Shown here: positions 1 to 64,000 of the stretch, one piece after another | How positions within the stretch are numbered: the first letter of the stretch is position 1 | How the letters are laid out: every line of letters begins with the position of its first letter | From: Candidatus Levyibacteriota bacterium | GTDB lineage: Bacteria; Patescibacteriota; Microgenomatia; Levybacterales; UBA12049 | Assembly (NCBI GenBank): GCA_041906785.1 | Contig: JAYRIM010000028.1 | Span: 121,661 to 185,660, forward strand | DNA: 64,000 nt | Reading direction: 5' to 3' | The notes under the pieces: model-generated | Databases searched by the model: none | What the model saw: the letters and a program-made list of their open reading frames with translations, nothing else | Told to the model about the DNA's origin: nothing | Translations under genes and position numbers: made by a program

Positions 1-1526
1 AAAAATGGATTATATTTAAAAATAAGAAATACATTCCCTCAAGATTTAGAATCGTACAAAACCTAGTGTTGTTAAATGGTGAAAAAAGTAATTTTGATAC
101 GGAAATTGAATTATTAGATAAAAATGATGTTATTCTGGAAGATTCTTTTGACAAAGCAAAAATTTCGAAAATTATTATTTTACCTAAAAAAATTCAAACA
201 CCGTCACATGATATTTTCAAAAATGTTCAATTGACGCTCTATCCTGATTCTCTTTTCTATCCTATTAAAAATTTTTTTCATAAGCTTAAAAAACCAAAAG
301 TTCAAAATGTAAAACAATCAGTAGATTACCACATCGGATCTATGTTTACTAAATTAGTGGAACTTAAACATTTAGAAGAATCACATAAATCAGATTATCT
401 TACTAAACAAGTAGATACTATATTATCTATGCTCGATGGTTTAGATAAAATCTTACATAATAACTCGTCATCACTTGAAAATAACATAGAGATTATTCAA
501 GAAACAGTTAGTTATTTAGATAGCTTTGAGCAGTTTATTAATGAATTTAATATGGACTATATTATGTATAATGAGCCGATTTTACAAAAAATATCTTCAA
601 CTAAAAATAATTTAAAGAAAAAATATTCTTTCTTTCTAGGTTGTATCGATAATTGTTTTCTATATAAAGCAGAAATTCCACAAGCACACAAATATATATT
701 TCATATTTCAAGTTCAGAAAGAAAAAACATAGAGAAAATGAACATTTATAACTTTAATATGGATAATCCTCTGGATATTTCCTCAGCTACAGTTATTTCA
801 GGAATAACAGGATCAAATTATATTAAGATCTATCTTCATGCATTACATGTAAGTGATGAAATTAGTCTTACGAATAATCAATCAAAAAAAATATATGTAA
901 AAAATGATTCAAAAAAGTTTATTTTACAATTCAACTACCTCTCCGGTGAGGGCAAGTATCTTGTTAAAAAAAATTACTTTAATTCTATTTCTAAACATCG
1001 ATGGTTTGAAACAATTGCCTTAAAGAATAAATTTCCTGAGCAGTTTAGTGATGCGGTAAACCTGAATGATTACACTATTTTAGAAAGTATTGAGATTAGT
1101 CCGTTATTTAGAGATGGAATTAACAATAAGATTGAATTAGGAAAAATTGTAAAATATGATTTTGCGAATGATTTTTCTCTAGTATGGGAAGATGTCACTA
1201 AAAGTCAAGGATATATACCTAAACAATTACAATATACAGATGAATCTCCCATAAATAAGAAAGTTTTGCAATATCCGAAATTAGAAACCACAGAATATTT
1301 AGTATTCTCTGAGACATATGATGATGGTTGGCAAACTGATAAAAACTTTCAAAAAATTAAAGTTAGTGGTGGTTTAAATGCTTGGGCTATACCTGCTGGA
1401 TTTTATGGTAATATTGATATTTATTTCGAAAATCAAAAAATGTTTTACATAGGTATAACTATTTCTCTCGTAACCTTTGTTCTGTTATTAACAATATTTG
1501 CTAAACAATATAAAAATGGAAAATAA
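1..1526 (+). CDS. 5'-partial CDS: C-terminal extracytoplasmic domain plus final TM helix of a YfhO-like GT-C membrane glycosyltransferase. The frame is open back to the window start.
   Basis: The listed ORF 66..1526 begins with GTG, but the same frame has no stop back to nt 3. No TM helices occur until the C-terminus. The C-terminal motif ETYDDGWQ...NAWAIPAGFYGNIDIYF...ISLVTFVLLL resembles the YfhO C-terminus (xYDxGWKA...VP.G.H.V.F.Y plus terminal TM). Confidence 0.45.
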   Translation, partial: KWIIFKNKKYIPSRFRIVQNLVLLNGEKSNFDTEIELLDKNDVILEDSFDKAKISKIIILPKKIQTPSHDIFKNVQLTLYPDSLFYPIKNFFHKLKKPKVQNVKQSVDYHIGSMFTKLVELKHLEESHKSDYLTKQVDTILSMLDGLDKILHNNSSSLENNIEIIQETVSYLDSFEQFINEFNMDYIMYNEPILQKISSTKNNLKKKYSFFLGCIDNCFLYKAEIPQAHKYIFHISSSERKNIEKMNIYNFNMDNPLDISSATVISGITGSNYIKIYLHALHVSDEISLTNNQSKKIYVKNDSKKFILQFNYLSGEGKYLVKKNYFNSISKHRWFETIALKNKFPEQFSDAVNLNDYTILESIEISPLFRDGINNKIELGKIVKYDFANDFSLVWEDVTKSQGYIPKQLQYTDESPINKKVLQYPKLETTEYLVFSETYDDGWQTDKNFQKIKVSGGLNAWAIPAGFYGNIDIYFENQKMFYIGITISLVTFVLLLTIFAKQYKNGK

Positions 1527-1854
1527 TTTATTTTTGGATAAAAAAAGATTATTAGCTTTCACAATTTTTTTAATATTACTTGTAAATTTGATCAATATAC
1601 CTTATTTAAGTATTTTTTTTGAGCAAATTATTGTTTTTTATGTATTCTTTCTTTTAATACCTTTTGTATTTAGATTTTCTTTACAAGCGACGATATTTTA
1701 TACTTTGTTTTTTTTCATTGTTTGTTGCGCACTATTACTTGTTGGGGCAAATATTATCGCAGAAGAATTTGCTAATATTATTTACTTCTTACTTGTTTAT
1801 ATCTTTATTAAATTTATTATGAAAGTTAGAGAAAGTGATCTTCTTAAGAAATAA
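1498..1854 (+). CDS. small hydrophobic membrane protein (hypothetical)
   Basis: 118-aa ORF with 3-4 predicted TM segments; no recognisable motif. Confidence 0.3.
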   Translation: MLNNIKMENNLFLDKKRLLAFTIFLILLVNLINIPYLSIFFEQIIVFYVFFLLIPFVFRFSLQATIFYTLFFFIVCCALLLVGANIIAEEFANIIYFLLVYIFIKFIMKVRESDLLKK

Positions 1855-2887
1855 ACTTAAGCAATTTTAAAATTCCTAATTTTGGAAGACTTTTATTATC
1901 TGAAACATTGCTCTTTCCAACCTCTTTGAAATGTAGTCGATTTTTAACAAACCAATCGTAATTTTCTATAAACAACTCTGCATTTGTTTTTTTTGGTTTC
2001 CATTTGAGCTTTGTTTTTACTTTATGAGTATCTGAGTATAATGATCGTCCTAACATTGTATACTGATAAACTCCGAGAGGTGACAGATTAAATCTATCAA
2101 GAATTGATAAAAGTAAAATTGTGAATCCTGTAGGCAAAGAGATTACTTTTGACTTACTTTTCGCATGTTCGATAACTTCATTATAAATTTGTTTAATTGT
2201 TAATATCTGATCTGCACCTATATTATAGATTTCGAAATCCTTTCTTTTACTTGCCTTTAGTAATGCAACACATAAGTCCTGAACATTTATAAATTGGTAT
2301 TTATTATCTCCCTTTCCTAAAGTATATATATTTTTCCCGGCATGAATAAACTGAAACAATATTCCTTGTAGGCCTAATCTTCCTACACCAGACACAACAG
2401 GACAGCGAAAAATTTGGATTGGTATCTTTCCTCTGTATTCCTCTAAAACACGTTCTGCCTCTAATTTGCTTTTTCCATATATTTCTAATGGCCTTGTTAT
2501 TGTTTTTTCTGTTACTGGATTTTTAGGTGGTAATCCATATACTGTATTACTTGAAGTAAACATAAAAGACTTAGCTTTTTTTCTTAAAGCTAGTTCTATA
2601 ATATTTCTTGTCCCTTCAATATTTGTTTTCCATAGAGTGTTTTTAGAAACTGTTTTATTAGGTAGAGAAGCAGCGAGATGGAATACATAATCGATTTTCC
2701 CAATTTTTTGTTCTAGCCTTTTTAAATCTTTACTAACAAGAATATTTCCTTTTATAAAGGTAACATCTTTATTTTCTGGAGATAATAGATCAAAGACAGT
2801 TATCTTATATCCTTTTTTAAGCAGATAATTACACAGTTGAGTTCCTATAAATCCAGAACCACCTGTTATAAGTGCTTTTTTTTGCAT
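1844..2887 (-). CDS. NAD-dependent epimerase/dehydratase (SDR, nucleotide-sugar modifying)
   Basis: N-terminal Rossmann motif TGGSGFIG; length and layout typical of the UDP-sugar epimerase/dehydratase family. Confidence 0.75.
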   Translation of the reverse strand: MQKKALITGGSGFIGTQLCNYLLKKGYKITVFDLLSPENKDVTFIKGNILVSKDLKRLEQKIGKIDYVFHLAASLPNKTVSKNTLWKTNIEGTRNIIELALRKKAKSFMFTSSNTVYGLPPKNPVTEKTITRPLEIYGKSKLEAERVLEEYRGKIPIQIFRCPVVSGVGRLGLQGILFQFIHAGKNIYTLGKGDNKYQFINVQDLCVALLKASKRKDFEIYNIGADQILTIKQIYNEVIEHAKSKSKVISLPTGFTILLLSILDRFNLSPLGVYQYTMLGRSLYSDTHKVKTKLKWKPKKTNAELFIENYDWFVKNRLHFKEVGKSNVSDNKSLPKLGILKLLKFIS

Positions 2888-2897
2888 AAAAGAAGAG

Positions 2898-3434
2898 TTA
2901 TTTCTTGTCGGCAGAAGTTATAGCATTTGTTATTTCTTTCATGTTTTGCTCTGAAAAATAAAGAACATTTTTGAAATTTTCCTTGTGTTCTTTCGGAACT
3001 GTAGAGATAAATTTTTTTAAATATCTTTGGTGAACAGAAGATGCAAGTTTCAATCTTTCAAATGTTTCATCCTTGATCTTTGCAGGGTTTTGTTTTACCA
3101 AATTACTTATTAATGTCATATTATTTTCTGCTTTTAATGCAGTATCTAATGCAAGTTTATAATTTTTTTTATCTATTAGAGAATTCGCTGCATTAATTCC
3201 CTTGTCTGTTTGCAAAACATAAAAATCGACTTTTTTAATAGTATCTGTTATCAAGATGGGAGTAATCTTGTCTCTAATTTTTTTAAGTGAATACAATGGA
3301 TTATCTGGTAAAATCCCAGGATATGCGAGGGAGTAATCTGCAGATTTTTCGCCTTTTGCGAATGTTGTAGTTGGTAAAATTACTGTAGATAGTAAAAGAA
3401 CAAAGAAAATAAAAAATGCAATTTTTTGTAACAT
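2898..3434 (-). CDS. secreted/membrane-anchored hypothetical protein
   Basis: N-terminal hydrophobic signal-like segment; no catalytic motif seen. Confidence 0.35.
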   Translation of the reverse strand: MLQKIAFFIFFVLLLSTVILPTTTFAKGEKSADYSLAYPGILPDNPLYSLKKIRDKITPILITDTIKKVDFYVLQTDKGINAANSLIDKKNYKLALDTALKAENNMTLISNLVKQNPAKIKDETFERLKLASSVHQRYLKKFISTVPKEHKENFKNVLYFSEQNMKEITNAITSADKK

Positions 3435-3516
3435 GTTCTTACTATAGCACAGCTATAAAAATAGTCAATATAAATTATTTCAAAACAGATGTGCTTGATG
3501 ATATAATCAAGATATA

Positions 3517-4197
3517 ATGTTATTATCTATTATTATTCCTTCTTATAACAGTGGAGAAAGACTAGTAGAACTTATAAAGCGTCTACAAAAAATAAAAATT
3601 AAAAATATTAAAAGTGAAATCATCATTATTAATGATGCTTCAAAAGATCCAATTTATAATAAGATAAGAACACTCAGAAACATCACATATATTGAACATA
3701 AAGAAAATAAAGGAAAAGGGGGATCAGTACGAACGGGTTTTGAGAATGCTAGAGGTGATATCCTTCTCATTCAAGATGACGACTTAGAATATATACCTGA
3801 AGATATTCCAAAGTTAATAGAGCCAATTATAAAGAAAAAAACAGAAGTTGTATATGGTTCTAGAAGGCTAAATAAAAATAATAAATACTCGTCATGGACA
3901 TATTTTTTTGGTGGTGCTTTTATTAATATGCTTTTTAGAATCTTTTTAAGAACTTCTTTAACAGATGCAATCACAGGCTCTAAGGTAATTACAAGAAATG
4001 TTTACAATCATATAAAGCCAATAGAAGTAAAAGGTTTTGAGATAGAGGCAGAATTGACAGCGAAAATTTTACATAAAGGTTTTACTATTTTAGAAATTCC
4101 TATACGTTACATTCCACGTACACATAAAGAAGGGAAAAATATAAGATGGCACCATGCTTTTAGAATTATTAAAACACTTCTTTCTTATTCTTTTTAA
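3517..4197 (+). CDS. GT2 family glycosyltransferase (DPM1/polyprenol-phosphate sugar synthase-like)
   Basis: SIIIPSYNSGERL ... IIINDASKD ... LIQDDDLEY motifs (GT-A fold, DxD). Confidence 0.8.
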   Translation: MLLSIIIPSYNSGERLVELIKRLQKIKIKNIKSEIIIINDASKDPIYNKIRTLRNITYIEHKENKGKGGSVRTGFENARGDILLIQDDDLEYIPEDIPKLIEPIIKKKTEVVYGSRRLNKNNKYSSWTYFFGGAFINMLFRIFLRTSLTDAITGSKVITRNVYNHIKPIEVKGFEIEAELTAKILHKGFTILEIPIRYIPRTHKEGKNIRWHHAFRIIKTLLSYSF

Positions 4198-4211
4198 ACA
4201 CAACCATTTGT

Positions 4212-5168
4212 TCATAAAGAAACTTTTTTATCTTCTGGAGGTTCCCCATGACAAACGCCTTCACCTTTGTCTGTAAAAGTTTGCCCGTTAATTGGTTTAA
4301 ACTCCCAGCTGTAACTTTTATCATACAATGTTAATACAAGGACACCGTATGAATTGTTCTCTTTTATCTCACTGTTTCTTGCAGGTCTTCCTAAATTATG
4401 AAGCATAGTTCCACCTGTACCAACGACAAATGATCGAATTCCATACTCGTTGTCTATTTGACCTATTGGATTTAATGGTGGAAAGCGTTCATACATGTGA
4501 TCGTGTCCGGCAAGACTAATATCGCTTCCTGCATTGTAAAGTACTTCCCAAAAAGGTAAAACTGCTTGATCATTACTCGATGGTCCTGAGCTGAATCGTG
4601 GATGATGTCTATAGGCAAGTGTGCAAAAGTTTCTATGTTTATCAAGGTCTTCTTTAAGCCATGTAATCTGTTCAGAATGTTCACAATCAGGATCTTCCAC
4701 ACAAAGCTGGCTATTCAATGCAATAATATGCCATTTACCTATATCATAACTATAAAACCCTTTCCCTTCTTCTCCTGCACGTTTACCAAAATACTTAAAG
4801 TAGGCTGATGCATTCTCGGTATGATATTCATGGTTACCCACAGCTGGTCTTATTCTAGATTTCAATTTTCCCCAGGCTGGATCAAAACAATTCATGAAAT
4901 CATCCCAAGATCCATCTGGGTATCCTATATCGCCTAAAAGCGCTATTGTCCCCGGCAATTGGCCAACGAGTTGAGCAACTTTTTCATCATATTCTGAATT
5001 ACAATCTCCAATATCCCCTACTGCTATCAAAAAATGTTTTGCTACCTTATTTTTTTCAGATTCTGAGGGGTTTGTGCCATCAGTAGTAAAAATTTTATCA
5101 CTATTGTTTCTAACAATAATAATCGATATTATTACTACTATACAGATGAGCGCCAAAAACTTTTTCAT
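4212..5168 (-). CDS. calcineurin-like metallophosphoesterase (purple acid phosphatase-like), secreted/anchored
   Basis: GDIGY...GNHEY...GHDHMYER metallophosphatase signature motifs; N-terminal TM/signal. Confidence 0.75.
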   Translation of the reverse strand: MKKFLALICIVVIISIIIVRNNSDKIFTTDGTNPSESEKNKVAKHFLIAVGDIGDCNSEYDEKVAQLVGQLPGTIALLGDIGYPDGSWDDFMNCFDPAWGKLKSRIRPAVGNHEYHTENASAYFKYFGKRAGEEGKGFYSYDIGKWHIIALNSQLCVEDPDCEHSEQITWLKEDLDKHRNFCTLAYRHHPRFSSGPSSNDQAVLPFWEVLYNAGSDISLAGHDHMYERFPPLNPIGQIDNEYGIRSFVVGTGGTMLHNLGRPARNSEIKENNSYGVLVLTLYDKSYSWEFKPINGQTFTDKGEGVCHGEPPEDKKVSL

Positions 5169-5194
5169 ATTTCAGAACTAAAGTATAGTATATC

Positions 5195-6679
5195 TTGGGG
5201 TTAATAGCTATGAGAAAAAGAACACAACATTCTGTTATTGATACTGTAACAGATTTTATAATCAAAAAGAATTTTTTGTATCTAATTCCAGGTATTGTTT
5301 GGATATTTTTTAATCTTTTTTTTCTACCTTTTCAAATTGGAACTGAAGTAATGCATCGACCTTGGCTTGTAATGAGAGGAGAAATTCCTTATAGGGATTT
5401 TGAATGGATAAGAAATCCTCTAGATATCTTTTTACTTGCTAGTTCATTTAAAGTTTTTGGTTTTAATGGTTTAACACTTCGCATTTTTGTTTTTTTGATG
5501 TACACCTCTATTGCAATAACAATTTATTTTTGTGTCAGAAATATATTGAAAAATCAGGCACTTAGAAGTTTCTATATTTATATAATCATGCTTTTTCCTT
5601 TATTTATGAATACACAGATAGGAGAGGCGTTAGTAGGTTTTTTCATTTTTTTGTCGTTCTATATGTTTTGGAAGTTTACAAGTACAAACTATAATAGATT
5701 TCTTTTACTGTCTGGAGTTTTCTCCGGGCTTTCTCTTCTTACGAAACAAACATCAATAGGAATATTAACAGCGATAGGGTTAACATTATTTCTTTTTTAT
5801 TTTAGAAAGTCATTTTTAAAAAAGGTATTTATTTATATATTAGGTGTCTCTTGTATGTATTTAATTTTCATTCTCTATCTTCTCGCGAATAATGCACTGG
5901 ATGATTATTTTTATTACGCTATTTATTTTAACCTTTTCATTTATAGAGAGATTGCTGGGAGATGGGGATTAAATGAAGGAGTAAAAATGTTGATTTTATT
6001 TTTTTCCTTAGTATTTCCTTTTTCCTTTCTAAAATTAAAGAATTTTCCAAGTGTAAATAGATTTTTAATAATCTTGATTATGATCTGTATGATTCCTACT
6101 TTACTACCTTCATTCTGGTCATATAGATTGAATACGGTGCTTCCAATATTTAGCATTATTGCTTCTGTAGTGTTGTCAAAAGTATACGACCTTATCAAAC
6201 AGCGCGATAGATCTATAATTACTACATTCTCTGCTGTGATGATTCTAATCTTTCTCTATATTTTTATTTATTTCTTCAATCAATATAAGTCATTTATTAA
6301 AAACTATGGAGTTAGTTGGTCTCCTTTTATCTATGATTACTCTCAAAAAGAAATAAAAGCTGGCAAGTGGTTAAATCATAACACAGACCCCGGACAAACA
6401 ATATTTAATACAGCAAGTAATATAATTATGGTATTTAGTGAACGAGATCACCATAATAGATATATAGATGGATTACCGTGGGTTTATTATCCATATGACG
6501 AAACTTTTAAAGAAATTACGAAAGTACCTCCGAGGATTGTGATATGGGATAAGAACCTACCTTCTAATTGGCCAGAATTAAAAAATTGGAAGTTTATACC
6601 GTTTCTTAACAAAAACTATATTCTCAAAAAAAGTTTCGGAGAAATAGAAATTTATTTTTTGAAGAAAAATGTTATTTAG
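5195..6679 (+). CDS. polytopic GT-C-type membrane glycosyltransferase (GT39/GT87-like)
   Basis: At least 9 TM helices; WLVMRGEIPYRDFEWIRNPL resembles the GxxPYxDxW loop motif of GT-C mannosyltransferases. Confidence 0.45.
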   Translation: MGLIAMRKRTQHSVIDTVTDFIIKKNFLYLIPGIVWIFFNLFFLPFQIGTEVMHRPWLVMRGEIPYRDFEWIRNPLDIFLLASSFKVFGFNGLTLRIFVFLMYTSIAITIYFCVRNILKNQALRSFYIYIIMLFPLFMNTQIGEALVGFFIFLSFYMFWKFTSTNYNRFLLLSGVFSGLSLLTKQTSIGILTAIGLTLFLFYFRKSFLKKVFIYILGVSCMYLIFILYLLANNALDDYFYYAIYFNLFIYREIAGRWGLNEGVKMLILFFSLVFPFSFLKLKNFPSVNRFLIILIMICMIPTLLPSFWSYRLNTVLPIFSIIASVVLSKVYDLIKQRDRSIITTFSAVMILIFLYIFIYFFNQYKSFIKNYGVSWSPFIYDYSQKEIKAGKWLNHNTDPGQTIFNTASNIIMVFSERDHHNRYIDGLPWVYYPYDETFKEITKVPPRIVIWDKNLPSNWPELKNWKFIPFLNKNYILKKSFGEIEIYFLKKNVI

Positions 6680-8123
6680 CCTTATTACACTTGGTAATTG
6701 CTTCTTTCTCATTTCTCTGCTCAATAGTATCTTCAGTAGCATAAAAATAAAAAGTTTTAGGCTGATTTTTTTTCCAAGTAACCCGCATCTTTTTTAATGA
6801 TTCACAATCAAATACAACCTCAATTTTTTCATAATCTTTGTTATAGTAAACAGCCAAAGACCCGCTGTGCGGTAAAACACCTACATCTGTAACCCTAGAG
6901 ATTCTATTAATTTCCGGTACACCATTTCCATCAAAATATACTATAGAAAAGTTTGGTAAACTTTTAATTTTTCCTCGTATGTAGTCAAAAAGCTCTTTTC
7001 CATATCTTCTGTCTTGAGTAATTTCCTCTTGGTACTTTCGGTGTTGCATGTATTGAGGAATAAATGCCAAGCTAATAACTACAGGAAATAATAAATAAAG
7101 AATTTTATTTTTATATTGCATTAATCTCCAAATAATCCCTGCAGTTAAGATTGCATAAAAAGGTCTAATAGCGAATAAATATCGATCATAAGAAATATAG
7201 TAATCTCCAAAAATAAAAACAAATCCTGCAACCCCTAATAGTAACAATGAATATATTAATAGAAGTTTTTTATTTTTGAGTAAAAGAATAAATGTCGTTA
7301 AACATAAGAAAAATACAGATGGTAATAGAGATAGAGAAGAAAGATCAATATTGTAGATCGATAGTGTAGATGTATGAGGTATAAATACGCTCTGAACTGT
7401 TTTGGTAAAATTTTGCAATGTGTGTAAATTAAGATGTGCAAACAGCTTAGGTAACGTATGTATTTTAGAGTCAAAAAAGAAAAATCGAGGCATAACATAA
7501 TAGATTAAGTAATATATGAAAATAAAAGGTAAAAATGAAATAATTAAATATTTTATTTTTACAGATTTGACTATAAAAAGATATGTAAACAACAAATAAA
7601 GAATAAGCATATGTGCTCTATAAGGAAAGAATAAGACAGTAATGAAAGCGAAAAATATCGATATTACAAAATACTTTTTGTTATGCGTCTGAGAGTAAAA
7701 TGTAAAAGACATAAGGGTAGAAAAAAGGGTTAGTATAAATTCGTTTATTCGTATTCCTTCAGACATTGTATACAATGCATCTGATCCTACAAAAGAAAAA
7801 ATATAAAAGAAGCCAGCCATGAATGAAGAAAAGTTATTTTTAAAAAGCAGATAAGAATAAAAATAAATAACGAGAGAGGTTATTATAAATAATAAGAAAG
7901 AAAAAGCATAATAGTACACAGGTTCAAGACCAAATAGCATAATGAGTGGATTAAATATATATGACATTGCATAATAAGGATAAAAGAGAGTTTGGTTATG
8001 TCGTTGATAGTAAAGAATAGTGAAATCATCAAGTGCAAAGTTAAAAAGGAGAATAGTGCCAAATGAAAAAAATGAAAATAAAGCAAATAGAATTAAGACG
8101 ATTCTAGAGTCTCTTTTATACAT
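6672..8123 (-). CDS. polytopic membrane protein, GT-C or Wzy-like (hypothetical)
   Basis: Many TM helices followed by a C-terminal soluble domain; sits in the glycan locus. Confidence 0.35.
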   Translation of the reverse strand: MYKRDSRIVLILFALFSFFSFGTILLFNFALDDFTILYYQRHNQTLFYPYYAMSYIFNPLIMLFGLEPVYYYAFSFLLFIITSLVIYFYSYLLFKNNFSSFMAGFFYIFSFVGSDALYTMSEGIRINEFILTLFSTLMSFTFYSQTHNKKYFVISIFFAFITVLFFPYRAHMLILYLLFTYLFIVKSVKIKYLIISFLPFIFIYYLIYYVMPRFFFFDSKIHTLPKLFAHLNLHTLQNFTKTVQSVFIPHTSTLSIYNIDLSSLSLLPSVFFLCLTTFILLLKNKKLLLIYSLLLLGVAGFVFIFGDYYISYDRYLFAIRPFYAILTAGIIWRLMQYKNKILYLLFPVVISLAFIPQYMQHRKYQEEITQDRRYGKELFDYIRGKIKSLPNFSIVYFDGNGVPEINRISRVTDVGVLPHSGSLAVYYNKDYEKIEVVFDCESLKKMRVTWKKNQPKTFYFYATEDTIEQRNEKEAITKCNKAK

Positions 8124-8174
8124 GTAGTATGTTAGAATATTTCTTATAGAAATTATAACTCAACTTTTCGATAA

Positions 8175-8873
8175 ATGAAAAAACCAAATGTATCTATTAT
8201 TTTCCCTGTCCACAATGAAGAAGAGGGAATAACAGAGTTTATCAAGTACGTTTTTAAACAATTGAAACAAGTAGATTTTACATATGAAGTTTTCTTTATT
8301 GAAAATGGTTCTCGTGATAATAGTTTTAATATTTTAAAAGAATTGCAGAAGGAATTCGAATTTAAACTTTTAAAATCAAGGAAGGGGTGGGGAAATGCCG
8401 TAAAAGAAGGTTTTAAAAACGCGCAAGGAGAATATATTTGTTATATGGTTTCAGATTGGCAGGTAGATCCGAAATATATTTCGTTTTTAATGGAAAAAAT
8501 TACTAAATCAAATTTTGATATGGTGAAAGTAAGTAGGATGACAAGGGAAAATAAAACTAGATTAGTTAACTCACGATTATATAATTTACTTGCAATAATT
8601 TTATTTGGAACAAAAACATTCGATATTAACGCTACACCCAAGATAATAAAAGCAAAGATTATTAAAAATAAGCAATTTATTTCAGAAAATATAGCGTTTG
8701 ATTTAGAGTTATTATTATTTCTAAAAAAAAATAAATATAAGTGGAAGGATTTTTCAGTACCATCTTCCAAGCGAAAGACTGGAGTTTCCACAACAAATAT
8801 AAAATCTATTATTGAAATGCTCCGCTATATGATGATATTTAGATTTAGTTCACCTGTTAGAAAAGAACTATAG
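8175..8873 (+). CDS. GT2 family glycosyltransferase
   Basis: VSIIFPVHNEEEGI ... FFIENGSRDNS ... GEYICYMVSDWQVDP motifs. Confidence 0.75.
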   Translation: MKKPNVSIIFPVHNEEEGITEFIKYVFKQLKQVDFTYEVFFIENGSRDNSFNILKELQKEFEFKLLKSRKGWGNAVKEGFKNAQGEYICYMVSDWQVDPKYISFLMEKITKSNFDMVKVSRMTRENKTRLVNSRLYNLLAIILFGTKTFDINATPKIIKAKIIKNKQFISENIAFDLELLLFLKKNKYKWKDFSVPSSKRKTGVSTTNIKSIIEMLRYMMIFRFSSPVRKEL

Positions 8874-9875
8874 CACGGATTGATAGTGTTCAGTTTTTCC
8901 TTGTATTATTCCATATGTTCTACAAAGTTCTAAAACCCTTTGAGGTCTTCTCATAAACATCTCAAGTCTCTCTCTTTCGTGCCTTTGTCCAGGAGCCGGA
9001 TCTAATAAACTAGTTATTCGTCTTGCTAAAAAAGTATATGCTGGCGACACAGGTAGAAATTCGTCAGCTACTGGTTCACGATGAAAAACTTCTTTAATTA
9101 AATTATCAGATTGTGTTTTTGCTACTCCATCGGGATCTTCACCATGAATTTGGGTACGTAGCCAGGAATGAAAATCACCAATAGGGAATCCTATATGCGC
9201 TGCAAGGTCATTAATTCTTTGGATACCCCAGTTTCTGTATTCGAGCCAACGTTGCTTTGGCAGATTCTTGGGGCTGTCTAAATTATTTGCGTGTCTGTTG
9301 ATTAAGTCTTCAAATCTTTTTTCTATAGGTATAATAGTCCCCGCTACTGACCAACTTGCAATTTGTGTTATAGCTGGATCCCAATGTATATCTGATGGAG
9401 AAGTTGCAATTACAGGCCCGACGCTTTTTTCCGGAAAACCACGTGCTCGCTGTATCTTCTCCATAGTTGTAATTAAAGATAAAGGCAGACCTTCTTGTAT
9501 GGCGATAAGTGTTGCTAGATCTATATCTGTATGATCTTTCATATATATGTTAATAGCTTCATTTGCATGTCCAGCCGTTCCTTCATTTGCAAGTTTTCGT
9601 GGAGCGTGATAAGCAGCCATAGTTTCCAAAATAGTGTCTGGTTTTATCACTATTTGATCTTCTGGGGATTTTGACGAATTCGCTACAGTTATTTGCTGCA
9701 TTAGAACATCTGCCACAACGCTAGTCGTTACTATATGAAGTGATAGCATCGGTAGATCGAGCGTTTCATATTTCAATAAGTAGTGAAGCATTTCAGATGA
9801 TTGTAAAGGAACATCGTCTACTTTACCAAGACGTTCCCATGGGGCATATCGTAATCGTTCAACTTTTTGTGACAT
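8868..9875 (-). CDS. hypothetical protein (orphan) with composition atypical for the locus (~40% GC)
   Basis: 335-aa intact ORF on the opposite strand within the sugar-modification block. It is poor in K/I/N compared with its neighbours and has no motif I can assign. Confidence 0.45.
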   Translation of the reverse strand: MSQKVERLRYAPWERLGKVDDVPLQSSEMLHYLLKYETLDLPMLSLHIVTTSVVADVLMQQITVANSSKSPEDQIVIKPDTILETMAAYHAPRKLANEGTAGHANEAINIYMKDHTDIDLATLIAIQEGLPLSLITTMEKIQRARGFPEKSVGPVIATSPSDIHWDPAITQIASWSVAGTIIPIEKRFEDLINRHANNLDSPKNLPKQRWLEYRNWGIQRINDLAAHIGFPIGDFHSWLRTQIHGEDPDGVAKTQSDNLIKEVFHREPVADEFLPVSPAYTFLARRITSLLDPAPGQRHERERLEMFMRRPQRVLELCRTYGIIQGKTEHYQSVL

Positions 9876-10010
9876 GTGACTGGAATTATAAAGATTTGTA
9901 AAGAAAAAACAAGTTTAGAAGACGATTATTACTGAAAAACTTTTCTAAAAAAGACTATTGAAATTATATTTCTTGTATGATAGGATCGTAATCGTTGAGT
10001 TAAATTTTTT

Positions 10011-10937
10011 ATGGATAGAAGAAAAAAATTTAAATTAATAATGATTTCCGCAATGTATGAAAATGGCGGAAACACAACTCACCGTTTCCTCGATGGCCAT
10101 CCTCAACTATTCGTTTATCCATTTGAATCGCAACCTGGAACTTTTCTAGTCTCTGATTATTTAACGACATTATTTCCGCAGAAATACCGATGGCCTGAAC
10201 TTTCTATAGCAGGAAATATTTCTGATGATTATGAGTTATTGATTGATGAAGAATTAAAAAGACATGTTAAAACTCCATTCGCAAGTAAGTTTAAAGATGC
10301 GCATATGGATTTAACGGATAAAAACAGAAAAAAAATCTTTTTAGATATTTTAAAAAAGAAACCAAGAACACGTGCAAATATCGTAGAAGCCTACTATGTA
10401 TCTACATTTGAAGCCTGGAAAGACTATCAAAGATCAGGAAAAGAAATTGCTTATGTTGGATATAGTCCTATCATAGGAGTAGATGCAGAAAAAATTTTCA
10501 GTGATTTTCCTGATGCACATGTCATTCATGTAGTGCGTAATCCTTATTCAGCATATGGGGATACGAAGAAACGTCCAGTGCCGTATTCCATATCCCGTTA
10601 TATGCAAACATGGAATATTGTTCAACTTATGGCATTAAACTTCGCAGCAATGTATCCAAGACAATTTCATATAATTAAATTTGAAGATTTAGTAGCAAGC
10701 CCTAAAAAATTATTTCAAGAATTAGCTCCTAAACTAGGTATTAGATATGCAGAAACACTTGAATATCCTTCTTGGAACGGTAAAAAGCTTGAAAAAGTTG
10801 TCCCATGGGGAACAATTATGACTCCAACGACGGATTTTAATAAGCAAGTAAAAGGTGAATTAACAAAAAAAGAATATGATGCAATTAAAGAACAGACAAG
10901 TGTGATTAATAAACTGTTAGGATATGACCGATTATAA
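10011..10937 (+). CDS. sulfotransferase-family protein (putative carbohydrate sulfotransferase)
   Basis: N-terminal SAMYENGGNTT resembles the 5'-PSB loop (PKSGTT). IHVVRNPYSAYGD resembles the 3'-PB region. C-terminal FEDLVASPKKLFQELAPKLGIRY matches the typical sulfotransferase tail (yEDLvadPe..l..ic.FLGl.y). Confidence 0.5.
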   Translation: MDRRKKFKLIMISAMYENGGNTTHRFLDGHPQLFVYPFESQPGTFLVSDYLTTLFPQKYRWPELSIAGNISDDYELLIDEELKRHVKTPFASKFKDAHMDLTDKNRKKIFLDILKKKPRTRANIVEAYYVSTFEAWKDYQRSGKEIAYVGYSPIIGVDAEKIFSDFPDAHVIHVVRNPYSAYGDTKKRPVPYSISRYMQTWNIVQLMALNFAAMYPRQFHIIKFEDLVASPKKLFQELAPKLGIRYAETLEYPSWNGKKLEKVVPWGTIMTPTTDFNKQVKGELTKKEYDAIKEQTSVINKLLGYDRL

Positions 10938-11997
10938 GAAATTCGGTTTTTCAAAAAAAGAACTTCAAAAACATTCTTCACTTCAAAAAAAAACTTTTTT
11001 CTTAAAAACAGAATCGTGTTTTACTCCCAAAATATTTCTAGCAAACAAAAAAAAAGTTATTAAAAACAGAACAGTTAAATCAATAATTGATTTATATTTT
11101 GGCAAACAACAAGCTTCTGTTTTCGCTATTAAGAATGGTACACTTCACGTTCTTTATAGAATTGTTATTAATGATAAAGCATATATACTACGAATTAACA
11201 AGTTTTCAAAAAACTATAAAGAATTCTCGTTCTTTACTGAACAATGGATTTACGAAGTTTTACATGCTAATAAACTTTCTTCTTTAAATGTTATAGCAGT
11301 TGATATCTCTCGCAAAATTTTTCCTTTTGACTTTCAAATTATTGAAGAGGTTCCTGGAGTATCATTATTCGAATTAGGTAGAGAGCGAAAGATTGCATAT
11401 AAACAACACTATAATTTAGGTATTTATATAGCTAGTGTTCATAAAAATAAAACTTCCGGTTTTGGTCCTTTTTCAATAGATGATATTTTTCTAGAAAAAG
11501 GAATAGGTATCCATAACAGCTGGAAAGACTTCGTTTTTTTAAATCTTGAAGCGCACATTGGATACTGTATTAAACATAAGTTATTAGATAATACTAGCGC
11601 TCAAAAAATTGAGACATATTTTTCACATTTAGATAAAAGACTTTTTTACGTTGATCCTGTTCTACTTCATGGTGATATTGCAAATCATAATGTATTTGTC
11701 AAAGGAAATAAAATTTCTGGTGTAATAGATTGGGAAGATAGCATTTCTGGAGACCCAGTATATGATATAGCTTATTTTGGTACTGGTTGTTATAGAAATG
11801 AACAGTGGCTTTCGGCATTTTTAGACGGTTATAAAATAGTAAAATCTTTACCAAAAGACTTTGAAAAAAAATACTGGTTCTATTATCTACGAATTGCGAT
11901 TGCAAAATCTATTATTAGACATGCGACTAATAAAAAAAATAGAAACTTTGGAAAGAGAATAGAATATGGTTTAGAGAAACTCGAATCTCTTGTGTAA
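10924..11997 (+). CDS. APH/choline-kinase-like phosphotransferase (putative sugar or small-molecule kinase)
   Basis: Brenner and activation motifs LLHGDIANHNVFV ... VIDWEDSISGDPVYD, typical of the aminoglycoside phosphotransferase/CotS family. Confidence 0.7.
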   Translation: MTDYKKFGFSKKELQKHSSLQKKTFFLKTESCFTPKIFLANKKKVIKNRTVKSIIDLYFGKQQASVFAIKNGTLHVLYRIVINDKAYILRINKFSKNYKEFSFFTEQWIYEVLHANKLSSLNVIAVDISRKIFPFDFQIIEEVPGVSLFELGRERKIAYKQHYNLGIYIASVHKNKTSGFGPFSIDDIFLEKGIGIHNSWKDFVFLNLEAHIGYCIKHKLLDNTSAQKIETYFSHLDKRLFYVDPVLLHGDIANHNVFVKGNKISGVIDWEDSISGDPVYDIAYFGTGCYRNEQWLSAFLDGYKIVKSLPKDFEKKYWFYYLRIAIAKSIIRHATNKKNRNFGKRIEYGLEKLESLV

Positions 11998-12025
11998 TAA
12001 AAATATTGAAATTATAATACCTTAT

Positions 12026-12997
12026 ATGAAAAAGACAGTTTTAATTACTGGTGGATTAGGATTTATAGGAACAAATTTAATTCATGCACTTCTTAGAGAG
12101 ACAAATTATTCATTTATTATTCTTGATAAAGTAACATATGCAGGAAGGATTGATAATTTACCACAAAAAGTAAAAGATAGAAAAAGGATACAATTCGTTG
12201 AAGGTGACATCATAAATAAAAATATAGTTTTATCAGTTCTCAAAAATACTTCAATGGTAATCCATCTAGCAGCTAATACGCATACTGCACGTTCGTTAAA
12301 AGATCCTCTTTCATTTGTTAAAACAAATGTTTTAGGTACAACGCAACTGCTTGATGTTGCTAGTAAATATCCTATTCAGAAATTTATTTATATATCTAGC
12401 TCAGAAGTATATGGTGATAGAAAAGAAAAAACACCAATGGATGAGAATCATCCGTTAAATCCTGTTACACCTTATGCAGTCACAAAGCTTGCTGCAGATA
12501 GAATGGCTTATTCATATTATTTAACAAAAAAACTACCAATTGTTATACTTCGGCCTTTCAATACATACGGGTCTTATCAACACACCGAAAAAATGATTCC
12601 TCTTTTTATAACTCGACTTCTTAAAAATGAACCAATTACATTACATCATGGTGGACTTCAAAAAAGAGATTGGGTATTTGTCGAAGATCATGTGCGCGCA
12701 ATATTCTTAGCACTTATTACTCCTATAGAAAAGATTAATGGGGAAATTTTTAATATAGGAACAGGGAAAGCTACATCAACGAAAACTGTAGCAGAGTTAA
12801 TAGCAAAAGCATTAAATAAAAATAAGAACCTTGTTCAAGTAGAAAAAACGTCTTTACCTGGAACTATGAGTAATGTAGGGGTTTCTAAAAAAGCTGAAAA
12901 AATATTGGGATGGAAGAATGAAGTTTCGCTAGAAGAAGGTATTGCAAAGACTGCATTATGGTATAAAAAAAATCCTGATTGGTGGAGAAATATATGA
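12026..12997 (+). CDS. NAD-dependent nucleotide-sugar 4,6-dehydratase/epimerase (RfbB-like SDR)
   Basis: MKKTVLITGGLGFIGTN start (internal ATG of ORF 11990..12997); YISSSEVYGD catalytic region. Confidence 0.75.
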   Translation: MKKTVLITGGLGFIGTNLIHALLRETNYSFIILDKVTYAGRIDNLPQKVKDRKRIQFVEGDIINKNIVLSVLKNTSMVIHLAANTHTARSLKDPLSFVKTNVLGTTQLLDVASKYPIQKFIYISSSEVYGDRKEKTPMDENHPLNPVTPYAVTKLAADRMAYSYYLTKKLPIVILRPFNTYGSYQHTEKMIPLFITRLLKNEPITLHHGGLQKRDWVFVEDHVRAIFLALITPIEKINGEIFNIGTGKATSTKTVAELIAKALNKNKNLVQVEKTSLPGTMSNVGVSKKAEKILGWKNEVSLEEGIAKTALWYKKNPDWWRNI

Positions 12998-13917
12998 AAA
13001 AAAATATTGTTTTAACAGGTGGAGGAGGATTTATCGGTGCGACCTTAATTCGGAAAAGTATCAAGAAATATAATGTGCATGTCATAGCAAGGGAAGGCGG
13101 TTCATTATGGAGGTTAGACGATCTACAGAAAGATCTAACTATCCATACAGGATTACTTGAAGATTTACCAAAATTGACAAGGTTAATGCAAGAAATTCAG
13201 CCGAAAGCGATATTTCACCTTGCTACATATGGAGCTTATCCCTCACAAAATATTCCATTAAAAATGATCGATGTAAACGTGAAGGGAACAATGAATCTAT
13301 TAGAGAGCATTAAAAATGTTGAATATGACCAATGTATTGTAACAGGAAGTTCGTCAGAATATGGAAAAAAAGATAAAGAGATGCGGGAAAATGATTTTAT
13401 TGAACCAAATAATTATTATGCTGCTACAAAAGCAGCACAAACGCATTTATGCCAAGTTTTTTCAAAAACTAACAAAAAACCTTTACTCATTTTTCGTCTT
13501 TTTAATGTATATGGACCATTTGAAGAGAAAGGGAGATTGGTGCGAACAGTTATTGAATCTGTACTAAACAAAAAACCTATACCACTAGCTACTGGAAAAG
13601 AAGCAAGAGATTTTATTCATGTAGAAGACGTGGCAGATGCATTTTTACGAGGTATACATAAACGGACATTATATGGTGAAGTATTCAACATAGGTACTGG
13701 CAAGCAAACAACGATAAAGCAACTTGCTGAACATATAATCGACATTACAGGAATCAAGGTGCCTATCCAACTGAATGTTTATCCGGGACGAGAATGGGAT
13801 GCATTTCACTGGAAAGCAGATACAAAGAAAACAGAAAATGTGCTTGGTTGGAAAGCAAAATACTCTCTAGATGAAGGATTAAAGAAGACCATTGCATGGT
13901 ATAGGTTACAAAAATAG
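12994..13917 (+). CDS. NAD-dependent epimerase/dehydratase (SDR)
   Basis: MKKNIVLTGGGGFIGATL Rossmann motif; start overlaps the upstream gene (ATGA). Confidence 0.75.
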   Translation: MKKNIVLTGGGGFIGATLIRKSIKKYNVHVIAREGGSLWRLDDLQKDLTIHTGLLEDLPKLTRLMQEIQPKAIFHLATYGAYPSQNIPLKMIDVNVKGTMNLLESIKNVEYDQCIVTGSSSEYGKKDKEMRENDFIEPNNYYAATKAAQTHLCQVFSKTNKKPLLIFRLFNVYGPFEEKGRLVRTVIESVLNKKPIPLATGKEARDFIHVEDVADAFLRGIHKRTLYGEVFNIGTGKQTTIKQLAEHIIDITGIKVPIQLNVYPGREWDAFHWKADTKKTENVLGWKAKYSLDEGLKKTIAWYRLQK

Positions 13918-13918
13918 T

Positions 13919-14731
13919 ATGTCTAATTCAGAATTACATAAAGTTTCTAAAGAGATCGCATTATTAACACTTGAAATTTCTTATTTAGCAAAAACCGGAC
14001 ATGTTGGCTCTGCATTATCAATAGTAGATATTTTAACAGTGTTGTATTTCACGCAGTTAAACGTTACGCTTGAAAATTTATCCTCGGAAAAAAGAGATCG
14101 ATTTATTCTCAGTAAGGGCCACGCCGCTGCTGCGCTGTATGCGACTTTATATAAAAAAGGGATTTTATCAAAAAAGAAATTGTATAGCTTCGGTTCTGAT
14201 GAAGGAGGGTTATGTGAACATACAGAGATTGAAGATACAGGCATAGAGATGACAAGTGGTTCTTTAGGGCATGGGTTAGGTTTTGGTGTGGGCATTGCAT
14301 TAGGAATGAAGCTTGCAACTGTAAAAAGCCAGGTATATGTATTGATTAGTGACGGAGAGTGTGGAGAAGGCTCTGTATGGGAGTCGGCATATTTAGCCAG
14401 TAAATTAAGATTAGATAATTTGACAGTTATTATTGATAATAATAAATGGCAATGTTTTGGAAAGGTTTCAGACATTACAAATATTACTCCTTTTAGGCCT
14501 AAATGGGAATCATTCGGATGGCATGTAGAAGAGATAGAGGGGCACGATACGTCAGCAATTCGCAATTCATTTCAAAGAATCAAATTAGTAAAAGAAAAAC
14601 CTCATGTCATTATTGCTAATACTGTAAGTGGTAAGGGAATATCTATGATCGAAGACAAACTGATCGGTCATTATAAAGTCTTTACAGATGAGGAATATGT
14701 ATTAGCCAGAAAGGAAATTGAACAGCTATGA
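13919..14731 (+). CDS. transketolase, N-terminal (TPP-binding) subunit of a split transketolase
   Basis: GHVGSALSIVDILTVLYF ... SKGHAAAALYATL ... ISDGECGEGSVWE are hallmark transketolase N-domain motifs; ~270 aa. Confidence 0.85.
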   Translation: MSNSELHKVSKEIALLTLEISYLAKTGHVGSALSIVDILTVLYFTQLNVTLENLSSEKRDRFILSKGHAAAALYATLYKKGILSKKKLYSFGSDEGGLCEHTEIEDTGIEMTSGSLGHGLGFGVGIALGMKLATVKSQVYVLISDGECGEGSVWESAYLASKLRLDNLTVIIDNNKWQCFGKVSDITNITPFRPKWESFGWHVEEIEGHDTSAIRNSFQRIKLVKEKPHVIIANTVSGKGISMIEDKLIGHYKVFTDEEYVLARKEIEQL

Positions 14732-15681
14732 GGAAAGCCTTTATAAAAGCTTTATGCGAAATAGCAAAAAAAGACGAAAGAGTTGTACTCCTTACTGGTG
14801 ATTTAGGGTTTAACGTTTTAGAACCTTTTAAAGAACATTTCCCAGATAGATTTTTTAATATAGGTGTAGCCGAAGCAAATCTCGTAACTGTAGCCGCAGG
14901 TTTAGCTACTGCCGGTTATATTCCCTTAACGTACTCTATAGCTACATTTATGAGTATGAGACCTTTCGAACAGATACGAAACATGGTAAGTCTGCAGAAT
15001 CTAAACGTAAAAATAATAGCTGTTGGGGCAGGAATTTCCTACACAAAAGCTGGACCTACACATCATGCAATTGAAGATATTTCGCTTATGCGTTCTTTAC
15101 CGAACATGACTATTATCGCTCCTTCAGACCAAAAAGAAACATATCAAGCAACAAAAGCGATGCTAGCGTATTCAGGCCCTGTGTATTTCAGAATAGGAAG
15201 AAATCCTGCCGATAGTATTGTTATCCCAGAATCAACATTTATCATAGGTAGAGCGAGATTATTACAAAAAGGTGAGAAAATCGCATTATTGGCTACTGGT
15301 AATCAAGTAGAGATTGCATTTCAAGTTGCAAAAATACTAAAGCAATTAAATATTCAAGCGTCTATATATAGTTTTCCCACAGTTAAACCACTAGATAAAC
15401 AAACACTCAGCGAAATTTATTCTAGCCATGTAGTAATTGCTACTCTTGAGGATCATAGTATTACTGGGGGATTTGGTTCAGCGATTTGTGAAGATGTTTA
15501 TGAAGAACCGCTTGCTGTGTATCCTTCAATTGTACGCTTCGGATTTAAGCCTGGATATAGCAAATTGTCAGCATCATATAGCAAAATGATCGAAGAATAC
15601 AGTTTTTCTCCTTATCAAATTGCTGAGAGAATTCTACAAATTATGATGAAACAATTTTCTCTGCAGAACAATTCTCTTTAA
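14728..15681 (+). CDS. transketolase, C-terminal (pyrimidine-binding) subunit of a split transketolase
   Basis: FNIGVAEANLVTVAAGLA ... and C-terminal domain features; ATGA overlap with the N-subunit gene. Confidence 0.85.
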   Translation: MRKAFIKALCEIAKKDERVVLLTGDLGFNVLEPFKEHFPDRFFNIGVAEANLVTVAAGLATAGYIPLTYSIATFMSMRPFEQIRNMVSLQNLNVKIIAVGAGISYTKAGPTHHAIEDISLMRSLPNMTIIAPSDQKETYQATKAMLAYSGPVYFRIGRNPADSIVIPESTFIIGRARLLQKGEKIALLATGNQVEIAFQVAKILKQLNIQASIYSFPTVKPLDKQTLSEIYSSHVVIATLEDHSITGGFGSAICEDVYEEPLAVYPSIVRFGFKPGYSKLSASYSKMIEEYSFSPYQIAERILQIMMKQFSLQNNSL

Positions 15682-15691
15682 TTAAAATCAT

Positions 15692-16630
15692 ATGATGCCT
15701 TTCATTAGTATTGTTATACCAACATACAATGCCCAAAAATATTTAAAACAGTGTTTGAAAAGTATTTTTAAGCAGTCATATCCTCGATCATCATATGAAG
15801 TATTAATAGTTGATGGGGGTAGCAGTGATCGGACTCTCAATATTGCAAAACAATTTAAAACACGAATACTTAAAAATAAATATAAAGATGCAGAAAGTGG
15901 TAAAGCGATCGGAATTTCTAAAGCAAAAGGTCAGATAATCGCACTGATAGATGCAGATAATGAGTTAGTAAATGATAATTGGTTAGAGGAAATGGTGTAT
16001 CCATTTGTAAAACATAAACAAATTTTTGGTGTTGAATCACGTTGGTTAGTAAATAAAAAACATTCTTTGTTAAACCAGTATTTTGCTATGTTAGAGATCG
16101 CCGATCCTCTTGCAAGACGTTTTCATCCTAAAGTTCAGGTTACAGAATATAAACGATATTTTCTGCATAAAGTTAAAGTCGGTGAAACCCCCATAATAGG
16201 TGCCAATGGTTTCCTCTATAGAAAAAAATTTATAGATATCATTGGATATGGATCGAAATTTGAAGAGGTAAATTTTGTGGCCAAATTAGTTAATAAAGGA
16301 TATGTGTATTATGCAGTTCCGAAAAGTGTAGGAATTTACCATCATTATGTATCTTCACTTTCAGGCTATATTAAAAAAAGAATAAAAATCGGTAATAAAT
16401 TTATGAATAGAAAAATGCAAGGACAAGCAACATGGGTTGATCAATCAAACAATAAACACTTCTTTTCAGCTGTTTTTTATAATATAACTCTCATTGGACC
16501 GGTTATTGAGTCTATATCACAAATGAAAAAAACAAAAAATATTGCATGGTTATGGCATCCAATTATTTCTTTTGTAACTGTAGTAGTTTATGGAATAATC
16601 TTTTTAAAATATAAATTAAAGAAATTATGA
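15692..16630 (+). CDS. GT2 family glycosyltransferase with C-terminal TM helix
   Basis: ISIVIPTYNAQKYL ... LIVDGGSSDRT ... IALIDADNE motifs. Confidence 0.75.
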   Translation: MMPFISIVIPTYNAQKYLKQCLKSIFKQSYPRSSYEVLIVDGGSSDRTLNIAKQFKTRILKNKYKDAESGKAIGISKAKGQIIALIDADNELVNDNWLEEMVYPFVKHKQIFGVESRWLVNKKHSLLNQYFAMLEIADPLARRFHPKVQVTEYKRYFLHKVKVGETPIIGANGFLYRKKFIDIIGYGSKFEEVNFVAKLVNKGYVYYAVPKSVGIYHHYVSSLSGYIKKRIKIGNKFMNRKMQGQATWVDQSNNKHFFSAVFYNITLIGPVIESISQMKKTKNIAWLWHPIISFVTVVVYGIIFLKYKLKKL

Positions 16631-17391
16631 ATATTGATCATTATTACGAGAAACTAAGATACACAAATAAATCTAAAGAAGAACGTTTAGATATTTATAA
16701 AAAAAGAGTAAATGTTTACCTTGAGATTTTGAAAAAAAACTCTCTTTTTAATAAAAGAAATAAAATGAAAATATTGGATATTGGGTGTGGGGATGGTGGA
16801 TTGGGATTTGAATTGAAAAAGCATATTGCATCTGAAGTATATGGTGTGGATATTTCTAAGGCTGGTGTATCGTTGGCAAATAAATTAGGAATTAAAAGTA
16901 AAGTTGCAGACGTGCAAAAAAAGATCCCTTTTAAATCTTCATCCTTTGATGCTCTAATTGCAAACGAAATAATAGAACATTTATACGATACTGATACCTT
17001 TATTAATGAATCTAAAAGGATATTGAAAAAAAAAGGTTTATTTATTATTGGAACACCAAACCTTTCTTTTTGGTTTAATAGAGTTATTTTTTTGTTAGGA
17101 ATATATCCAATGTATCAGGAAGTGAGTATACGTCATAGAAATTTTGGGATGGGGTTTCTTCGTCGATTCGTAGATACGCAACCCGTGGGGCATGTTCGCG
17201 TTTACAATACACAAGCACTAAAAGATATGCTTTCTTTTTATGGATTTGAAATTATTTCATTACATGGAGGAAGTGTTAATTTCGAATCACAAAACTCTTT
17301 TTTAACTTCTATTTATAGACTTTTTGATACATTTTTCAGTCATTTTTCCTCTTTGTCGTCAGATATTATTATCATTGCAAGAAAAAAATAA
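16627..17391 (+). CDS. class I SAM-dependent methyltransferase
   Basis: ILDIGCGDGGLGFEL (motif I) ... FDALIANEIIEHL. Confidence 0.75.
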   Translation: MNIDHYYEKLRYTNKSKEERLDIYKKRVNVYLEILKKNSLFNKRNKMKILDIGCGDGGLGFELKKHIASEVYGVDISKAGVSLANKLGIKSKVADVQKKIPFKSSSFDALIANEIIEHLYDTDTFINESKRILKKKGLFIIGTPNLSFWFNRVIFLLGIYPMYQEVSIRHRNFGMGFLRRFVDTQPVGHVRVYNTQALKDMLSFYGFEIISLHGGSVNFESQNSFLTSIYRLFDTFFSHFSSLSSDIIIIARKK

Positions 17392-17439
17392 ACTACTGCT
17401 TTCATAATAGATTTAAATTTTTTACAATATAGATGGGTT

Positions 17440-19131
17440 ATGAAGTTTCCAGGAAAAATATTTAAACATGATAGTAAATATTTCTTTTTTCTTCTCTTAG
17501 TGTGTCTAGTAGTTTTCTATAAATTATTTTTTACCTTTTATCAGCAAGATGAATGGCATGCTTTAGGCTTTATCATATCAAAGGGTTTCAGCTATATTTT
17601 TTCTCAAGCATCTTTGCTAGATATTCTTTTTCTTGAAAATAGACCTCTTGCTCGATTCTTAAATATTTTGTTTTTTGGTTTCCTTCCGTTTAATATAATA
17701 CCTTTATCATTATTTGCTATTACTGTTCACTCAATAAATGCATTCTTGATATTTAAAATTGCAAAGAAGTTAACAAATACGATATATTTCTCGCTATTAG
17801 GCTCGTTAATTTTCCTCATAAATGATACAAGTAAACAGGCTATTATTTGGTTCGGAGCTGTTACAGGGACGTTACTTTCTACGACAGGAATATTGTTGTC
17901 TGTTTATTTCTTTCTTTTATATCTTATAGAACATAAAAAAACAAAGGCATATGCAGCAGTTATTTTTATGATTTTATCATTAGGTTTTAAAGAAAGTGGG
18001 CTTTTTCTCGTTCTTTTTCTTCCTTGTATTGAACTTTTATACCGAATATATAAAGAACACTCGTGGAGGTTAAGTAAGATATCCATCGGTATTTTTTTAA
18101 TTGGATTGTTTTTTTTAGGAGTAAAATTTTTAAAATTATTCTTTCTGACACAGAACTATTCTGGATATGTAAGCAGTAATTCAGGGGGAGGGTTATATAA
18201 AATTGTTTGGGGATTTATTACATATCCGCTAGAAACTTTTTCTCAATTACTTATCCCCGATGAATATTTTTATCCTTATTCGCATAAACTAACAAATATT
18301 ATTTTTCCCTATTTTGATACAGTTGGTTATTCCGTACAAGTATCTGAAAAAGTAATGCTTGAATTACTATCGCTTTTACTGGCATTTTTAATACTTTTTC
18401 CTATGTTTCTTTTCTTATTAAGACAAAGAAATAAATTTCCTATACTGTTCAGCACAGTACTTTATATGTTATGTTTTATACCTTTTATAGTTATAAACAA
18501 AAGCTCTGCGTATTTTGAATCAAGATATTATTACACTTTTTTGATTGCCTTCTCATTAATAATTGCTTTATTTTTTTATCAGCTATCAATTGTTTTTCAT
18601 AAAACAGTAAAATCGAAAAGAAAGTTTAATGTTCTTAAAAGACTTGGTTTTATTATGTTTGTAACTTACTTTCTAATCCAAATTTCTTCAATATCCACTA
18701 AGCTCGATTATCAAGTAGAAAGAGCATCTACTCAAAGACCTATTCTTGAACAAATGATCTCGTCAGTTCCAAAATTATCTCTAAAACATATTTTCTACAT
18801 AACGAGTGATAGAGATTTTATAACTGAAAATAATCCATTACCATTCCAAAACGGGATAGGATATACCATTTTGACTTATTATGTCGCACGTACAAATGAT
18901 TTTGGGCATAAAAAATTGCTTAATAATAATTTTTTTTGGGAATTAGGTAATCAAGGGTATAGGGAATTGTATAATGGTTATGGGTTTGGTTTCTACACCG
19001 AATTACAAAAACTTTTATTAGATAAAAAAAAATATAATTTTCAAGAAAACGACATTACTTCTTTTTACTATGATTCTAAGAAAAATTCTCTTATAAACAA
19101 TACTAATACTATAAGAAAAAAATTGCATTAA
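17440..19131 (+). CDS. polytopic GT-C-type membrane glycosyltransferase (hypothetical)
   Basis: ~12 TM helices plus a C-terminal soluble domain; context. Confidence 0.4.
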   Translation: MKFPGKIFKHDSKYFFFLLLVCLVVFYKLFFTFYQQDEWHALGFIISKGFSYIFSQASLLDILFLENRPLARFLNILFFGFLPFNIIPLSLFAITVHSINAFLIFKIAKKLTNTIYFSLLGSLIFLINDTSKQAIIWFGAVTGTLLSTTGILLSVYFFLLYLIEHKKTKAYAAVIFMILSLGFKESGLFLVLFLPCIELLYRIYKEHSWRLSKISIGIFLIGLFFLGVKFLKLFFLTQNYSGYVSSNSGGGLYKIVWGFITYPLETFSQLLIPDEYFYPYSHKLTNIIFPYFDTVGYSVQVSEKVMLELLSLLLAFLILFPMFLFLLRQRNKFPILFSTVLYMLCFIPFIVINKSSAYFESRYYYTFLIAFSLIIALFFYQLSIVFHKTVKSKRKFNVLKRLGFIMFVTYFLIQISSISTKLDYQVERASTQRPILEQMISSVPKLSLKHIFYITSDRDFITENNPLPFQNGIGYTILTYYVARTNDFGHKKLLNNNFFWELGNQGYRELYNGYGFGFYTELQKLLLDKKKYNFQENDITSFYYDSKKNSLINNTNTIRKKLH

Positions 19132-19134
19132 TAT

Positions 19135-21048
19135 ATGTTTACTTTTAGCGCAAAAGACTTACCATTTTTCTTCACAGAACAACTAGATAAATTTTCAATT
19201 ATACCTTTCGTTTGGGATTCTACCAGAGCAAATGGTTTTGGTGAAAATATTTCTTCTCTTTTATGGTTAAGAAGCTTTATATATATACCTTCTAGTTTTC
19301 TGCATAATCTTTTCAACTTTGATTGGTTCCAGATAACAATATTTTATTATTTTCTTTTTATTTTTTTTGCTCTGATTTCAATACGGACTTTTACATCTTT
19401 TTTTGAAATAAAAAATATCTTTATAAAGATATTTTTTGGAATAATTTTTATCACCAATACATATACTGCTATGCTTTTAGATGGTGGCCAATTGGGAGTT
19501 TTGTTGGCATACAGTTTAGTACCTCTCGTTTTTACACTTTTTTCAAATGTAGTTACGAAGAAAACACATAGATTTATTGATGTGATTGATGCCGGGATAA
19601 TACTAGCATTACAACTGCTTATAGATATCCGAATTGCATTACTTACAGTTTTCTGCATTTTTCTTTACTGGATTATCCATATTTTTCTATTTCCCGATAA
19701 AATAAATTTTTTAAAATTAATACTTAAATATAGAACTTCATCATTTATTATTGTATTTCTACTTCATCTGTTTTGGATAATTCCTTCATTAATAAGCTTT
19801 ATGACTTCTAGCCAATTCAATGTCCCATCGGATAGTAGACAAACCGGTCAATATTTTAGTTTTGCCAAATTTGAAAATGCTATCGCATTATTACATCCAA
19901 ATTGGCCAGAAAATATTTTTGGAAAAGTATATTTTATGAAACCTGAATTTCTCATTATTCCCCTTGCTGTTTTTTCAGTACTATTATTGATTGACTTAAG
20001 AAATAAGGAGAAAACTAAGAACATATTATTTTTTTGTCTTCTTAGTATCATTGGAATCTTTTTAGCGAAAGGGACAAATGAACCTTTTGGGTTTATATAC
20101 ACCTATATGCTTCACTATATTCCTGGATTTGTGTTCTTTCGAGATCCTACAAAATGGTATATATTGATCGCATTTTCATACTCTTTTTTATTATCGTTCG
20201 TAGTATCTACATTTGTTGGTTATATAAAAAGTAAACTGATTAAACAATGTATACTTCTGATAATCTTTTTAGTTTTTTTAAGTCCTTCGATTTCTGTAAT
20301 ACCGCCGGACAGAAATAGCGCACTTCGCATAAAAGAAGTTCCCTCGTCATATGTACAACTTAAAGATTTTTTAATTAATAAAGATTTTTCTCGAACATTC
20401 TGGATACCTGAACGCCAGACATTTGGTTATTATGATGCTATGCATCCAGCAATAAATGGCAATGAATACATGAAAGAATTTGTACCTGAGACTATCGCAA
20501 AGAAATTAATAAGTAAGAAATATGAATATATGTTTAAGGAACAATCTATTCGGTATGTTATTGTTCCTGAAGATACAAACGGTGAATTATTTCTTTCAGA
20601 TCGAAAGTTTGATCAAAGAAAATATAGAAAGGTAATTACGGCTCTGGATTCTATAGACTGGCTTAAGAAAATTGAAACATTTGGTTCAATACAAGTATAT
20701 GAGATTTATGAACCAATGACTCTTTTTTGGGATGCAAATACAAAAATGAATTTTCCGGGAAGCATGGTTAATCAGACTACTTACACAGTAAATGTAGCTA
20801 AACAAAACCGAACGAAACTTATCTTTTCAACTGGTTTTGATCCTCATTGGGAAGCAAGAATGAATGATAAAATAATCCATCCAAAATCTTATAAAACTTT
20901 AACAGCATTTAATCTGCCAACTGAAGCTAACGAGGTTTTTATCACTTATAATATTCAGCCTATAGTTAGATTTTGGTTTTTTAGTTCCTGTATGCTTTTC
21001 TTGCTGATCATTGTTGCAAGATATATAATGTGGAGGAGAAATATATGA
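19135..21048 (+). CDS. YfhO-like GT-C membrane glycosyltransferase
   Basis: N-terminal polytopic domain; C-terminal DPHWEARMNDK ... final TM resembles the YfhO C-terminus (DPGWKAxVDGK). Immediately followed by a GtrB/CsbB-like gene. Confidence 0.55.
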   Translation: MFTFSAKDLPFFFTEQLDKFSIIPFVWDSTRANGFGENISSLLWLRSFIYIPSSFLHNLFNFDWFQITIFYYFLFIFFALISIRTFTSFFEIKNIFIKIFFGIIFITNTYTAMLLDGGQLGVLLAYSLVPLVFTLFSNVVTKKTHRFIDVIDAGIILALQLLIDIRIALLTVFCIFLYWIIHIFLFPDKINFLKLILKYRTSSFIIVFLLHLFWIIPSLISFMTSSQFNVPSDSRQTGQYFSFAKFENAIALLHPNWPENIFGKVYFMKPEFLIIPLAVFSVLLLIDLRNKEKTKNILFFCLLSIIGIFLAKGTNEPFGFIYTYMLHYIPGFVFFRDPTKWYILIAFSYSFLLSFVVSTFVGYIKSKLIKQCILLIIFLVFLSPSISVIPPDRNSALRIKEVPSSYVQLKDFLINKDFSRTFWIPERQTFGYYDAMHPAINGNEYMKEFVPETIAKKLISKKYEYMFKEQSIRYVIVPEDTNGELFLSDRKFDQRKYRKVITALDSIDWLKKIETFGSIQVYEIYEPMTLFWDANTKMNFPGSMVNQTTYTVNVAKQNRTKLIFSTGFDPHWEARMNDKIIHPKSYKTLTAFNLPTEANEVFITYNIQPIVRFWFFSSCMLFLLIIVARYIMWRRNI

Positions 21049-21971
21049 TAAGTGTTGTAGTTCCAGTTTTTAATGAAGATGATGGCTTAGAAGCGTTTTA
21101 TACGAAGCTAAAATCTGTTCTTGGGCATTTTAAGGATGAACATGAAATTATCTTTATTGACGATGGATCTACTGACCAGACATTATTTAGATTAAAAGAA
21201 TTGAAAAAAAGGGACAAAACTCTTCGGATTTTTTCCTTCAGGAAAAATAAGGGTAAGTCTGAAGCATTAACATTAGCTTTTCAAAAAGCGCGAGGTGAAT
21301 ATATATTTACGCTCGATGCAGATTTAGAAGAAAATCCGGAAGAGCTTCAGAATTTACTGAAGAAAGCTCAAGAAGGGTGGGATATAGTTTCTGGTTGGAG
21401 AAAACATAGAAAACACTCTTTCGCTAGAGTTTATTCTTCTCGATTAGCGAACTATGTTCTCTCAAAATTATGGGGAATTCATTTACATGATATTAACTGC
21501 GGATTGAAAATATATTCAAAAGATGCTGCAAAGTCTCTGGAATTATATGGTGGTTTGTATCGTTTTATACCTATCATGGCGCATTTAAAAGGATTTAAAG
21601 TGACTGAAATTGTCGTAGAACATGAGAATAGAAAATTTGGAAAAGCAAAATTTGGTTTTCTAAAATTATGGAAAGATCTCCCAGATGCGTTCACAATTAT
21701 TTTTTTAACAAAATATGCTGAGCGACCGCTTCATTTTTTTGGGATGATTGGAGGTTTGCTTTTCACTTTTGGCTTTGCAATATTTTGTTATCTTAGTTTT
21801 ATTTGGTTTCAAGGAGAATCTATCGGTAGAAGACCTCTTTTCTTCGTTTGCATAGTGCTAATGTTAGCAGGTTTGCAAGTGTTTCTAACAGGTTTTTTAG
21901 CAGAACTTATTATTAATGTAACGCGAAAAGAAAAGTCTTTTTCAATAAAATATTCTTCAGATACTACATGA
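21045..21971 (+). CDS. polyprenol-phosphate sugar synthase (GtrB/CsbB/DPM1-like GT2 with two C-terminal TM helices)
   Basis: MISVVVPVFNEDDGL ... IFIDDGSTDQT ... TLDADLEENP plus two C-terminal TM helices. Confidence 0.8.
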   Translation: MISVVVPVFNEDDGLEAFYTKLKSVLGHFKDEHEIIFIDDGSTDQTLFRLKELKKRDKTLRIFSFRKNKGKSEALTLAFQKARGEYIFTLDADLEENPEELQNLLKKAQEGWDIVSGWRKHRKHSFARVYSSRLANYVLSKLWGIHLHDINCGLKIYSKDAAKSLELYGGLYRFIPIMAHLKGFKVTEIVVEHENRKFGKAKFGFLKLWKDLPDAFTIIFLTKYAERPLHFFGMIGGLLFTFGFAIFCYLSFIWFQGESIGRRPLFFVCIVLMLAGLQVFLTGFLAELIINVTRKEKSFSIKYSSDTT

Positions 21972-22186
21972 AAATACAAGATATATTTTTTTTAGGAATC
22001 TTTCTTTTTCTTATTATAAAATCTAACCCTAAACTTTCTGCTTCTTTTGGTCTTATTTGTATTGTACTGTCGATTCCCCTTTTTAGCTTATGGATATTTT
22101 TTACTGCTCAAAGACTTATCCGGTATGCTACTGCTTTTTTTCTTCTTTCAATTCTGCTTCATTTATATTACGCTAGAAACAAGTGA
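21968..22186 (+). CDS. small 2-TM membrane protein (possible GtrA-like flippase remnant)
   Basis: 72 aa, two hydrophobic helices, start overlaps the upstream gene's stop (ATGA). Confidence 0.3.
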   Translation: MKIQDIFFLGIFLFLIIKSNPKLSASFGLICIVLSIPLFSLWIFFTAQRLIRYATAFFLLSILLHLYYARNK

Positions 22187-22189
22187 TTT

Positions 22190-22729
22190 ATGAAAATTGG
22201 AATAGATATTTCACAAACTGCTTATGAAGGAACCGGAGTTGCAAATTTCCTTGAAAGATTGGTAGAAACTCTACTAAAAATTGATGAAACGAATGAATAC
22301 ATTTTATTTTATTCATCGCTTCGGAAAAAATTTCCAATTTCCAATTTCCAATTTCAAATTTCAAATAAAAACTTCACAATAAAACAGTTTAAATTACCTC
22401 CAAGCTTACTTGATATATTGTGGAATAAGTTGCATATTGTTCCCATTGAAACATTGATTGGAGATGTAGATGTATTTATATCTTCAGACTGGACTCAACC
22501 ACCTACAAGTAAAGCAAAGCAGGTGACAATTCTCTATGACTTAATTGTGTATACATATCCTGAAGAAACAGACAAAAAAATTGTTGAAGTGCAAAAAAGA
22601 AGACTACAGTGGGTAAAAAAAGAATGTGATCAGATACTATGCATTTCAGAATCCACAAAAAATGATGCAATGAGAATTCTAGGCATAGAAAAGGAGAGGT
22701 TACAGGTTATTTATCCTGGTGTACAATAA
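22190..22729 (+). CDS. GT4 glycosyltransferase, N-terminal (acceptor) domain only. Either a truncated tandem paralog or a pseudogene remnant. Contains a 35-nt heptamer repeat tract.
   Basis: MKIGIDISQTAYEGTGVANF ... ends at YPGVQ*, exactly where the GT4 C-terminal domain would begin. The next gene is a full-length paralog that has its own N-terminal domain. Confidence 0.55.
   Translation: MKIGIDISQTAYEGTGVANFLERLVETLLKIDETNEYILFYSSLRKKFPISNFQFQISNKNFTIKQFKLPPSLLDILWNKLHIVPIETLIGDVDVFISSDWTQPPTSKAKQVTILYDLIVYTYPEETDKKIVEVQKRRLQWVKKECDQILCISESTKNDAMRILGIEKERLQVIYPGVQ
22331..22365 (+). repeat. heptanucleotide tandem repeat tract (3x TTTCCAA + 2x TTTCAAA = 35 nt) inside the GT4 N-domain ORF
   Basis: Read directly from the sequence; encodes FPISNFQFQISN. 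The 7-nt unit is not a multiple of 3. Confidence 0.85.
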
Positions 22730-22733
22730 GAAT

Positions 22734-23885
22734 ATGATTATCGGAATTGATGGAAATGAAGCAAATGTTGCACATAAAGTTGGCATCAGCGAGTATGCTT
22801 TTGAACTGTTGTCACAGTTCAAAAATATCAAATATCAAATATCAAATATCAAATATCAAATTTATCTTAAAGATAAACCACGAATTGATTTACCAGCTGA
22901 ATCTGAATATTGGAAGTATCGGGTATTTGGACCGAAAAAACTATGGACGCAATGGAGATTACCGCTTGAGTTATTCGCTCATAGACCCCGACCAAATGTT
23001 TTTTTTACACCTTCTCATTATGCCCCGCGTTTCTCGCCAATTCCACGTGTGGTTTCGGTCATGGATCTTTCTTATATCCATTTTCCAGAAATGTTTAAAA
23101 AAGACGATTTATATCAACTTGTTAACTGGACAAAGTACTCAATCCAAAAATCAAAAGCTATCATTACAATCAGTGAATCAAGCCGAAATGATATAATTGA
23201 AGAGTATGGTGTTTCGAAAGAAAAAGTTCACGTTGTGTATCCAGGAATTAAAGAAATAGTAGATTTACAACCGCATATTTACGCTATGAGTGAATTACAT
23301 ACGAAATACAATATAAATAAAAATTACATTCTTTTTGTTGGAACACTCCAGCCTCGAAAGAATATTGCTCGCCTTATTGAAGCTTTTGCAAAAACGCTGA
23401 AAAATGCGGATCTAGACGCTGAAAAACGCGGAAATTTAGAATTGGTAGTGGTAGGAAGAAAGGGATGGTTATATGAAGAAATTTTAACTGCGCCTGAAAA
23501 ATATAGTATAAAAGAGCATGTTCGATTCCTCGATTATGTACCCGATGAAGATTTACCTTTACTGTATAAACAAGCTTTGTTTTATATACTTCCCAGTCTC
23601 TATGAAGGATTTGGCCTGCCTGTGCTTGAAGCGATGCAATATGAGTGTCCAGTAATAACAAGCAACATTTCGAGTCTTCCAGAGGCTGCAGGGGAGGCGG
23701 CGCTATATATTGACCCTCATAATGTTGATGATATAGCTGAGAAAATGGAAAAACTATTAAAGAGTCCTTCATTACGTAAAGAATTAATTGAGAAAGGGAA
23801 AAAGCAAGTAAAAAAATTTAGTTGGGAAAAAGCTGCAAAAGAAACACTTGCTATTTTAGGAGAAGTAGCTAAAAACAAAGTGTGA
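22734..23885 (+). CDS. GT4 glycosyltransferase (full length; contains a 35-nt heptamer repeat tract)
   Basis: MIIGIDGNEANVAHKVGISEY ... EGFGLPVLEAMQYECPVITSNISSLPE (the EX7E region). The internal ATG at 22734 is preferred over the GTG at 22719. Confidence 0.8.
   Translation: MIIGIDGNEANVAHKVGISEYAFELLSQFKNIKYQISNIKYQIYLKDKPRIDLPAESEYWKYRVFGPKKLWTQWRLPLELFAHRPRPNVFFTPSHYAPRFSPIPRVVSVMDLSYIHFPEMFKKDDLYQLVNWTKYSIQKSKAIITISESSRNDIIEEYGVSKEKVHVVYPGIKEIVDLQPHIYAMSELHTKYNINKNYILFVGTLQPRKNIARLIEAFAKTLKNADLDAEKRGNLELVVVGRKGWLYEEILTAPEKYSIKEHVRFLDYVPDEDLPLLYKQALFYILPSLYEGFGLPVLEAMQYECPVITSNISSLPEAAGEAALYIDPHNVDDIAEKMEKLLKSPSLRKELIEKGKKQVKKFSWEKAAKETLAILGEVAKNKV
22825..22859 (+). repeat. heptanucleotide tandem repeat tract (5x ATATCAA = 35 nt) inside the full-length GT4
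   Basis: Read directly; encodes NIKYQISNIKYQI; non-triplet unit. Confidence 0.85.
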
Positions 23886-23908
23886 TCTAATTTTAAGATC
23901 CTACCCAT

Positions 23909-23965
23909 GTTGTATTGTTGAATTGTTATATTGTTAGGAACAATAAAGCAATATAACAATAGCAA
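23909..23965. repeat. intergenic TTGTTATATTG inverted-repeat element, copy A
   Basis: GTTGTATTGTTGAATTGTTATATTGTTAGGAACAATAAAGCAATATAACAATAGCAA: direct TTGT(T)ATATTG units followed by their reverse complement CAATATAACAA. Confidence 0.6.
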
Positions 23966-24569
23966 TTTTAAACATATGAAGGATAAAAACGGAAACCAAC
24001 TCACTCAAAAAGAGTTGCAGCGAAAATTGAGAAATCGATTAGCCACAGTAAGTTTAGAATTTACTGTGTACTTTCTACATCTTGTCGGATGTATCCCCAG
24101 TCATACTATTCGTCGTTTTTTCTATTCATTAGCTGGTTTACAGATTGGAGAAGGTTCTACGATTCATATGCATGCCACATTGTACAATCCAATGAATATT
24201 ACTATTGGCCAGGATACTTTAATAGGTGAGGGAGTTGTTCTAGATGGGAGAGATAAACTTTCTATCGGAGATCATGTCGATATGGCTTCTGAAGTTATGA
24301 TTTACAATGCTGAACATGATGTTCAAAGTGAAGATTTTCATGCAGTCACAGCAGCTGTCCGTGTTGAAGATTATGTATTTATAGGACCTCGTGCAATCAT
24401 ATTACCCGGAGTAACTATTGGAAAAGGTGCTGTAGTAGGGGCAGGTGCTGTAGTCACAAAAACAGTAAATCCTTTTGAAATAGTAGGTGGTGTTCCTGCA
24501 AAAGTTATAGGTGAAAGGAAACAAAAAGATCTTCATTATAAACTCGGTAGAGCAGCATGGTTCAGGTAA
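23931..24569 (+). CDS. hexapeptide-repeat sugar O-acetyltransferase (left-handed beta-helix)
   Basis: Repeated [LIV]G-x4 hexapeptides: IGPRAIILPGVTIGKGAVVGAGAVV. ORF starts at a TTG; the true start may lie downstream. Confidence 0.7.
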   Translation: MLGTIKQYNNSNFKHMKDKNGNQLTQKELQRKLRNRLATVSLEFTVYFLHLVGCIPSHTIRRFFYSLAGLQIGEGSTIHMHATLYNPMNITIGQDTLIGEGVVLDGRDKLSIGDHVDMASEVMIYNAEHDVQSEDFHAVTAAVRVEDYVFIGPRAIILPGVTIGKGAVVGAGAVVTKTVNPFEIVGGVPAKVIGERKQKDLHYKLGRAAWFR

Positions 24570-24605
24570 AAGTATTTAGTATAAAGTATTATGTATTAAG
24601 TATTT

Positions 24606-25451
24606 ATGCAATTAATTTCTATTTTAATTTTGAGCTACAATACTAAAGATTTGCTCAGAATTTGTTTGCAATCTATCTATAAAAATCTATCAAACGTTTC
24701 GTTTGAAGTGATTGTACTAGACAACGCATCTAAAGACGGTAGTCCTGAAATGATTAGAAAAGAATTTCCTGATACGAAAATAATAGTTTCTGAAAAAAAT
24801 TTGGGATTTGCCAAGGGAATGAATGAAGCTGTCAAAAAAGCAAAAGGAGACTATTTGTTATTCCTTAATTCAGATGCTATCTTAACAGACTCTACAGTAT
24901 TTAATATGCTTACATTTTCAGAGTCATCGGCAGATGTTGCTATAGTTGGTGGACAGTTACTCGATGCTGATGGTACTCTACAGCGATCCTTTGGAAATTT
25001 TTATACTCTTCCCATGGCGTTTATTCTGTTATTCGCTGGAGAGAAGGTGGAATTAGCATTACAAAATACCAAAACAATAAAGCAGGTTGATTGGGTAAAT
25101 GGAGGTTTTATGCTTATTAAAAAAGATATTTTTGAGAGAGTAAAAGGGTTTGATGAACGGTATTTTATGTATGTAGAGGATATGGATTTATGTTATAGAG
25201 TAAAACAAGCAGGATATAAAACCTTTTTTTACCCCACAGCAACTGCTATTCATACAAATCAAGGCAGCTCAAACCGTTCATTTGCTATTCAACACATTCA
25301 TAAAGGATTACTCCTTTTTTATAAAAATCATAAATCTTATCTAGAATATCTGATTCTTAAAGCACTTATTCTTTTAAAAGAAACAATATTAACGTTTATA
25401 GGAATGATAACTGGTAACTCATATTTGAAAACGACATATAAACATACATAA
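24606..25451 (+). CDS. GT2 family glycosyltransferase
   Basis: ISILILSYNTKDLL ... VIVLDNASKDGS ... FLNSDA ... YVEDMDLCYR. Confidence 0.8.
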   Translation: MQLISILILSYNTKDLLRICLQSIYKNLSNVSFEVIVLDNASKDGSPEMIRKEFPDTKIIVSEKNLGFAKGMNEAVKKAKGDYLLFLNSDAILTDSTVFNMLTFSESSADVAIVGGQLLDADGTLQRSFGNFYTLPMAFILLFAGEKVELALQNTKTIKQVDWVNGGFMLIKKDIFERVKGFDERYFMYVEDMDLCYRVKQAGYKTFFYPTATAIHTNQGSSNRSFAIQHIHKGLLLFYKNHKSYLEYLILKALILLKETILTFIGMITGNSYLKTTYKHT

Positions 25452-25454
25452 AAA

Positions 25455-28400
25455 ATGAAATATTTTAAATGGTTAAAAGATAATATTCTTTTTGTTATTA
25501 CGCTTTTCTTGTTAGCTTTTATCCCGCTCTATCCAAAGAAGCCATTGTTAGACATTAAAAACACTTGGGTTTATATAAGAGCTGAAGATTTTATCGTAGT
25601 TTTAGTTATGGCTTTTTGGATATTTCTGCTTATACGGAAAAAAATTACTCTGAGAACACCGTTAACACTGCCTATCTTATTTTTTTGGCTCGCAGGGGCT
25701 ATAGCTACTATCCATGGTGTAATCCTTATTTTTCCTACAATTGCAAATGTTTTTCCCAATGTTTCATTTCTCAGTTTTCTAAGACATATAGAATACATGA
25801 GTTTATTTTTCATAGCGTATAGCGGAATGAAACATAAGCGTTTTTTACCCATTGTTATTACAACATTAACCATTACTCTTCTACTCGTCATCGGTTATGG
25901 TTTCGGACAAAAATATTTAGGATTTCCTGCATATCTAACAATGAACGAGGAGTTTGCGAAAGGAATTCCAATACGATTATCAGCTTTATCAAGAGTTCCT
26001 TCAACATTTGCTGGACATTATGATTTAGCTGCGTATCTGGTTTTAATTATTCCTATACTTGCAAGTTTAATTTTCGGCTTTCGAAATTGGTTGATAAAAA
26101 TAAGTCTCCTAATAACAATCGTGTTGGGTTTTGGATTACTTTTTATGACAGTATCACGTGTTTCATTTTTTGTTCTCTTTCTTGCACTTTTTATCGTACT
26201 CTTCTTTCATAAAAAACGATTTGTTATTTTCTCAATTCCTATTATTGCAGTATTAACGTTTATTTTTATTTCTCTTCAACCATCTCTCTTTGATAGGTTT
26301 ACAAGCACTGTTAAAGATGTAGATGTTCTTATAGACGCAAAAACCGGAGAAGCCTTAGGTCATGTAAAGTACCTATCAGCAGAACAATTTAAAAATAAAA
26401 CTATTTGGCAGCAAGATGTTCGTAGTAAGAATGAAATAGCAGCGATCATAGGTGATGAAAAAGATGAAGTACTAGAAGCATCTCCCTCAGCTTTATTTCC
26501 CTATGAAAATCTCACTCCGGAAGTTCCTGTTTTTATTGCAACTAACATATCAACTGGCGAGAATTTACCACAGGGAACAGGGTATATAAACCTTTCACTT
26601 TCTCCAGTAACAAAAAAACTCGGGTGGTTCATTTATGAACGACAATCAAATCCAGAAAAGTCTATATCTGAAAAAGTCTATGCATTAAATGGAACGTTTT
26701 TAATTAAAAGAGCAGCTGCATATGATCTATCATTTACAACACGATTTCAAGGGGAATGGCCAAACACAATAAAAGCATTTAAGAGAAATATTTTCTTCGG
26801 AAGCGGGTACGGCTCTGTGAGCCTCGCTGTTGATAATAATTATCTTCGGATGTTAGGGGAAATTGGATTATTAGGTCTACTGTCTTTTATAGGTATTTTT
26901 GTGATTATCGGAATTTATATCCGTAAAATCCTCCCTGACGTTGATTCGAATTTGGCAAAAAGTTTTGTTATTGGATTCGTAGCCGGAGTTGTCGGATTAT
27001 TTTTTAATGCATTTTTGATTGATGTTTTCGAAGCATCCAAAATTGCGTTTAGCTTATGGCTTTTGGCAGGAATAACAGTCGGACTTCTAGATTTATATAA
27101 GAAAAAGGATATAAATCTCAGCCAGGAGTTTTTACATGCAATTACTTCTCCTTTAGCAATTATTGTTTATTTAATTACTGCAGTTATAGTTCTTTATACA
27201 CCAATGATCAGTAACTATTTTATAGGTGATGATTTCACATGGTTTAGATGGGCTGATATGGGAGGAAACATTCTTACTTATTTTACACAAGCAGATGGTT
27301 TTTTTTATCGACCTGGAACAAAAATTTATTTTTATCTTATGTATTCAGTTTTTTGGCTAAACCAATCCGTATATCACGCCGTTTCTTTAGTGCTACATTG
27401 TATGATTATTATAGAGTTCTTTTTACTTGCAAAAAAAATCTTTGGGAGAACGCTTTCAGCGTCTCTCGCGGCGTTTCTTTTTCTTATTATTAGCGGATAT
27501 TTTGAAAGTATTTTTTGGATCTCATCTACAGGACATCTTTTCTCTTCCGTTTTTATTTTAGGAAGTCTTCTTTTTTATATTGTTTGGGAAGATAATAAAA
27601 AAACACTTTATTTTATTGCCTCAATTCTATCATTTATATGTAGTCTTCTCTTTTATGAATTAGGTATCGTTACGCCTCTTCTTATTTTATTGTACGCAGC
27701 ATATAAAAGAGAGACATATAATATTTCTTTTATACTTAAGAGAATAGAGTATGTATTCTATATAATTCCATTGATTTTCTATTGGCTTATTCGATATGCT
27801 GCTCAAAGCCATTGGCTAAACGGGGATTATAACTATAATATTATAAAACTACCTTTTAACGCGATTGGTAATAGTATTGGTTATTTCTCTTTAACATTAT
27901 TTGGTCCTATCGTCTTACCTTTTTATGAAAAATTAAGAGATTTCTCAAAGCTTCATGTCGGTTTGACAATGATCGTTGTTTTTTCTGCTTCTGTCCTAGT
28001 GTTCTTTTTATATAAAACACAAAGAAAAAAGATTAATAAAAGAGATAATAGTATTTTTCTTTTTGGTTTTTTCTTTTTTGTTATATCCTTAATACCATTC
28101 TTAGGATTAGGAAATATCACTTCTCGCTATAGCTATTTAGCTTCATTGGGATTAATTATAATTCTTGTTCTTGTCTTAGAGAAAATATATAACCTTTTAT
28201 CAACGAGTGGAAAAAACATCGCTTTTGGAAGTATGGTAGTTGTTCTTATGGTATTCAGTCTTTTCCATATCATGCAAATCCAGCAGATTCACAGTGATTG
28301 GTATGAAGCTGGGCAAAAGGTAAAGAGATTTTTTATAGTAATTGATGAACTATATATTGATGAATGGTCACGGGAACCACTTTCATTGTATTTTGTAAAT

Positions 28401-28628
28401 GTTCCTATACGGCATGGAGACGCATGGGTATTTCCGGTTGGTTTAAAAGATGCTTTATGGTTCTCATTTAAGAATCCTCAATTATCTGTCAACACCACAA
28501 CATCAGCGAACGATGCATTGAATGCAGCTGCGCATTCTGTAAATCCGAAAGTCTTCGAATTTAATGAAGATGGAACACTTGTAGAGCTAACAAGAGTTAA
28601 AGGAAAAATTATAAAAATTAACCGCTAA
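25455..28628 (+). CDS. 1057-aa giant membrane protein: an O-antigen ligase/polymerase-like (Wzy_C) domain fused to a second polytopic GT-C-like domain and a C-terminal soluble domain
   Basis: FGSGYGSVSLAVDNNYLRMLGEIGLLGL is Wzy_C/WaaL-like; at least 20 TM helices in total; C-terminal ~130 aa hydrophilic. Confidence 0.5.
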   Translation: MKYFKWLKDNILFVITLFLLAFIPLYPKKPLLDIKNTWVYIRAEDFIVVLVMAFWIFLLIRKKITLRTPLTLPILFFWLAGAIATIHGVILIFPTIANVFPNVSFLSFLRHIEYMSLFFIAYSGMKHKRFLPIVITTLTITLLLVIGYGFGQKYLGFPAYLTMNEEFAKGIPIRLSALSRVPSTFAGHYDLAAYLVLIIPILASLIFGFRNWLIKISLLITIVLGFGLLFMTVSRVSFFVLFLALFIVLFFHKKRFVIFSIPIIAVLTFIFISLQPSLFDRFTSTVKDVDVLIDAKTGEALGHVKYLSAEQFKNKTIWQQDVRSKNEIAAIIGDEKDEVLEASPSALFPYENLTPEVPVFIATNISTGENLPQGTGYINLSLSPVTKKLGWFIYERQSNPEKSISEKVYALNGTFLIKRAAAYDLSFTTRFQGEWPNTIKAFKRNIFFGSGYGSVSLAVDNNYLRMLGEIGLLGLLSFIGIFVIIGIYIRKILPDVDSNLAKSFVIGFVAGVVGLFFNAFLIDVFEASKIAFSLWLLAGITVGLLDLYKKKDINLSQEFLHAITSPLAIIVYLITAVIVLYTPMISNYFIGDDFTWFRWADMGGNILTYFTQADGFFYRPGTKIYFYLMYSVFWLNQSVYHAVSLVLHCMIIIEFFLLAKKIFGRTLSASLAAFLFLIISGYFESIFWISSTGHLFSSVFILGSLLFYIVWEDNKKTLYFIASILSFICSLLFYELGIVTPLLILLYAAYKRETYNISFILKRIEYVFYIIPLIFYWLIRYAAQSHWLNGDYNYNIIKLPFNAIGNSIGYFSLTLFGPIVLPFYEKLRDFSKLHVGLTMIVVFSASVLVFFLYKTQRKKINKRDNSIFLFGFFFFVISLIPFLGLGNITSRYSYLASLGLIIILVLVLEKIYNLLSTSGKNIAFGSMVVVLMVFSLFHIMQIQQIHSDWYEAGQKVKRFFIVIDELYIDEWSREPLSLYFVNVPIRHGDAWVFPVGLKDALWFSFKNPQLSVNTTTSANDALNAAAHSVNPKVFEFNEDGTLVELTRVKGKIIKINR

Positions 28629-28630
28629 TT

Positions 28631-30091
28631 ATGGCAAAACTCTTCTCAAAAAATACATTGTTGCTATTATTTGTAGTTATAGTAGGTTTTCTCTTGAGGC
28701 TTTATAAAATTGAAAATCCGATTGCTGATTGGCATAGTTGGAGACAGGTCGATACGTCAGCTGTATCAAGAACTTTCGTAACAAACGGTTTTGATATTTT
28801 ACATCCTCGTTTTGAAGATATTTCGAACGTTCCTTCGGGAAAAGATAATCCTGAAGGATATAGATTTGTAGAATTTCCTCTCTATAATATTTTTCAAGCA
28901 GGTTTTTATACTATATTTGATACATTTTCACTGGAAGTTTGGGGAAGATTAGTAACAATATGTTCCTCACTACTAGCAGGAATATTCTTATATGTATTAG
29001 TAAAGAGGCATTCAGATGAACTTACTGCATTATGTGTGTCAATCGTGTACCTTACATTACCTTTTAATGTCTATTTCGGTAGAACTGTTCTTCCGGATCC
29101 TTCTATGATTATGACAATTCTTGCTGGGATTTATTTTTTTGACAATTATGTAGAAAAAACAAATAAGAAAAAAGCACTTTACTACATGCTTGCAGTTGTT
29201 TTTACCGCTTCTTCATTTCTGCTGAAACCGTACGCATTATTTTTTACACTCCCTATGTTTTATTTGGTGATTAAAAAATATCCTCGGAGTTTTTTTAAAC
29301 AATGGCAACTTTGGCTTTTTATTTTTTTAACAGTTTTTCCTCTCCTAGGCTGGCGTCAATGGATATCGCAATTCCCTGAAGGAATTCCGGCGAGTGATTG
29401 GTTATTTAATGCAGGTAACATCCGTTTTACTGGAGCATATTTTTACTGGATTTTTGCTGATAGAATTGCACGATTAATCTTAGGATATTGGGGAATAACA
29501 TTTTTCATTTTTGGAATACTGTTTGGAAAAACAGTATTAAAAGAGAAGAAAGACTTTGGTTTTTTTATCAGTTTTATTTTTTCATCACTTTTATATCTCA
29601 TTATTATTGCTAGAGGAAATGTCCAACATGACTATTATCAAATTGCGATTGTTCCTTCTCTATCTATTTTTACAGGATTAGGATTACGTTTTTTGATTAA
29701 CAATTCTCTACACGAATTAGATAAAAAAATCACAATCACTGCAGTAACTATATTACTTTTATTTATGTATATGTTTAGTTGGTATTTTGTTAGAGATTAT
29801 TACAATATAAATAATAAATCGATAATAATAGCTGGTGCTGCTGTGGATGAGAAAACACCTAAAAATGCGAAAGTAGTTGCTCCTTATGATGGAGATACCA
29901 CGTTGCTTTATTATACATATCGACAAGGATGGGCAAGTTTTCAAAATCCTCTTCCTGAATTAATTCAAAAAGGCGCAACACATCTTGTTCTCATTAACCC
30001 TTCAGAAAAAGATCGTGAGATTGGGAAAACATATAAAATTATTGCAGATACGAAAGAATATATTTTATTTGATTTAAGAAAATCACCATGA
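28631..30091 (+). CDS. ArnT/PMT-like GT-C glycosyltransferase (GT39/GT83-like)
   Basis: N-terminal LLRLYKIENPIADWHSWRQVDTSAVSRTF is typical of the ArnT/PMT family; ~11 TM helices. Confidence 0.6.
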   Translation: MAKLFSKNTLLLLFVVIVGFLLRLYKIENPIADWHSWRQVDTSAVSRTFVTNGFDILHPRFEDISNVPSGKDNPEGYRFVEFPLYNIFQAGFYTIFDTFSLEVWGRLVTICSSLLAGIFLYVLVKRHSDELTALCVSIVYLTLPFNVYFGRTVLPDPSMIMTILAGIYFFDNYVEKTNKKKALYYMLAVVFTASSFLLKPYALFFTLPMFYLVIKKYPRSFFKQWQLWLFIFLTVFPLLGWRQWISQFPEGIPASDWLFNAGNIRFTGAYFYWIFADRIARLILGYWGITFFIFGILFGKTVLKEKKDFGFFISFIFSSLLYLIIIARGNVQHDYYQIAIVPSLSIFTGLGLRFLINNSLHELDKKITITAVTILLLFMYMFSWYFVRDYYNINNKSIIIAGAAVDEKTPKNAKVVAPYDGDTTLLYYTYRQGWASFQNPLPELIQKGATHLVLINPSEKDREIGKTYKIIADTKEYILFDLRKSP

Positions 30092-31296
30092 ATATTTTAT
30101 TAATTTCTTCATATTTGCCTTATCCGCTTTATTCTGGTGGACATATCCGACTATTTAATTTAATTAAAGAACTATCGAAAAAGCACAGAATAACATTGGT
30201 TTGCGAGAAACGTGCGTACCAAACTGAAAAGGATATTATGGAAGTCGCCAGGTACTGTGACACTGTTCATACAGTTCACAGGAATAAGCAGTGGAGTCTA
30301 AAAAACATTATAAAAACAGGTTTCTCATTTAAGCCTTTTTTATTAGTCGGTCATGACCATAATGATATGAAGAAAAAGATTAAGGAGTTACTTGAGAAAA
30401 AAAAATTTGATGTCATACATGTTGAAACATTCTACGTACTGCAAAACGTTCCGGAGACTGAAATTCCGATAATACTTGTAGAACATAATATTGAATATTC
30501 AGTATATAAACGGTACGCAGATCAGGCAAAAATTTTTCTTCGTCCATTCTTTTATATTGATGTTAAAAAACTAGAAATCGCTGAAAAAAAATCATGGAAT
30601 AGAGTACATAAAGTAATCGCAGTTTCAGAAATTGAAAAGAAAAAAATAGGAATAGATGGCGTAGAAGTAGTGCCAAATGGTGTAGATCTAGGTCTTTTTA
30701 CTTTTAGAAAACCACTAGAAAAATCATATCATTCTGTTGCTAAACAAGCGCATATGCCAGAGAAAGAGTTGTTATTCATAGGTGATTTTTCTTGGATTCA
30801 AAATCGTGATGCAGTAAAATGGATTATTAATGATATTTGGCCATATTTGTTACGCGCAGTTGAAGGAGAAATTAAAATTAAGTTCCACATCGCAGGAAGA
30901 CAGATTCCTTCGGAAATTAGATCTTTAAGCACATATGACAGCATTATATATACAGAAAATTCACCAAATACTGTAGAACTTTTTAAGAATGCAGATGTAC
31001 TATTAGCGCCGATACGAGTAGGGGGTGGAACGAGCTATAAAATATTGGAAGCAATGGCTACAGGCGTCCCCGTAGTAACAACATCGTTAGGTATTGAAGG
31101 TTTACAGGCCAAACCTGATGTTCATGCTATATGTGCAGACGAAACACAAGCTCTGGTTGAAAAAACAGCTCGGCTTTTGAGAGATACAACTCTCTATGAG
31201 AATGTAGGAAAAAATGCACGGAAACTCATAGAAGAAAAATATAATTGGAAAGTAATTGCAAAGAAATTAGAAGAAGTGTATGAAGCTATAAAATAA
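30088..31296 (+). CDS. GT4 family glycosyltransferase
   Basis: C-terminal GGGTSYKILEAMATGVPVVTTSLGIEG donor-binding region. Confidence 0.8.
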   Translation: MNILLISSYLPYPLYSGGHIRLFNLIKELSKKHRITLVCEKRAYQTEKDIMEVARYCDTVHTVHRNKQWSLKNIIKTGFSFKPFLLVGHDHNDMKKKIKELLEKKKFDVIHVETFYVLQNVPETEIPIILVEHNIEYSVYKRYADQAKIFLRPFFYIDVKKLEIAEKKSWNRVHKVIAVSEIEKKKIGIDGVEVVPNGVDLGLFTFRKPLEKSYHSVAKQAHMPEKELLFIGDFSWIQNRDAVKWIINDIWPYLLRAVEGEIKIKFHIAGRQIPSEIRSLSTYDSIIYTENSPNTVELFKNADVLLAPIRVGGGTSYKILEAMATGVPVVTTSLGIEGLQAKPDVHAICADETQALVEKTARLLRDTTLYENVGKNARKLIEEKYNWKVIAKKLEEVYEAIK

Positions 31297-31360
31297 TTGT
31301 TATATTGCTAAATTGTTATATTGTTTTAGGATTAGAGCGATGTAACAATACAACAATCCT
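31294..31360. repeat. intergenic TTGTTATATTG inverted-repeat element, copy B
   Basis: AATTGTTATATTGCTAAATTGTTATATTGTTTTAGG...GTAACAATACAACAATCC between the GT4 stop and the GT2 start. Confidence 0.6.
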
Positions 31361-32266
31361 ATGTTTGATCTCTCGATAATTATCATTTCTTTTAATACAA
31401 AAGAATTTTTAAAAAAATGTTTACTTTCGATTAGAGAAAATACCTCGAAACCATTAAATTATGAAATTATCGTTGTTGATAATAACTCTTCAGATGGAAC
31501 AAAGGATGAGATTTCCAATTTTTCTTCTCAAATTTCCAATTTCAAATTGATTGAGAATGAAGAGAATGTTGGGTTCGCAAAAGCTTGCAATATTGGTGTA
31601 AAACAAGCAAAAGGCAGATATATATTATTTCTTAATCCTGACACGCATATTTTTAAACATACTTTAAATGAAATGGTTTCCTTTATGGATTTTCATAAAG
31701 AAGCTGGAGCCGCAACATGTTTTGTAGAATGGCCAAATCGAAAACTAGATGATGGTGCTCATAGAGGATTTCCAACTCCCTGGAATGCTTTTTGTTATTT
31801 TTCTGGTTTAGCGAAATTATTTCCGAAATCTTTATTGTTTAATGGGTATAATTTAGGGTTTAAGCATCTTGATACTGTGCATGAAATTGATGCACTAACT
31901 GGAGCTTTTATGATAGTAAGAAGAGAGGCTGGAGAAGAAATTGGATGGTGGGATGAAGATTATTTCTTTAATGGTGAAGATCTGGATTTTTGTTTTAAAT
32001 TAAAAGAAAAAGGTTGGAAAATATATTTTATTCCGACTGTAAAAGTCTTACATTATAAAGGAGTCTCGAGTGGCATTAAATCTATATCACGTGATATTAC
32101 TACTGCCGATAAAGCATTACGAATAAAAATAACAAAGGCGAGGTTTGATGCAATGCGATTATTCTACAAAAAGCATTATAAGAATACATATCCAGGAATT
32201 CTTACTTGGTTAGTAATGCTCGGGGTATCCTTAAAAGAAAAATTAGCGCTTCGAACAATATCCTAG
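31361..32266 (+). CDS. GT2 family glycosyltransferase (carries an in-frame insert of ATTTCCAATTT repeats)
   Basis: LSIIIISFNTKEFL ... IIVVDNNSSDGT ... FLNPDT ... FFNGEDLDFCFK. Confidence 0.8.
   Translation: MFDLSIIIISFNTKEFLKKCLLSIRENTSKPLNYEIIVVDNNSSDGTKDEISNFSSQISNFKLIENEENVGFAKACNIGVKQAKGRYILFLNPDTHIFKHTLNEMVSFMDFHKEAGAATCFVEWPNRKLDDGAHRGFPTPWNAFCYFSGLAKLFPKSLLFNGYNLGFKHLDTVHEIDALTGAFMIVRREAGEEIGWWDEDYFFNGEDLDFCFKLKEKGWKIYFIPTVKVLHYKGVSSGIKSISRDITTADKALRIKITKARFDAMRLFYKKHYKNTYPGILTWLVMLGVSLKEKLALRTIS
31510..31541 (+). repeat. two ATTTCCAATTT copies separated by 10 nt inside the GT2 gene. Shares the 18-mer AATTTCCAATTTCAAATT with the tract at 22331-22365.
   Basis: GAGATTTCCAATTTTTCTTCTCAAATTTCCAATTTCAAATTG encoding EISNFSSQISNFKL in the loop after the DGT motif. 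Confidence 0.7.
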
Positions 32267-32359
32267 ATATATATTTCGATCTTCTTAGTCATGAAAGCTA
32301 TGTTATACTTGAGGTATGACCCTTCGGTAAACTCAGGGTCATAGTGAGTTTATGGAACT

Positions 32360-33499
32360 ATGAAAATCGGGATTGATGTTCGACTCTGGAATGAGACTGG
32401 AGTAGGTCGGTATATTCGGAATTTGGTTAAAAACTTGCATGAGATTGATAAAGTTAATGACTATATTTTATTTGCAAGAGCAACTGATGTAGAAAGTATT
32501 AAGTATTATGTATCAAGTATTAAGTGGAAAATAGTTGTTGTAAATATTCGATGGCACTCTTTTAAAGAACAGTTGAAGTTTCCCCAAATTCTCTATAGAG
32601 AGAATCTAGATCTTATGCATTTTCCTTATTTCTCCGTTCCATTTAACTATAGAAAACCTTTTATTGTAACCATACATGATCTTATCATTTATCATTATTC
32701 GACAGGAAAAGCATCGACGCTTCCTTTACCTTTTTATCAGTTGAAACGTTTAGGATATAAATTTGCTATAAAGCAAGCTATTCATAACGCTAAAAAAGTA
32801 ATTGTCCCTCTGCAATCGGTTAAAGAGGACGTTATAGAAACCTTACAAGCTGATCCAAAAAAGATTATAGTAACTCAAGAAAGTGTTGATGAAGAAATTA
32901 ACAATGCTAATAGACAAATGATCAATCCACAATTAAAATCAGAGAATTATTTTCTTTATGTTGGTAATGCTTATCCACATAAAAATATTCAAACGTTACT
33001 GCAGGCGTTCGAATCATTTAAAAAACAAATTGTCCATCATAACGTTAAGCTATTTTTAGTTGGAAAAAAAGATTATTTTTATTCTCAGTTAGAAAACAAT
33101 TTAAAAGAAAAACAGGGAAATGCAGTACATATTTTTCATACCATTGATGATTCTATGTTACATGAATTGTATGATAATGCGATTGCTCTCATAGCACCAT
33201 CTTTTATAGAAGGTTTTGGTTTAGTACCCTTAGAGGCAATGGCGAACAATTGTCTGGTAATAGCGTCTGATATTCATGCGCATCGAGAAGTTTGTCAAGA
33301 CGCTGCGGTTTACTTTCCTGCTCATGATCAATCAGAATTAACAAATAGAATGATTGAAGTTTTTACACAGACTAATAATTCAATATTTGAAAATTTGAGA
33401 CAAAAAGGATTGAAAAGAGTAAAAAACTTTTCCTGGAAGCGTATGACTCAGGAAACATTGAAAATCTATGAAAGTTGCATTAGTGTACGACAGAGTTAA
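32360..33499 (+). CDS. GT4 family glycosyltransferase (carries an in-frame AGTATTAAGT repeat insert)
   Basis: MKIGIDVRLWNETGVGRYIRNL ... EGFGLVPLEAMANNCLVIASD. Confidence 0.8.
   Translation: MKIGIDVRLWNETGVGRYIRNLVKNLHEIDKVNDYILFARATDVESIKYYVSSIKWKIVVVNIRWHSFKEQLKFPQILYRENLDLMHFPYFSVPFNYRKPFIVTIHDLIIYHYSTGKASTLPLPFYQLKRLGYKFAIKQAIHNAKKVIVPLQSVKEDVIETLQADPKKIIVTQESVDEEINNANRQMINPQLKSENYFLYVGNAYPHKNIQTLLQAFESFKKQIVHHNVKLFLVGKKDYFYSQLENNLKEKQGNAVHIFHTIDDSMLHELYDNAIALIAPSFIEGFGLVPLEAMANNCLVIASDIHAHREVCQDAAVYFPAHDQSELTNRMIEVFTQTNNSIFENLRQKGLKRVKNFSWKRMTQETLKIYESCISVRQS
32494..32526 (+). repeat. AGTATTA(A/T) repeat insert inside the GT4, near-identical to intergenic 24583-24607
   Basis: AAGTATTAAGTATTATGTATCAAGTATTAAG (in-gene) versus AAAGTATTATGTATTAAGTATTT (intergenic upstream of the GT2 at 24606). 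Confidence 0.65.
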
Positions 33500-34553
33500 T
33501 AAATGGGGCGGGGCAGAAAGAGTACTTTTAGCCTTTCACGAATTATTTCCAGATGCTCCTCTATATACATCGGTTTATAATCCTGAGACTGCTCCATGGG
33601 CAAGTGCGTTTACAATAAAGACTTCGTTCCTACAAAATCTGTCATATTTTCGTAATAAACATGAACTGCTTCCTCTCCTTATGCCAATCGCTTTCGAAAG
33701 CTTTATTTTTGATGAATACGATCTTGTTATTTCTATAACAAGTGAATTTGCGAAAGCAATAATTACGAAACCTGGGACAAAGCATATTTGCTATTGTTTA
33801 ACACCTACCCGCTATTTATGGAGTGGATATGATGAATATTTTAAAAACAAAGTTTTACGGACTTCTACGAAATTCTTAATACGAAATCTACGAAAATGGG
33901 ATCGAATTGCAGCACAAAGACCAGATGCATATATCGCTATATCGAAAGAAGTACAGGGGAGAATTAAAAAATATTATGGAAGAGAATCAGAAGTTGTGTA
34001 TCCACCAGTAAGTTTACAAAATTCAAGATTTAAGATTCAAGATTTAAGAATAAATAAAAAAGAACAATATTTTTTAATTGTGTCACGGCTTGTAAGATAT
34101 AAAAGAATCGATCTTGCGATACGAGCATGCAATGAACTGCAATTTCCACTTAAAATTATTGGTATTGGAAGTGAGGAAAAAAGATTAAGGACAATTGCTG
34201 GTCCTACAATTGAATTTGTGGGCTCTGTAGATGAGGAAACACTTGCGCGATACTATTCTCAATGTCAAGCACTTCTTTTCCCTGGATACGAAGATTTTGG
34301 ATTAGCAATGGTTGAAGCACAGCTTTTCGGAAAGCCAGTGATCGCATTCCATAAAGGTGGTGCAGAGGAGATAGTTCTTCATGGAAAAACAGGTTTACTC
34401 TTCGATTCACAAACAGTTGCATCTTTGTCCTCTGTTTTAGGAGCATTTGAAAAAAATGACTTTGATAAGGAAGTTATTATGAAACACGCAGCTCAATTTA
34501 ATAAAGAACATTTTAAGAAAGCTTTCTTATCTGAATTAAAGAAATTATTATGA
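33468..34553 (+). CDS. GT4 family glycosyltransferase
   Basis: MKVALVYDRVNKWGGAERVL ... EDFGLAMVEAQLFGKPVIAFHKGGAEE. Confidence 0.8.
   Translation: MKVALVYDRVNKWGGAERVLLAFHELFPDAPLYTSVYNPETAPWASAFTIKTSFLQNLSYFRNKHELLPLLMPIAFESFIFDEYDLVISITSEFAKAIITKPGTKHICYCLTPTRYLWSGYDEYFKNKVLRTSTKFLIRNLRKWDRIAAQRPDAYIAISKEVQGRIKKYYGRESEVVYPPVSLQNSRFKIQDLRINKKEQYFLIVSRLVRYKRIDLAIRACNELQFPLKIIGIGSEEKRLRTIAGPTIEFVGSVDEETLARYYSQCQALLFPGYEDFGLAMVEAQLFGKPVIAFHKGGAEEIVLHGKTGLLFDSQTVASLSSVLGAFEKNDFDKEVIMKHAAQFNKEHFKKAFLSELKKLL
34021..34052 (+). repeat. 2x 14-nt direct repeat (ATTCAAGATTTAAG) inside GT4 33468..34553
   Basis: AAATTCAAGATTTAAGATTCAAGATTTAAGAATAAA encoding SRFKIQDLRINKK in the inter-domain linker. 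Confidence 0.6.
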
Positions 34554-34618
34554 GAGAATTATAGGATCTTTTAGGTGCCAAATTTGAATTCCTACTCATC
34601 ATTTAGTAGAATAAGTAT

Positions 34619-35704
34619 ATGAAGATCGTTCTCTTCGCAGGTGGTGTCGGTTCGAGATTGTGGCCGTTATCTAGGAAAAACTCTCCTAAACAGTTTGAGA
34701 AAATCATAGCAGATCGTTCAATGCTTCAGATAGCAGTTCATAAACTTTTTCCTGAATTTAAATGGGAAGATATTTATATTTCGACGGGGAAAACATATAA
34801 AAACATTATTATAGAACAGCTCCCTCAGCTTCCGAAAAACAATATCATTATTGAACCTGAAATGCGTGATGTTGGTCCGGCTGTGGGGTTAATCATCGCT
34901 CAGTTTGCGAAAACTAATCCAGACGAACCCATTGTTCTCCTTTGGGGAAGTGATCATTTAGTAAAGCGAGAAGATTATTTTAGAAAAATTCTTAGAACTG
35001 CTGAAAAACTCGTGTTAGAAAAACCAGAAAGCATTGTTTTTATAGGTCAAAAACCTCGATATGGAAATCAAAATGTTGGTTATATAGAGTTCGGTCGTGA
35101 GCAAACAAAAAGAGATGATTTGTCAGTATATGAATTTAAGAGTTTTCAATATGCTCCTCCTCTTGAAATTGCACAAAGATACGCGAATGACGGAAAACAT
35201 GCCTGGAATTTGGGATATTTTGTCACAACAGCTGGATTTTTATGGAAATTATTTGAGAAATTTTCTCCAGAATTATTTAAACAGTTGAAGCAAATTCAGG
35301 ACGCCTTCGGCACACCAGCATATGAGAAAGTATTACAAAGGATTTATCCTACTATTGAAAAAATCTCTTTTGACCATGCGGTCCTTGAAAGAATGGATCC
35401 AGAATCCGGTATGGTAATTTCAGCAGATATTGGCTGGAGTGACATAGGTGCGTGGGAAGCTATGAAAGAGGCATTAAGCGATACTGTAGAATCAAATGTT
35501 ACGAAAGGTAAAATTATTCTCGAAGATTGTACAGATTCAATAGTTCATAATTCTACAGAACAATTAGTAGTAGGAATAGATTTAAATGGATTAGTTGTTG
35601 TCAGTACTGATGATGTAATACTTATTTGCCCGAAAGATTCAGTACCCAAAATTAAAAAATTTGTTACAAGTCTTAAGGGCACTGAGCATGAACATCTAAC
35701 TTAG
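34619..35704 (+). CDS. manC: mannose-1-phosphate guanylyltransferase-like sugar nucleotidyltransferase
   Basis: MKIVLFAGGVGSRLWPLSRKNSPKQF nucleotidyltransferase motif; ~360 aa and lacks an isomerase domain. Confidence 0.7.
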   Translation: MKIVLFAGGVGSRLWPLSRKNSPKQFEKIIADRSMLQIAVHKLFPEFKWEDIYISTGKTYKNIIIEQLPQLPKNNIIIEPEMRDVGPAVGLIIAQFAKTNPDEPIVLLWGSDHLVKREDYFRKILRTAEKLVLEKPESIVFIGQKPRYGNQNVGYIEFGREQTKRDDLSVYEFKSFQYAPPLEIAQRYANDGKHAWNLGYFVTTAGFLWKLFEKFSPELFKQLKQIQDAFGTPAYEKVLQRIYPTIEKISFDHAVLERMDPESGMVISADIGWSDIGAWEAMKEALSDTVESNVTKGKIILEDCTDSIVHNSTEQLVVGIDLNGLVVVSTDDVILICPKDSVPKIKKFVTSLKGTEHEHLT

Positions 35705-35705
35705 C

Positions 35706-36371
35706 ATGCACTACATAGAAGTTAAAAAGAGTCGCAGATACGAAGTAACAAAACGATTCATAGACATAGTTTTTTCTTTCATTTTACTCATATTATTTCT
35801 TCCTATTATTATTGTCGTTGCAATAGCAATAAGGTTGGAAACGGAAGGGCCTATTTTTGCTGACACTCCTCCTCGAGTAGGAAAAAAAGGTAAATTATTT
35901 AAAATGTATAAGTTCAGATCAATGGTCCAGAATGCATACGAATTACTTAAATCTGATCCAGAATTTGCGAAGCTCTATCAAGAATATAAGCTTGGAAGTT
36001 ATAAATTAAAAAATGATCCACGAGTTACGAAAGTAGGTAAATTTATTCGAAAGCATTCTTTAGATGAAGTGCCTCAACTAATGAATAGTTTAAAAGGAGA
36101 TATGAGCGTCGTTGGGCCACGTGCATATTATCCTGATGAACTGAAAGAACAACAGCAACGATACCCTCAAACGAAAGAAGCAGTTAAGATTGTGCTTTCT
36201 GTAAAACCAGGAATTACAGGTTATTGGCAGGTATCGGGAAGAAGTGAAATAAATTTTGATAAACGTATCCATATGGATGCTGAGTATGTGAAAAAACGTT
36301 CGATACTTTTTGATTTACACATCATTGCTAAATCACCTTGGGCTATGATTTCAGGAAAAGGAGCACACTGA
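35706..36371 (+). CDS. polyprenyl-phosphate hexose-1-phosphate transferase (bacterial sugar transferase; WbaP/WcaJ C-terminal-domain type), initiating enzyme
   Basis: One N-terminal TM, then DEVPQLMNSLKGDMSVVGPRAY, the signature of the Bac_transf family. Confidence 0.8.
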   Translation: MHYIEVKKSRRYEVTKRFIDIVFSFILLILFLPIIIVVAIAIRLETEGPIFADTPPRVGKKGKLFKMYKFRSMVQNAYELLKSDPEFAKLYQEYKLGSYKLKNDPRVTKVGKFIRKHSLDEVPQLMNSLKGDMSVVGPRAYYPDELKEQQQRYPQTKEAVKIVLSVKPGITGYWQVSGRSEINFDKRIHMDAEYVKKRSILFDLHIIAKSPWAMISGKGAH

Positions 36372-36375
36372 AAGT

Positions 36376-36425
36376 TATGAGTTATGAGTTATGAGTTATG
36401 AGTTGTAGGTTGTAAGTTGTAGGTT
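36376..36425. repeat. heptamer tandem repeats (4x AGTTATG, then 3x RGTTGTA) with a GC-rich imperfect hairpin downstream (to ~36470)
   Basis: AAGTTATGAGTTATGAGTTATGAGTTATGAGTTGTAGGTTGTAAGTTGTAGGTTG followed by CCCGCCTGCAACG...GCGGGCAGG. Confidence 0.8.
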
Positions 36426-36504
36426 GCCCGCCTGCAACGTTTTGCGTAGCAATGCGGGCAGGTGGGTTGGGAATTAAAAAATAAAGTGTAGTTACATTTG
36501 ACAT

Positions 36505-38517
36505 TTGAAATTGGTAGTATTTGACATTCTTATTATTGGTTGGGTATCATGTATTAGCTATATGGCTGGATTCAATAAAATAGATCTGAATACTGATGTA
36601 AAAGCTGGGAATCAGCCTAAAAATGATTCACTTTTTATGACTGTAAAAAAGAAACGTTCTTTACGATTTAAAAATAAAAAACTGGTTCTTGTAGCTGGCG
36701 GAATTATAGTTTTCTTCCTCCTATTGGCAGCTATAACAGCGGTGCCTGCATTTAATACTTATACAGCTGGAATGGCTACGTATCGTCAAGCGAAAATGAT
36801 CGCAACAGCTATGAAACAGCAGAACGTCACTTTGGCTTCAGAAGAATTAGAAAAAACAAAACAGAGTTTACAAACGACTAGGAAACATTTCGATCAAATG
36901 TTTTATCTTAAGTTTGTTCCTATTGTGAATTTCTATTATGGCGATGCCGATCATGCACTGAGAGCAGGTGAGTATGGTTTAAAAAGCGCTACCATCGTAA
37001 TCGATTCGCTGAAACCATATGCTGATGTTTTAGGTTTAAAAGGCCAGGGAAGTTTTAGTGCAGGTTCTGCTGAAGATCGAATTAAAACAGCTGTCATGAC
37101 AATGGGTAGAATTACTCCAAAGGTTGATGAGATTGCAGATTCCTTACTGCTCATTCAAAAGGAAATTGATCAAATAAATCCTGGACATTATCCAGAGTTA
37201 CTCTTCGGTAAAAAACCGAAAACAGAACTTACCCAGATTCGTGACCTAACGGATCAAAGTGTTGAATTGGTAAATGAAGCTCGTCCATTGATAAAAGTTC
37301 TTCCTTCATTACTTGGAGAATCAGAAGAAAAAAAATACTTGGTTCTTTTCCAAAATGATAAAGAACTACGTGCTACAGGTGGATTTATTACTGCATATAC
37401 AATTATGAAAATAGATAAGGGACGAATATCGATCGAACGGTCTGACGATATTTATCCTTTAGATGATTCAATTCCAAATAAACCAGAGGCTCCCGATCCA
37501 ATTGTTAACTATCTTCCAAAAGTTCCACGACTCAATTTACGTGATTCGAATCTCTCTCCAGATTTTGTTACATCCATGAAAACATTCAAGTCGCTTTATG
37601 ATAAGGCAGGACAGGGTGTAGATGTAGATGGAATTATCGCAATTGATACACATGTACTTGTTTCTACTATTAAAGTACTTGATGATCAAGTACAGGCAGC
37701 AGGAATGACATTTACGACACAAGTAGATAAACGATGTGATTGTCCCCAAGTTATTTATGAACTCGAAAATGATATCTCTCGCCCTGTAAATTATGTAAAG
37801 ACAGACCGTAAATACCTTATTCGAGAATTGATGAATACCATTATGGTGAAAGCATTGTCTTCTTCACCAAAGGCATACTGGGGGAAACTATTCCAAACAA
37901 TGCTTATGCTTACGAATCAGAAACACATCCTCTTTTATCTCTACGATAAAGACGCACAATCAGGTATAGAAGCTCTTGAAGCATCAGGAAAAATAGTTGA
38001 TTTTGAGGGCGATTATTTACATATTAACGACACAAATTTCGGGGGACAAAAGTCAAATCTTTTCACAAAGCATACTGTAGAAGTTGCTTATGATAAAAAG
38101 AATGATGGAAAAATAGAAAAAACCATAACTATTAATTATAAGAACACATTTCCACCTTCTAATTGTGATTTAGAAGCAGGGCAGCTCTGTCTAAACGCTC
38201 CATTACGTAACTGGCTTAGAGTTTACGTGCCGAAAGGAAGTAAGCTCGTCTCTAGTAAAGGTTCCCAAGTAAAACTACAAACATATGATGAATTAGGAAA
38301 AACTGTATTTGATGGATTCTTAACAGTAAGACCGTTAGGGTCTGCGAAATTTACGATCACCTATACCTTACCATTTAAAGTAGATTCAAACTCATTACCT
38401 ATTCTTATCCAAAAACAAGCGGGAACAGAAGGTCATGAGTATATAATTACTGCCAATGGTAGACCTGTCCAAAAATTCCAACTTTTTGCAGATAAAGAAA
38501 TGGAAATAAAGTTATAA
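36505..38517 (+). CDS. membrane-anchored extracytoplasmic protein (DUF4012-like), hypothetical envelope protein
   Basis: Single N-terminal TM then a ~600-aa hydrophilic domain. This family is commonly linked to cell-wall glycopolymer loci. The start codon is uncertain. Confidence 0.4.
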   Translation: MKLVVFDILIIGWVSCISYMAGFNKIDLNTDVKAGNQPKNDSLFMTVKKKRSLRFKNKKLVLVAGGIIVFFLLLAAITAVPAFNTYTAGMATYRQAKMIATAMKQQNVTLASEELEKTKQSLQTTRKHFDQMFYLKFVPIVNFYYGDADHALRAGEYGLKSATIVIDSLKPYADVLGLKGQGSFSAGSAEDRIKTAVMTMGRITPKVDEIADSLLLIQKEIDQINPGHYPELLFGKKPKTELTQIRDLTDQSVELVNEARPLIKVLPSLLGESEEKKYLVLFQNDKELRATGGFITAYTIMKIDKGRISIERSDDIYPLDDSIPNKPEAPDPIVNYLPKVPRLNLRDSNLSPDFVTSMKTFKSLYDKAGQGVDVDGIIAIDTHVLVSTIKVLDDQVQAAGMTFTTQVDKRCDCPQVIYELENDISRPVNYVKTDRKYLIRELMNTIMVKALSSSPKAYWGKLFQTMLMLTNQKHILFYLYDKDAQSGIEALEASGKIVDFEGDYLHINDTNFGGQKSNLFTKHTVEVAYDKKNDGKIEKTITINYKNTFPPSNCDLEAGQLCLNAPLRNWLRVYVPKGSKLVSSKGSQVKLQTYDELGKTVFDGFLTVRPLGSAKFTITYTLPFKVDSNSLPILIQKQAGTEGHEYIITANGRPVQKFQLFADKEMEIKL

Positions 38518-38518
38518 C

Positions 38519-38556
38519 TCACGAATCACACGAATTTCTTTACGAATGATGCGAAT
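38519..38556. repeat. array of ACGAAT/GCGAAT hexamers upstream of the GxxExxY gene; the inverted counterpart (ATTCGC x3, with the palindrome AATTCGCGAATT) lies at ~38925-38960
   Basis: CACGAATCACACGAATTTCTTTACGAATGATGCGAATTTG upstream; AATTCGCGAATTTCGCAAAAAGATTCGCATAA at the 3' end of the gene. Confidence 0.65.
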
Positions 38557-38964
38557 TTGTGTATGAGCCATGTCCTCTATAAAGAGCTCAGCTATGAAAT
38601 TGTTGGTGCATTATTTGAAGCCTATAATTCACTTGGTGCTAATTATCATGAAAGGTACTGCCAACGCGCTGTTGAGAAATTCTTAATTAAAAGGAATTTA
38701 AGGTATAAAAAAGAATATCCTGTTGATATTCTTCTTGAAGAAGATGTCATCGGTAAACACTATCTAGATTTTCTTATAAATGAAGTTGTTGTCTTAGAAA
38801 TTAAGAAAGGTAATAGATATAATATGTCAGATATAAAACAAGTTTTAATGTATTTAAAAACAACAGGGTTAAAACTTGGAATCTTGGCTTATTTTGGTAC
38901 TGATGGTGTATTCTATAAAAGAATAATCAATTCGCGAATTTCGCAAAAAGATTCGCATAATTAG
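38557..38964 (+). CDS. GxxExxY family protein (PD-(D/E)xK nuclease fold)
   Basis: IVGALFEAYNSLG (GxxExxY) ... VVLEIKKG ... TTGLKLGILAYFG are diagnostic of this family. Flanked by inverted CGAAT repeat arrays. Confidence 0.7.
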   Translation: MCMSHVLYKELSYEIVGALFEAYNSLGANYHERYCQRAVEKFLIKRNLRYKKEYPVDILLEEDVIGKHYLDFLINEVVVLEIKKGNRYNMSDIKQVLMYLKTTGLKLGILAYFGTDGVFYKRIINSRISQKDSHN

Positions 38965-39590
38965 TGAATATGAGAACATTTAAGACAGAAGGGATTGTTA
39001 TAAAGAGAAGGAATGTTGGCGAAGCAGATCGGATAATTACTATTTTTTCTAAAGATCATGGTAAATTACAAATAAAAGCTTCAGGTGTTAGAAAAATCAC
39101 AAGCCGCCGATCTCCTCATATCGAATTATTAAACTACGTTAATCTTACATTGTATACAGGTAAGACGTATCCTATATTAGTAGAAGCACAATCGAAAGAA
39201 AATTTTTCTACACTCAAAGAAGATTTACATAAAGTAGGACTCGCGTATCATATTTGTGAATTAATTGATGGTCTCTGCCCTGAAGGTCAGGAACACGAAT
39301 CAGTCTTTGAATTATTAAAAAGAACACTTGTCATCCTGAGTCCCGATGGATATCTGGGCGAAGGATCCCCAATGTACAATGATGCCGGAGATTCTTCGTC
39401 CTTCGACAAACTCACGACTCAGAATGACTTAGTTTTTATAATTCATGAATTTGAAGTAGAGCTTTTAGCATTGTTAGGTTATTGGAGAGGTTCACAAGAA
39501 GTAGCAAAAACGCTTGACACTCAACATATGATAGAGAATATTCTTGAAAGAAAATTAAAAAGCCGTAACATCTTCGCAAAACTTAGTTAA
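38964..39590 (+). CDS. recO: DNA repair protein RecO, carrying a 33-codon in-frame palindromic-element insertion
   Basis: MRTFKTEGIVIKRRNVGEADRIITIFSKDHGKLQIKASGVRK is the RecO N-terminal OB fold. Confidence 0.7.
   Translation: MNMRTFKTEGIVIKRRNVGEADRIITIFSKDHGKLQIKASGVRKITSRRSPHIELLNYVNLTLYTGKTYPILVEAQSKENFSTLKEDLHKVGLAYHICELIDGLCPEGQEHESVFELLKRTLVILSPDGYLGEGSPMYNDAGDSSSFDKLTTQNDLVFIIHEFEVELLALLGYWRGSQEVAKTLDTQHMIENILERKLKSRNIFAKLS
39330..39428. mobile_element. MITE-like palindromic element copy (99 nt, 33 codons), in frame inside recO
   Basis: Left arm GTCATCCTGAGTCCCGATGG; right arm ...GACTCAGAATGAC; GGATCC near the centre. Encodes VILSPDGYLGEGSPMYNDAGDSSSFDKLTTQND. Confidence 0.6.
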
Positions 39591-39628
39591 TACCTTCTAA
39601 CTCGACAATAGAATGGTATAATCATGAG

Positions 39629-40504
39629 ATGCATAATTGGAAAGGTTTTTCTGCGTTATTAATCACTGGTTTTCTCTCTGGGACAGTAGGTATTTTTATC
39701 CGCTATCTTAATAAGTATATCAGCGGTCCTCAACAGATAATTTATTTAAATGTATTTGTTTTTTGTTTGTTATTGTTATTAGTATTAGTGCTAAGAAAAA
39801 AGATTTCATTTGATAAAAAAATGATCAAGTTTATTTTTCTGTATGGAATTTTTTATGGTTTTGGAGGGACACTTTATACACTATCAATATTGACCACAAA
39901 AATTTCGACAACGGTATTTGGTATATATGCAAGTATACTCTGCTTCTCATTACTTTTCGGTTTTTTTCTTTTTAAAGAAAAAATTACTACTAAAAAAGTA
40001 TTAGCTCTTATTCTCGCATGTATCGGCTTCTTTTTATTTACCTATCCATTATCTTTTCAAAGGTTTGATATAGGCTTAGGATTTAGTTTAGTTTCTGGCT
40101 TTATGGCAATTGCTGCAAACTCTATTGGAAAATATTTAGGAAATAAAGTGGATAACATACTGTTAGTTTTAGCGCGAACTATTGGAATAGGATTAGGGGG
40201 CGTGATATTCGCACTTTATCAGAAAGAATCACTTATTCCTGCTTTTACTTCAGAGTCATTTATTCTCTTGTTTATACTTGCAGGGATAATCTTAACAGCA
40301 TCATTTACAATCCTTATCGGTTTTAACAATTTCGATTTAAATTTAGGTGCGATACTTGTTTCCTCGGAGTTACTTTTCGCTACAACATTTGCCGCTGTAT
40401 TTTTTAAAGAATATCCAAAAAACTTGGAATATATCGGTGGTTTTTTTATTTTATGTGCGATTTGTATAGCTAACCTTTCATTTAGGAAAAAAAAGCAGAA
40501 CTAA
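39629..40504 (+). CDS. EamA/DMT-family transporter
   Basis: 10 TM helices arranged as two 5-TM repeats. Confidence 0.55.
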   Translation: MHNWKGFSALLITGFLSGTVGIFIRYLNKYISGPQQIIYLNVFVFCLLLLLVLVLRKKISFDKKMIKFIFLYGIFYGFGGTLYTLSILTTKISTTVFGIYASILCFSLLFGFFLFKEKITTKKVLALILACIGFFLFTYPLSFQRFDIGLGFSLVSGFMAIAANSIGKYLGNKVDNILLVLARTIGIGLGGVIFALYQKESLIPAFTSESFILLFILAGIILTASFTILIGFNNFDLNLGAILVSSELLFATTFAAVFFKEYPKNLEYIGGFFILCAICIANLSFRKKKQN

Positions 40505-40549
40505 TCGAACTCTTTCCGTAAAGAAATTTATCTGCTATCATACCCACAT

Positions 40550-42055
40550 ATGGCTGAGAACATTATGGATAAAATTGTCGCACTTGCAAAACGCCGTGGG
40601 TTTATCTATCCAGGTTCAGATATATATGGTGGTCTGGCTAATACATATGACTATGGACCAATGGGTACTGAGTTACTCCGTAATATAAAAAATCTTTGGT
40701 GGAAAACATTTGTTCATAATAGAGAAGATATAGTAGGTCTTGATGCAAGTGTGATTTCTCATCATCGTATATGGGAAGCGTCTGGACATGCGACAGGGTT
40801 TTCCGATGCACTTGTTGATTGTAAAAAATGTAAAAACAGAAAACGAGCTGATCATCTAATAGAAGAGTGGTTAGAGGAACACAGTAAAGATGTCGATATT
40901 GATGTCATCTTGAGTGGAACGAAGGATCTTATGCAAGATTCTTCGCCAAGGGCTCAGAATGACAAGGCAGTCAAAATAACAAAAGAAGAGTTAGAAAAAG
41001 CTCTTGAACTTAAAAAAGTTGAAGGTTGGTCTGAAGAAAAGATGGATGAGTTTATTAAAAATACTCGTATTCCATGTCCTCAATGTAAAGCAGTTGATTG
41101 GACACCTGTGCGTAGATTTAACCTTCTTTTTCCGGTAAAGCTCGGAATTGTCGAAGGAGAACAAAGTCTGGCTTATCTTCGTGGAGAGACAGCCCAAGGA
41201 ATGTTTGTTGATTTTCGACACGTAGTCGATTCCACTCGTGTTCGTTTACCATTTGGTATCGCACAGTTAGGAAAAAGTTTTAGAAATGAAATAACGTTAG
41301 GTAATTCCGTCTTTAGAACAATAGAGTTTGAACAAGGAGAAATAGAATATTTCTTCGATCCGGAAAAAACACTTTGGGAGAAATTATTTGAAGAATGGAA
41401 GGAACAGATGTGGAATTTCGTTTTGTGGGAACTTGGAATTAATGAGAAAAATGTCAGATGGCGAGTACATACAGATGAAGAACGATCTTTTTATAGTAAA
41501 CGGACAGAAGATCTCGAGTATAATTTTCCTTTCGGATATAAAGAATTATGGGGATTAGCATATCGAACTGATTATGATTTAAAACAGCACATGCAGTTTT
41601 CAGGAAAAGATCTTTCTATCACTGATCCTTATACCCAAAAGAAAGTTATTCCTCATGTTATCGAGCCTGCTGTTGGTATTAACCGTTTGCTTTTGATGGT
41701 GTTATGTGAAGCATATTCTGAGATAGATGACCGGGTAGTGCTAAGTTTGAAACCAAAACTTGCTCCATATAAAGTCGCAGTATTTCCATTACTTGCGAAT
41801 AAAGAAGAATTAGTGAAAAAAGCGAGAGAAATCTACGGTTCTTTAAAGCCTCATATGAATATCGCATGGGATGATAGAGGAAATATTGGTAAAAGGTATT
41901 TATACCAAGATGAGATTGGTACACCATGGTGTGTTACAGTAGATTTTCAAACACTTGAAGATGGAACAGTAACTGTTCGCGATCGCGATACGGCAGAGCA
42001 AGAAAGAGTGAAAGTTGAAGAGCTTACAACACACTTTAATAGCAGGTTAGCATAA
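40550..42055 (+). CDS. glyQS: glycine--tRNA ligase (dimeric alpha2 class II type)
   Basis: GLANTYDYGPMGTELLRNIKNLWW, class II motifs, C-terminal anticodon-binding domain. Confidence 0.9.
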   Translation: MAENIMDKIVALAKRRGFIYPGSDIYGGLANTYDYGPMGTELLRNIKNLWWKTFVHNREDIVGLDASVISHHRIWEASGHATGFSDALVDCKKCKNRKRADHLIEEWLEEHSKDVDIDVILSGTKDLMQDSSPRAQNDKAVKITKEELEKALELKKVEGWSEEKMDEFIKNTRIPCPQCKAVDWTPVRRFNLLFPVKLGIVEGEQSLAYLRGETAQGMFVDFRHVVDSTRVRLPFGIAQLGKSFRNEITLGNSVFRTIEFEQGEIEYFFDPEKTLWEKLFEEWKEQMWNFVLWELGINEKNVRWRVHTDEERSFYSKRTEDLEYNFPFGYKELWGLAYRTDYDLKQHMQFSGKDLSITDPYTQKKVIPHVIEPAVGINRLLLMVLCEAYSEIDDRVVLSLKPKLAPYKVAVFPLLANKEELVKKAREIYGSLKPHMNIAWDDRGNIGKRYLYQDEIGTPWCVTVDFQTLEDGTVTVRDRDTAEQERVKVEELTTHFNSRLA

Positions 42056-42228
42056 TGAAAAGTAATTATTTTTTTGAACTTGCAACAGCATTTTGGATTA
42101 ATTTAGCTGCTGGTTATTTTCTAGCAATTGCAATAAGTCCTTCAGTTATAGAAAAAATAAATTCTACTATTTACTGTTTTCTTTGTTTTGGTATAGCATA
42201 TTATTCAAGAGAGCAACAAAAATAATTT
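42055..42228 (+). CDS. possible 57-aa small membrane protein (start overlaps the glyQS stop, taATG)
   Basis: Short ORF with a hydrophobic core (LAAGYFLAIAISPSVI) and taATG overlap coupling. Below the 60-aa ORF-track cutoff. Confidence 0.2.
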
Positions 42229-42407
42229 TCGAGTTTGTAGTCTAGATATAATATGGTATAATTTATGTAATTAAAGTTTGTTTATGCAAAATATTTCGGA
42301 AATAATTACTAGTGCACAGATTGCAACAGGTCTTGCAATAATTGCGTTTATACTATTGGTTCTTGCTTTTAAGAAGCATTCGCATCGTAAGTAGAGATAA
42401 GTTTCTT

Positions 42408-43202
42408 CTAGGCAACTTTTCTGTAAAACTGAGATAAAGGAATAGGAGATTGATCTTGGGGAACAACAATTGTTCCAGGTATTATGACACGCATACGTAA
42501 ATCTTCACCTCGAAATTCACCATCTGTATCCAATCCACATCCTTCAAGCCATCCATTCGGGGTATAGTATCCAGGAAATCTAATCGGTTTTTTCAAGAAT
42601 TGTTCCTGTTCCTCATGTTCTGCTCCCCTTTTTATAAATAACACACTTTCTTCTAAATTCGGATACAGTTCAGCAAGTCTCTCTCTAACTGCAAGTATAC
42701 TAAAACCTGTATCAAGTACATCATCTAACGTGATAACTGGCCCTGTTGAAGGTCTTAGTCTTTCTAATTCCTGTTGTATAAAACGAGGTTGTCTGTTCGA
42801 TGTCATTTTATCGTCATAACTTGAGACATGGAGTGAATGATAACTAAAATCTTTAATATCTCTTCGTTGAAGCGCAGAGAATAACCAACCTGCGAAAGGT
42901 AAGCCTCCTTCTAACATAATTAAAAATTTTGCTTTCTGCTTTCGAATCTCAGGAGCCATTTTATCTGCAATTTTGTCTACTTCTTCAAGAACTTGTTCAT
43001 GGGTTAATAAAAGTTCATATTCCACACCATTTTCTACATAGTACATACTTTTTTCAGAATGAGGGTTGGGTTGTGTTCCGGCTCCTTCAGGAATATGCAC
43101 CTTTGGTAATCCATTTGGTGTTAATATGCTGCTTTCGCCATTGGGTCGTAAAACAGTTCGATATCTTTCCGGTGTATAGATTATTCCTTCTTTTATTGCC
43201 AT
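42408..43202 (-). CDS. phosphoribosyltransferase-domain protein (HGPRT-like)
   Basis: VITLDDVLDTGFSI matches the PRPP-binding motif (hydrophobic4-DD-x-x-DTG); intermediate GC. Confidence 0.55.
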   Translation of the reverse strand: MAIKEGIIYTPERYRTVLRPNGESSILTPNGLPKVHIPEGAGTQPNPHSEKSMYYVENGVEYELLLTHEQVLEEVDKIADKMAPEIRKQKAKFLIMLEGGLPFAGWLFSALQRRDIKDFSYHSLHVSSYDDKMTSNRQPRFIQQELERLRPSTGPVITLDDVLDTGFSILAVRERLAELYPNLEESVLFIKRGAEHEEQEQFLKKPIRFPGYYTPNGWLEGCGLDTDGEFRGEDLRMRVIIPGTIVVPQDQSPIPLSQFYRKVA

Positions 43203-43228
43203 ATTTTATGTATAAAATTTTGGTGATT

Positions 43229-43258
43229 GGGGGGCCCCGATGTGAAATCGGGACCCCC
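43229..43258 (-). terminator. GC-rich hairpin at the left boundary of the high-GC island (candidate terminator of the minus-strand phosphorylase gene)
   Basis: GGGGGCCCCGAT-gtgaa-ATCGGGACCCCC (11-bp stem with one mismatch); an A/T-rich run follows on the minus strand. Confidence 0.4.
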
Positions 43259-43304
43259 TCCGCACCAGTTGACTCGAGTTGAAGGCGTCAGTGAGTGTAG
43301 CTTC

Positions 43305-44351
43305 TTACTGCTGGGACAGCGCTTCCTGGTAGACCTCAGGCCGGTGGATGAGCAACTCCCGGCACGTACAGTTCGTGGGGATAGGAGCTGTCTCAAGCAG
43401 GAGAGCCTCGAATTCCAGAATCCGCCGCGGGAGCTGCTTGACGTAGAGGCTGTCGAGCGTCGTGTTCAGGCCGAACTTGGGGTCGGTTACATCCTGCCCT
43501 TCGCAGTCGTTCGCGACGATGCAATAGTAACCTTCGTCCATACCAAGATGCCTGCACAGGATTGGCGTAACGCTATCACCGTGGAGCATGGCGAAGGGGG
43601 ATCCTTCGCGCTCGGAGATGGTCTGCATCATGTGTCGCCAGACCATAGTTTCGCCTTCGCTCTCGAACGTGCCGCCTGTTGGACTCCGCAAGATTACGCG
43701 GACGTCGCTGGGGCGGTGAACCTTCGGGAAGAACTCGAGGTCCTCTGCCAGGTCTGCCATCCACCCGCTCAGGCTGACGCAGAAGGGATCCTTCATGCGT
43801 GCCAAGTTCGGGAGGACCCCGCCTATCCCAGTGCCGGGGAGATGCCCGGCCATGTTATCGTTCCGATAAAAGGACCATGGGAAGACGATGTCGCCGGGAC
43901 GAATCGCGTCCTGAAGGTTGGCTGGTGAGCGGGGGTCGTTGACCCCATGGGTACCACCGACGAAGAGAACACGAACGCCAGCCTTCCACAGAATCCAGAA
44001 GAGACGCCATTGTCCTTCATGGGGATGCGTGAATCGTTCACCCCGTACCCCGCCGTAGGACGGAATCCAGATGACGTCACGTCCGGATGAGGTGGTGAAC
44101 TGAGTAACCAGCGGGCCGAGGCCGTAAGGCGTGCGCACACGGGCGTTGAAGTTGAGTACCCAGCCCCTCGCCTGGCGGTCGGCGATGACCTGCTCAGGCG
44201 TGACGCCCCAGAGCGGCGAGCCAGTGATGCTCGCCACGGATGCTGACGGTCCATCATAGGCGAAGTTCAGAACAGCGGGATCTTTATATCCTCCCAACAT
44301 CGGTGCCTCCATAGATATGTTGCATGATGCGTGCCTCCACTGTGGAAACAA
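43305..44351 (-). CDS. MTAP/PNP-family nucleoside phosphorylase (high-GC island). True start probably an internal Met (~44312).
   Basis: LFWILWKAGVRVLFVGGTHGVNDP ... IRPGDIVFPWSFY ... CIVANDCEG parallels MTAP ([23 protein letters not shown] ... PGDIVIIDQFIDRT ... ATDYDCW). Confidence 0.45.
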   Translation of the reverse strand: MFPQWRHASCNISMEAPMLGGYKDPAVLNFAYDGPSASVASITGSPLWGVTPEQVIADRQARGWVLNFNARVRTPYGLGPLVTQFTTSSGRDVIWIPSYGGVRGERFTHPHEGQWRLFWILWKAGVRVLFVGGTHGVNDPRSPANLQDAIRPGDIVFPWSFYRNDNMAGHLPGTGIGGVLPNLARMKDPFCVSLSGWMADLAEDLEFFPKVHRPSDVRVILRSPTGGTFESEGETMVWRHMMQTISEREGSPFAMLHGDSVTPILCRHLGMDEGYYCIVANDCEGQDVTDPKFGLNTTLDSLYVKQLPRRILEFEALLLETAPIPTNCTCRELLIHRPEVYQEALSQQ

Positions 44352-45147
44352 CGCGCATGAAACCGAGTGACAGGACTGCGCTGGCGATTGCCAGGTCGAC
44401 GAGCAAGTCCATCCGATACCGTGTAGTGAAGGTGTACAACAACCACCCGAGGCCGCCGCCGGCTGTCAGCCATTCCACGACCACTGCTGAGAGGATTACC
44501 ACACTCGCCGACGTCTTCAAAGCTGCGAAGAGCATCGGCAGCGAATAGTAGATCCGTACATGGCGGAACGTGGCCCATGGCGTGATGCCTGGCAAGGTCT
44601 GGGTATAGTCCATCACGTCCGACTCCACTTGATGCAACCCTGTGAAGAAGTTGATCAAGGTGGGGAAGAACGTTGCCAACGACACGAGCGCGACTCTCAT
44701 CTTCCAGTTAGGGCCGAGGACGAGCATCAGCATCGGGATCAGAACGATAAACGGCACGCTCTTCACCCAGACTGATGTTCGGAGTACGACCGGTTTTAGC
44801 CATGGCACGAATACCATGACGATCGACAGCATGATCGCGATGCTGTTGCCGACCACGAACCCGGATAGAGCATCTAGCAGCGTTAGGCCGATGTTCTGGA
44901 TGATCCAGATACCGTTCGGAATCCGTAATGCCAGATCCTGTTCCCACAGGGCAACGATGACCTTATGGGGAGCAGGGAGTATGAACTGCACATAGTCGGG
45001 GGCGAAGTGAAGGTAGATGTAGACGAGTAGTATCAGCCCCCCGATGTGCAGGATTAGCCCAAGACGTTCGACGAACTGAGTAGCTCCGCGCTTGAGTAAC
45101 GAGAGCCAACCAGTTGGCTGAGGATGATGTTTCAATGCTACTCTCAT
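44284..45147 (-). CDS. ABC transporter permease (NitT/TauT / binding-protein-dependent family)
   Basis: 6 TM helices; conserved EAA-like region ...ALKTSASVVILSAVVVEWL; high GC. Confidence 0.7.
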   Translation of the reverse strand: MRVALKHHPQPTGWLSLLKRGATQFVERLGLILHIGGLILLVYIYLHFAPDYVQFILPAPHKVIVALWEQDLALRIPNGIWIIQNIGLTLLDALSGFVVGNSIAIMLSIVMVFVPWLKPVVLRTSVWVKSVPFIVLIPMLMLVLGPNWKMRVALVSLATFFPTLINFFTGLHQVESDVMDYTQTLPGITPWATFRHVRIYYSLPMLFAALKTSASVVILSAVVVEWLTAGGGLGWLLYTFTTRYRMDLLVDLAIASAVLSLGFMRVVSTVEARIMQHIYGGTDVGRI

Positions 45148-45159
45148 ACGTAGCCCTCC

Positions 45160-46239
45160 TTACTTCAGGTAGTCGAGTGTCATCAGCTCCTGGAGTGTGG
45201 GACGGCGGCGAATCACGTTGTTTGTCATGTAGAAGTCGAGTGCTTCCTCGATCCGCTTGCCGTCCATCCAGAGAAGACCGTTAGACTTGGTAGACTCGCT
45301 AGTCATCATCGGCGCCTGGAGTTGAATACGGCGCCTCAAGATTTGCTCGGTTTCCGAACCACCGAACGCGAGGGCGGTCTTGACGGTGAAGTCCTGGTCG
45401 TTGATCATGCGCTGCATGCCGTTGCGCAGGCCGCGCAAGAAGGCACGCATGACCTGCTTGCCTTCAGGGGTTTCGAGAAACGACCGCTTGGTGAACACGA
45501 TGTCCGCGTAGAACGGTACACCCCACTGGTTATAGCGGAGCGCCTTCCAGGGCAGGCCCTGCTGCTCGAGTGCGAGGGGTTGATTGACAACCCAGTATGA
45601 AGCGAAATCCACCGACTGCGTGAGCAAATCGGCGGGATTTTCGCCTCCGATGCGGACGATGGTGACGTCACGATCATTTACGCCGTTCTTGTGGAGAAGG
45701 GCGATGAGCTGCGCCTCGCTTTGGACACCGACACGCTTGCCGATCAGGTCCTTGGGCGTGAGCTCGCGCGCCCGCTGCTCTGGCGTCAGGTTTTTCTCCA
45801 GAATGACATATCCGAGAGGATGCTCCTGGAGAATCGCACCCGTCATTACGATGGGTACGTTTTCCGCGACCTGCGGCACGATGCCGTCCAGGCTGGCGGT
45901 AACACCGATCTCAGCCTCGCCGGACAGAACGTTGTTAAGAGCGGGAACTTGAGGCCCACCCTCCTTGAACGTGACGGCGAGTCCTTCTTGTTCGAAGTAT
46001 CCGCCTTTGACAGCATTGTACAGGGCGCAGGACTCGCAGTTATGTCGCCAGGGAAGCTGGACGACGAGCGGGCGAAGGGGTTTGGGAGTAGCGGTAGCAG
46101 CAACGGCGACAGTCGGTGCGGCTTTCGGAGCCGCCGTAGTGACGGCCTTAGGTGCGGCCGCCTGAGGAGCGGGCTGCTGGCAGCTGATGAGCAGGCCAGC
46201 AAGGACAAGCAGAACCAAGAGACGTGGAACACGCTGCAT
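45160..46239 (-). CDS. ABC transporter substrate-binding lipoprotein (NMT1/THI5-SsuA-like)
   Basis: MQRVPRLLVLLVLAGLLISC lipobox, then an Ala/Pro-rich linker and an SBP domain. The ORF track extends 25 codons upstream to 46314. Confidence 0.7.
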   Translation of the reverse strand: MQRVPRLLVLLVLAGLLISCQQPAPQAAAPKAVTTAAPKAAPTVAVAATATPKPLRPLVVQLPWRHNCESCALYNAVKGGYFEQEGLAVTFKEGGPQVPALNNVLSGEAEIGVTASLDGIVPQVAENVPIVMTGAILQEHPLGYVILEKNLTPEQRARELTPKDLIGKRVGVQSEAQLIALLHKNGVNDRDVTIVRIGGENPADLLTQSVDFASYWVVNQPLALEQQGLPWKALRYNQWGVPFYADIVFTKRSFLETPEGKQVMRAFLRGLRNGMQRMINDQDFTVKTALAFGGSETEQILRRRIQLQAPMMTSESTKSNGLLWMDGKRIEEALDFYMTNNVIRRRPTLQELMTLDYLK

Positions 46240-46397
46240 GGTAATCCTCCAGTGAACTGATGCTTTGAGTTGGTTGAGACATGGTAGACCACATTCAAAT
46301 AATGTGATCTCCACTGTTCCATACTTGTCTTTCCTAAGGACAAGTGAGAAATCTAAGGAACAGCAGAATGAAAAATGCCAAACATTTTAAAGGTTCC

Positions 46398-46470
46398 AGG
46401 AGAGACAAAAGAGCCAAATGGGCCAAAGGTTTAGTACCCTTCTGTCTCTTTTGGCTCCTCGGTCCCATTT
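46398..46470. repeat. hairpin repeat family 2 (AATGGGCCAAAGG core), copy 1
   Basis: GAGACAAAAGAGCCAAATGGGCCAAAGGTTTAGTACCCTTCTGTCTCTTTTGGCTCC: an inverted repeat forming a long stem. Confidence 0.55.
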
Positions 46471-46647
46471 TTCCCTTATTATCCCTTGACATTCTTTATA
46501 CTGCTGCTCCTTGATAAGTTGAAAAAATAAATAGCCTTCAACTTGTCAAGGTGCGAAAAATAGTTATTTCTGCAAGCGACGTCTTTTCGCGATTGAAAAT
46601 ATGTTGCTTGGAAAAAGAAAAAAAATATTTCTGTCTCTAAACGAAAA

Positions 46648-46672
46648 AACTCCTCGCGTGTGAGGAGTTTTC
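46648..46672. terminator. bidirectional intrinsic-terminator-like hairpin in the gene-free spacer
   Basis: AACTCCTC-gcgtgt-GAGGAGTT, followed by TTTTC on the + strand and preceded by the complement of TTTTTTCG on the - strand. Confidence 0.45.
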
Positions 46673-46859
46673 AGAATATTGACAGCAAGTAATTATTAAT
46701 AGAAGACAGGGCTCGATGAGATTATTAAAAAGTAAATAAAGCGGTTTAGTAATGACGTTTCTCAACAGCATCACTACTATAGTATTATGTGATTTTTATC
46801 ACATGTCAATAGGGAATTGTCTAGTTTTTGTCTAGTTTTTGTTTGAAAATTTGAAGCAT

Positions 46860-46887
46860 TTGACAAACAAGTGTAAGTTGTTACAAT
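46860..46887 (+). promoter_or_regulatory. near-consensus sigma70 promoter (TTGACA-16-TACAAT) abutting the start of the 46899 gene, giving a leaderless or near-leaderless mRNA
   Basis: TTGACAaacaagtgtaagttgtTACAAT; the predicted TSS is ~5 nt before the ATG at 46899, leaving no room for an SD. Confidence 0.45.
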
Positions 46888-46898
46888 GTAACTAATTG

Positions 46899-47411
46899 AT
46901 GAATAATCAAAAGTTATTTATTGGTTTTGGCATATTGTTAGTTGTACTCCTCCTTGGTGGTGGTTTATTTATTATGTCGTCCGGTAAAAAATCTAGCCAA
47001 TCTCCTACACCTTCTGCTGAGCAATTCATGATAGAAAAACTTTCTCCAGAAGATATTGGTCTAGAATTAATTCCAAAAACGCTTCCAAATGATGGAAAAC
47101 AGATAAAAGTTATAGTGAGTAAAGTTGCTGATATAAAACATTTAGCATATGAAATTACATACGAAGCAGATATTCCGAAAAGTGAATTGCCTCCAGGTGA
47201 GACAGAAGGACGTGTTGAGCGTGGTGTAGGAAATGATGATGTATCGATCAATTCATCTGATAAAAAATACGAATCGAAGTTTTTAGATTTCGGATCTGAG
47301 TCAAAAGGTGTGGTTCGATATGACACAGGAGTAACTGAAGCGAAGATCGTGATGAAAGTCACGAAACGGGACGGAAAAGTCTATCAGGTTGAAGATTCAG
47401 TGAAATTCTAA
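46899..47411 (+). CDS. secreted/membrane-anchored hypothetical protein
   Basis: N-terminal TM/signal (LFIGFGILLVVLLLGGGLFI); ATG at 46899 preferred over TTG at 46896. Confidence 0.4.
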   Translation: MNNQKLFIGFGILLVVLLLGGGLFIMSSGKKSSQSPTPSAEQFMIEKLSPEDIGLELIPKTLPNDGKQIKVIVSKVADIKHLAYEITYEADIPKSELPPGETEGRVERGVGNDDVSINSSDKKYESKFLDFGSESKGVVRYDTGVTEAKIVMKVTKRDGKVYQVEDSVKF

Positions 47412-47503
47412 TTGTTATATTGCTCTATTGTTATATTGTTAACTTCGCACAAGCGAAGTTTTTTATTTGTTTAGCAATAAAACAATACAACAATATAACA
47501 ATT
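47410..47503. repeat. intergenic TTGTTATATTG inverted-repeat element, copy C (longest, with a central stem-loop)
   Basis: AATTGTTATATTGCTCTATTGTTATATTGTTAACTTCGCACAAGCGAAGTT...AGCAATAAAACAATACAACAATATAACAATT. The central AACTTCGC-ACAA-GCGAAGTT hairpin is followed by TTTTTTATTTG. Confidence 0.6.
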
Positions 47504-47566
47504 TCTTCTTTGTCTCTACATATAGTGTTTTATAGTTTCATGAACTCAATTTTTTGAGAATTCTTC

Positions 47567-47595
47567 TTGACACGACCATTAATTTGTATTGTAAT
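47567..47595 (+). promoter_or_regulatory. sigma70-type promoter of mraZ/dcw operon (TTGACA-17-TGTAAT)
   Basis: TTGACA cgaccattaatttgtat TGTAAT, about 55 nt upstream of the mraZ ATG. Confidence 0.55.
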
Positions 47596-47604
47596 AGAAA
47601 GTAC

Positions 47605-47634
47605 TGGCGATTTCTGGTGATTACTGGTGATTTT
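47605..47634 (+). promoter_or_regulatory. putative MraZ operator: three direct 10-bp repeats TGGCGATTTC / TGGTGATTAC / TGGTGATTTT
   Basis: 10-bp periodic direct repeats with a TGGnG core between the -10 box and the mraZ start. This matches the published architecture of MraZ boxes (direct TGGGN-type repeats at 10-bp spacing in PmraZ). Confidence 0.55.
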
Positions 47635-47649
47635 TAAAATTGAAAATAT

Positions 47650-48093
47650 ATGTTTCAGGGACAATACCGTGTTAAAATAGGAGAATTTTTTCGAGTTGCG
47701 TTTCCGAGAACATACAGAGATCGACTGGGTGAGAAGATTATTATCACGTACGGGTTTGAGAGTTCACTAATAATCACATCTGAGAGCCAGTGGGATGCGC
47801 TTTACAAAAAGGAAATTGAAGGTAAATCGTTCCTATTCCCAAATGTTCGGGATATAAGAAGATTTTTTCTCGGTGGAATAGCGACAATTGAATTTGATAA
47901 ACAAGGAAGATTTATTATTCCTGAATATTTACGCACATACGGAGAACTAGTAGATCAAAAAGAAGTGACATTCGTATGGCAGAAAGAATACGTGGAACTT
48001 TGGAATTCGAAGAGATGGGCTGAGAAAGAAAAAGAATTATTACGAAATATTAGCGTTATCGCAGAAAAATTATCGGAAACTGATAAGGTTTAA
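47650..48093 (+). CDS. mraZ: transcriptional regulator MraZ
   Basis: MFQGQYRVKIGEFFRVAFPRTYRDRL ... a duplicated MraZ-domain protein of 147 aa; first gene of the dcw cluster. Confidence 0.9.
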   Translation: MFQGQYRVKIGEFFRVAFPRTYRDRLGEKIIITYGFESSLIITSESQWDALYKKEIEGKSFLFPNVRDIRRFFLGGIATIEFDKQGRFIIPEYLRTYGELVDQKEVTFVWQKEYVELWNSKRWAEKEKELLRNISVIAEKLSETDKV

Positions 48094-48184
48094 TTTCCAG
48101 TTTCGAATTTCCAGTTGCCAATTAATTTGAAATTAATGAATTAATCAATTTACCGGAAATTGGAAAATCGAAATTCGAAACTAA
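48094..48184. repeat. ~90-bp imperfect palindrome filling the mraZ-rsmH spacer
   Basis: TTTCCAGTTTCGAATTTCCAGTTGCCAATTAATTTGAAATTAATGAATTAATCAATTTACCGGAAATTGGAAAATCGAAATTCGAAACT, centred on TTAATGAATTAA. Contains the TTTCCA(A/G) motif and its complement. Confidence 0.55.
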
Positions 48185-49057
48185 ATGGATACTTATCATA
48201 CACCTGTCCTTTTACAAGAAACAATTGAATTTTTAGATGTTCAGTCAGGAAAACGATACATTGATGCAACATTAGGTGGTGGTGGACATACTGAAGCTAT
48301 ACTGAAGCTTGGTGGTACTGTGTTGGGAATAGATACGGATGAAGAGGCTGTTACACACGTTCAAGAGAAACTAAAAATTAAAAACGAAAAAATAAAAATT
48401 ACTAAGGGGAATTTTAGGAATATTGACGAAATAGCAAGAGTGAATGGGTTTGAAAATGTAGATGGCATACTGTTTGACCTGGGTGTTTCAAGTCATCAAT
48501 TCGATAGCGCTGAACGGGGTTTTAGCTTTTTAAAAAAAGGACCATTAGATATGCGTATGGATCGAAGGCTTGGTGTAACTGCGAAAGATTTACTTGCGGT
48601 GCTATCTAAAACAGATCTGGCGAAATTATTTATAGAATACGGAGAAGAGCGATTCGCACATAAAATAGCTGATGCTATCGTAAAACGAAGAGAAATTAAG
48701 CCTATTGAAAGCACAGAAGAGTTAGAAGCATTAATTCGAATGGTAGTTCCTAAGAAGGAAGTCATCCATCCAGGAACACGGGTATTTCAGGCCTTACGAA
48801 TAGCAGTAAACACAGAACTTGAAAATATAGAAGAGGCATTGCCCAAAGCGATCGAATTAGTACACGTAAAAGGCAGAATTGCGGTTATCAGCTTTCATTC
48901 ATTGGAAGATAGAATTGTAAAACGTACATTTGCGGATTGGGAAGAAAATAACATTGGAAATATACTTACGAAGAAACCTGTGATACCAAGCGAAAAGGAG
49001 ATTGCAGAAAATCCTAGAAGCAGAAGCGCAAAATTAAGAGTTTTTGAAAAAATATGA
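48185..49057 (+). CDS. rsmH: 16S rRNA (cytosine1402-N4)-methyltransferase RsmH
   Basis: YIDATLGGGGHTEAIL ... FDLGVSSHQFD motifs. Confidence 0.9.
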   Translation: MDTYHTPVLLQETIEFLDVQSGKRYIDATLGGGGHTEAILKLGGTVLGIDTDEEAVTHVQEKLKIKNEKIKITKGNFRNIDEIARVNGFENVDGILFDLGVSSHQFDSAERGFSFLKKGPLDMRMDRRLGVTAKDLLAVLSKTDLAKLFIEYGEERFAHKIADAIVKRREIKPIESTEELEALIRMVVPKKEVIHPGTRVFQALRIAVNTELENIEEALPKAIELVHVKGRIAVISFHSLEDRIVKRTFADWEENNIGNILTKKPVIPSEKEIAENPRSRSAKLRVFEKI

Positions 49058-49329
49058 AAAAAAGATTTGTCGTCATTTTATTATCTATCACAATACTCCT
49101 TTCCTGTATCCATGTTGTGATATCTAATATGCTTTCGACTGCTGGGGTAGAACTCGATGAAATACAAGAAAAATTAACCCAATATAAAAAAGAAAATTTA
49201 TTACTTCATGAAGATATTTTAGAACATTCTTCTCTGTATTCTATTGCCTCTGCATCAGCGACAATGGGATTTGTCAGTGAAAAATCGCATGTTTATATTT
49301 CCGCGCCTTTACCACTCGCTAAAAGATAA
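49054..49329 (+). CDS. ftsL: FtsL-like small bitopic cell-division protein
   Basis: 91 aa with one TM plus a coiled region, located between rsmH and ftsI. Confidence 0.45.
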   Translation: MKKRFVVILLSITILLSCIHVVISNMLSTAGVELDEIQEKLTQYKKENLLLHEDILEHSSLYSIASASATMGFVSEKSHVYISAPLPLAKR

Positions 49330-49337
49330 TTTTTGAT

Positions 49338-49422
49338 AAGGAGTCAAAAGAGACAAAGGAGACAAATGGGCCAAAGGAATCTAACTTCTGTCCCTTCTGG
49401 TTCTTTGGTCTCTTTTGGTACC
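49338..49422. repeat. hairpin repeat family 2, copy 2 (between the ftsL-like gene and ftsI, overlapping the annotated ftsI 5' end)
   Basis: AGTCAAAAGAGACAAAGGAGACAAATGGGCCAAAGGAATCTAACTTCTGTCCCTTCTGGTTCTTTGGTCTCTTTTGG. Confidence 0.55.
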
Positions 49423-51115
49423 TTTTATTATGACTTTTCGTTATAGAAGCTTATTGGGATTTTTCGCTTGTATTTTCTTCATTATATTTGCGCGGTTATT
49501 CTATTGGCAGGTTGTTCGTGCACAAGAATTAGCAGAACTTGGAGAGATGCAATATGGCCAATTTATAAAACAGATTCCTAAACGAGGAGAAATACGCACG
49601 AGTGATAACTTTCCTATTGCCGCGAATAAAATAAATTACCTTGTTTTTCTTAATCCGAAAACAGTCCCAGATGATGAGAAAGAAAAAATTTCTCCATTAC
49701 TCGCGCCTCTACTCGAAGTAGATCCAGCAAGTATTAGTGCGAAACTTATGATGAACAGGTATTGGGTAGCCTTAAAACCAAATGTGGAACATTCGGTAAA
49801 AGAACAGATTGAAAAGCTCAAGTTACAAGGAATAGGATTCGAAGAACAAACAGTTCGGTTTTATCCAGAGGCTTCATTAGCAGCCAAATTAATAGGATTT
49901 GTCGGGAAAGATGATGAAGGAAATAATAAAGGGTATTTCGGATTAGAAGGATATTATGATCTACAGCTTTCAGGAAAACCTGGTTTGGCTATGCAGATAA
50001 AGGACGCGTTGGGAAGACCGATATTGGCCAAAATGAATAACAGTTCTGCAAAAGTGGACGGTAGAAATATTATTCTCTATGTAGACCGGAGTGTGCAGTT
50101 TATCCTTGAAGAGGAATTACGGAAAGGCCTAGAAAAATATGGCGCTCAAGGTGCTATGGGTGTCATTATGGACCCGAAAACCGGTGGCATTTTAGGAATG
50201 AGTGCTTTTCCGTCTTTCGACCAGCGAAATTTCCAAGAATATTCAAGTGATTTATATTTAAATCCTATCATTTCCAACGCTTATGAGCCCGGATCGACCT
50301 TTAAGCCACTTGTCATGGCTGCAGGAATAGATAGTGGCGTTGTAAAACCTGAAACCCAATGTCCTATTTGTGATAAGCCTGTTGAAATAGGGGGGTACAC
50401 TATAAAAACCTGGAATAATGAATACCAACCCGGTATTACAATGGCAAACGTCATCCGAGATTCTGATAATACAGGAATGGTTTATGTCTCACAAAAACTG
50501 GGATTAAAGAAAATGTATTCTTATTTAGAAAAATATGGTATAGGGTCTTTAACAGGAGTAGATCTTCAAGGCGAGATGTCCCCTGATTTACGTTCCATAG
50601 ATTCTTGGTACCCTATAGATGTTGCGACTGCAAGTTTCGGACAGGGAATATCTGTTACAGCGATTGAATTAGTAAGTGCTTTTGCAAGCTTAGCAAATGA
50701 TGGAAAACGTATGCAGCCGCATGTAGTCTCTAGTGTCGAGACCCCGGAAGGGGAAATTATTCCAATAGCACCGAAAGAAGTGAATCAAACAGTTTCGCCT
50801 ACGACGACGAAAATAATGCGGGAAATTTTAGTTAATGCTGTGAAAAAAGGCGAGGCTAAATGGGCTGCTCCGAAGGGATACAGAATCGCGGGGAAAACTG
50901 GTACTGCACAGATTCCTATTGAAGGTCATTATGATTCAGAAAAAACCATTGCGTCTTTCATAGGATATGCTCCAGCAGATGATCCGAAGTTTGTAATGTT
51001 GATAGTCTATGATCGTCCGACAAGTTCTATTTATGGATCGGAGACTGCAGCGCCGACGTTTTTTACTATTGCCACGAAATTATTAGCTTACTATAAAATT
51101 CCGCCATCAGAATAA
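49415..51115 (+). CDS. ftsI: peptidoglycan D,D-transpeptidase FtsI (class B PBP)
   Basis: STFKPLVMAAG (SxxK), SDN, KTGTAQ motifs; N-terminal TM. True start possibly ATG ~49430. Confidence 0.85.
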   Translation: MVPFIMTFRYRSLLGFFACIFFIIFARLFYWQVVRAQELAELGEMQYGQFIKQIPKRGEIRTSDNFPIAANKINYLVFLNPKTVPDDEKEKISPLLAPLLEVDPASISAKLMMNRYWVALKPNVEHSVKEQIEKLKLQGIGFEEQTVRFYPEASLAAKLIGFVGKDDEGNNKGYFGLEGYYDLQLSGKPGLAMQIKDALGRPILAKMNNSSAKVDGRNIILYVDRSVQFILEEELRKGLEKYGAQGAMGVIMDPKTGGILGMSAFPSFDQRNFQEYSSDLYLNPIISNAYEPGSTFKPLVMAAGIDSGVVKPETQCPICDKPVEIGGYTIKTWNNEYQPGITMANVIRDSDNTGMVYVSQKLGLKKMYSYLEKYGIGSLTGVDLQGEMSPDLRSIDSWYPIDVATASFGQGISVTAIELVSAFASLANDGKRMQPHVVSSVETPEGEIIPIAPKEVNQTVSPTTTKIMREILVNAVKKGEAKWAAPKGYRIAGKTGTAQIPIEGHYDSEKTIASFIGYAPADDPKFVMLIVYDRPTSSIYGSETAAPTFFTIATKLLAYYKIPPSE

Positions 51116-51117
51116 GT

Positions 51118-51184
51118 GTCATTCTGAGCGTAGCGAAGAATCCAAGAGGTCGTTTAAAAGATGTTTCGCTTCACTCAACATGAC
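51118..51184. mobile_element. short copy of the same palindromic element, immediately 5' of the GIY-YIG gene
   Basis: GTCATTCTGAGCGTAGCGAAGAATCC ... GATGTTTCGCTTCACTCAACATGAC. The GIY-YIG ATG (51180) lies in the right arm; the ftsI stop is 2 nt upstream of the left arm. Confidence 0.55.
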
Positions 51185-51467
51185 AAATATATATTGGGTT
51201 TATATTCTAACGAACTGGAACAATAAAGTACTCTATGTTGGTGTAACCAATAATTTAATTAAAAGAATATATGGACATAAAAATAAATTAGTTGAAGGAT
51301 TTAGCAGTAAATATAACCTTACTAAGTTAGTATATTTTGAAGAGTTCAATTATATAAATGATGCGATTGCAGCTGAGAAAAAAATTAAAGGATGGGTGAG
51401 GATTAAGAAGAATAAACTAATTGAATCAGTGAATCCAGAGTGGGAAGATTTGACTTTGTCATTCTGA
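51180..51467 (+). CDS. GIY-YIG nuclease-domain protein (stand-alone, 95 aa)
   Basis: IYWVYILTNWNNKVLYVGVTNNLIKRIYGHK matches the GIY-x10-YIG core. Its start and stop codons lie inside palindromic element arms. Confidence 0.8.
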   Translation: MTNIYWVYILTNWNNKVLYVGVTNNLIKRIYGHKNKLVEGFSSKYNLTKLVYFEEFNYINDAIAAEKKIKGWVRIKKNKLIESVNPEWEDLTLSF

Positions 51468-51554
51468 GTGAAACGAAGAATCTTTCGTAATTGATAAGAT
51501 CCTTGCGCCACCGCTAAAGCTTTAGCGACACGCGGTCACTTCGTTCAGGATGAC
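51458..51554. mobile_element. palindromic element copy immediately 3' of the GIY-YIG gene
   Basis: GTCATTCTGAGTGAAACGAAGAATCT ... GTCACTTCGTTCAGGATGAC with an internal perfect palindrome CGCTAAAGCTTTAGCG. The GIY-YIG stop TGA is the TCTGA of the left arm. Confidence 0.6.
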
Positions 51555-51556
51555 AT

Positions 51557-51886
51557 TTATTTGATTGATGTTCCTGGGGGGACTTGGTCGTCTATTTTTA
51601 AGGGTAATGGTTTTTCGCCATCTGCTGCGAGGATCATTCCTTGGGATTCTTCACCCATAAGCTTTCGTGGTTCTAGATTGATAACGAAAATAAATTGTTT
51701 ACCAACTAATTCTTCAGGTTGGTACCAAGGAGCAATACCGCTTAAAATATTTCGAATACCTTCTTCACCAAAATCCACAGTTAGTCTAAGCAATTTTTCA
51801 GATCCTTCTTTACGAACACATTCGTTAATAGTCCCAACGCGAAGGTCAAGTTTTGCGAAATCATCAAATGTTATAGTAGGTTTCAT
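51557..51886 (-). CDS. tRNA-binding domain protein (CsaA/Trbp111-like EMAP-II fold)
   Basis: DLRVGTINECVRKEGSEKLLRLTVDFGEE ... is typical of the tRNA_bind OB fold. Confidence 0.7.
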   Translation of the reverse strand: MKPTITFDDFAKLDLRVGTINECVRKEGSEKLLRLTVDFGEEGIRNILSGIAPWYQPEELVGKQFIFVINLEPRKLMGEESQGMILAADGEKPLPLKIDDQVPPGTSIK

Positions 51887-52176
51887 GTTTTCCTCTTTCT
51901 TTTTTTTGGCAGAGCATGCGTCATCCGTTCTAATGAAGCTCCGATATTATACGCGATCCACATATAAAAAAGAAGCGTGGTTGGGAAAACAAACAGAAGG
52001 AAAGGATAGGTAATAATATGAAACATTTGGCCGAGCATGAAAAAGGGAAAGTTGAAAATTATCAAGCTATAACCACATGAAATCTTACATGACATTTCGC
52101 TGATAAGAATGATGATACTAACTATAAGAACACTAAAACCAAACACTTTACCTATTAAAGAAGGAAACCTACTCAT
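51883..52176 (-). CDS. small membrane protein (hypothetical)
   Basis: 97 aa, 3 TM helices. Confidence 0.3.
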   Translation of the reverse strand: MSRFPSLIGKVFGFSVLIVSIIILISEMSCKISCGYSLIIFNFPFFMLGQMFHIITYPFLLFVFPTTLLFYMWIAYNIGASLERMTHALPKKRKRKT

Positions 52177-52234
52177 GTATATTGATTGTAATTCAAATTA
52201 AATCTCTTGAAAAGATATTTGTTATACTAAATTC

Positions 52235-52813
52235 ATGACAGGTCGGACACATGATTTAGCAGCATTTACAGCATTGACTTATGTTATCGCTACACAACCT
52301 CTTTCGAAAATGTCGCTTGCCACTGCGATGGTTGCGTTTAGTGCGAACATGATTGGTGGTTTAGCACCTGATATCGACCAACCTACCGCTGCTCTTTGGC
52401 AGCGAATCCGTGCCGGTTCACTGCTCGGTAAAATCATCCAACCTCTTCTCGGTGGACATCGCTATATCTCACATTCGCTTATTGGAATAATAATTTTCGG
52501 CATAGCCTTAGATATTATTTTAGATTCATTAAGAACAATACTTTTAGTGGATATGACTGTGGTATGGTGGTCGTTTATGATTGGTTTTCTTTCACACCTT
52601 CTTATGGATATGTTTACACGTCAAGGTGTGCCATGGCTGTTTCCCATTCCTATCCGTTTCGGGTTTCCCCCATTTTCATTTATGCGCATGAAGACCTCAG
52701 GGTTAGTTGAAAAATCATTTGTTTTTCCAATGCTTCTTTTGACAAACGTGTATCTTATTTATAGCAATTATCATAAATTTGTCGATTTCTTTAAGCATTA
52801 TATTATTAAATAG
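52235..52813 (+). CDS. membrane-bound metal-dependent hydrolase (YdjM/DUF457-like)
   Basis: MTGRTHDLAAFTALTYV start and ~5 TM helices with conserved His residues. Confidence 0.5.
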   Translation: MTGRTHDLAAFTALTYVIATQPLSKMSLATAMVAFSANMIGGLAPDIDQPTAALWQRIRAGSLLGKIIQPLLGGHRYISHSLIGIIIFGIALDIILDSLRTILLVDMTVVWWSFMIGFLSHLLMDMFTRQGVPWLFPIPIRFGFPPFSFMRMKTSGLVEKSFVFPMLLLTNVYLIYSNYHKFVDFFKHYIIK

Positions 52814-52864
52814 TATTGTTAAGCGATTAGACATTAGAAAACAGAAATCTTATAATACTTTTCC

Positions 52865-54172
52865 ATGTGGCAATCACTGAAGAACACCTACCATCTTGCC
52901 CAGTCTTTTTTGGCGAACGTCTATTATGGATTTCCGGCAAAAAAACTGACTATTATCGGTGTGACCGGTACGAGTGGTAAAACGACAACTGCTTTAATGA
53001 TCTATTCGATGCTGCAAGCCGCAGGGTATAAAGTCTCTGTGTTAACGACTATTAAAGCTATAATCGCTGGAAAAGAGTATGATACAGGTTTTCATGTGAC
53101 GACACCTGATCCTCACGTTCTTCCTAAATATCTAAAACAAGCTGTAGATAATGGTGACACACATTTCGTCCTTGAAGTTTCTTCTCACGCTCTCGATCAG
53201 AACCGTGCTGCTTTTGTGCCTTTTAAGATTGGAGTTCTTACAACATTGGCACATGAGCATTTAGATTATCATAAAACTTTCATAAATTATGCTCGAGCGA
53301 AATTTAAGCTATTATTCGCATCAGAATGCTCCGTTTTGCCTAAGGGTTTATTTAATAATGCAGAAATTAGAGATTTACTGGATGATCTTACAAAAAAGAA
53401 AAAAATAAAAACATTTGGTCTGAATTCTGGAGAAGAAACACAAAAAAAATGGCATTTTAAACTGACAATGCCAGGTGAATATAGTTTACGTAATGCATTG
53501 GCTGCTGCAACTGTAGGAGATTACCTTGGGATAGATAAAAAAACGATCACTGAAGCGCTTGAGAATTTTTCAGCAATACCTGGAAGATTTGAAGAAATTC
53601 CAAACAGACGAGGTTTACGTATTATTATTGATTTCGCGCATAAACCAGACGCACTTGAGGCTGTTTTACATGTTGCACGATCTCTTGTGAAAGAGAAAGA
53701 AAAGGTGATTGTTTTATACGGATGTGCAAGTGAACGCGATGTATTAAAGCGGCCAATTATGGGGAAAATAAGCGGCCTCTTATCAGATGTGACCGTATTG
53801 ACAGATGAAGATCCACGAAGAGAAGATCCAATGAAAATAATTGATGAAATAGCACAGGGGTGTCTTGAAAGTGGTGCTAAGGAAGGTGTCATTCTGAGCG
53901 ATAGCGAAGAATCTAATGGCGATTTGTACAAAGTTGCAGGGGATCCTTCGTCCGATGGGAATCGGACTCAGGATGACAAACAACATATATTTTTTAAAAT
54001 TCCAAATAGAGAGGAAGCGATTGACTTTGCAATTAATACAATTGCAAGAAAAGGAGATATCATTCTACTTTGTGGAAAAGGACATGAGCAGTCGATGAAC
54101 TATAATGGCGTTGAGAAACCTTGGAGTGAACACAAAGCAGTAGAAAAAGCATTGAATAAAAAAGATTTATGA
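52865..54172 (+). CDS. murE: UDP-N-acetylmuramoyl-tripeptide synthetase MurE-like Mur ligase, with a ~30-aa in-frame palindromic-element insertion near the C-terminus
   Basis: GVTGTSGKTTT P-loop; C-terminal CGKGHEQ; sits within the dcw cluster. Confidence 0.8.
   Translation: MWQSLKNTYHLAQSFLANVYYGFPAKKLTIIGVTGTSGKTTTALMIYSMLQAAGYKVSVLTTIKAIIAGKEYDTGFHVTTPDPHVLPKYLKQAVDNGDTHFVLEVSSHALDQNRAAFVPFKIGVLTTLAHEHLDYHKTFINYARAKFKLLFASECSVLPKGLFNNAEIRDLLDDLTKKKKIKTFGLNSGEETQKKWHFKLTMPGEYSLRNALAAATVGDYLGIDKKTITEALENFSAIPGRFEEIPNRRGLRIIIDFAHKPDALEAVLHVARSLVKEKEKVIVLYGCASERDVLKRPIMGKISGLLSDVTVLTDEDPRREDPMKIIDEIAQGCLESGAKEGVILSDSEESNGDLYKVAGDPSSDGNRTQDDKQHIFFKIPNREEAIDFAINTIARKGDIILLCGKGHEQSMNYNGVEKPWSEHKAVEKALNKKDL
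53888..53976. mobile_element. palindromic element copy inserted in frame inside murE
   Basis: GTCATTCTGAGCGATAGCGAAGAATCT ... GGATCCTTCGTCCGATGGGAATCGGACTCAGGATGAC. Encodes the extra loop VILSDSEESNGDLYKVAGDPSSDGNRTQDD, which is absent from canonical MurE. Confidence 0.6.
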
Positions 54173-55596
54173 ATAAAGATTTAAGACTGAAAAAGATTCA
54201 TTTCGTAGGAATTAAAGGCGTAGGAATGACTCCCCTCGCTATTATCGCAAAAGAAGCAGGAATAAACGTAACAGGTTCCGACGTGAATGAAGTTTTTATT
54301 ACGGACGAGCCTTTAAAAAATGCGGGAATAAAATCATTCACTGAATTTTCTCCTGATCATATAACAGATGATATCAATCTCGTTATCACTACTGGTGCTC
54401 ATGGAGGATTTCAAAATCCAGAAGTCTTGAAGGCTAAAGAAATGAATATTCCTGTACTAACACAAGGGGAAGCTGTCGGCGTTTTTATGGATGGAACAAT
54501 TCTTGGACGGAAAACACTGGGGATCTCTGTAGCTGGAACACATGGTAAGACAACAACAACAGCCATGATCGCTACTGTTTTAAAAAAATCAAAACAGGAT
54601 CCTTCTTATGTTATCGGGACAAGTACTATACCTTCTTTAGGTAATGCAGGTCATTATGGAAAAGGAAACTATTTTGTGGCTGAAGCAGATGAATATGCTA
54701 CCGAGCCGATGTCTGATAGAAGAGCGAAATTTTTTTGGCAACATCCGAATATTGCTGTTATCACTAATATCGAGCTTGATCATCCTGATATCTATGAGAA
54801 TGTTAGCGTTATGCGGAATACTTTTTTACAGTTTGCACAACAAATTCCAACTGAAGGAGTACTCGTCGCGTGTGGGGATGATCATGAAGTCCGCACATTA
54901 TTAAAAGAATATACTGGTCGTGTTATTACCTATGGCTTTTCCCCTGCGAATGATTTTATTATAGAACATACTTCTTTTTCAGCTCAGTCGACTTTTTTTA
55001 GAGTAAAAGCGTATGGGACCAGTCTAGGAGAGTTCTTTCTTCATGTATCGGGAGAACATAATTGTTTGAATGCGCTTGCATCAATTATCGTGGGATTTGA
55101 AGTTGGGTTGTCGTTGGATGTAATCTCAAAATCATTAGCTGAGTTTAAAGGTACTAAAAGAAGGCTAGAGTTTATCCGAACCCTAGAAACCGGAGCCTTG
55201 CTTTATGATGACTATGGGCATCATCCAACTGAAATTCAGAAAACGCTTGCAGGGCTTCGATCAGTGTACCCAAAAAAGAAAATTACTTGTATTTTCCAGC
55301 CTCATACATATTCACGCACAAAAGTCCTTTTTGAGGAGTTTTCTCGGGCCTTTCAAGAAGCAGACGAGGTCATAATAATTGATATTTACCCTTCTATGCG
55401 GGAACAGCCAGATTCGAGTGTCTCTTCAAAATTACTAGTTGAATCCATTAAAAAACATCATCGGTCAGCTCTATTCCTCCCAAAACTTCATGATGTGGTA
55501 AAATATATCGATGAAAAACGACCGGGGGAAGGTACGGTTGTCGTCACAATGGGTGCAGGCGATATTTATAAGCTAAATGAGTTGATGACAATCTGA
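54169..55596 (+). CDS. murC: UDP-N-acetylmuramate--L-alanine ligase
   Basis: IHFVGIKGVGMTPLAIIAKEAGINVTGSD N-terminus and GTHGKTTTT P-loop. Confidence 0.85.
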   Translation: MNKDLRLKKIHFVGIKGVGMTPLAIIAKEAGINVTGSDVNEVFITDEPLKNAGIKSFTEFSPDHITDDINLVITTGAHGGFQNPEVLKAKEMNIPVLTQGEAVGVFMDGTILGRKTLGISVAGTHGKTTTTAMIATVLKKSKQDPSYVIGTSTIPSLGNAGHYGKGNYFVAEADEYATEPMSDRRAKFFWQHPNIAVITNIELDHPDIYENVSVMRNTFLQFAQQIPTEGVLVACGDDHEVRTLLKEYTGRVITYGFSPANDFIIEHTSFSAQSTFFRVKAYGTSLGEFFLHVSGEHNCLNALASIIVGFEVGLSLDVISKSLAEFKGTKRRLEFIRTLETGALLYDDYGHHPTEIQKTLAGLRSVYPKKKITCIFQPHTYSRTKVLFEEFSRAFQEADEVIIIDIYPSMREQPDSSVSSKLLVESIKKHHRSALFLPKLHDVVKYIDEKRPGEGTVVVTMGAGDIYKLNELMTI

Positions 55597-55620
55597 CCAT
55601 TTTTCCGGCTTTATAGTATT

Positions 55621-56952
55621 ATGGAGAAATTTGTTATCAAAGGTGGTAATACATTACAGGGTACTGTAAAAATTTCAGGAGCTAAAAACGCTGCATTAAA
55701 AGCTCTCGTTGCTGCATGTTTAACAGACGAGACTGTCACACTTCATAATGTTCCTCATATTGCTGATATTTTCGTCATGATCGATATTATGAAAAACCTA
55801 GGTGCTGAGGTTGTGCTTCATGATCATAGTTTATCGATTACCATGAAAAAGTTTAACCATTTTTCTATCCCGCTGGATAAAGCGGCACTTGCGCGTACAT
55901 CAGCCATGTTTATCGCGCCATTGCTTGCACGCACAAAGGAAGCAATTATTCCAAATCCAGGTGGCTGCCGTCTTGGAGCACGACCAATTGACCGAACAGT
56001 AGAAGGAATAGAGAAAATGAATACAGAAATTACGTATCACAGCGAAGATGGATATTTTCATGCTAAAACTACGGGTTTAAAAGGTATTACATACCGATTT
56101 GCAAAAAGTACACATACAGGTACAGAGACAATGATTCTTGCTGCAGTGTTGGCTAAAGGAAAAACAGTTTTAGAGAATGCAGCAGAAGAGCCTGAAATAG
56201 ATGATGTGATCAATTTACTAAATGCAATGGGAGGAAAGGTGAAACGAAATGGAAAAAGACAAATAACTATTGAAGGCGTTGAGAAACTTCATGGAGCTGA
56301 CTTTACCATAAGTCCTGATAGGATAGAAGCTGTAACATTTGCTATCTGTGCCTACATTACTGGTGGAGATATCTTCGTGAAAGATGCACATAAAACACAC
56401 ATAAAAGCGTTTCTTGAGAGATTAGATCAGATCGGAGCACGTTATGAAATAAAAGAAGATGGTATTAGATTCTTTACAAACGGTATATTAAAAGCTGTTG
56501 ACGTGACAACTGATATTCACCCAGGTTTTTTAAATGATTGGCAAGCACCATGGGCGGTATTAATGACGCAAGCTGAAGGAGTGTCAACAATTCATGAGAC
56601 AGTATTCGAAAATAAACTTGGCTATGTGAAAGATTTAAAAAAAATGGGTGCAAAAGTACAACTATTTAATCCTCCAGTATCTAATAAAGAGGAGGTTTAT
56701 AATTTTAATTTGGAAGATGATCGGCCTGAATATTTTCATGCAGTAAAAATTACCGGTCCGGCGAAATTACATAACGCGGTTATGACGACACTGGATATTC
56801 GTGCGGGCGCAGCAATAGTTTTGGCTGCTTTAGCAGCAAAAGGTACAAGCATTATTTATGGTGTCGAAAAACTGGATCGTGGATATGAACGTTTTGAAGA
56901 ACGTTTAACATCACTCGGTGCAAATATAAAAAGGGTAAAGGAGGTAATATGA
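55621..56952 (+). CDS. murA: UDP-N-acetylglucosamine 1-carboxyvinyltransferase
   Basis: FVIKGGNTLQGTVKISGAKNAALKALVAA ... EPSP-synthase-like fold. Confidence 0.9.
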   Translation: MEKFVIKGGNTLQGTVKISGAKNAALKALVAACLTDETVTLHNVPHIADIFVMIDIMKNLGAEVVLHDHSLSITMKKFNHFSIPLDKAALARTSAMFIAPLLARTKEAIIPNPGGCRLGARPIDRTVEGIEKMNTEITYHSEDGYFHAKTTGLKGITYRFAKSTHTGTETMILAAVLAKGKTVLENAAEEPEIDDVINLLNAMGGKVKRNGKRQITIEGVEKLHGADFTISPDRIEAVTFAICAYITGGDIFVKDAHKTHIKAFLERLDQIGARYEIKEDGIRFFTNGILKAVDVTTDIHPGFLNDWQAPWAVLMTQAEGVSTIHETVFENKLGYVKDLKKMGAKVQLFNPPVSNKEEVYNFNLEDDRPEYFHAVKITGPAKLHNAVMTTLDIRAGAAIVLAALAAKGTSIIYGVEKLDRGYERFEERLTSLGANIKRVKEVI

Positions 56953-57704
56953 AAAAGATAGGCGCAATTATTTTAGCGGGTGGCAAAGGCACACGAATGA
57001 AAATGAAAACGACAAATAAAGTTACGATGAAACTTGGGGAAAAACCTATGGTGAAACATATCGTTGAGTTTATGCAAGGATTAGGAATAGATACGATTGT
57101 CGTTGTTGTCGGCTTCGCGAAAGAGTCAGTCATGGATGCATTAAAAGGTAAGGACGTCATCTTTGCAGAACAAAAAAAGCGTCTAGGTACTGGACATGCT
57201 ATCGTTTGTGCATTACGCACATTACCTAAAGATATTACCGATGTATTAGTTGTCTATGGAGATGATGCAGTATTATATGCAGAAAAAAATATTCCTACAA
57301 TTAAAAAATTATTTGAAGTGCATGACGAAAGAAATGACGCTGTGACTTTTTTAACTATAGAACAACCGAATCCATTTGGTTTAGGCAGGATTATTCGAGA
57401 TAAAGAAGGAAAAGTACAGGCCATTATTGAAGAAAAGGATGCTACAGAAGAGCAACGAAAAATTACTGAAATAAATCCGGGATGTTTTCTTTTCTCAGTT
57501 TCTTTTCTTAATAAATATCTTTCAAAAATAAAGAAAAGTCCAATAACAGGGGAGTATTACATTAATAGTTTTATAGATCTTGCGATTGCGCATGGAGAGC
57601 TAGTGAAGACAGTTCAAGGAGGATATATGGCTTGGCGAGGAGTAAACACGCATGACGAACTGCACCAAGCAGAGCAGTTGTTTACCAATGTTCGTTCTGC
57701 TTAA
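56949..57704 (+). CDS. sugar-phosphate nucleotidyltransferase (GlmU N-terminal-domain-like, stand-alone)
   Basis: GAIILAGGKGTRM ... YGDDAVL motifs. Confidence 0.75.
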   Translation: MKKIGAIILAGGKGTRMKMKTTNKVTMKLGEKPMVKHIVEFMQGLGIDTIVVVVGFAKESVMDALKGKDVIFAEQKKRLGTGHAIVCALRTLPKDITDVLVVYGDDAVLYAEKNIPTIKKLFEVHDERNDAVTFLTIEQPNPFGLGRIIRDKEGKVQAIIEEKDATEEQRKITEINPGCFLFSVSFLNKYLSKIKKSPITGEYYINSFIDLAIAHGELVKTVQGGYMAWRGVNTHDELHQAEQLFTNVRSA

Positions 57705-57709
57705 CATCT

Positions 57710-58348
57710 ATGGAGCAATATTCTCATAATACTTTTTTCGATATTTCAGAATTTCCTTATAAAGGCGTTTTTGAAAATGTCTACTCTGTCTGGGAAGCGA
57801 TAGGAAGATTAAAATTTTATATAGATGAACTCTTCAGTAGTAAGATAATTCAGGCTAATTATCAGAAAGCTCCTTTAGTATTTCTAGGGAAGAATGTCGT
57901 GATAGACGAAGGAATAAAGATAGAAGGTCCGGCTATCATAGGAGATAACAGTGTCATTAGGCATGGAGCATTGCTGCGAGCGTATTGTTTACTAGGCAAT
58001 AATGTCATCATCGGACATGGATGTGAAATAAAACATAGCATTTTTTTAAATAATGCTTCTGCTGCACACCTGAATTATGTTGGTGATAGTATTATCGGAA
58101 ATAACGTAAATATTGCAGGTGGTGCTATTACTGCAAACTTTCGACTTGATAAACAGAAAGTTAGAATCAAACATGGTACTAAAATCCTTGATACTCAGTT
58201 AGAAAAGTTAGGTGCTGTTATAGGAGATGGTTCAAATATAGGCGTAAATGCTGTTTTGAATCCAGGAACACTACTTGGAAAAAATACCATCGTATATCCA
58301 TTAACTTCAGTAAGAGGTGTACACGACAATAACGCAATTATAAAATGA
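57710..58348 (+). CDS. left-handed beta-helix acetyltransferase (GlmU C-terminal-domain-like, stand-alone)
   Basis: Hexapeptide repeats (IGDNSVIRHGA ... IGHGCEI ... IGNNVNIAGGAI). Confidence 0.6.
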   Translation: MEQYSHNTFFDISEFPYKGVFENVYSVWEAIGRLKFYIDELFSSKIIQANYQKAPLVFLGKNVVIDEGIKIEGPAIIGDNSVIRHGALLRAYCLLGNNVIIGHGCEIKHSIFLNNASAAHLNYVGDSIIGNNVNIAGGAITANFRLDKQKVRIKHGTKILDTQLEKLGAVIGDGSNIGVNAVLNPGTLLGKNTIVYPLTSVRGVHDNNAIIK

Positions 58349-58827
58349 AAAAAGATACGATCGTTCTTTTCGATATCGATGATGTTTTATTTGATACACA
58401 GCATTTTATAGAGACAAATCTCGAAGAATTTAGATTATATGAAGATGCTGAAGCAGTTTTGAAAAAAATAGCGCCCTTTGCTGAGATAGGAATATTATCT
58501 CAAGGTGAATATGATTTTCAATTAAAAAAGCTTATCCAGACAGGCATTAGACATGAAATCGTTTCGGAACATATGCATATAGTACCTGCGAAAGATCAAA
58601 CAATGGTAAAAGTATTAGAAAAATATAGAATTAATAGCAAGAGAGTTTTTTTTATAGATGACCGTTTAAATGGTTTATATCACACGAAAATGATCCTACC
58701 TCAAATAACAACAATTTTATTAAAACGAGGACGATATATTGATAACCAAGAGGAAATTAATGATTTTAAACCCGATAGAATCATACACAAACTCGAAGAG
58801 ATTATTGATATAATCAAAGGCGAATAA
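58345..58827 (+). CDS. HAD-superfamily hydrolase/phosphatase
   Basis: LFDIDDVLFDT (DxDx[TV] motif I). Confidence 0.55.
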   Translation: MKKDTIVLFDIDDVLFDTQHFIETNLEEFRLYEDAEAVLKKIAPFAEIGILSQGEYDFQLKKLIQTGIRHEIVSEHMHIVPAKDQTMVKVLEKYRINSKRVFFIDDRLNGLYHTKMILPQITTILLKRGRYIDNQEEINDFKPDRIIHKLEEIIDIIKGE

Positions 58828-58832
58828 CGACT

Positions 58833-60611
58833 ATGTGCGGAATATTTGGATATATCGGTACTAAAAAAGATGCACCTATGATGGTATTTGAAGGTTTAAA
58901 ACTTCTTGAATATCGTGGCTATGATTCCTGGGGGATTGCTACGAAAAATAGCAGTGGTGAATTAAAAGTTGAGAAATACACGGGTAAAATTGCTGAAAAT
59001 GAGAAAAACATTCAGATTGTAAAGCTTCCATCAAACATGGCGATTGGTCATACTCGTTGGGCAACCCATGGTGGAGTAACAGTGACAAACGCTCATCCTC
59101 ATTTCGACTGCAATAAACAATTAGCTCTTATCCATAATGGTATTATCGAAAATTATGTTGAGCTTCGCGATGAATTACTCGAAAAAGGACACAAATTTAT
59201 TTCAGAAACAGATACTGAAGTTGCGGTCCATTTGATTGAAGAAAATATAAAAAATGAAGGTTTCGCATCCGCGGTTCGAGATAGTTTTAACAGAATGAAA
59301 GGGTTAAATGCAATCGTAGTAATGAACGCTGCATCCCAAGAAATTATTACAGCGAAAAATGGTTCACCAATCGTCATTGGGAAGGACAGCACTGGATTAT
59401 ATATAGCATCTGACGCATCAGGAATTATAAAACACACACGAGATGTACTTTTTCTCGAGGATAATCAAATGGCGATTTTAGGAAAAACATTAAAAGTAAT
59501 TAAACTTCCGGAAGGTGAACCTATTACTCCTGAATTCCGAACTATAGAGTGGAAATTTGAAGAAAGTACTTTAGGAGACTATCCACATTATTTGTTAAAA
59601 GAAATACATGAACAACCACGTGTTTTGCGAAATATAGCGCTTTCATATGCTGATGAAACGAAACGGTTTGCCAATTTAATAGAAAAAGCGTTCGGTACAT
59701 TTATGTTAGGTTGTGGTACAGCTTCATACGCAGCGTTAAGTGGTACGTATCTTTTTTCGAAAATTGCTAAAAAACATGTTAATTTTGCTGTCGCGTCAGA
59801 ATTTAATTATTTGGAAGATTATCTAACCTCTGAAAGTCTCCTTATTCCAATATCTCAGAGTGGTGAAACAATTGATGTTGTGGAATGTGTAGGTAATGCA
59901 AAAAAACATGGTGCTAGAATTGCAGCGATAGTTAACGTTCTCGGTTCCACATTATATCGTCAGGCAGATAGTAGTGTTTTACTTGGTGCAGGTCCTGAGC
60001 GAGCCGTAATAGCTACAAAAAGCTTTATTGCAATGATTTCCGTGCTTCTTCTTACAGCCTATACATTAGCTGATAAACAAAAAGAAGGCATGAAACTTCT
60101 CGAACAAACAGCAGATGACATAGATGCAATATTAAAACCTTCGTATGTCGAGCAGGTTGTAAAACTTGCTGAAAATTTGAAAAATAAAGATCATGTTTTT
60201 ATCATAGGCCGAGGACTTTCATATGCAACATCACTTGAGGGTGCTTTAAAACTGAAGGAGACATGTTATATCCATGCTGAAGGTTTCGCTGGTGGGGAAT
60301 TAAAACATGGTGTTATAGCATTAATTGAACCTGGAACACCATGTATAGTTTTCGCACCCGATGATGAAACGTATGATGCAATAATTTCAAATGCTCAAGA
60401 AGTGAAAGCCCGTGGTGGATATATTATTGGTATTGGTCCTAAAAAGCATATCGTTTTTGATACATTCTTGCAGACAGCAGATGCTAAAGAAGCGACAATG
60501 ATTCCCCAAGTAGTTATCGCACAGCTATTAGCATATCACTTAGCATTAAAAAAAGGAATTAAAGATCCTGATAAACCGCGTAACCTTGCTAAGAGTGTTA
60601 CTGTGAAATAA
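58833..60611 (+). CDS. glmS: glutamine--fructose-6-phosphate aminotransferase
   Basis: MCGIFGYIG N-terminal nucleophile; two SIS domains; C-terminal ...KSVTVK. Confidence 0.9.
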   Translation: MCGIFGYIGTKKDAPMMVFEGLKLLEYRGYDSWGIATKNSSGELKVEKYTGKIAENEKNIQIVKLPSNMAIGHTRWATHGGVTVTNAHPHFDCNKQLALIHNGIIENYVELRDELLEKGHKFISETDTEVAVHLIEENIKNEGFASAVRDSFNRMKGLNAIVVMNAASQEIITAKNGSPIVIGKDSTGLYIASDASGIIKHTRDVLFLEDNQMAILGKTLKVIKLPEGEPITPEFRTIEWKFEESTLGDYPHYLLKEIHEQPRVLRNIALSYADETKRFANLIEKAFGTFMLGCGTASYAALSGTYLFSKIAKKHVNFAVASEFNYLEDYLTSESLLIPISQSGETIDVVECVGNAKKHGARIAAIVNVLGSTLYRQADSSVLLGAGPERAVIATKSFIAMISVLLLTAYTLADKQKEGMKLLEQTADDIDAILKPSYVEQVVKLAENLKNKDHVFIIGRGLSYATSLEGALKLKETCYIHAEGFAGGELKHGVIALIEPGTPCIVFAPDDETYDAIISNAQEVKARGGYIIGIGPKKHIVFDTFLQTADAKEATMIPQVVIAQLLAYHLALKKGIKDPDKPRNLAKSVTVK

Positions 60612-60645
60612 AGTATTTTTTATTATTGAAAATCCGTTAGAAATC

Positions 60646-62307
60646 TTGCTAACATTATTCGATAATCCTGCCACTACGTCCCTGCCTTTTTCTATGAATA
60701 TTCTTTTCGTGTTAACAACATGCTTTTTTTATATTTGGATCATTCGTAATATATCTTTTTGGTTGTTTCACCTGCAAGAAAACGAATATCGCGGATATGC
60801 TTTATTTCAAAAAAAGTATTTCTTTAATAAAAACCTCGTTATATTATTATTATTGCAAGCTCTAGGAATAGCTGGATATATACTGTCTATCTTTATTGAC
60901 TCAGTTTCCCAAATAAGTCATATAATCATTTTCTCGGTATATCTATTTCAAGGCACAATTCTCTTTAGAGAAATCGTTTCACATCAATTTTTGATACCTA
61001 AAATAACGAAAAAATTTTTATTCCTTTTTTTACCTACTTTTTGCATTCTATACATTTTATTTTCTATACCACTTTTAGATAAATTTGTCTGGCTAATTGT
61101 TCTAGATCGGTTAACACTGCCTATTATCTTGTTTTTTGTTTTCAGCTATTCCTTTCCCATGGAAGTTTATAACGATATTATTTTGGAACGTGTGAGTAAA
61201 AAAAGAAAAACATTTAAACAAACGAAAATTATATGCATAGCTGGTGATGAATTAAAAAATCTTATTGCTTATTTTTTAGGTGAAATAGTTGCTAAATCCT
61301 ATGAAGTCATCCTGACGAAAGGCTCTCCTTATCTTCTTGAAGGTATATCAGAAGTTATAAACAAAGAAATTACAGATAATAAAACCGCTGTAATAATCCC
61401 CATTGAAGGGAATAACCGTGAAGATCTCAGCATTATTGTACAGACTTTAGGACCTGATATCGGAATCTATACTGATGTAGTGGGATTTCCGCTAAAAGGA
61501 ATAGAAGAAAAAGCCTATGTGCAGAAAATTAGTGAATTTTTTTTGCAAAATACATACTCCATACAGTTTCTTTCGTTAACTGGTAAGTACGCAGAAAAAT
61601 GTATAGATCTTATCATTAAAAAAAATGTAGATAAAAATATTCATACTCTTCGTTTAAAAAGTTCGGAGCCAAACTTAGCCATCGAAGATACTTCGAATAT
61701 GTATTTATATGTGAACGAAATGAATAAGCAGGGTGCAAGTTTTACTCTTAGATACAAGCAGAAAATATATACGTTAAAAACATCTATGAAAGGGGAACAA
61801 ACAATCTGGGCTTTATCGACAGCTGTATATATAGCTGATTACCTTGGCATTCCCTCTATAGATATCGAAGAAAAAGTTTCTGAGATAAAAGTTCCTGAAG
61901 GGTATATGTCCCATCATGCTTTTCTAAAAAGTCAGATTATTGATGCATCTGCATTTTCTAGTACATATATATTGGCAATTCTTCGGTATCTACATTTTTT
62001 TACAGGGAAAAAACTTATTATTCTGTCAGACGAAGGATTAAATAACAAAATAGTTCGTGAGGTTTTATTCGAGTTAAAAAATAGTGCTCCTGGAGAGTAC
62101 ACTTTTTTAGCGAATGATGAGATATATAAAAAATTGATTCGTCATTTTTCACCATTATCACCTATACGTTTAATACTATACTCCAGAAACGAACAGGTAA
62201 TTCGTCTGCTGAAACATTATCTAAAAGGAAAAGAAGATATTGCTGCATTTTTGGGTAATGCATCTAAATCTTTAATAGAAAATATTCTCAGAGAGCTGGA
62301 AAGTTAG
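60646..62307 (+). CDS. MurF-like Mur-ligase homolog with a degenerate P-loop, fused to a ~170-aa N-terminal 5-TM domain
   Basis: By eye it aligns block by block to MurF: KIICIAGDELKNLI vs KVVAITGSSGKTSV; AVIIPIEGNNREDL vs AVIELGANHQGEI; GFPLKGIEEKAYVQKISEFF vs AAHLEGFGSLAGVAKAKGEIF. It lies between the glmS end and mraY, where murF is expected. Confidence 0.45.
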   Translation: MLTLFDNPATTSLPFSMNILFVLTTCFFYIWIIRNISFWLFHLQENEYRGYALFQKKYFFNKNLVILLLLQALGIAGYILSIFIDSVSQISHIIIFSVYLFQGTILFREIVSHQFLIPKITKKFLFLFLPTFCILYILFSIPLLDKFVWLIVLDRLTLPIILFFVFSYSFPMEVYNDIILERVSKKRKTFKQTKIICIAGDELKNLIAYFLGEIVAKSYEVILTKGSPYLLEGISEVINKEITDNKTAVIIPIEGNNREDLSIIVQTLGPDIGIYTDVVGFPLKGIEEKAYVQKISEFFLQNTYSIQFLSLTGKYAEKCIDLIIKKNVDKNIHTLRLKSSEPNLAIEDTSNMYLYVNEMNKQGASFTLRYKQKIYTLKTSMKGEQTIWALSTAVYIADYLGIPSIDIEEKVSEIKVPEGYMSHHAFLKSQIIDASAFSSTYILAILRYLHFFTGKKLIILSDEGLNNKIVREVLFELKNSAPGEYTFLANDEIYKKLIRHFSPLSPIRLILYSRNEQVIRLLKHYLKGKEDIAAFLGNASKSLIENILRELES

Positions 62308-62355
62308 GATATCAATTGTTGAATAGATATGCTAATACCAGTATAATTAACAGAT

Positions 62356-63360
62356 ATGGCATCTTTATTAGGTTTGACCATAATGGCCTTTTTTATTACT
62401 ATAATACTTTTGGTTCCTTTCATAGACTTTCTCTACGCTGTAAAGCTGAAAAGACGAACACAGAAAACTCGTGATCCTTTTGATAATAGAACTCCCTTAT
62501 TTGATAAATTCAATGAATGGAAAGTAGGTACTCCTTTCGGAGGAGGCTTGTTAATAATCATTATTGTACTTGTTCTATCGTTATGGGCATATGGGATGCT
62601 GGATATAAATGTAAATCCATGGGAACTTTTCGTGCTCATTTTTTCACTTGTTGGCTTTGGTTCTTTAGGATTATATGATGATTTTAAGAAGCTGGTGAGT
62701 GGATCGAACGAGTTTTTTGGTTTGCGATTACGGTATAAATTTATTATTCAATGGATTTTAGCATTCATAATCGCAAGCGTCTTCTATTTAAAACTCGGTT
62801 ATGATTTTATTTATCTTTATGGGAGTGTTATGAATATCGGAGCATTTTTTATACCTATAGCGGCTTTCGTTATCGTAGCTTTTGTAAATGCGTTTAATAT
62901 TACTGATGGCTTAGATGGGCTCGCTTCAGGATTATTATTAATCTGTTTGTTAGCTCTTTTGGCTATAACAGCACAGATTCTGGATCAGACGCTCGGTATT
63001 TTTATCGCTGTGCTTGTAGGCAGTGTAGGAGCATTCTTGTACTTTAATACATATAAAGCGAGGTTATGGCTGGGAGATGTGGGATCACTTTCTTTAGGTG
63101 CAGCACTTGCTGTTATGGGACTACTTACAGGAAAAACACTTGCGCTTGGAATTATCGGCGGTGTATTTGTCGCTGAAGTAGCTTCTTCTTTTTTACAATT
63201 AACGAGTAAAAAATTCTTCAACAGGAAAGTACTACCAGCAGCTCCTTTACATCTATGGCTTTTAAAACGAGGATGGGAAGAACCAAAAATCGTAATGCGT
63301 GCATGGATTGTTGGGTTTTTCCTCGCTATTTTGGGATTGTATTTAGCTTTGGTACGTTAA
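62356..63360 (+). CDS. mraY: phospho-N-acetylmuramoyl-pentapeptide transferase
   Basis: NAFNITDGLDGLASG and a ~10-TM topology. Confidence 0.9.
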   Translation: MASLLGLTIMAFFITIILLVPFIDFLYAVKLKRRTQKTRDPFDNRTPLFDKFNEWKVGTPFGGGLLIIIIVLVLSLWAYGMLDINVNPWELFVLIFSLVGFGSLGLYDDFKKLVSGSNEFFGLRLRYKFIIQWILAFIIASVFYLKLGYDFIYLYGSVMNIGAFFIPIAAFVIVAFVNAFNITDGLDGLASGLLLICLLALLAITAQILDQTLGIFIAVLVGSVGAFLYFNTYKARLWLGDVGSLSLGAALAVMGLLTGKTLALGIIGGVFVAEVASSFLQLTSKKFFNRKVLPAAPLHLWLLKRGWEEPKIVMRAWIVGFFLAILGLYLALVR

Positions 63361-63406
63361 TCTCCTTTTTTTCGACTTCGTTATCCATGGTATGATAATA
63401 CTAGAC

Positions 63407-64000
63407 TATGAAACGTTATGATTTTATACTTTTTTCATCTATTATTTTCCTCACATTATTCGGAATATTAATGATTTATAATGCTTCGTCTGTTATTGCA
63501 TTCAGAGATTTCGGAAATAAATATCATTATTTCACTGAACAGCTGACATGGATCATTCTAGGCTATTCAGCAATGATTTTTATGTCATATATAGATTATC
63601 ATTTGTATTATAAACTTGCTGTTCCTTTACTTATGATTGCCATTATTTTTCTGCTAGCTGTCTTTATACCTGGAATTGGCATATATGCTCTTGGAGCGCA
63701 TCGATGGATAAATTTACATTTTTTCGTTCTTCAACCAGCAGAATTTATTAAACTTACACTTGCTATCTATCTTTCTGCTTGGTTTTCGCATAAAGAACGT
63801 GAACGGTTTTTAGCTTTCTGTTTACTAATAGGCACAGTATTACTTCTTGTTATGTTACAGCCAGATATGGGAACCGCTTCAGTTATACTTTTCGAGGCAT
63901 TAGTTGTTTATTACTTGTCCGGTGGAAATATTATGCAGTTTGTATTTTTAATCCCTGTCTTGGCTATCGCTGGCTTTTTACTCATTAAAATCGCTCCATA
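63407..64000 (+). CDS. ftsW: 3'-partial SEDS-family FtsW/RodA (runs off the window end)
   Basis: ATG ~63407; IFLTLFGILMIYNASS ... LQPDMGTA motifs; no stop before nt 64000. Confidence 0.75.

Follow-up and report, generated by a model that had tools for sequence, protein, structure and literature searches.

An in-frame palindromic hairpin doublet in murE of a Levybacteria genome and the association of its repeat family with a GIY-YIG gene

Introduction

Short palindromic repeats lying in frame within protein-coding genes are known from Rickettsia, where they were described as Rickettsia palindromic elements (RPEs; Ogata et al. 2000, Science 290:347; 2002, Genome Res 12:808). As summarised in PMC10969869, RPEs are multi-copy repeats of about 100-150 nt found in frame in unrelated housekeeping genes of a reduced genome. 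According to the same summary no transposase is encoded inside the repeat, and the co-translated extra peptide is predicted to be compatible with the fold of the host protein. RPEs are not known to have a partner enzyme.

Bacterial genomes also hold REPINs, pairs of inverted hairpin repeats set a short spacer apart; a conserved tag, GTAG or CGTC, marks the foot of the hairpin, the stems come in many variants yet still pair, and a small nuclease gene, the RAYT, is flanked by the repeats (PMC3116915, PMC3337134). The REP sequences are extragenic and RAYTs are mostly inherited vertically (PMC3116915, PMC3337134). Small inverted-repeat elements without coding capacity, the MITEs, sometimes form in-frame fusions with host ORFs; examples are QMITE1 of Coxiella (PMC5896051) and the ERIC, BOX and Correia elements (PMC10969869). 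GIY-YIG homing endonucleases of the I-TevI type combine a catalytic domain, with conserved Tyr, Arg, His and Glu, with a separate DNA-binding domain, and reside in introns, inteins or phages; like the UPF0213/YhbQ proteins, they have a patchy distribution that looks horizontally spread.

Here we describe a repeat family from the window, a 64-kb stretch of a Levybacteria genome, in which one copy lies in frame in murE. The 90 nt in murE are probably a copy of a small selfish two-hairpin doublet that was inserted in a permissive surface loop and is translated and tolerated, and the family to which it belongs is tied to a GIY-YIG nuclease, its presumed mobiliser. By analogy with the systems above, the best reading is of an RPE-like, REPIN-like selfish element.

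Results and Discussion

The hairpin doublet in murE

The murE gene (52865..54172, forward strand) encodes a protein of 435 aa with a Mur_ligase_M domain at residues 33-217 and a Mur_ligase_C domain at residues 240-406, the latter spanning an insert. This insert is a hairpin doublet of 90 nt (53888..53977, forward strand), exactly 30 codons in frame, which specifies MurE residues 342-371 (VILSDSEESNGDLYKVAGDPSSDGNRTQDD), a peptide of the form VILS...TQDD. It is preceded by ...GAKEG and followed by KQHIFFKIP...GDIILLCGKGHEQ. A first-pass annotation of the region had proposed an in-frame insertion of about 30 residues between the GAKEG segment and a conserved downstream region, and both the insertion and its placement held; its start was correct, but its end, at 53976, omitted the final C of ...GGATGAC. 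With the doublet left out, the flanks would give an empty-site form in which ...GCTAAGGAAGGT runs directly into AAACAACATATA... Among the peptides predicted if the insert is translated is VILSDSEESNGDLYK.

Two hairpin modules in inverted orientation make up the unit, a doublet, and each arm forms its own stem. The left module (53888..53913, forward strand) reads GTC-ATTCT-GA-G-CGATAG-C-GA-AGAAT-C, with stem ATTCT/AGAAT, and scores 41.7 bits (E = 4e-6) against a covariance model of the module. The right module (53942..53977, reverse strand) is inverted, with stem ATCCT/AGGAT and a tip stem TCCGAT/ATCGGA, and scores 38.5 bits. Between them lies a spacer of 28 nt (53914..53941, forward strand) which contains the palindrome TTTGTACAAA. 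That the murE element is a palindromic repeat, as had been suggested from the letters, is borne out by its predicted fold of -41.3 kcal/mol compared to -24.1 +/- 3.1 for shuffled sequences (z = -5.55), and by matches to its terminus, which occur far above chance: GTCATYCTGAG, with at most one mismatch, has 11 matches in the window compared to 1.36 expected, and none of 100 shuffles reaches 11. The energy-minimised fold pairs the outer arms as one long palindrome. We rejected that arrangement: stem variants covary inside each module, as in ATGTT/AACAT at 51160-51184, which speaks for hairpins formed within the arms.

Modules of the family have a common layout, a T-GTCA tag followed by a covarying stem of 5 bp, tandem G.A mismatches, a G-C pair that closes the stem, a tip that varies, and then TC-T. 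The T at position -1 of the GTCA tag is found in 81% of 384 modules. The hairpin is a selected structure. Left-stem tetramers meet their own complement 396 times, compared to 44.7 +/- 6.9 when tetramers are swapped, and at least nine stem variants occur. Among 116 distinct modules, 99.7% of stem cells pair, where slid controls give 21-55%, and 129 cells are changed on both sides compared to 25 +/- 11 in shuffles, a value reached in none of 500. A decayed module was also sought in murE at 53350-53400, prompted by a relative (L008), and no convincing similarity was found there.

Other copies in the window

The covariance model finds exactly five doublets, or ten modules, in the 64 kb. Three of the five lie in frame in genes (recO, glyQS and murE), all within 15 kb, and the other two bracket a GIY-YIG gene. 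Their G+C content is 43-50%, against 34% for the window.

The recO doublet (39330..39428, forward strand; 99 nt, VILSPDGYLGEGSPMYNDAGDSSSFDKLTTQND) is in frame, in the opposite orientation to the murE copy, and is absent from 13 syntenic RecO orthologues. Reverse-complemented, it aligns with the murE copy over the full length, spacer included, with 74 identical positions, and has TGTACA at the place of the murE spacer palindrome. These two copies are about 75-80% identical, while the remaining window copies have only module cores in common. The glyQS doublet (40904..40963, forward strand; 60 nt, in frame, VILSGTKDLMQDSSPRAQND) is a clean insertion of 20 residues relative to the genes of two relatives, L003 (73% identical) and L004.

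Of the intergenic copies, one lies upstream of the GIY-YIG gene (51118..51184, forward strand; 67 nt), where its terminal ATGAC supplies the ATG of the gene and its right module has the compensated stem ATGTT/AACAT. The other lies downstream (51458..51554, forward strand; 97 nt) and contains the TGA stop of the gene inside GTCATTCTGA. The murE arm had been called near-identical to the arms flanking this gene. For the left arm this is correct: it agrees with the left arm of the upstream copy in 25 of 27 aligned columns and with that of the downstream copy in 25 of 28; the right arm, in contrast, has only the conserved core GATCCTTCG...CTCAGGATGAC in common with them.

None of the window copies shows near-identity over its whole length with another, and there is no sign of a recent burst among them. 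No direct repeat flanks any of the five that could be a target-site duplication; the T before and the A after each doublet are part of the module consensus. The doublets have the terminal inverted repeats, small size (60-99 nt) and lack of coding capacity of classical MITEs, but differ from MITEs in having no visible target-site duplication and no known DDE-type parent IS.

The resemblance to RPEs is closer. As in the RPE summary (PMC10969869), the window holds a short palindromic, multi-copy hairpin repeat, without a transposase inside it, that occurs in frame and with an open frame in unrelated housekeeping genes of a reduced genome. The differences are that the host belongs to the Patescibacteria (Levybacteria) and not to Rickettsia, that the copies are shorter (60-99 nt), that a doublet of inverted, tagged hairpins with covarying stems is a feature of the present repeat family, and that this family spans phyla and is linked to a GIY-YIG gene. 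We therefore treat it as an analogue of the RPEs and not as a member, set apart by host phylum.

The MurE loop across relatives

Solved MurE structures have only 1-5 residues at the insert position. The E. coli enzyme (1e8c) has five (437-441) opposite 42 residues of the window MurE, in agreement with the earlier statement that it has no such loop, and the chain runs from 475 to 477 in M. tuberculosis (2wtz) and from 418 to 420 in T. maritima (4bub). An AlphaFold model of the window MurE has a mean pLDDT of 90.6, with values of 72, 70 and 45 for successive 10-residue blocks over the insert; the MurE fold is predicted to be kept, with the insert at low confidence. As with RPEs (PMC10969869), the extra peptide is predicted to be compatible with the fold of its host protein.

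The exact window MurE occurs once in the protein collection searched, and its nearest relative is only about 71-73% identical (71% for the best MurE match). The loop is absent from the MurE of P0021, P0071 and Daviesbacteria, and most Levybacteria MurE have an unrelated loop of 10-13 residues at the position. Different copies of the repeat family occupy the same loop in two other clades (L001/P0008 and L082/P0020), and one further relative, L084, carries a long, different insert there. When the loop is masked, a neighbour-joining tree places the repeat-bearing MurE proteins P0001, P0008 and P0020 in different clades, and P0003, the sister of the window MurE, has an unrelated loop. These comparisons suggest that the C-terminal-domain loop of MurE is a recurrent landing site of the family, and they support the view that a multi-copy palindromic repeat was inserted in frame in murE in one lineage only. 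The insertion would have occurred in the lineage of the window's Levybacteria genome. The murE and recO doublets appear to replace 7-13 resident codons and not simply to add to the gene, which a plain cut-and-paste model does not predict.

Since most Levybacteria have some loop here and the site is naturally variable, the 30 residues might be an ancestral or adaptive MurE loop that merely resembles the repeat. We regard this as very improbable. The DNA has both modules complete at the scores given above, its homology to the recO copy extends from end to end, and its G+C content is repeat-like; moreover, the closest relatives are without the VILS...TQDD peptide and the repeat-bearing relatives are not sisters of the window MurE. 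The alignment against relatives that the first-pass annotation had proposed gave the same answer: an equivalent peptide is not common to the close relatives, and the refutation of the insertion by an ancestral loop fails.

Least probable of the alternatives is that the repeat was put into murE by mis-assembly of the metagenome-assembled genome. Short repeats are a classic source of mis-joins in metagenome assemblies, but the same murE frame and gene order continue on both flanks, the spacer of the murE doublet is unique, and independent assemblies from other samples (L001, L082) have family members at the same loop. An insertion in the loop remains our preferred reading.

Reading frame and translation

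For a doublet whose length is a multiple of three, only the frame that reads VILS...Q(N/D)D is stop-free. Because the doublet is palindromic, either orientation would read this peptide in one frame, avoiding the TGA codons at its ends. The murE, recO and glyQS copies, at 90, 99 and 60 nt, are all multiples of three and stop-free, and with the copies in L001 and L082 the frame is kept open in all five genic doublets. By comparison, the lengths of 66 non-genic doublets are spread over the three classes modulo 3 as 19/25/22, and only 23% are both a multiple of three and stop-free. Survival in essential genes would be limited to copies of 3n length, read in the stop-free frame, that land in tolerant loops, and such a filter would explain the three genic copies in the window. 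The frame statistics and the AlphaFold model suggest that the murE insert is translated and not removed: it would be transcribed and translated with the gene as a hydrophilic, poorly ordered surface loop of 30 residues that the enzyme tolerates.

CPR genomes carry self-splicing insertions in rRNA genes. This precedent, together with the very stable structure predicted for the transcript (-41.3 kcal/mol), could speak for excision of the element from the RNA, or for an intein-like splicing of the protein, either of which would leave the mature MurE without the loop. We find removal hard to credit. Genic copies keep the frame and avoid stops and non-genic copies do not, which would be needless were the RNA excised, and an Rfam scan of the whole window at gathering thresholds matched no family, introns included. 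At 20-33 residues the genic inserts are also far too small for an intein. Inteins and mini-inteins were rejected for murE, as the 30 residues compare with at least about 130, and as the insert begins with Val and ends with Asp followed by Lys, without the N-terminal Cys/Ser/Thr and the C-terminal His-Asn followed by Cys/Ser/Thr of inteins.

Association with a GIY-YIG gene

The gene bracketed by the two intergenic doublets (51180..51467, forward strand) encodes a GIY-YIG nuclease of 95 aa (PF01541, E = 6.7e-15), a candidate partner of the repeat family. Residues Y8, Y19, G21, R29, H33 and E66 are invariant in 24 homologues. The protein consists of the catalytic domain only, without a NUMOD, IENR1 or helix-turn-helix DNA-binding extension, and has a distant profile match to the UPF0213 structures of BH0048 and EF2693 (PDB 1zg2, 1ywl). 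It shares the catalytic domain and the patchy, horizontally-spread-looking distribution of the homing endonucleases, but it lacks their separate DNA-binding domain and their residence in an intron, intein or phage: its score with the NCBIfam model for group I intron endonucleases (TIGR01453) is 19 bits, where the cut-off is 56, and its gene is chromosomal, in the dcw cluster, outside any intron or intein. A phage vehicle was considered and found to have no evidence, as only nine close homologues occur among 2.9 million viral contigs.

To score the association, 82 GIY-YIG homologues were used, 81 from metagenome contigs and the window's own. Module density falls from 8.6 per kb within 100 nt of these genes to 0.2 per kb at distances above 800 nt, an enrichment of about 40-fold beside the gene, and murE-anchored loci have 0.04 per kb. 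A module lies upstream in 66 of the 82, downstream in 61 and on both sides in 55. Of 67 nearest upstream modules, 50 are oriented (+), and of 64 nearest downstream modules, 49 are oriented (-), giving module(+)-gene-module(-) as the usual arrangement; the window's gene, with a full doublet on each side, belongs to a minority. The stem variants on the two sides match in 40 of 57 cases. In many database homologues, translation of the flanking modules has added a tail at the N- or C-terminus. Homologues in proteins that carry the labels Patescibacteria, Smithella and Bacillota show 65-82% identity, when the best MurE relative is only 71% identical, and such similarity across phyla suggests horizontal spread. 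The correlations thus tie the repeat family to a minimal, UPF0213-type GIY-YIG nuclease.

The likeness of this pair to REPIN/RAYT lies in the two inverted hairpins with a short spacer, the tag at the hairpin foot, the many pairing stem variants, and the small nuclease gene flanked by repeats (PMC3116915, PMC3337134). The two differ in their tags, in the nuclease, which is a GIY-YIG (UPF0213-like, PF01541) protein here and a Y1/HUH tyrosine transposase there, in the location of the copies, three of five in the window being intragenic and in frame where REPs are extragenic, and in inheritance, since a nuclease so similar across phyla is at odds with the mostly vertical descent of RAYTs.

We infer that the GIY-YIG nuclease is the mobilising enzyme. 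It may cut at or near the base of a hairpin or cruciform, and such a break, followed by repair, would spread the modules. Alternatively, the doublets may owe their spread to something else, for example to a Y1/HUH transposase, as in REPINs, to recombination by the host, or to slippage of replication at hairpins. The GIY-YIG gene would in that case be a parasite that behaves like a homing endonuclease, with the spacer of the doublet as its target. The nuclease would then be passenger and not driver, and the murE insert would still be a selfish in-frame repeat. Gene-bearing units and empty doublets have ends of the same kind, and the module(+)-gene-module(-) arrangement fits a gene homing into doublets equally well. 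Nor is there evidence that empty doublets arose from the gene-bearing unit by internal deletion, as would be expected of MITEs, their spacer edges matching those of a unit on the same contig in 0 of 17 cases. Among the other 84 Microgenomates murE-region loci (L001-L084, each up to about 21 kb), no GIY-YIG homologue was found, including by tblastn with the GIY-YIG protein against 81 of them, and some of these loci carry modules without a nearby GIY-YIG gene. In L084, whose MurE has the long, different insert, a Y1_Tnp gene lies directly upstream of murE. It also speaks for another activity that the GIY-YIG protein, a bare catalytic domain of 95 aa, has no recognisable DNA-binding domain. On the other hand, a roughly 40-fold enrichment around 82 genes from very different communities, with matching stems, argues for a tight, co-evolving pair; within the window no Y1 transposase lies near the copies, and neither of the REP tags, GTAG and CGTC, occurs, the modules being tagged with TGTCA. 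We consider spread by another activity unlikely, if still a serious contender, and favour mobilisation by the GIY-YIG nuclease.

Literature searches on the repeat sequence, its translated motifs, GIY-YIG in combination with MITE, REP, REPIN or RAYT, and COG2827/YhbQ/UPF0213 found no description of the repeat or of its pairing with a GIY-YIG gene. GIY-YIG in Patescibacteria is mentioned only as a horizontally transferred gene (PMC12455944). In-frame palindromes are known from Rickettsia; the repeat family and its pairing with the nuclease gene appear to be new.

Implications

A wider proposal, for which we claim rather less than even confidence, is that the doublets and the 95-aa UPF0213-type gene form an undescribed class of mobile DNA that spans phyla, a functional counterpart of REPIN/RAYT built on another nuclease fold. 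Its minimal, structure-specific enzyme would recognise TGTCA-tagged hairpins, and its CPR elements would have landed repeatedly in the same permissive loops of essential enzymes (at least three times in MurE, and in RecO and GlyRS). If this is true, the element would give rise to new surface loops on proteins in streamlined CPR genomes, where intergenic space is scarce, and the uncharacterised UPF0213-type family would gain its first biological role.

The modules create many spurious or extended ORFs, with tails such as DPSLRSG, SFASAQDD and VILS..., which inflate the protein diversity of metagenome annotation. The UPF0213-like GIY-YIG family has no established function. If the nuclease drives the repeats, the REPIN/RAYT life-style would have been invented a second time, independently, and an orphan enzyme family would have a testable substrate in TGTCA-tagged hairpins. 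Until now, selfish palindromes read in frame within essential genes have been seen mainly as a Rickettsia curiosity. The case of a free-standing CPR/Patescibacteria genome, with three housekeeping genes affected in 15 kb, suggests that they arise generally when repeats invade very compact genomes, and the recurrent insertions at one MurE loop across Levybacteria suggest that such invasion is a real source of new protein loops.

The insertion in murE

The window ORF at 52865-54172 (435 aa) is murE: its product contains the domains Mur_ligase_M (residues 33-217) and Mur_ligase_C (residues 240-406), and among solved structures it most resembles MurE of T. maritima, M. tuberculosis and E. coli. 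It overlaps murC by 4 nt. In some Levybacteria a Cu-oxidase_4 gene (PF02578), absent in the window, lies between murE and murC (5975-6706 in L001 and 4721-5467 in L083, both murE-region loci of relatives).

A 90-nt element is inserted in frame at 53888-53977 and encodes residues 342-371, VILSDSEESNGDLYKVAGDPSSDGNRTQDD. The first-pass annotation had proposed an in-frame palindromic insertion here; the sequence it quoted is present, but its end coordinate fell one base short. E. coli MurE does lack the loop, as that annotation stated, with 5 residues in 1e8c opposite 42 of the window protein. Residue-by-residue alignment places residue 475 of M. tuberculosis 2wtz opposite ...GAKEGV, with the match resuming at 477 opposite KIPNR, and T. 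maritima 4bub passes from 418 to 420 across the insert. An AlphaFold model built from 40 aligned sequences retains the fold of MurE (mean pLDDT 90.6, pTM 0.87), and successive 10-residue blocks over the insert score pLDDT 72, 70 and 45, consistent with a protruding, poorly ordered loop. The 106-nt region of the element folds 5.5 standard deviations better than shuffles, and its terminus GTCATYCTGAG, with at most one mismatch, is found at 11 places in the window versus 1.36 expected, a count reached in none of 100 shuffles. The earlier description was correct, and somewhat understated.

Structure of the hairpin module

The element consists of two hairpin modules in inverted orientation, a doublet, with a spacer between them. 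Read 5' to 3', a module opens with T-GTCA and a variable stem tetramer; GA and a closing base, mostly G, lead into a variable tip; and the second half brings the partner of the closing base, mostly C, then GA, the tetramer's complement and TC-T. The two GA dinucleotides oppose each other as tandem G.A mismatches. Stem pairs in the ten modules of the window are compensated within the module, as in ATTCT/AGAAT, ATCCT/AGGAT and ATGTT/AACAT (the last at 51160-51184). This within-module covariation contradicts a single long palindrome, the arm-to-arm pairing of the energy-minimised fold.

Across 1.74 Mb of loci, which contain at least nine stem variants, left stems meet their own complement 396 times, compared with 44.7 +/- 6.9 when tetramers are exchanged between sites. 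From 13 modules a covariance model was built; it gave 272 matches in the GIY-YIG loci and the window, and pairing was examined in the best 150 of these, which comprise 116 distinct sequences. In these, 99.7% of cells pair, slid controls pair at 21-55%, and both sides have changed in 129 cells compared with 25 +/- 11 in shuffles (0 of 500 reach 129); the alignment was fitted to the model and so favours structure, a bias from which the anchor-only tetramer test is free. Conservation also extends to features that the search did not impose: a T ahead of GTCA (81%), a T following TC (77%) and the second GA.

Copies in the window and in other loci

By the covariance model the window contains ten modules and no more, arranged as five doublets. 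Besides murE, in-frame copies lie in recO (39330-39428, 99 nt) and glyQS (40904-40963, 60 nt), and intergenic copies lie upstream (51118-51184) and downstream (51458-51554) of a GIY-YIG gene. Their G+C content is 43-50%, against 34% for the genome. The murE copy matches the reverse complement of the recO copy, including its TGTACA-centred spacer, at 74 positions and the forward strand at 67, so that insertions of the family have occurred in both orientations.

Gene order is kept in relatives, which allows direct comparison of orthologues, and the doublets are absent from these. Against L003 (73% identical) and L004, the copy in glyQS stands out as a clean insertion of 20 residues, a pure addition, and none of 13 syntenic orthologues has the recO copy. 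Resident loop codons were apparently replaced rather than added to in murE (about 13, compared with the sister protein P0003) and in recO (about 7, KLANYDY-like). Such replacement may bear on how the doublets spread; a route through break, resection and repair could produce it, and so could trimming of the loop at a later time. In other Microgenomates, doublets recur in the intergenic gap between recO and glyQS (L043, 3009-3219; L016, 4676-4770; L052, 3155-3256), with three tandem 59-nt copies in L043.

Reading frame

Each doublet end carries TGA in one frame, within GTCATTCTGA and TCAGAATGAC, so that two of the three frames meet a stop in a doublet of 3n length. The sole open frame runs from GTC-ATT-CTG-AG... 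to ...CAG-RAT-GAC in either orientation, and genic copies therefore read VILS...Q(N/D)D. Non-genic doublets have no length bias (19, 25 and 22 by length modulo 3) and 23% are both 3n long and stop-free, whereas all five genic doublets keep the frame, with a probability of about 6e-4 on the assumption of a 0.23 chance for each copy. These statistics bear what appears to be the signature of selection on a translated insert. Excision of the insert from the RNA was rejected on the same contrast between genic and non-genic copies.

The MurE loop in relatives

The source organism belongs to the Levybacteria (Microgenomates, Patescibacteria). Its closest MurE relative among 5.8 billion proteins is only 71% identical, and named matches, labelled Candidatus Levybacteria, occur only among the more distant ones (about 58-60% identical). 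The segment between GA.E and H.FFKIP is hypervariable in an alignment of 40 MurE relatives. The loop is missing in P0021, P0071 and more distant Microgenomates; most Levybacteria have a loop of 10-13 residues, often QISNFKFQISN-like or WQMASGKWQMA-like, and few have long ones. Relatives thus have no loop, a short unrelated one or a different copy of the repeat, and the explanation that the first-pass annotation had itself set against insertion, an ancestral loop common to relatives, did not survive the comparison: the 30 residues are, on this alignment, an insertion.

The repeat family has two further members at this site, which form the long loops of L001 and L082. L001 (P0008, 64% identical) carries a 72-nt doublet encoding VILSDSEESKKRKDPFLSKADQDD, and its first 29 nt (the module and three spacer bases) match the left end of the window copy at 28 positions. 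L082 (P0020) carries a 56-nt doublet of a sister family that, with one extra base, uses the only other compatible frame combination and reads SHPELVSGS...KQVRHD. In a neighbour-joining tree with the loop masked, these three MurE proteins are not sisters, and that of the window groups with P0003, whose loop is CQISNLKFQISNE. The loop may thus be a hot spot with independent hits or repeated replacement, a reading that is only suggestive because the tree is rough and star-like.

Other sequences also occupy the site. QISNxKFQISN or WQMASGKWQMA is present in P0002, P0003, P0005, P0007, P0015, P0037, P0046, P0004 and P0028, and the loop DNA of L002 (10976-11060) is a 14-nt tandem, (CAAATTTCAAATCT)x2, of 7-nt periodic repeats translated in frame; such loops are a second kind of repeat-derived loop. 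The L003 loop HRVRGNPPAGGQISE (10979-11092) holds a perfect 16-nt palindrome, TCCGCCAGCTGGCGGA, and may represent a third, unrelated hairpin repeat. In L084 the MurE (P0063; gene at 1134-2426) has a long, different insert, LESKIKNSELNSARNLPRFLKGLDLRANQGLTP, and a Y1_Tnp gene (PF01797, IS200/RAYT-like; 454-1104) lies directly upstream. L008, from another Microgenomates genome, has a single in-frame module (10494-10529, minus strand; 34.4 bits) elsewhere in murE, in the variable segment that precedes ...TFGL, where it reads EILRLATLAQDD; single modules, not doublets alone, can therefore be carried in frame.

Association with a GIY-YIG gene

The GIY-YIG ORF (51180-51467; PF01541, E = 6.7e-15) encodes a bare domain of 95 aa. 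Its ATG lies within the terminal ATGAC of the upstream doublet (51180-51184) and its TGA within GTCATTCTGA of the downstream one (51458-51467). Homologues are 65-82% identical under labels that include Patescibacteria, Smithella and Bacillota, and the gene has apparently spread horizontally. The family profile matches only the structural-genomics proteins UPF0213 BH0048 (1zg2) and EF2693 (1ywl). Many homologues bear tails derived from flanking modules (DPSLRSG, SFASAQDD, VILSGTKDL, CHVERSETS, CHPEDRRDEGS). In P0134, P0156, P0164, P0168, P0173, P0175 and P0180 these N- or C-terminal extensions are module read-through, a systematic source of gene-call artefacts.

The association is tight. The family profile was used to fetch 80 metagenome loci, and in these and the window 82 genes were scored. 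Modules reach a density of 8.6 per kb inside 100 nt of the gene and fall to 0.2 per kb beyond 800 nt; in murE-anchored loci the density is 0.04 per kb. Modules flank the gene upstream in 66 of 82 cases, downstream in 61 and on both sides in 55. The commonest layout is module(+)-gene-module(-) (nearest upstream module (+) in 50/67, nearest downstream (-) in 49/64), the stem variant is identical on both sides in 40 of 57, and the gene therefore usually occupies the place of the doublet spacer. The murE element resembles this unit without its gene. In 17 comparisons of empty doublets as deletion derivatives, the spacer edges never matched a gene-bearing unit on the same contig. A full doublet on each side, as in the window, is the less usual layout; the closest metagenome homologue (L085) shares it, and there too the ATG lies in ATGAC. 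Two truncated module starts (TTGTCATTCTGAGCAATCATT, twice) precede a complete doublet 3' of the L085 gene (3270-3330), suggesting that module 5' ends were duplicated locally or copied abortively.

We propose that the doublets are, or were, mobile: the GIY-YIG nuclease would act at the TGTCA tag of the hairpin or cruciform, and repair of the break would spread the modules. As the main rival, the roles may be reversed, the doublets spreading by another route and the GIY-YIG gene homing into them, a less likely reading with which the present data are also compatible. In a compact genome many landings would fall in genes, and the survivors would be in-frame, stop-free copies in tolerant surface loops.

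Relation to known repeats

No Rfam model for the doublet was found in a scan of the window, and neither the repeat nor its GIY-YIG link was found described in a search of the open-access full-text literature, which is not proof of novelty. REPIN/RAYT is architecturally the closest known system, although the doublets differ from it in tag, enzyme and location; they also lack the target-site duplication and DDE-type parent element of classical MITEs. Functionally the closest are the Rickettsia palindromic elements (RPEs), which PMC10969869, citing Ogata 2000 and 2002, describes as in-frame and co-translated. The murE element cannot be a member of the Rickettsia families. By itself, the murE insertion amounts to an RPE-like case from a new phylum; the apparent hot-spot behaviour of the loop and the cross-phylum pairing of hairpin and GIY-YIG gene are what would make it worth following up.

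Follow-up and report, generated by a model that had tools for sequence, protein, structure and literature searches.

The window, that is the whole 64,000-nucleotide stretch of DNA that was analysed, comes from a Levybacteria-like (Patescibacteria) genome and carries on its forward strand a maximal open reading frame of 553 amino acids (positions 60646-62307, TTG start, stop codon 62305-62307) encoding a membrane-anchored MurF-like protein that we interpret as a probable pseudoenzyme. As originally predicted, the gene occupies the murF slot between glmS (58833-60611), which is syntenic in all related loci, and mraY (62356-63360), and it lies upstream of mraY in the dcw cluster as a murF gene would. 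After mraY comes the N-terminus of ftsW, starting at 63408 and running past the window edge. Further upstream on the same strand are ftsI, encoding a class B PBP (49415-51115), and a murE-murC pair (52865-55596) made up of murE (52865-54172), which lacks the N-terminal domain, and murC (54169-55596). The window contains no Mur-ligase genes beyond these two and the MurF-like gene, and no second murF, ddl, alr, murB or murD was found in its 64 kb. The STFK, SDN and KTG transpeptidase motifs of FtsI are intact, which suggests that D-Ala-D-Ala stems are still made. An Rfam scan of the window found no RNA genes, hence an rRNA operon was rejected as the identity of its GC-rich block; the GC content of the genome is 32%.

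The start of the MurF-like reading frame had been placed at the TTG at 60646, but every homologue aligns from residue 17 (M-N/D-I-L-F...), and the true start is therefore probably the ATG at 60694, 16 codons further 3', giving a product of 537 amino acids. Residue numbers are counted here from this Met17.

No Pfam match was obtained for the protein, and the NCBIfam murF profile TIGR01143 gave E=1.3e-4 and 21 bits, well short of its cut-off of 288.6 bits. The similarity to Mur ligases is very weak at this level, yet it is real. The protein aligns over its full length with two homologues, P0002 (E=1.6e-80) and P0001 (E=3.8e-39), and P0001, whose N-terminal membrane domain is the same, reaches 230 bits on TIGR01143. 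Scores for P0001 and other relatives with intact catalytic motifs range from 219 to 230 bits, as compared with 462 bits for a canonical MurF control (P0153), and the match to TIGR01143 begins at profile position 69. Structure prediction, which had been proposed as a check, gave an AlphaFold2 (AF2) model with a mean pLDDT of 82 and a pTM of 0.77 that shows a Mur-ligase fold. A Foldseek search of the PDB with this model returned 173 chains at E<=1e-3; the best nine matches were all MurF, with E down to 4e-19, and the best 50 of the 173 were all Mur ligases (MurF, MurE, MurC), MurT or PAP11. Given the link through P0001, the AF2 model and the Foldseek matches, the MurF homology of the soluble part proposed in the original prediction is firm.

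The model contains both the Rossmann-like central domain and the C-terminal alpha/beta domain of the Mur ligase superfamily. The central domain, of the ATP-binding type (61225-61887), keeps its fold (Foldseek matches to the MurF structures 4qf5, 1gg4, 4cvk and 3zl8) and has lost its catalytic residues, with a motif score of 2/7. Within the C-terminal domain (61888-62304), DDxxNANP is replaced by DASAFSS and MxELG by SDEGL, and one of seven C-terminal motif positions is kept. The N-terminal UDP-substrate-binding domain of Mur ligases is absent. Residues 1-177 (60694-61224) instead form five TM helices and a linker, in agreement with the five-TM domain noted originally; helices span residues 2-29, 46-65, 71-95 and 106-124 in the AF2 model, and a helix at 130-177 leaves the membrane into the linker. 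The predicted topology has the N-terminus outside and the ligase-like part in the cytoplasm.

The P-loop (61234-61269) reads CIAGDELKNLIA in the window protein and GVTGSYGKSSTKE in active relatives, so that GxxGK[ST] is represented by AGDELKN where active relatives have TGSYGKS, and all that is left of the motif is G184, its first Gly, and K188 at the aligned Lys position. The degenerate P-loop described originally is thus confirmed, although the degeneration is not confined to it. At the aligned columns the Mg-binding Glu (EMG) and His (NxxQH) are both replaced by P and the conserved Lys (K-Y/F-E-L) by S, and the NxDD, DDxxNANP (DDxYNANP) and MxELG motifs are gone as well. Active family members have 42 ligase-domain positions conserved at 85% or more, and the window protein keeps only ten of these. 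At the level of sequence, the combined loss of the P-loop, the Mg ligands, the Lys and the C-terminal contacts predicts a protein unable to bind ATP or to ligate.

A word-indexed search of a 5.8-billion-protein index recovered only 1-3 relatives, as its candidate list fills up with low-complexity membrane sequence, whereas an exhaustive HMMER search found 318 representative clusters with the five-TM plus Mur-ligase architecture. The fusion of a membrane domain to a Mur-ligase part is therefore real, as had been proposed, but it is the usual architecture of these 318 clusters and not peculiar to the window protein. The 112 full-length members comprise 71 in which every Mur-ligase catalytic motif is kept (class 1), 31 in which all are lost (class 2) and 10 intermediates. 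In class 2, which includes the window protein, the catalytic motifs have been lost together with a cytoplasmic loop motif specific to class 1. Whether related Patescibacteria share both features had been raised as a question; the membrane fusion is conserved across the family, but the P-loop is lost along with all the other catalytic motifs in 31 of the 112 and intact in 71. In a neighbour-joining tree built from the TM region only, a single clade contains 28 of the 31 class-2 sequences; this implies that the gene has persisted for a long time since the loss. Class-1 members are annotated in databases as MurF or hypothetical only, and one dead member carries the IMG name 'UDP-N-acetylmuramyl pentapeptide synthase'. 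We found no description of a membrane-anchored or inactive MurF in the searchable literature and nothing relevant in a broader CPR survey; the membrane-anchored MurF family and its dead sub-family appear to be undescribed.

The membrane domain of class 2 is as conserved as that of the active members. Pairwise identity in the TM domain amounts to 28% within class 2 and 26% within class 1, but for the central domain the figures are 19% and 40%, respectively. The best-conserved motifs of the domain (61069-61176) are common to both classes and consist of P126-L-x-D-x-F/Y-x-W133...D138-R139 at the outer end of TM5 and F154-P155-x-E157-x-x-x-D161 at the cytoplasmic end. Within class 2, W133 and P155 are invariant and P126, E157 and D161 are at least 90% conserved, and the window protein has all of the family TM motifs (F12 and W23 in addition to those above). 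Cytoplasmic loop 1 (60781-60828, NEYRGYALFQKKYFFN) behaves differently, being a degenerate form of the class-1 signature W-Q-x-K-E-Y-R-x-D-R-x-x-x-H. The window protein reads LQENEYRGYALFQK at this signature, with Q, E, Y and the first R kept and K30, D35, R36 and H40 lost. Conservation of K30, R36 and H40 is 82-100% in near class-1 members and 70-94% in distant ones, while class 2 keeps the class-1 Lys at position 30 in around 6% and R36 in 29% of members.

The gene order ftsI-YdjM-murE-murC-murA-glmU-glmS-X-mraY-ftsW-murG-ftsA-ftsZ is conserved around the MurF-like slot (X), and the state of X itself varies among related genomes. It is dead in the window and in L002, L004, L005, P0004 and P0015, intermediate in L029 (the genome closest to the window), intact in L001, L006, L007, L019 and L023, truncated to short forms of around 400 amino acids that lack the C-terminal domain in L027, L030 and L033, and deleted in L010 and L017, where glmS is directly followed by mraY. 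These truncated and deleted versions in sister genomes mean that any residual role of the dead gene is accessory rather than essential and that it is dispensable in some lineages. In the class-2, intermediate and gene-absent loci examined no further Mur ligase was found within 10 kb of the gene, nor was a second murF or ddl in the class-2 and intermediate loci. Absence of murB does not track the dead state, since the gene is missing from the class-1 loci L001 and L006 too.

No stop codon occurs in the 367 ligase-domain codons, whereas the other frames contain 11-36 and shuffled sequences 17-30, and the frame is likewise open in L002, L004 and L005. Comparison of the window with L029 gave a pN of 0.55 in the ligase domains, lower than the pS of 0.70, and omega values of 0.18 for the TM domain and around 0.5 for the ligase domains, which are nominal only because synonymous sites are saturated. 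For the same pair dN is 0.89 in the MurF-like gene and 0.19-0.32 in core neighbours, i.e. around 3-5 times faster, and identity is 25% as against 47-77% in neighbouring genes. The ligase part evolves under strongly relaxed constraint. Neither GTDB species genomes nor JGI metagenomes yielded relatives close enough for a clean dN/dS estimate; all ten class-2 representatives checked were singleton 90% clusters, and a subclade probe yielded four more loci, none close to the window sequence. The window protein thus combines loss of the catalytic residues with a fold and an open frame kept over a long time, as expected of a pseudoenzyme in the sense of a non-catalytic homologue retained by selection.

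We considered whether the gene might be a functionless relic in slow decay towards deletion, and regard this as unlikely. The raised non-synonymous rate, the graded intact, dead, truncated and absent series in related genomes and the loss of all catalytic motifs without conserved replacements would be expected of such a relic. They have to be set against 537 codons that remain open at 32% GC, a frame equally open in three or more further, deeply diverged lineages and across the 31 full-length representative clusters, a TM domain conserved to the same degree as in active enzymes with its invariant W133 and P155, a pN below pS even in the ligase domains and a confident AF2 fold. It also seems improbable that the protein has been neo-functionalised as a binder of UDP-MurNAc-peptide or of a lipid-linked precursor, serving as a sensor, MraY chaperone or regulator. 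The Mur-ligase fold is retained, the whole three-part architecture is kept in 31 lineages and the gene sits immediately upstream of mraY, all of which is consistent with binding; however, no new class-2-specific conserved polar residues are seen in the ligase domains, the positions that are conserved are Gly, Pro and hydrophobics also conserved in class 1, and the short forms do without the C-terminal domain.

The original prediction had further entertained a ligase with altered nucleotide handling. An active D-Ala-D-Ala-adding enzyme of this kind would explain why K188 stands at the aligned P-loop Lys position with G184 kept, and why the murF slot is occupied with no other murF nearby. We consider it highly improbable, as the second P-loop Gly, the Ser/Thr, the Mg ligands, the Lys, NxDD, DDxxNANP and MxELG have all been replaced, and the TIGR01143 score is a tenth or so of that of active membrane-anchored MurF. 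Furthermore, the replacement residues at the catalytic positions are not conserved among the 31 degenerate members, and hence altered nucleotide handling is unsupported; the class-1 Lys of the P-loop is kept in only 19% of class 2, and no alternative motif is conserved in its place. An intact GKT in orthologues had been named as a sign of sequencing error, and positional orthologues with a perfect GSYGKS/T P-loop do exist in some Levybacteria. A sequencing or assembly artefact in a normal murF is nevertheless ruled out by the family data, because 32 of the 42 conserved ligase positions differ without a frameshift or stop and the degenerate state recurs in 30 further independent sequences obtained from different samples. 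The dead form is not a sequencing error and, most probably, not a decaying pseudogene.

Taken together, the evidence favours the pseudoenzyme or scaffold reading of the original prediction, in that the catalytic motifs are lost while the fold and the open frame are kept. The best explanation as a whole, which we hold to be likely, is a non-catalytic pseudoenzyme derived from MurF and kept for a structural membrane role next to MraY. Judged by its sequence, the window protein is very probably a retained, non-catalytic MurF derivative, while the specific scaffold role is proposed tentatively. The ancestral state would be a MurF between glmS and mraY whose N-terminal domain had been replaced by a five-helix membrane domain, as in related Microgenomates and Levybacteria. 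With all its catalytic motifs and the conserved basic cytoplasmic loop (WQxKEYRxDRxxxH) kept, the class-1 enzyme presumably works at the membrane beside MraY, joining D-Ala-D-Ala to UDP-MurNAc-tripeptide. In the lineage of the window the same gene at the same position would then have lost the P-loop, the Mg-binding Glu and His, the Lys, the C-terminal D-Ala-D-Ala and ATP contacts and most of the loop, with the protein apparently still made full-length, folded and inserted into the membrane under purifying selection that is relaxed but real. The protein most likely survives in a structural capacity that rests chiefly on its membrane domain; it might, for instance, be a partner or adaptor for the membrane machinery of MraY, FtsW and MurG, whose genes follow immediately downstream. 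Addition of D-Ala-D-Ala would come from an unlinked gene or would no longer be needed.

A more radical proposal, which we think doubtful, is that a clade of Levybacteria-like Patescibacteria with a dead, truncated or absent gene is devoid of any MurF activity, so that its precursor receives no Mur-ligase-catalysed D-Ala-D-Ala and the dead protein acts as an adaptor presenting the precursor to MraY. It would follow for the active relatives that the UDP-binding domain has given way to the membrane domain and its basic loop, which would physically couple the last cytoplasmic step to MraY. Were this clade truly to lack MurF activity, it would have to use a tripeptide precursor, completion by a non-Mur enzyme or host-derived peptides.

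In bacteria with peptidoglycan, MurF is considered to be both essential and soluble, and the enzyme is a target for antibiotics. The present data point to a sizeable MurF family in Patescibacteria in which the substrate-binding N-terminal domain has been swapped for a five-helix membrane anchor, and the final cytoplasmic reaction in making the precursor would thereby take place at the membrane, next to MraY. Within it, a deep sub-family without catalytic residues appears to persist as a folded membrane protein and is truncated or deleted in sister genomes. This natural series of active, dead, truncated and absent forms may reveal in what ways D-Ala-D-Ala addition is rewired or given up in reduced symbiotic bacteria, and it would offer a case, in bacteria, of a Mur ligase that has become a pseudoenzyme. 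The enzyme name that IMG gives to a dead member is a caution for automated metabolic reconstruction.

Compared with solved MurFs (TIGR01143; PDB 1gg4, 4qf5, 4cvk and 3zl8), the window protein shares the central and C-terminal fold (Foldseek E 4e-19 to 2e-16, target-normalised TM-score 0.60-0.66) and its gene has the same position in the dcw cluster, just ahead of mraY. Sequence identity is only 12-16%, and the window protein differs in having a five-TM membrane domain in place of the N-terminal domain and in lacking the P-loop, Mg ligands, conserved Lys, DDxxNANP and MxELG. The class-1 membrane-anchored MurFs of Levybacteria and Microgenomates (P0001, L006, L007, L019 and L023) are closer in design, having the same length, five-TM domain and domain order, the TM motifs F12, W23, P126, W133, D138-R139 and FPxExxxD and the same glmS-mraY slot. 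Their overall identity to the window protein is around 19-25%, and they keep the catalytic motifs and the WQxKEYRxDRxxxH loop that it has lost.

Two further systems are similar in part. MurT, of the MurT/GatD lipid II amidotransferase (PDB 9sq9, 6h5e), has a Mur-ligase fold without the canonical N-terminal domain and acts on a membrane-associated peptidoglycan precursor, and it appears at Foldseek ranks 11-15 against the window model. MurT has a functional ATP site and, together with GatD, catalyses its reaction, whereas the window protein has no ATP site and its gene has no GatD-like partner nearby. PAP11/MurE of the plastid RNA polymerase, which matches the window model at Foldseek rank 20 (PDB 8r6s_Q), also has a Mur-ligase fold; it is eukaryotic, soluble, derived from MurE and part of a transcription complex, whereas the window protein is bacterial, membrane-anchored and derived from MurF. 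PAP11/MurE is a structural subunit that is functionally divergent from bacterial MurE (PMC12681378), and as a precedent for a Mur ligase turned structural subunit we count it in favour of a structural role for the window protein.

The MurF-like gene of the window is an ORF of 553 aa from a TTG start (60646-62307, + strand) that lies between glmS (58833-60611) and mraY (62356-63360), as the original prediction had placed it; ftsW follows mraY and starts at 63408. All homologues found begin aligning at ORF residue 17 (M-N-I-L-F...), which makes the ATG at 60694 the probable true start of a product of 537 aa, whose residues are numbered here from that Met. Direct sequence evidence of a Mur ligase in this protein is weak. 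Neither Pfam nor a PDB sequence search gave a match, NCBIfam murF, CfbE and MurE matched only at E ~1e-4, and the score on TIGR01143 was 21 bits against a cut-off of 288.6 bits. The assignment is firm by way of transitive homology and structure. The homologous protein P0001 is 26% identical to the window protein over 96% of its length, has the same N-terminal membrane region, and reaches 230 bits on TIGR01143, with the match beginning at profile position 69. On the same profile a canonical MurF (P0153) scores 462 bits over positions 1-418, and membrane-anchored MurF proteins with all catalytic motifs (class 1) score 219-230 bits from around position 66-69.

An AlphaFold2 model of the window protein, built on 30 relatives (mean pLDDT 82, pTM 0.77), shows five transmembrane helices (2-29, 46-65, 71-95, 106-124 and 130 onwards) followed by a long connecting helix, a Rossmann-like central domain and a C-terminal α/β domain. 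The nine best Foldseek matches of this model in the PDB are all MurF (4qf5 at E=4e-19; 1gg4, 4cvk, 3zl8), with MurE, MurT and MurC ranking below. At the level of the fold the window protein is a Mur ligase nearest to MurF; judged as an enzyme of the Mur ligase family, or as a MurF, it is deficient in the P-loop, the Mg ligands, the N-terminal domain and the C-terminal motifs, and falls below the profile cut-off. The P-loop segment reads CIAGDELKNLIA in the window protein and GVTGSYGKSSTKE in active relatives, confirming the degeneracy first seen by eye. Class 1 has 42 ligase-domain positions with a conservation of at least 85%; the window protein keeps just 10 of them, comprising Gly, Pro, hydrophobic residues and two Lys.

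When 1.84 billion representative proteins were searched exhaustively with HMMER, 318 clusters matched at E<=1e-3, 107 of them at E<=1e-10. Since the members are mostly 520-550 aa and align from residue 1, a membrane domain placed before the central and C-terminal domains of MurF recurs as an architecture and is not a one-off fusion. We then aligned the window protein and P0001 with the best 150 of the 318 matches and scored 14 catalytic positions. Among the 112 full-length members in this alignment, 71 belong to class 1, with GSYGKTSTKE, EMGA, NxQH, K-Y/F-E-L, FNGxN, DDTFNANP and MIELG all present; 31, including the window protein, belong to class 2, from which essentially all these motifs are gone together; and 10 are intermediate. 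What replaces the lost residues varies among the class-2 members, which gives no hint of a different active site. A weakly resolved neighbour-joining tree of the membrane-domain columns only places 28 of the 31 class-2 sequences in one clade of 32, with a small second group elsewhere, which suggests one or a few ancient inactivations and then long persistence.

Around 25 further representatives of 390-408 aa consist of the membrane and central domains only and end exactly at the central/C-terminal domain boundary (for example P0007, P0011, P0014, P0019, P0020, P0021, P0029, and genes at L030 819-2036 and L033 3847-5043). Most are also degenerate, and some (P0007, P0014, P0020) have a near-intact P-loop. 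As mraY directly follows the short form in loci L030 and L027, the C-terminal domain is not separately encoded there. Class-2 members are labelled in databases as 'hypothetical protein' or, misleadingly, 'UDP-N-acetylmuramyl pentapeptide synthase', and we found no description in the literature searched of membrane-anchored or inactive MurF, or of MurF in Patescibacteria.

With the neighbouring GlmS as probe, 23 loci were recovered from GTDB species genomes. The related ones (GlmS 53-68% identical to that of the window) are labelled mostly Candidatus Levybacteria/Levyibacteriota, with others labelled Curtissbacteria or Roizmanbacteria, all Microgenomates within the Patescibacteria. Several of the records (L006, L010, L013, L021) are TPA assemblies titled 'uncultured Gammaproteobacteria bacterium'; the dcw/glmS region in these clearly resembles that of Levybacteria (same gene order, GlmS 60-68% identical to the window's), and the titles look like mislabelling at source. 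These loci and other family contigs share the order mraZ, mraW, ftsI, YdjM, murE, murC, murA, glmU-like, glmS, X, mraY, ftsW, murG, ftsA, ftsZ. Slot X, between glmS and mraY, holds an intact class-1 gene in L001, L006, L007, L019 and L023, and a dead class-2 gene in the window, L002/L003, L004, L005 and the P0004 and P0015 contigs. It is intermediate in L029 (P0006), which keeps a GGVGKT P-loop and little else, and short and degenerate in L027, L030 and L033. In L010 and L017 the gene is absent and mraY directly follows glmS; in L015 unrelated genes fill the slot. From this shared order and these states, the window gene is the positional orthologue of the active membrane-anchored MurF and not an extra paralogue.

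The intact-MurF loci L006 (11782-16355), L007 (11768-16305) and L023 (4635-9325) carry an α/β hydrolase just upstream of MurF, and a DegT-type aminotransferase and a FemAB-family (peptidoglycan branch peptide) gene downstream, all missing from the dead-gene loci. In L027 (6651-9497, Levyibacteriota JACROF010000004.1) glmS, lacking its last ~20 codons, runs in frame and without a stop into a short degenerate form of the MurF-like gene, which in turn lacks the first ~11 codons; the arrangement may be a genuine GlmS fusion, or else a deletion or assembly artefact.

The window holds three Mur-family genes (murE, murC and the MurF-like gene), and no ddl, alr, murB or murD was found in its 64 kb. 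The class-2, intermediate and gene-absent loci examined have no additional Mur ligase within 10 kb of the slot. With murD missing from the cluster at all loci, those of class 1 included, the Mur ligase genes of this lineage are dispersed, which makes an unlinked murF plausible. In L002, L005, L007, L010, L017, L019, L029, L031 and L032 mraY is directly followed by ftsW, with murD outside the dcw cluster, and murB lies between murC and murA in some loci only (L007, L019). The FtsI transpeptidase motifs (STFK/STLK, SDN, KTG) are kept whatever the state of slot X. Transpeptidases of the FtsI type need D-Ala-D-Ala-terminated donors, and this argues indirectly that pentapeptide stems are still made.

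A short MurE (392-435 aa) without the N-terminal domain is encoded in the window (52865-54172), in L005 and L029 and on the P0004 and P0015 contigs. TIGR01085 matches from its profile position 69, and Pfam recognises the middle and C-terminal domains only, so that in these genomes neither MurE nor MurF has the usual UDP-substrate-binding domain 1. GlmU is split into a nucleotidyltransferase (56949-57704) and a hexapeptide acetyltransferase (57710-58348), the second slot being a GNAT-type acetyltransferase in some relatives (L001 4256-4690; L005 6951-7400). A sharp-edged block at 43300-46300 (54-62% GC within 30-38% GC) encodes an NMT1/THI5-like substrate-binding protein (45160-46314, - strand) and an ABC permease (44284-45147, - strand), with no Pfam match at 43.3-44.3 kb. 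As mraZ comes almost directly after the tRNA synthetase on the P0015 contig, from a relative, the block appears to be either foreign DNA acquired recently or a chimera of the assembly. Positions 1-36400 form a large surface-glycan cluster with around ten glycosyltransferases (GT2, GT4), epimerases/dehydratases, a sulfotransferase, a split transketolase, PMT-like mannosyltransferases and a Bac_transf initiating transferase; the large ORFs 66-1526, 6672-8123, 17440-19131, 19135-21048 and 25455-28628 gave no Pfam match.

Mean pairwise identity in class 1 and class 2, respectively, is 40% and 19% for the central domain, 32% and 20% for the C-terminal domain, and 26% and 28% for the membrane domain. 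The residues that the two classes share, and that class 2 keeps most strongly, are F12, W15, R18 and W23 of TM1 and two motifs of TM5, whose outer end carries P126-L-x-D-x-F/Y-x-W133...D138-R139 and whose cytoplasmic end carries F154-P155-x-E157-x-x-x-D161; in class 2, W133 and P155 are invariant. These motifs would serve a role independent of catalysis. The cytoplasmic loop-1 motif W-Q-x-K-E-Y-R-x-D-R-x-x-x-H is class-1-specific (82-100% conserved in the members nearest class 2, 70-94% in more distant ones), and its decay in class 2 parallels that of the ligase motifs: position 30 still has the class-1 Lys in ~6% of the members, and R36 remains in 29%. By inference this basic loop belongs to the catalytic apparatus of the active enzymes, and it may substitute for the UDP-binding N-terminal domain that they lack.

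The ligase-like part of the window gene (367 codons, 32% GC) has no in-frame stop, compared with 11-36 stops in the other five frames and averages of 17-30 in shuffles; the frame is likewise open in L002, L004 and L005. Judged by neighbouring genes, the closest genome is L029 (MurE 610 bits, GlmS 989 bits), with neighbours 47-77% identical (59-77% without the HAD hydrolase; dN 0.19-0.48) and the MurF-like gene 25% identical (dN 0.89). In the ligase domains pN (0.55-0.56) is below a saturated pS (0.69-0.71). The neighbours have a nominal omega of 0.07-0.18, the membrane domain one of 0.18 and the ligase domains one of ~0.5, values that are only indicative because synonymous sites are saturated. 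Taken together, the window protein stays open, folded and membrane-inserted, under constraint that is strongly relaxed and not absent.

A sequencing or assembly artefact behind the degenerate gene is refuted, sequencing error being excluded. The proposal of a pseudoenzyme or scaffold finds partial support; an unorthodox but active ligase is very unlikely. That the gene is a functionless relic is argued against by its open frame, its conserved membrane domain and pN < pS. The protein may instead have gained a new function in ligand binding or regulation, though it shows no new conserved polar site. The best supported reading is that the window protein is a non-catalytic descendant of a membrane-anchored MurF, retained for a structural role exerted mainly via its membrane domain. 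The likely setting of that role would be the MraY, FtsW and MurG machinery encoded directly downstream. As the gene is shortened or deleted in sister genomes, its residual role is accessory.

The nearest conceptual precedent is PAP11, an angiosperm MurE-like protein whose function has diverged from that of bacterial MurE and which serves the plastid RNA polymerase as a peripheral structural subunit (PMC12681378). PAP11 (PDB 8r6s_Q) is Foldseek match 20 for the window model, and offers by analogy a case of a Mur-ligase-like protein serving as a structural subunit.
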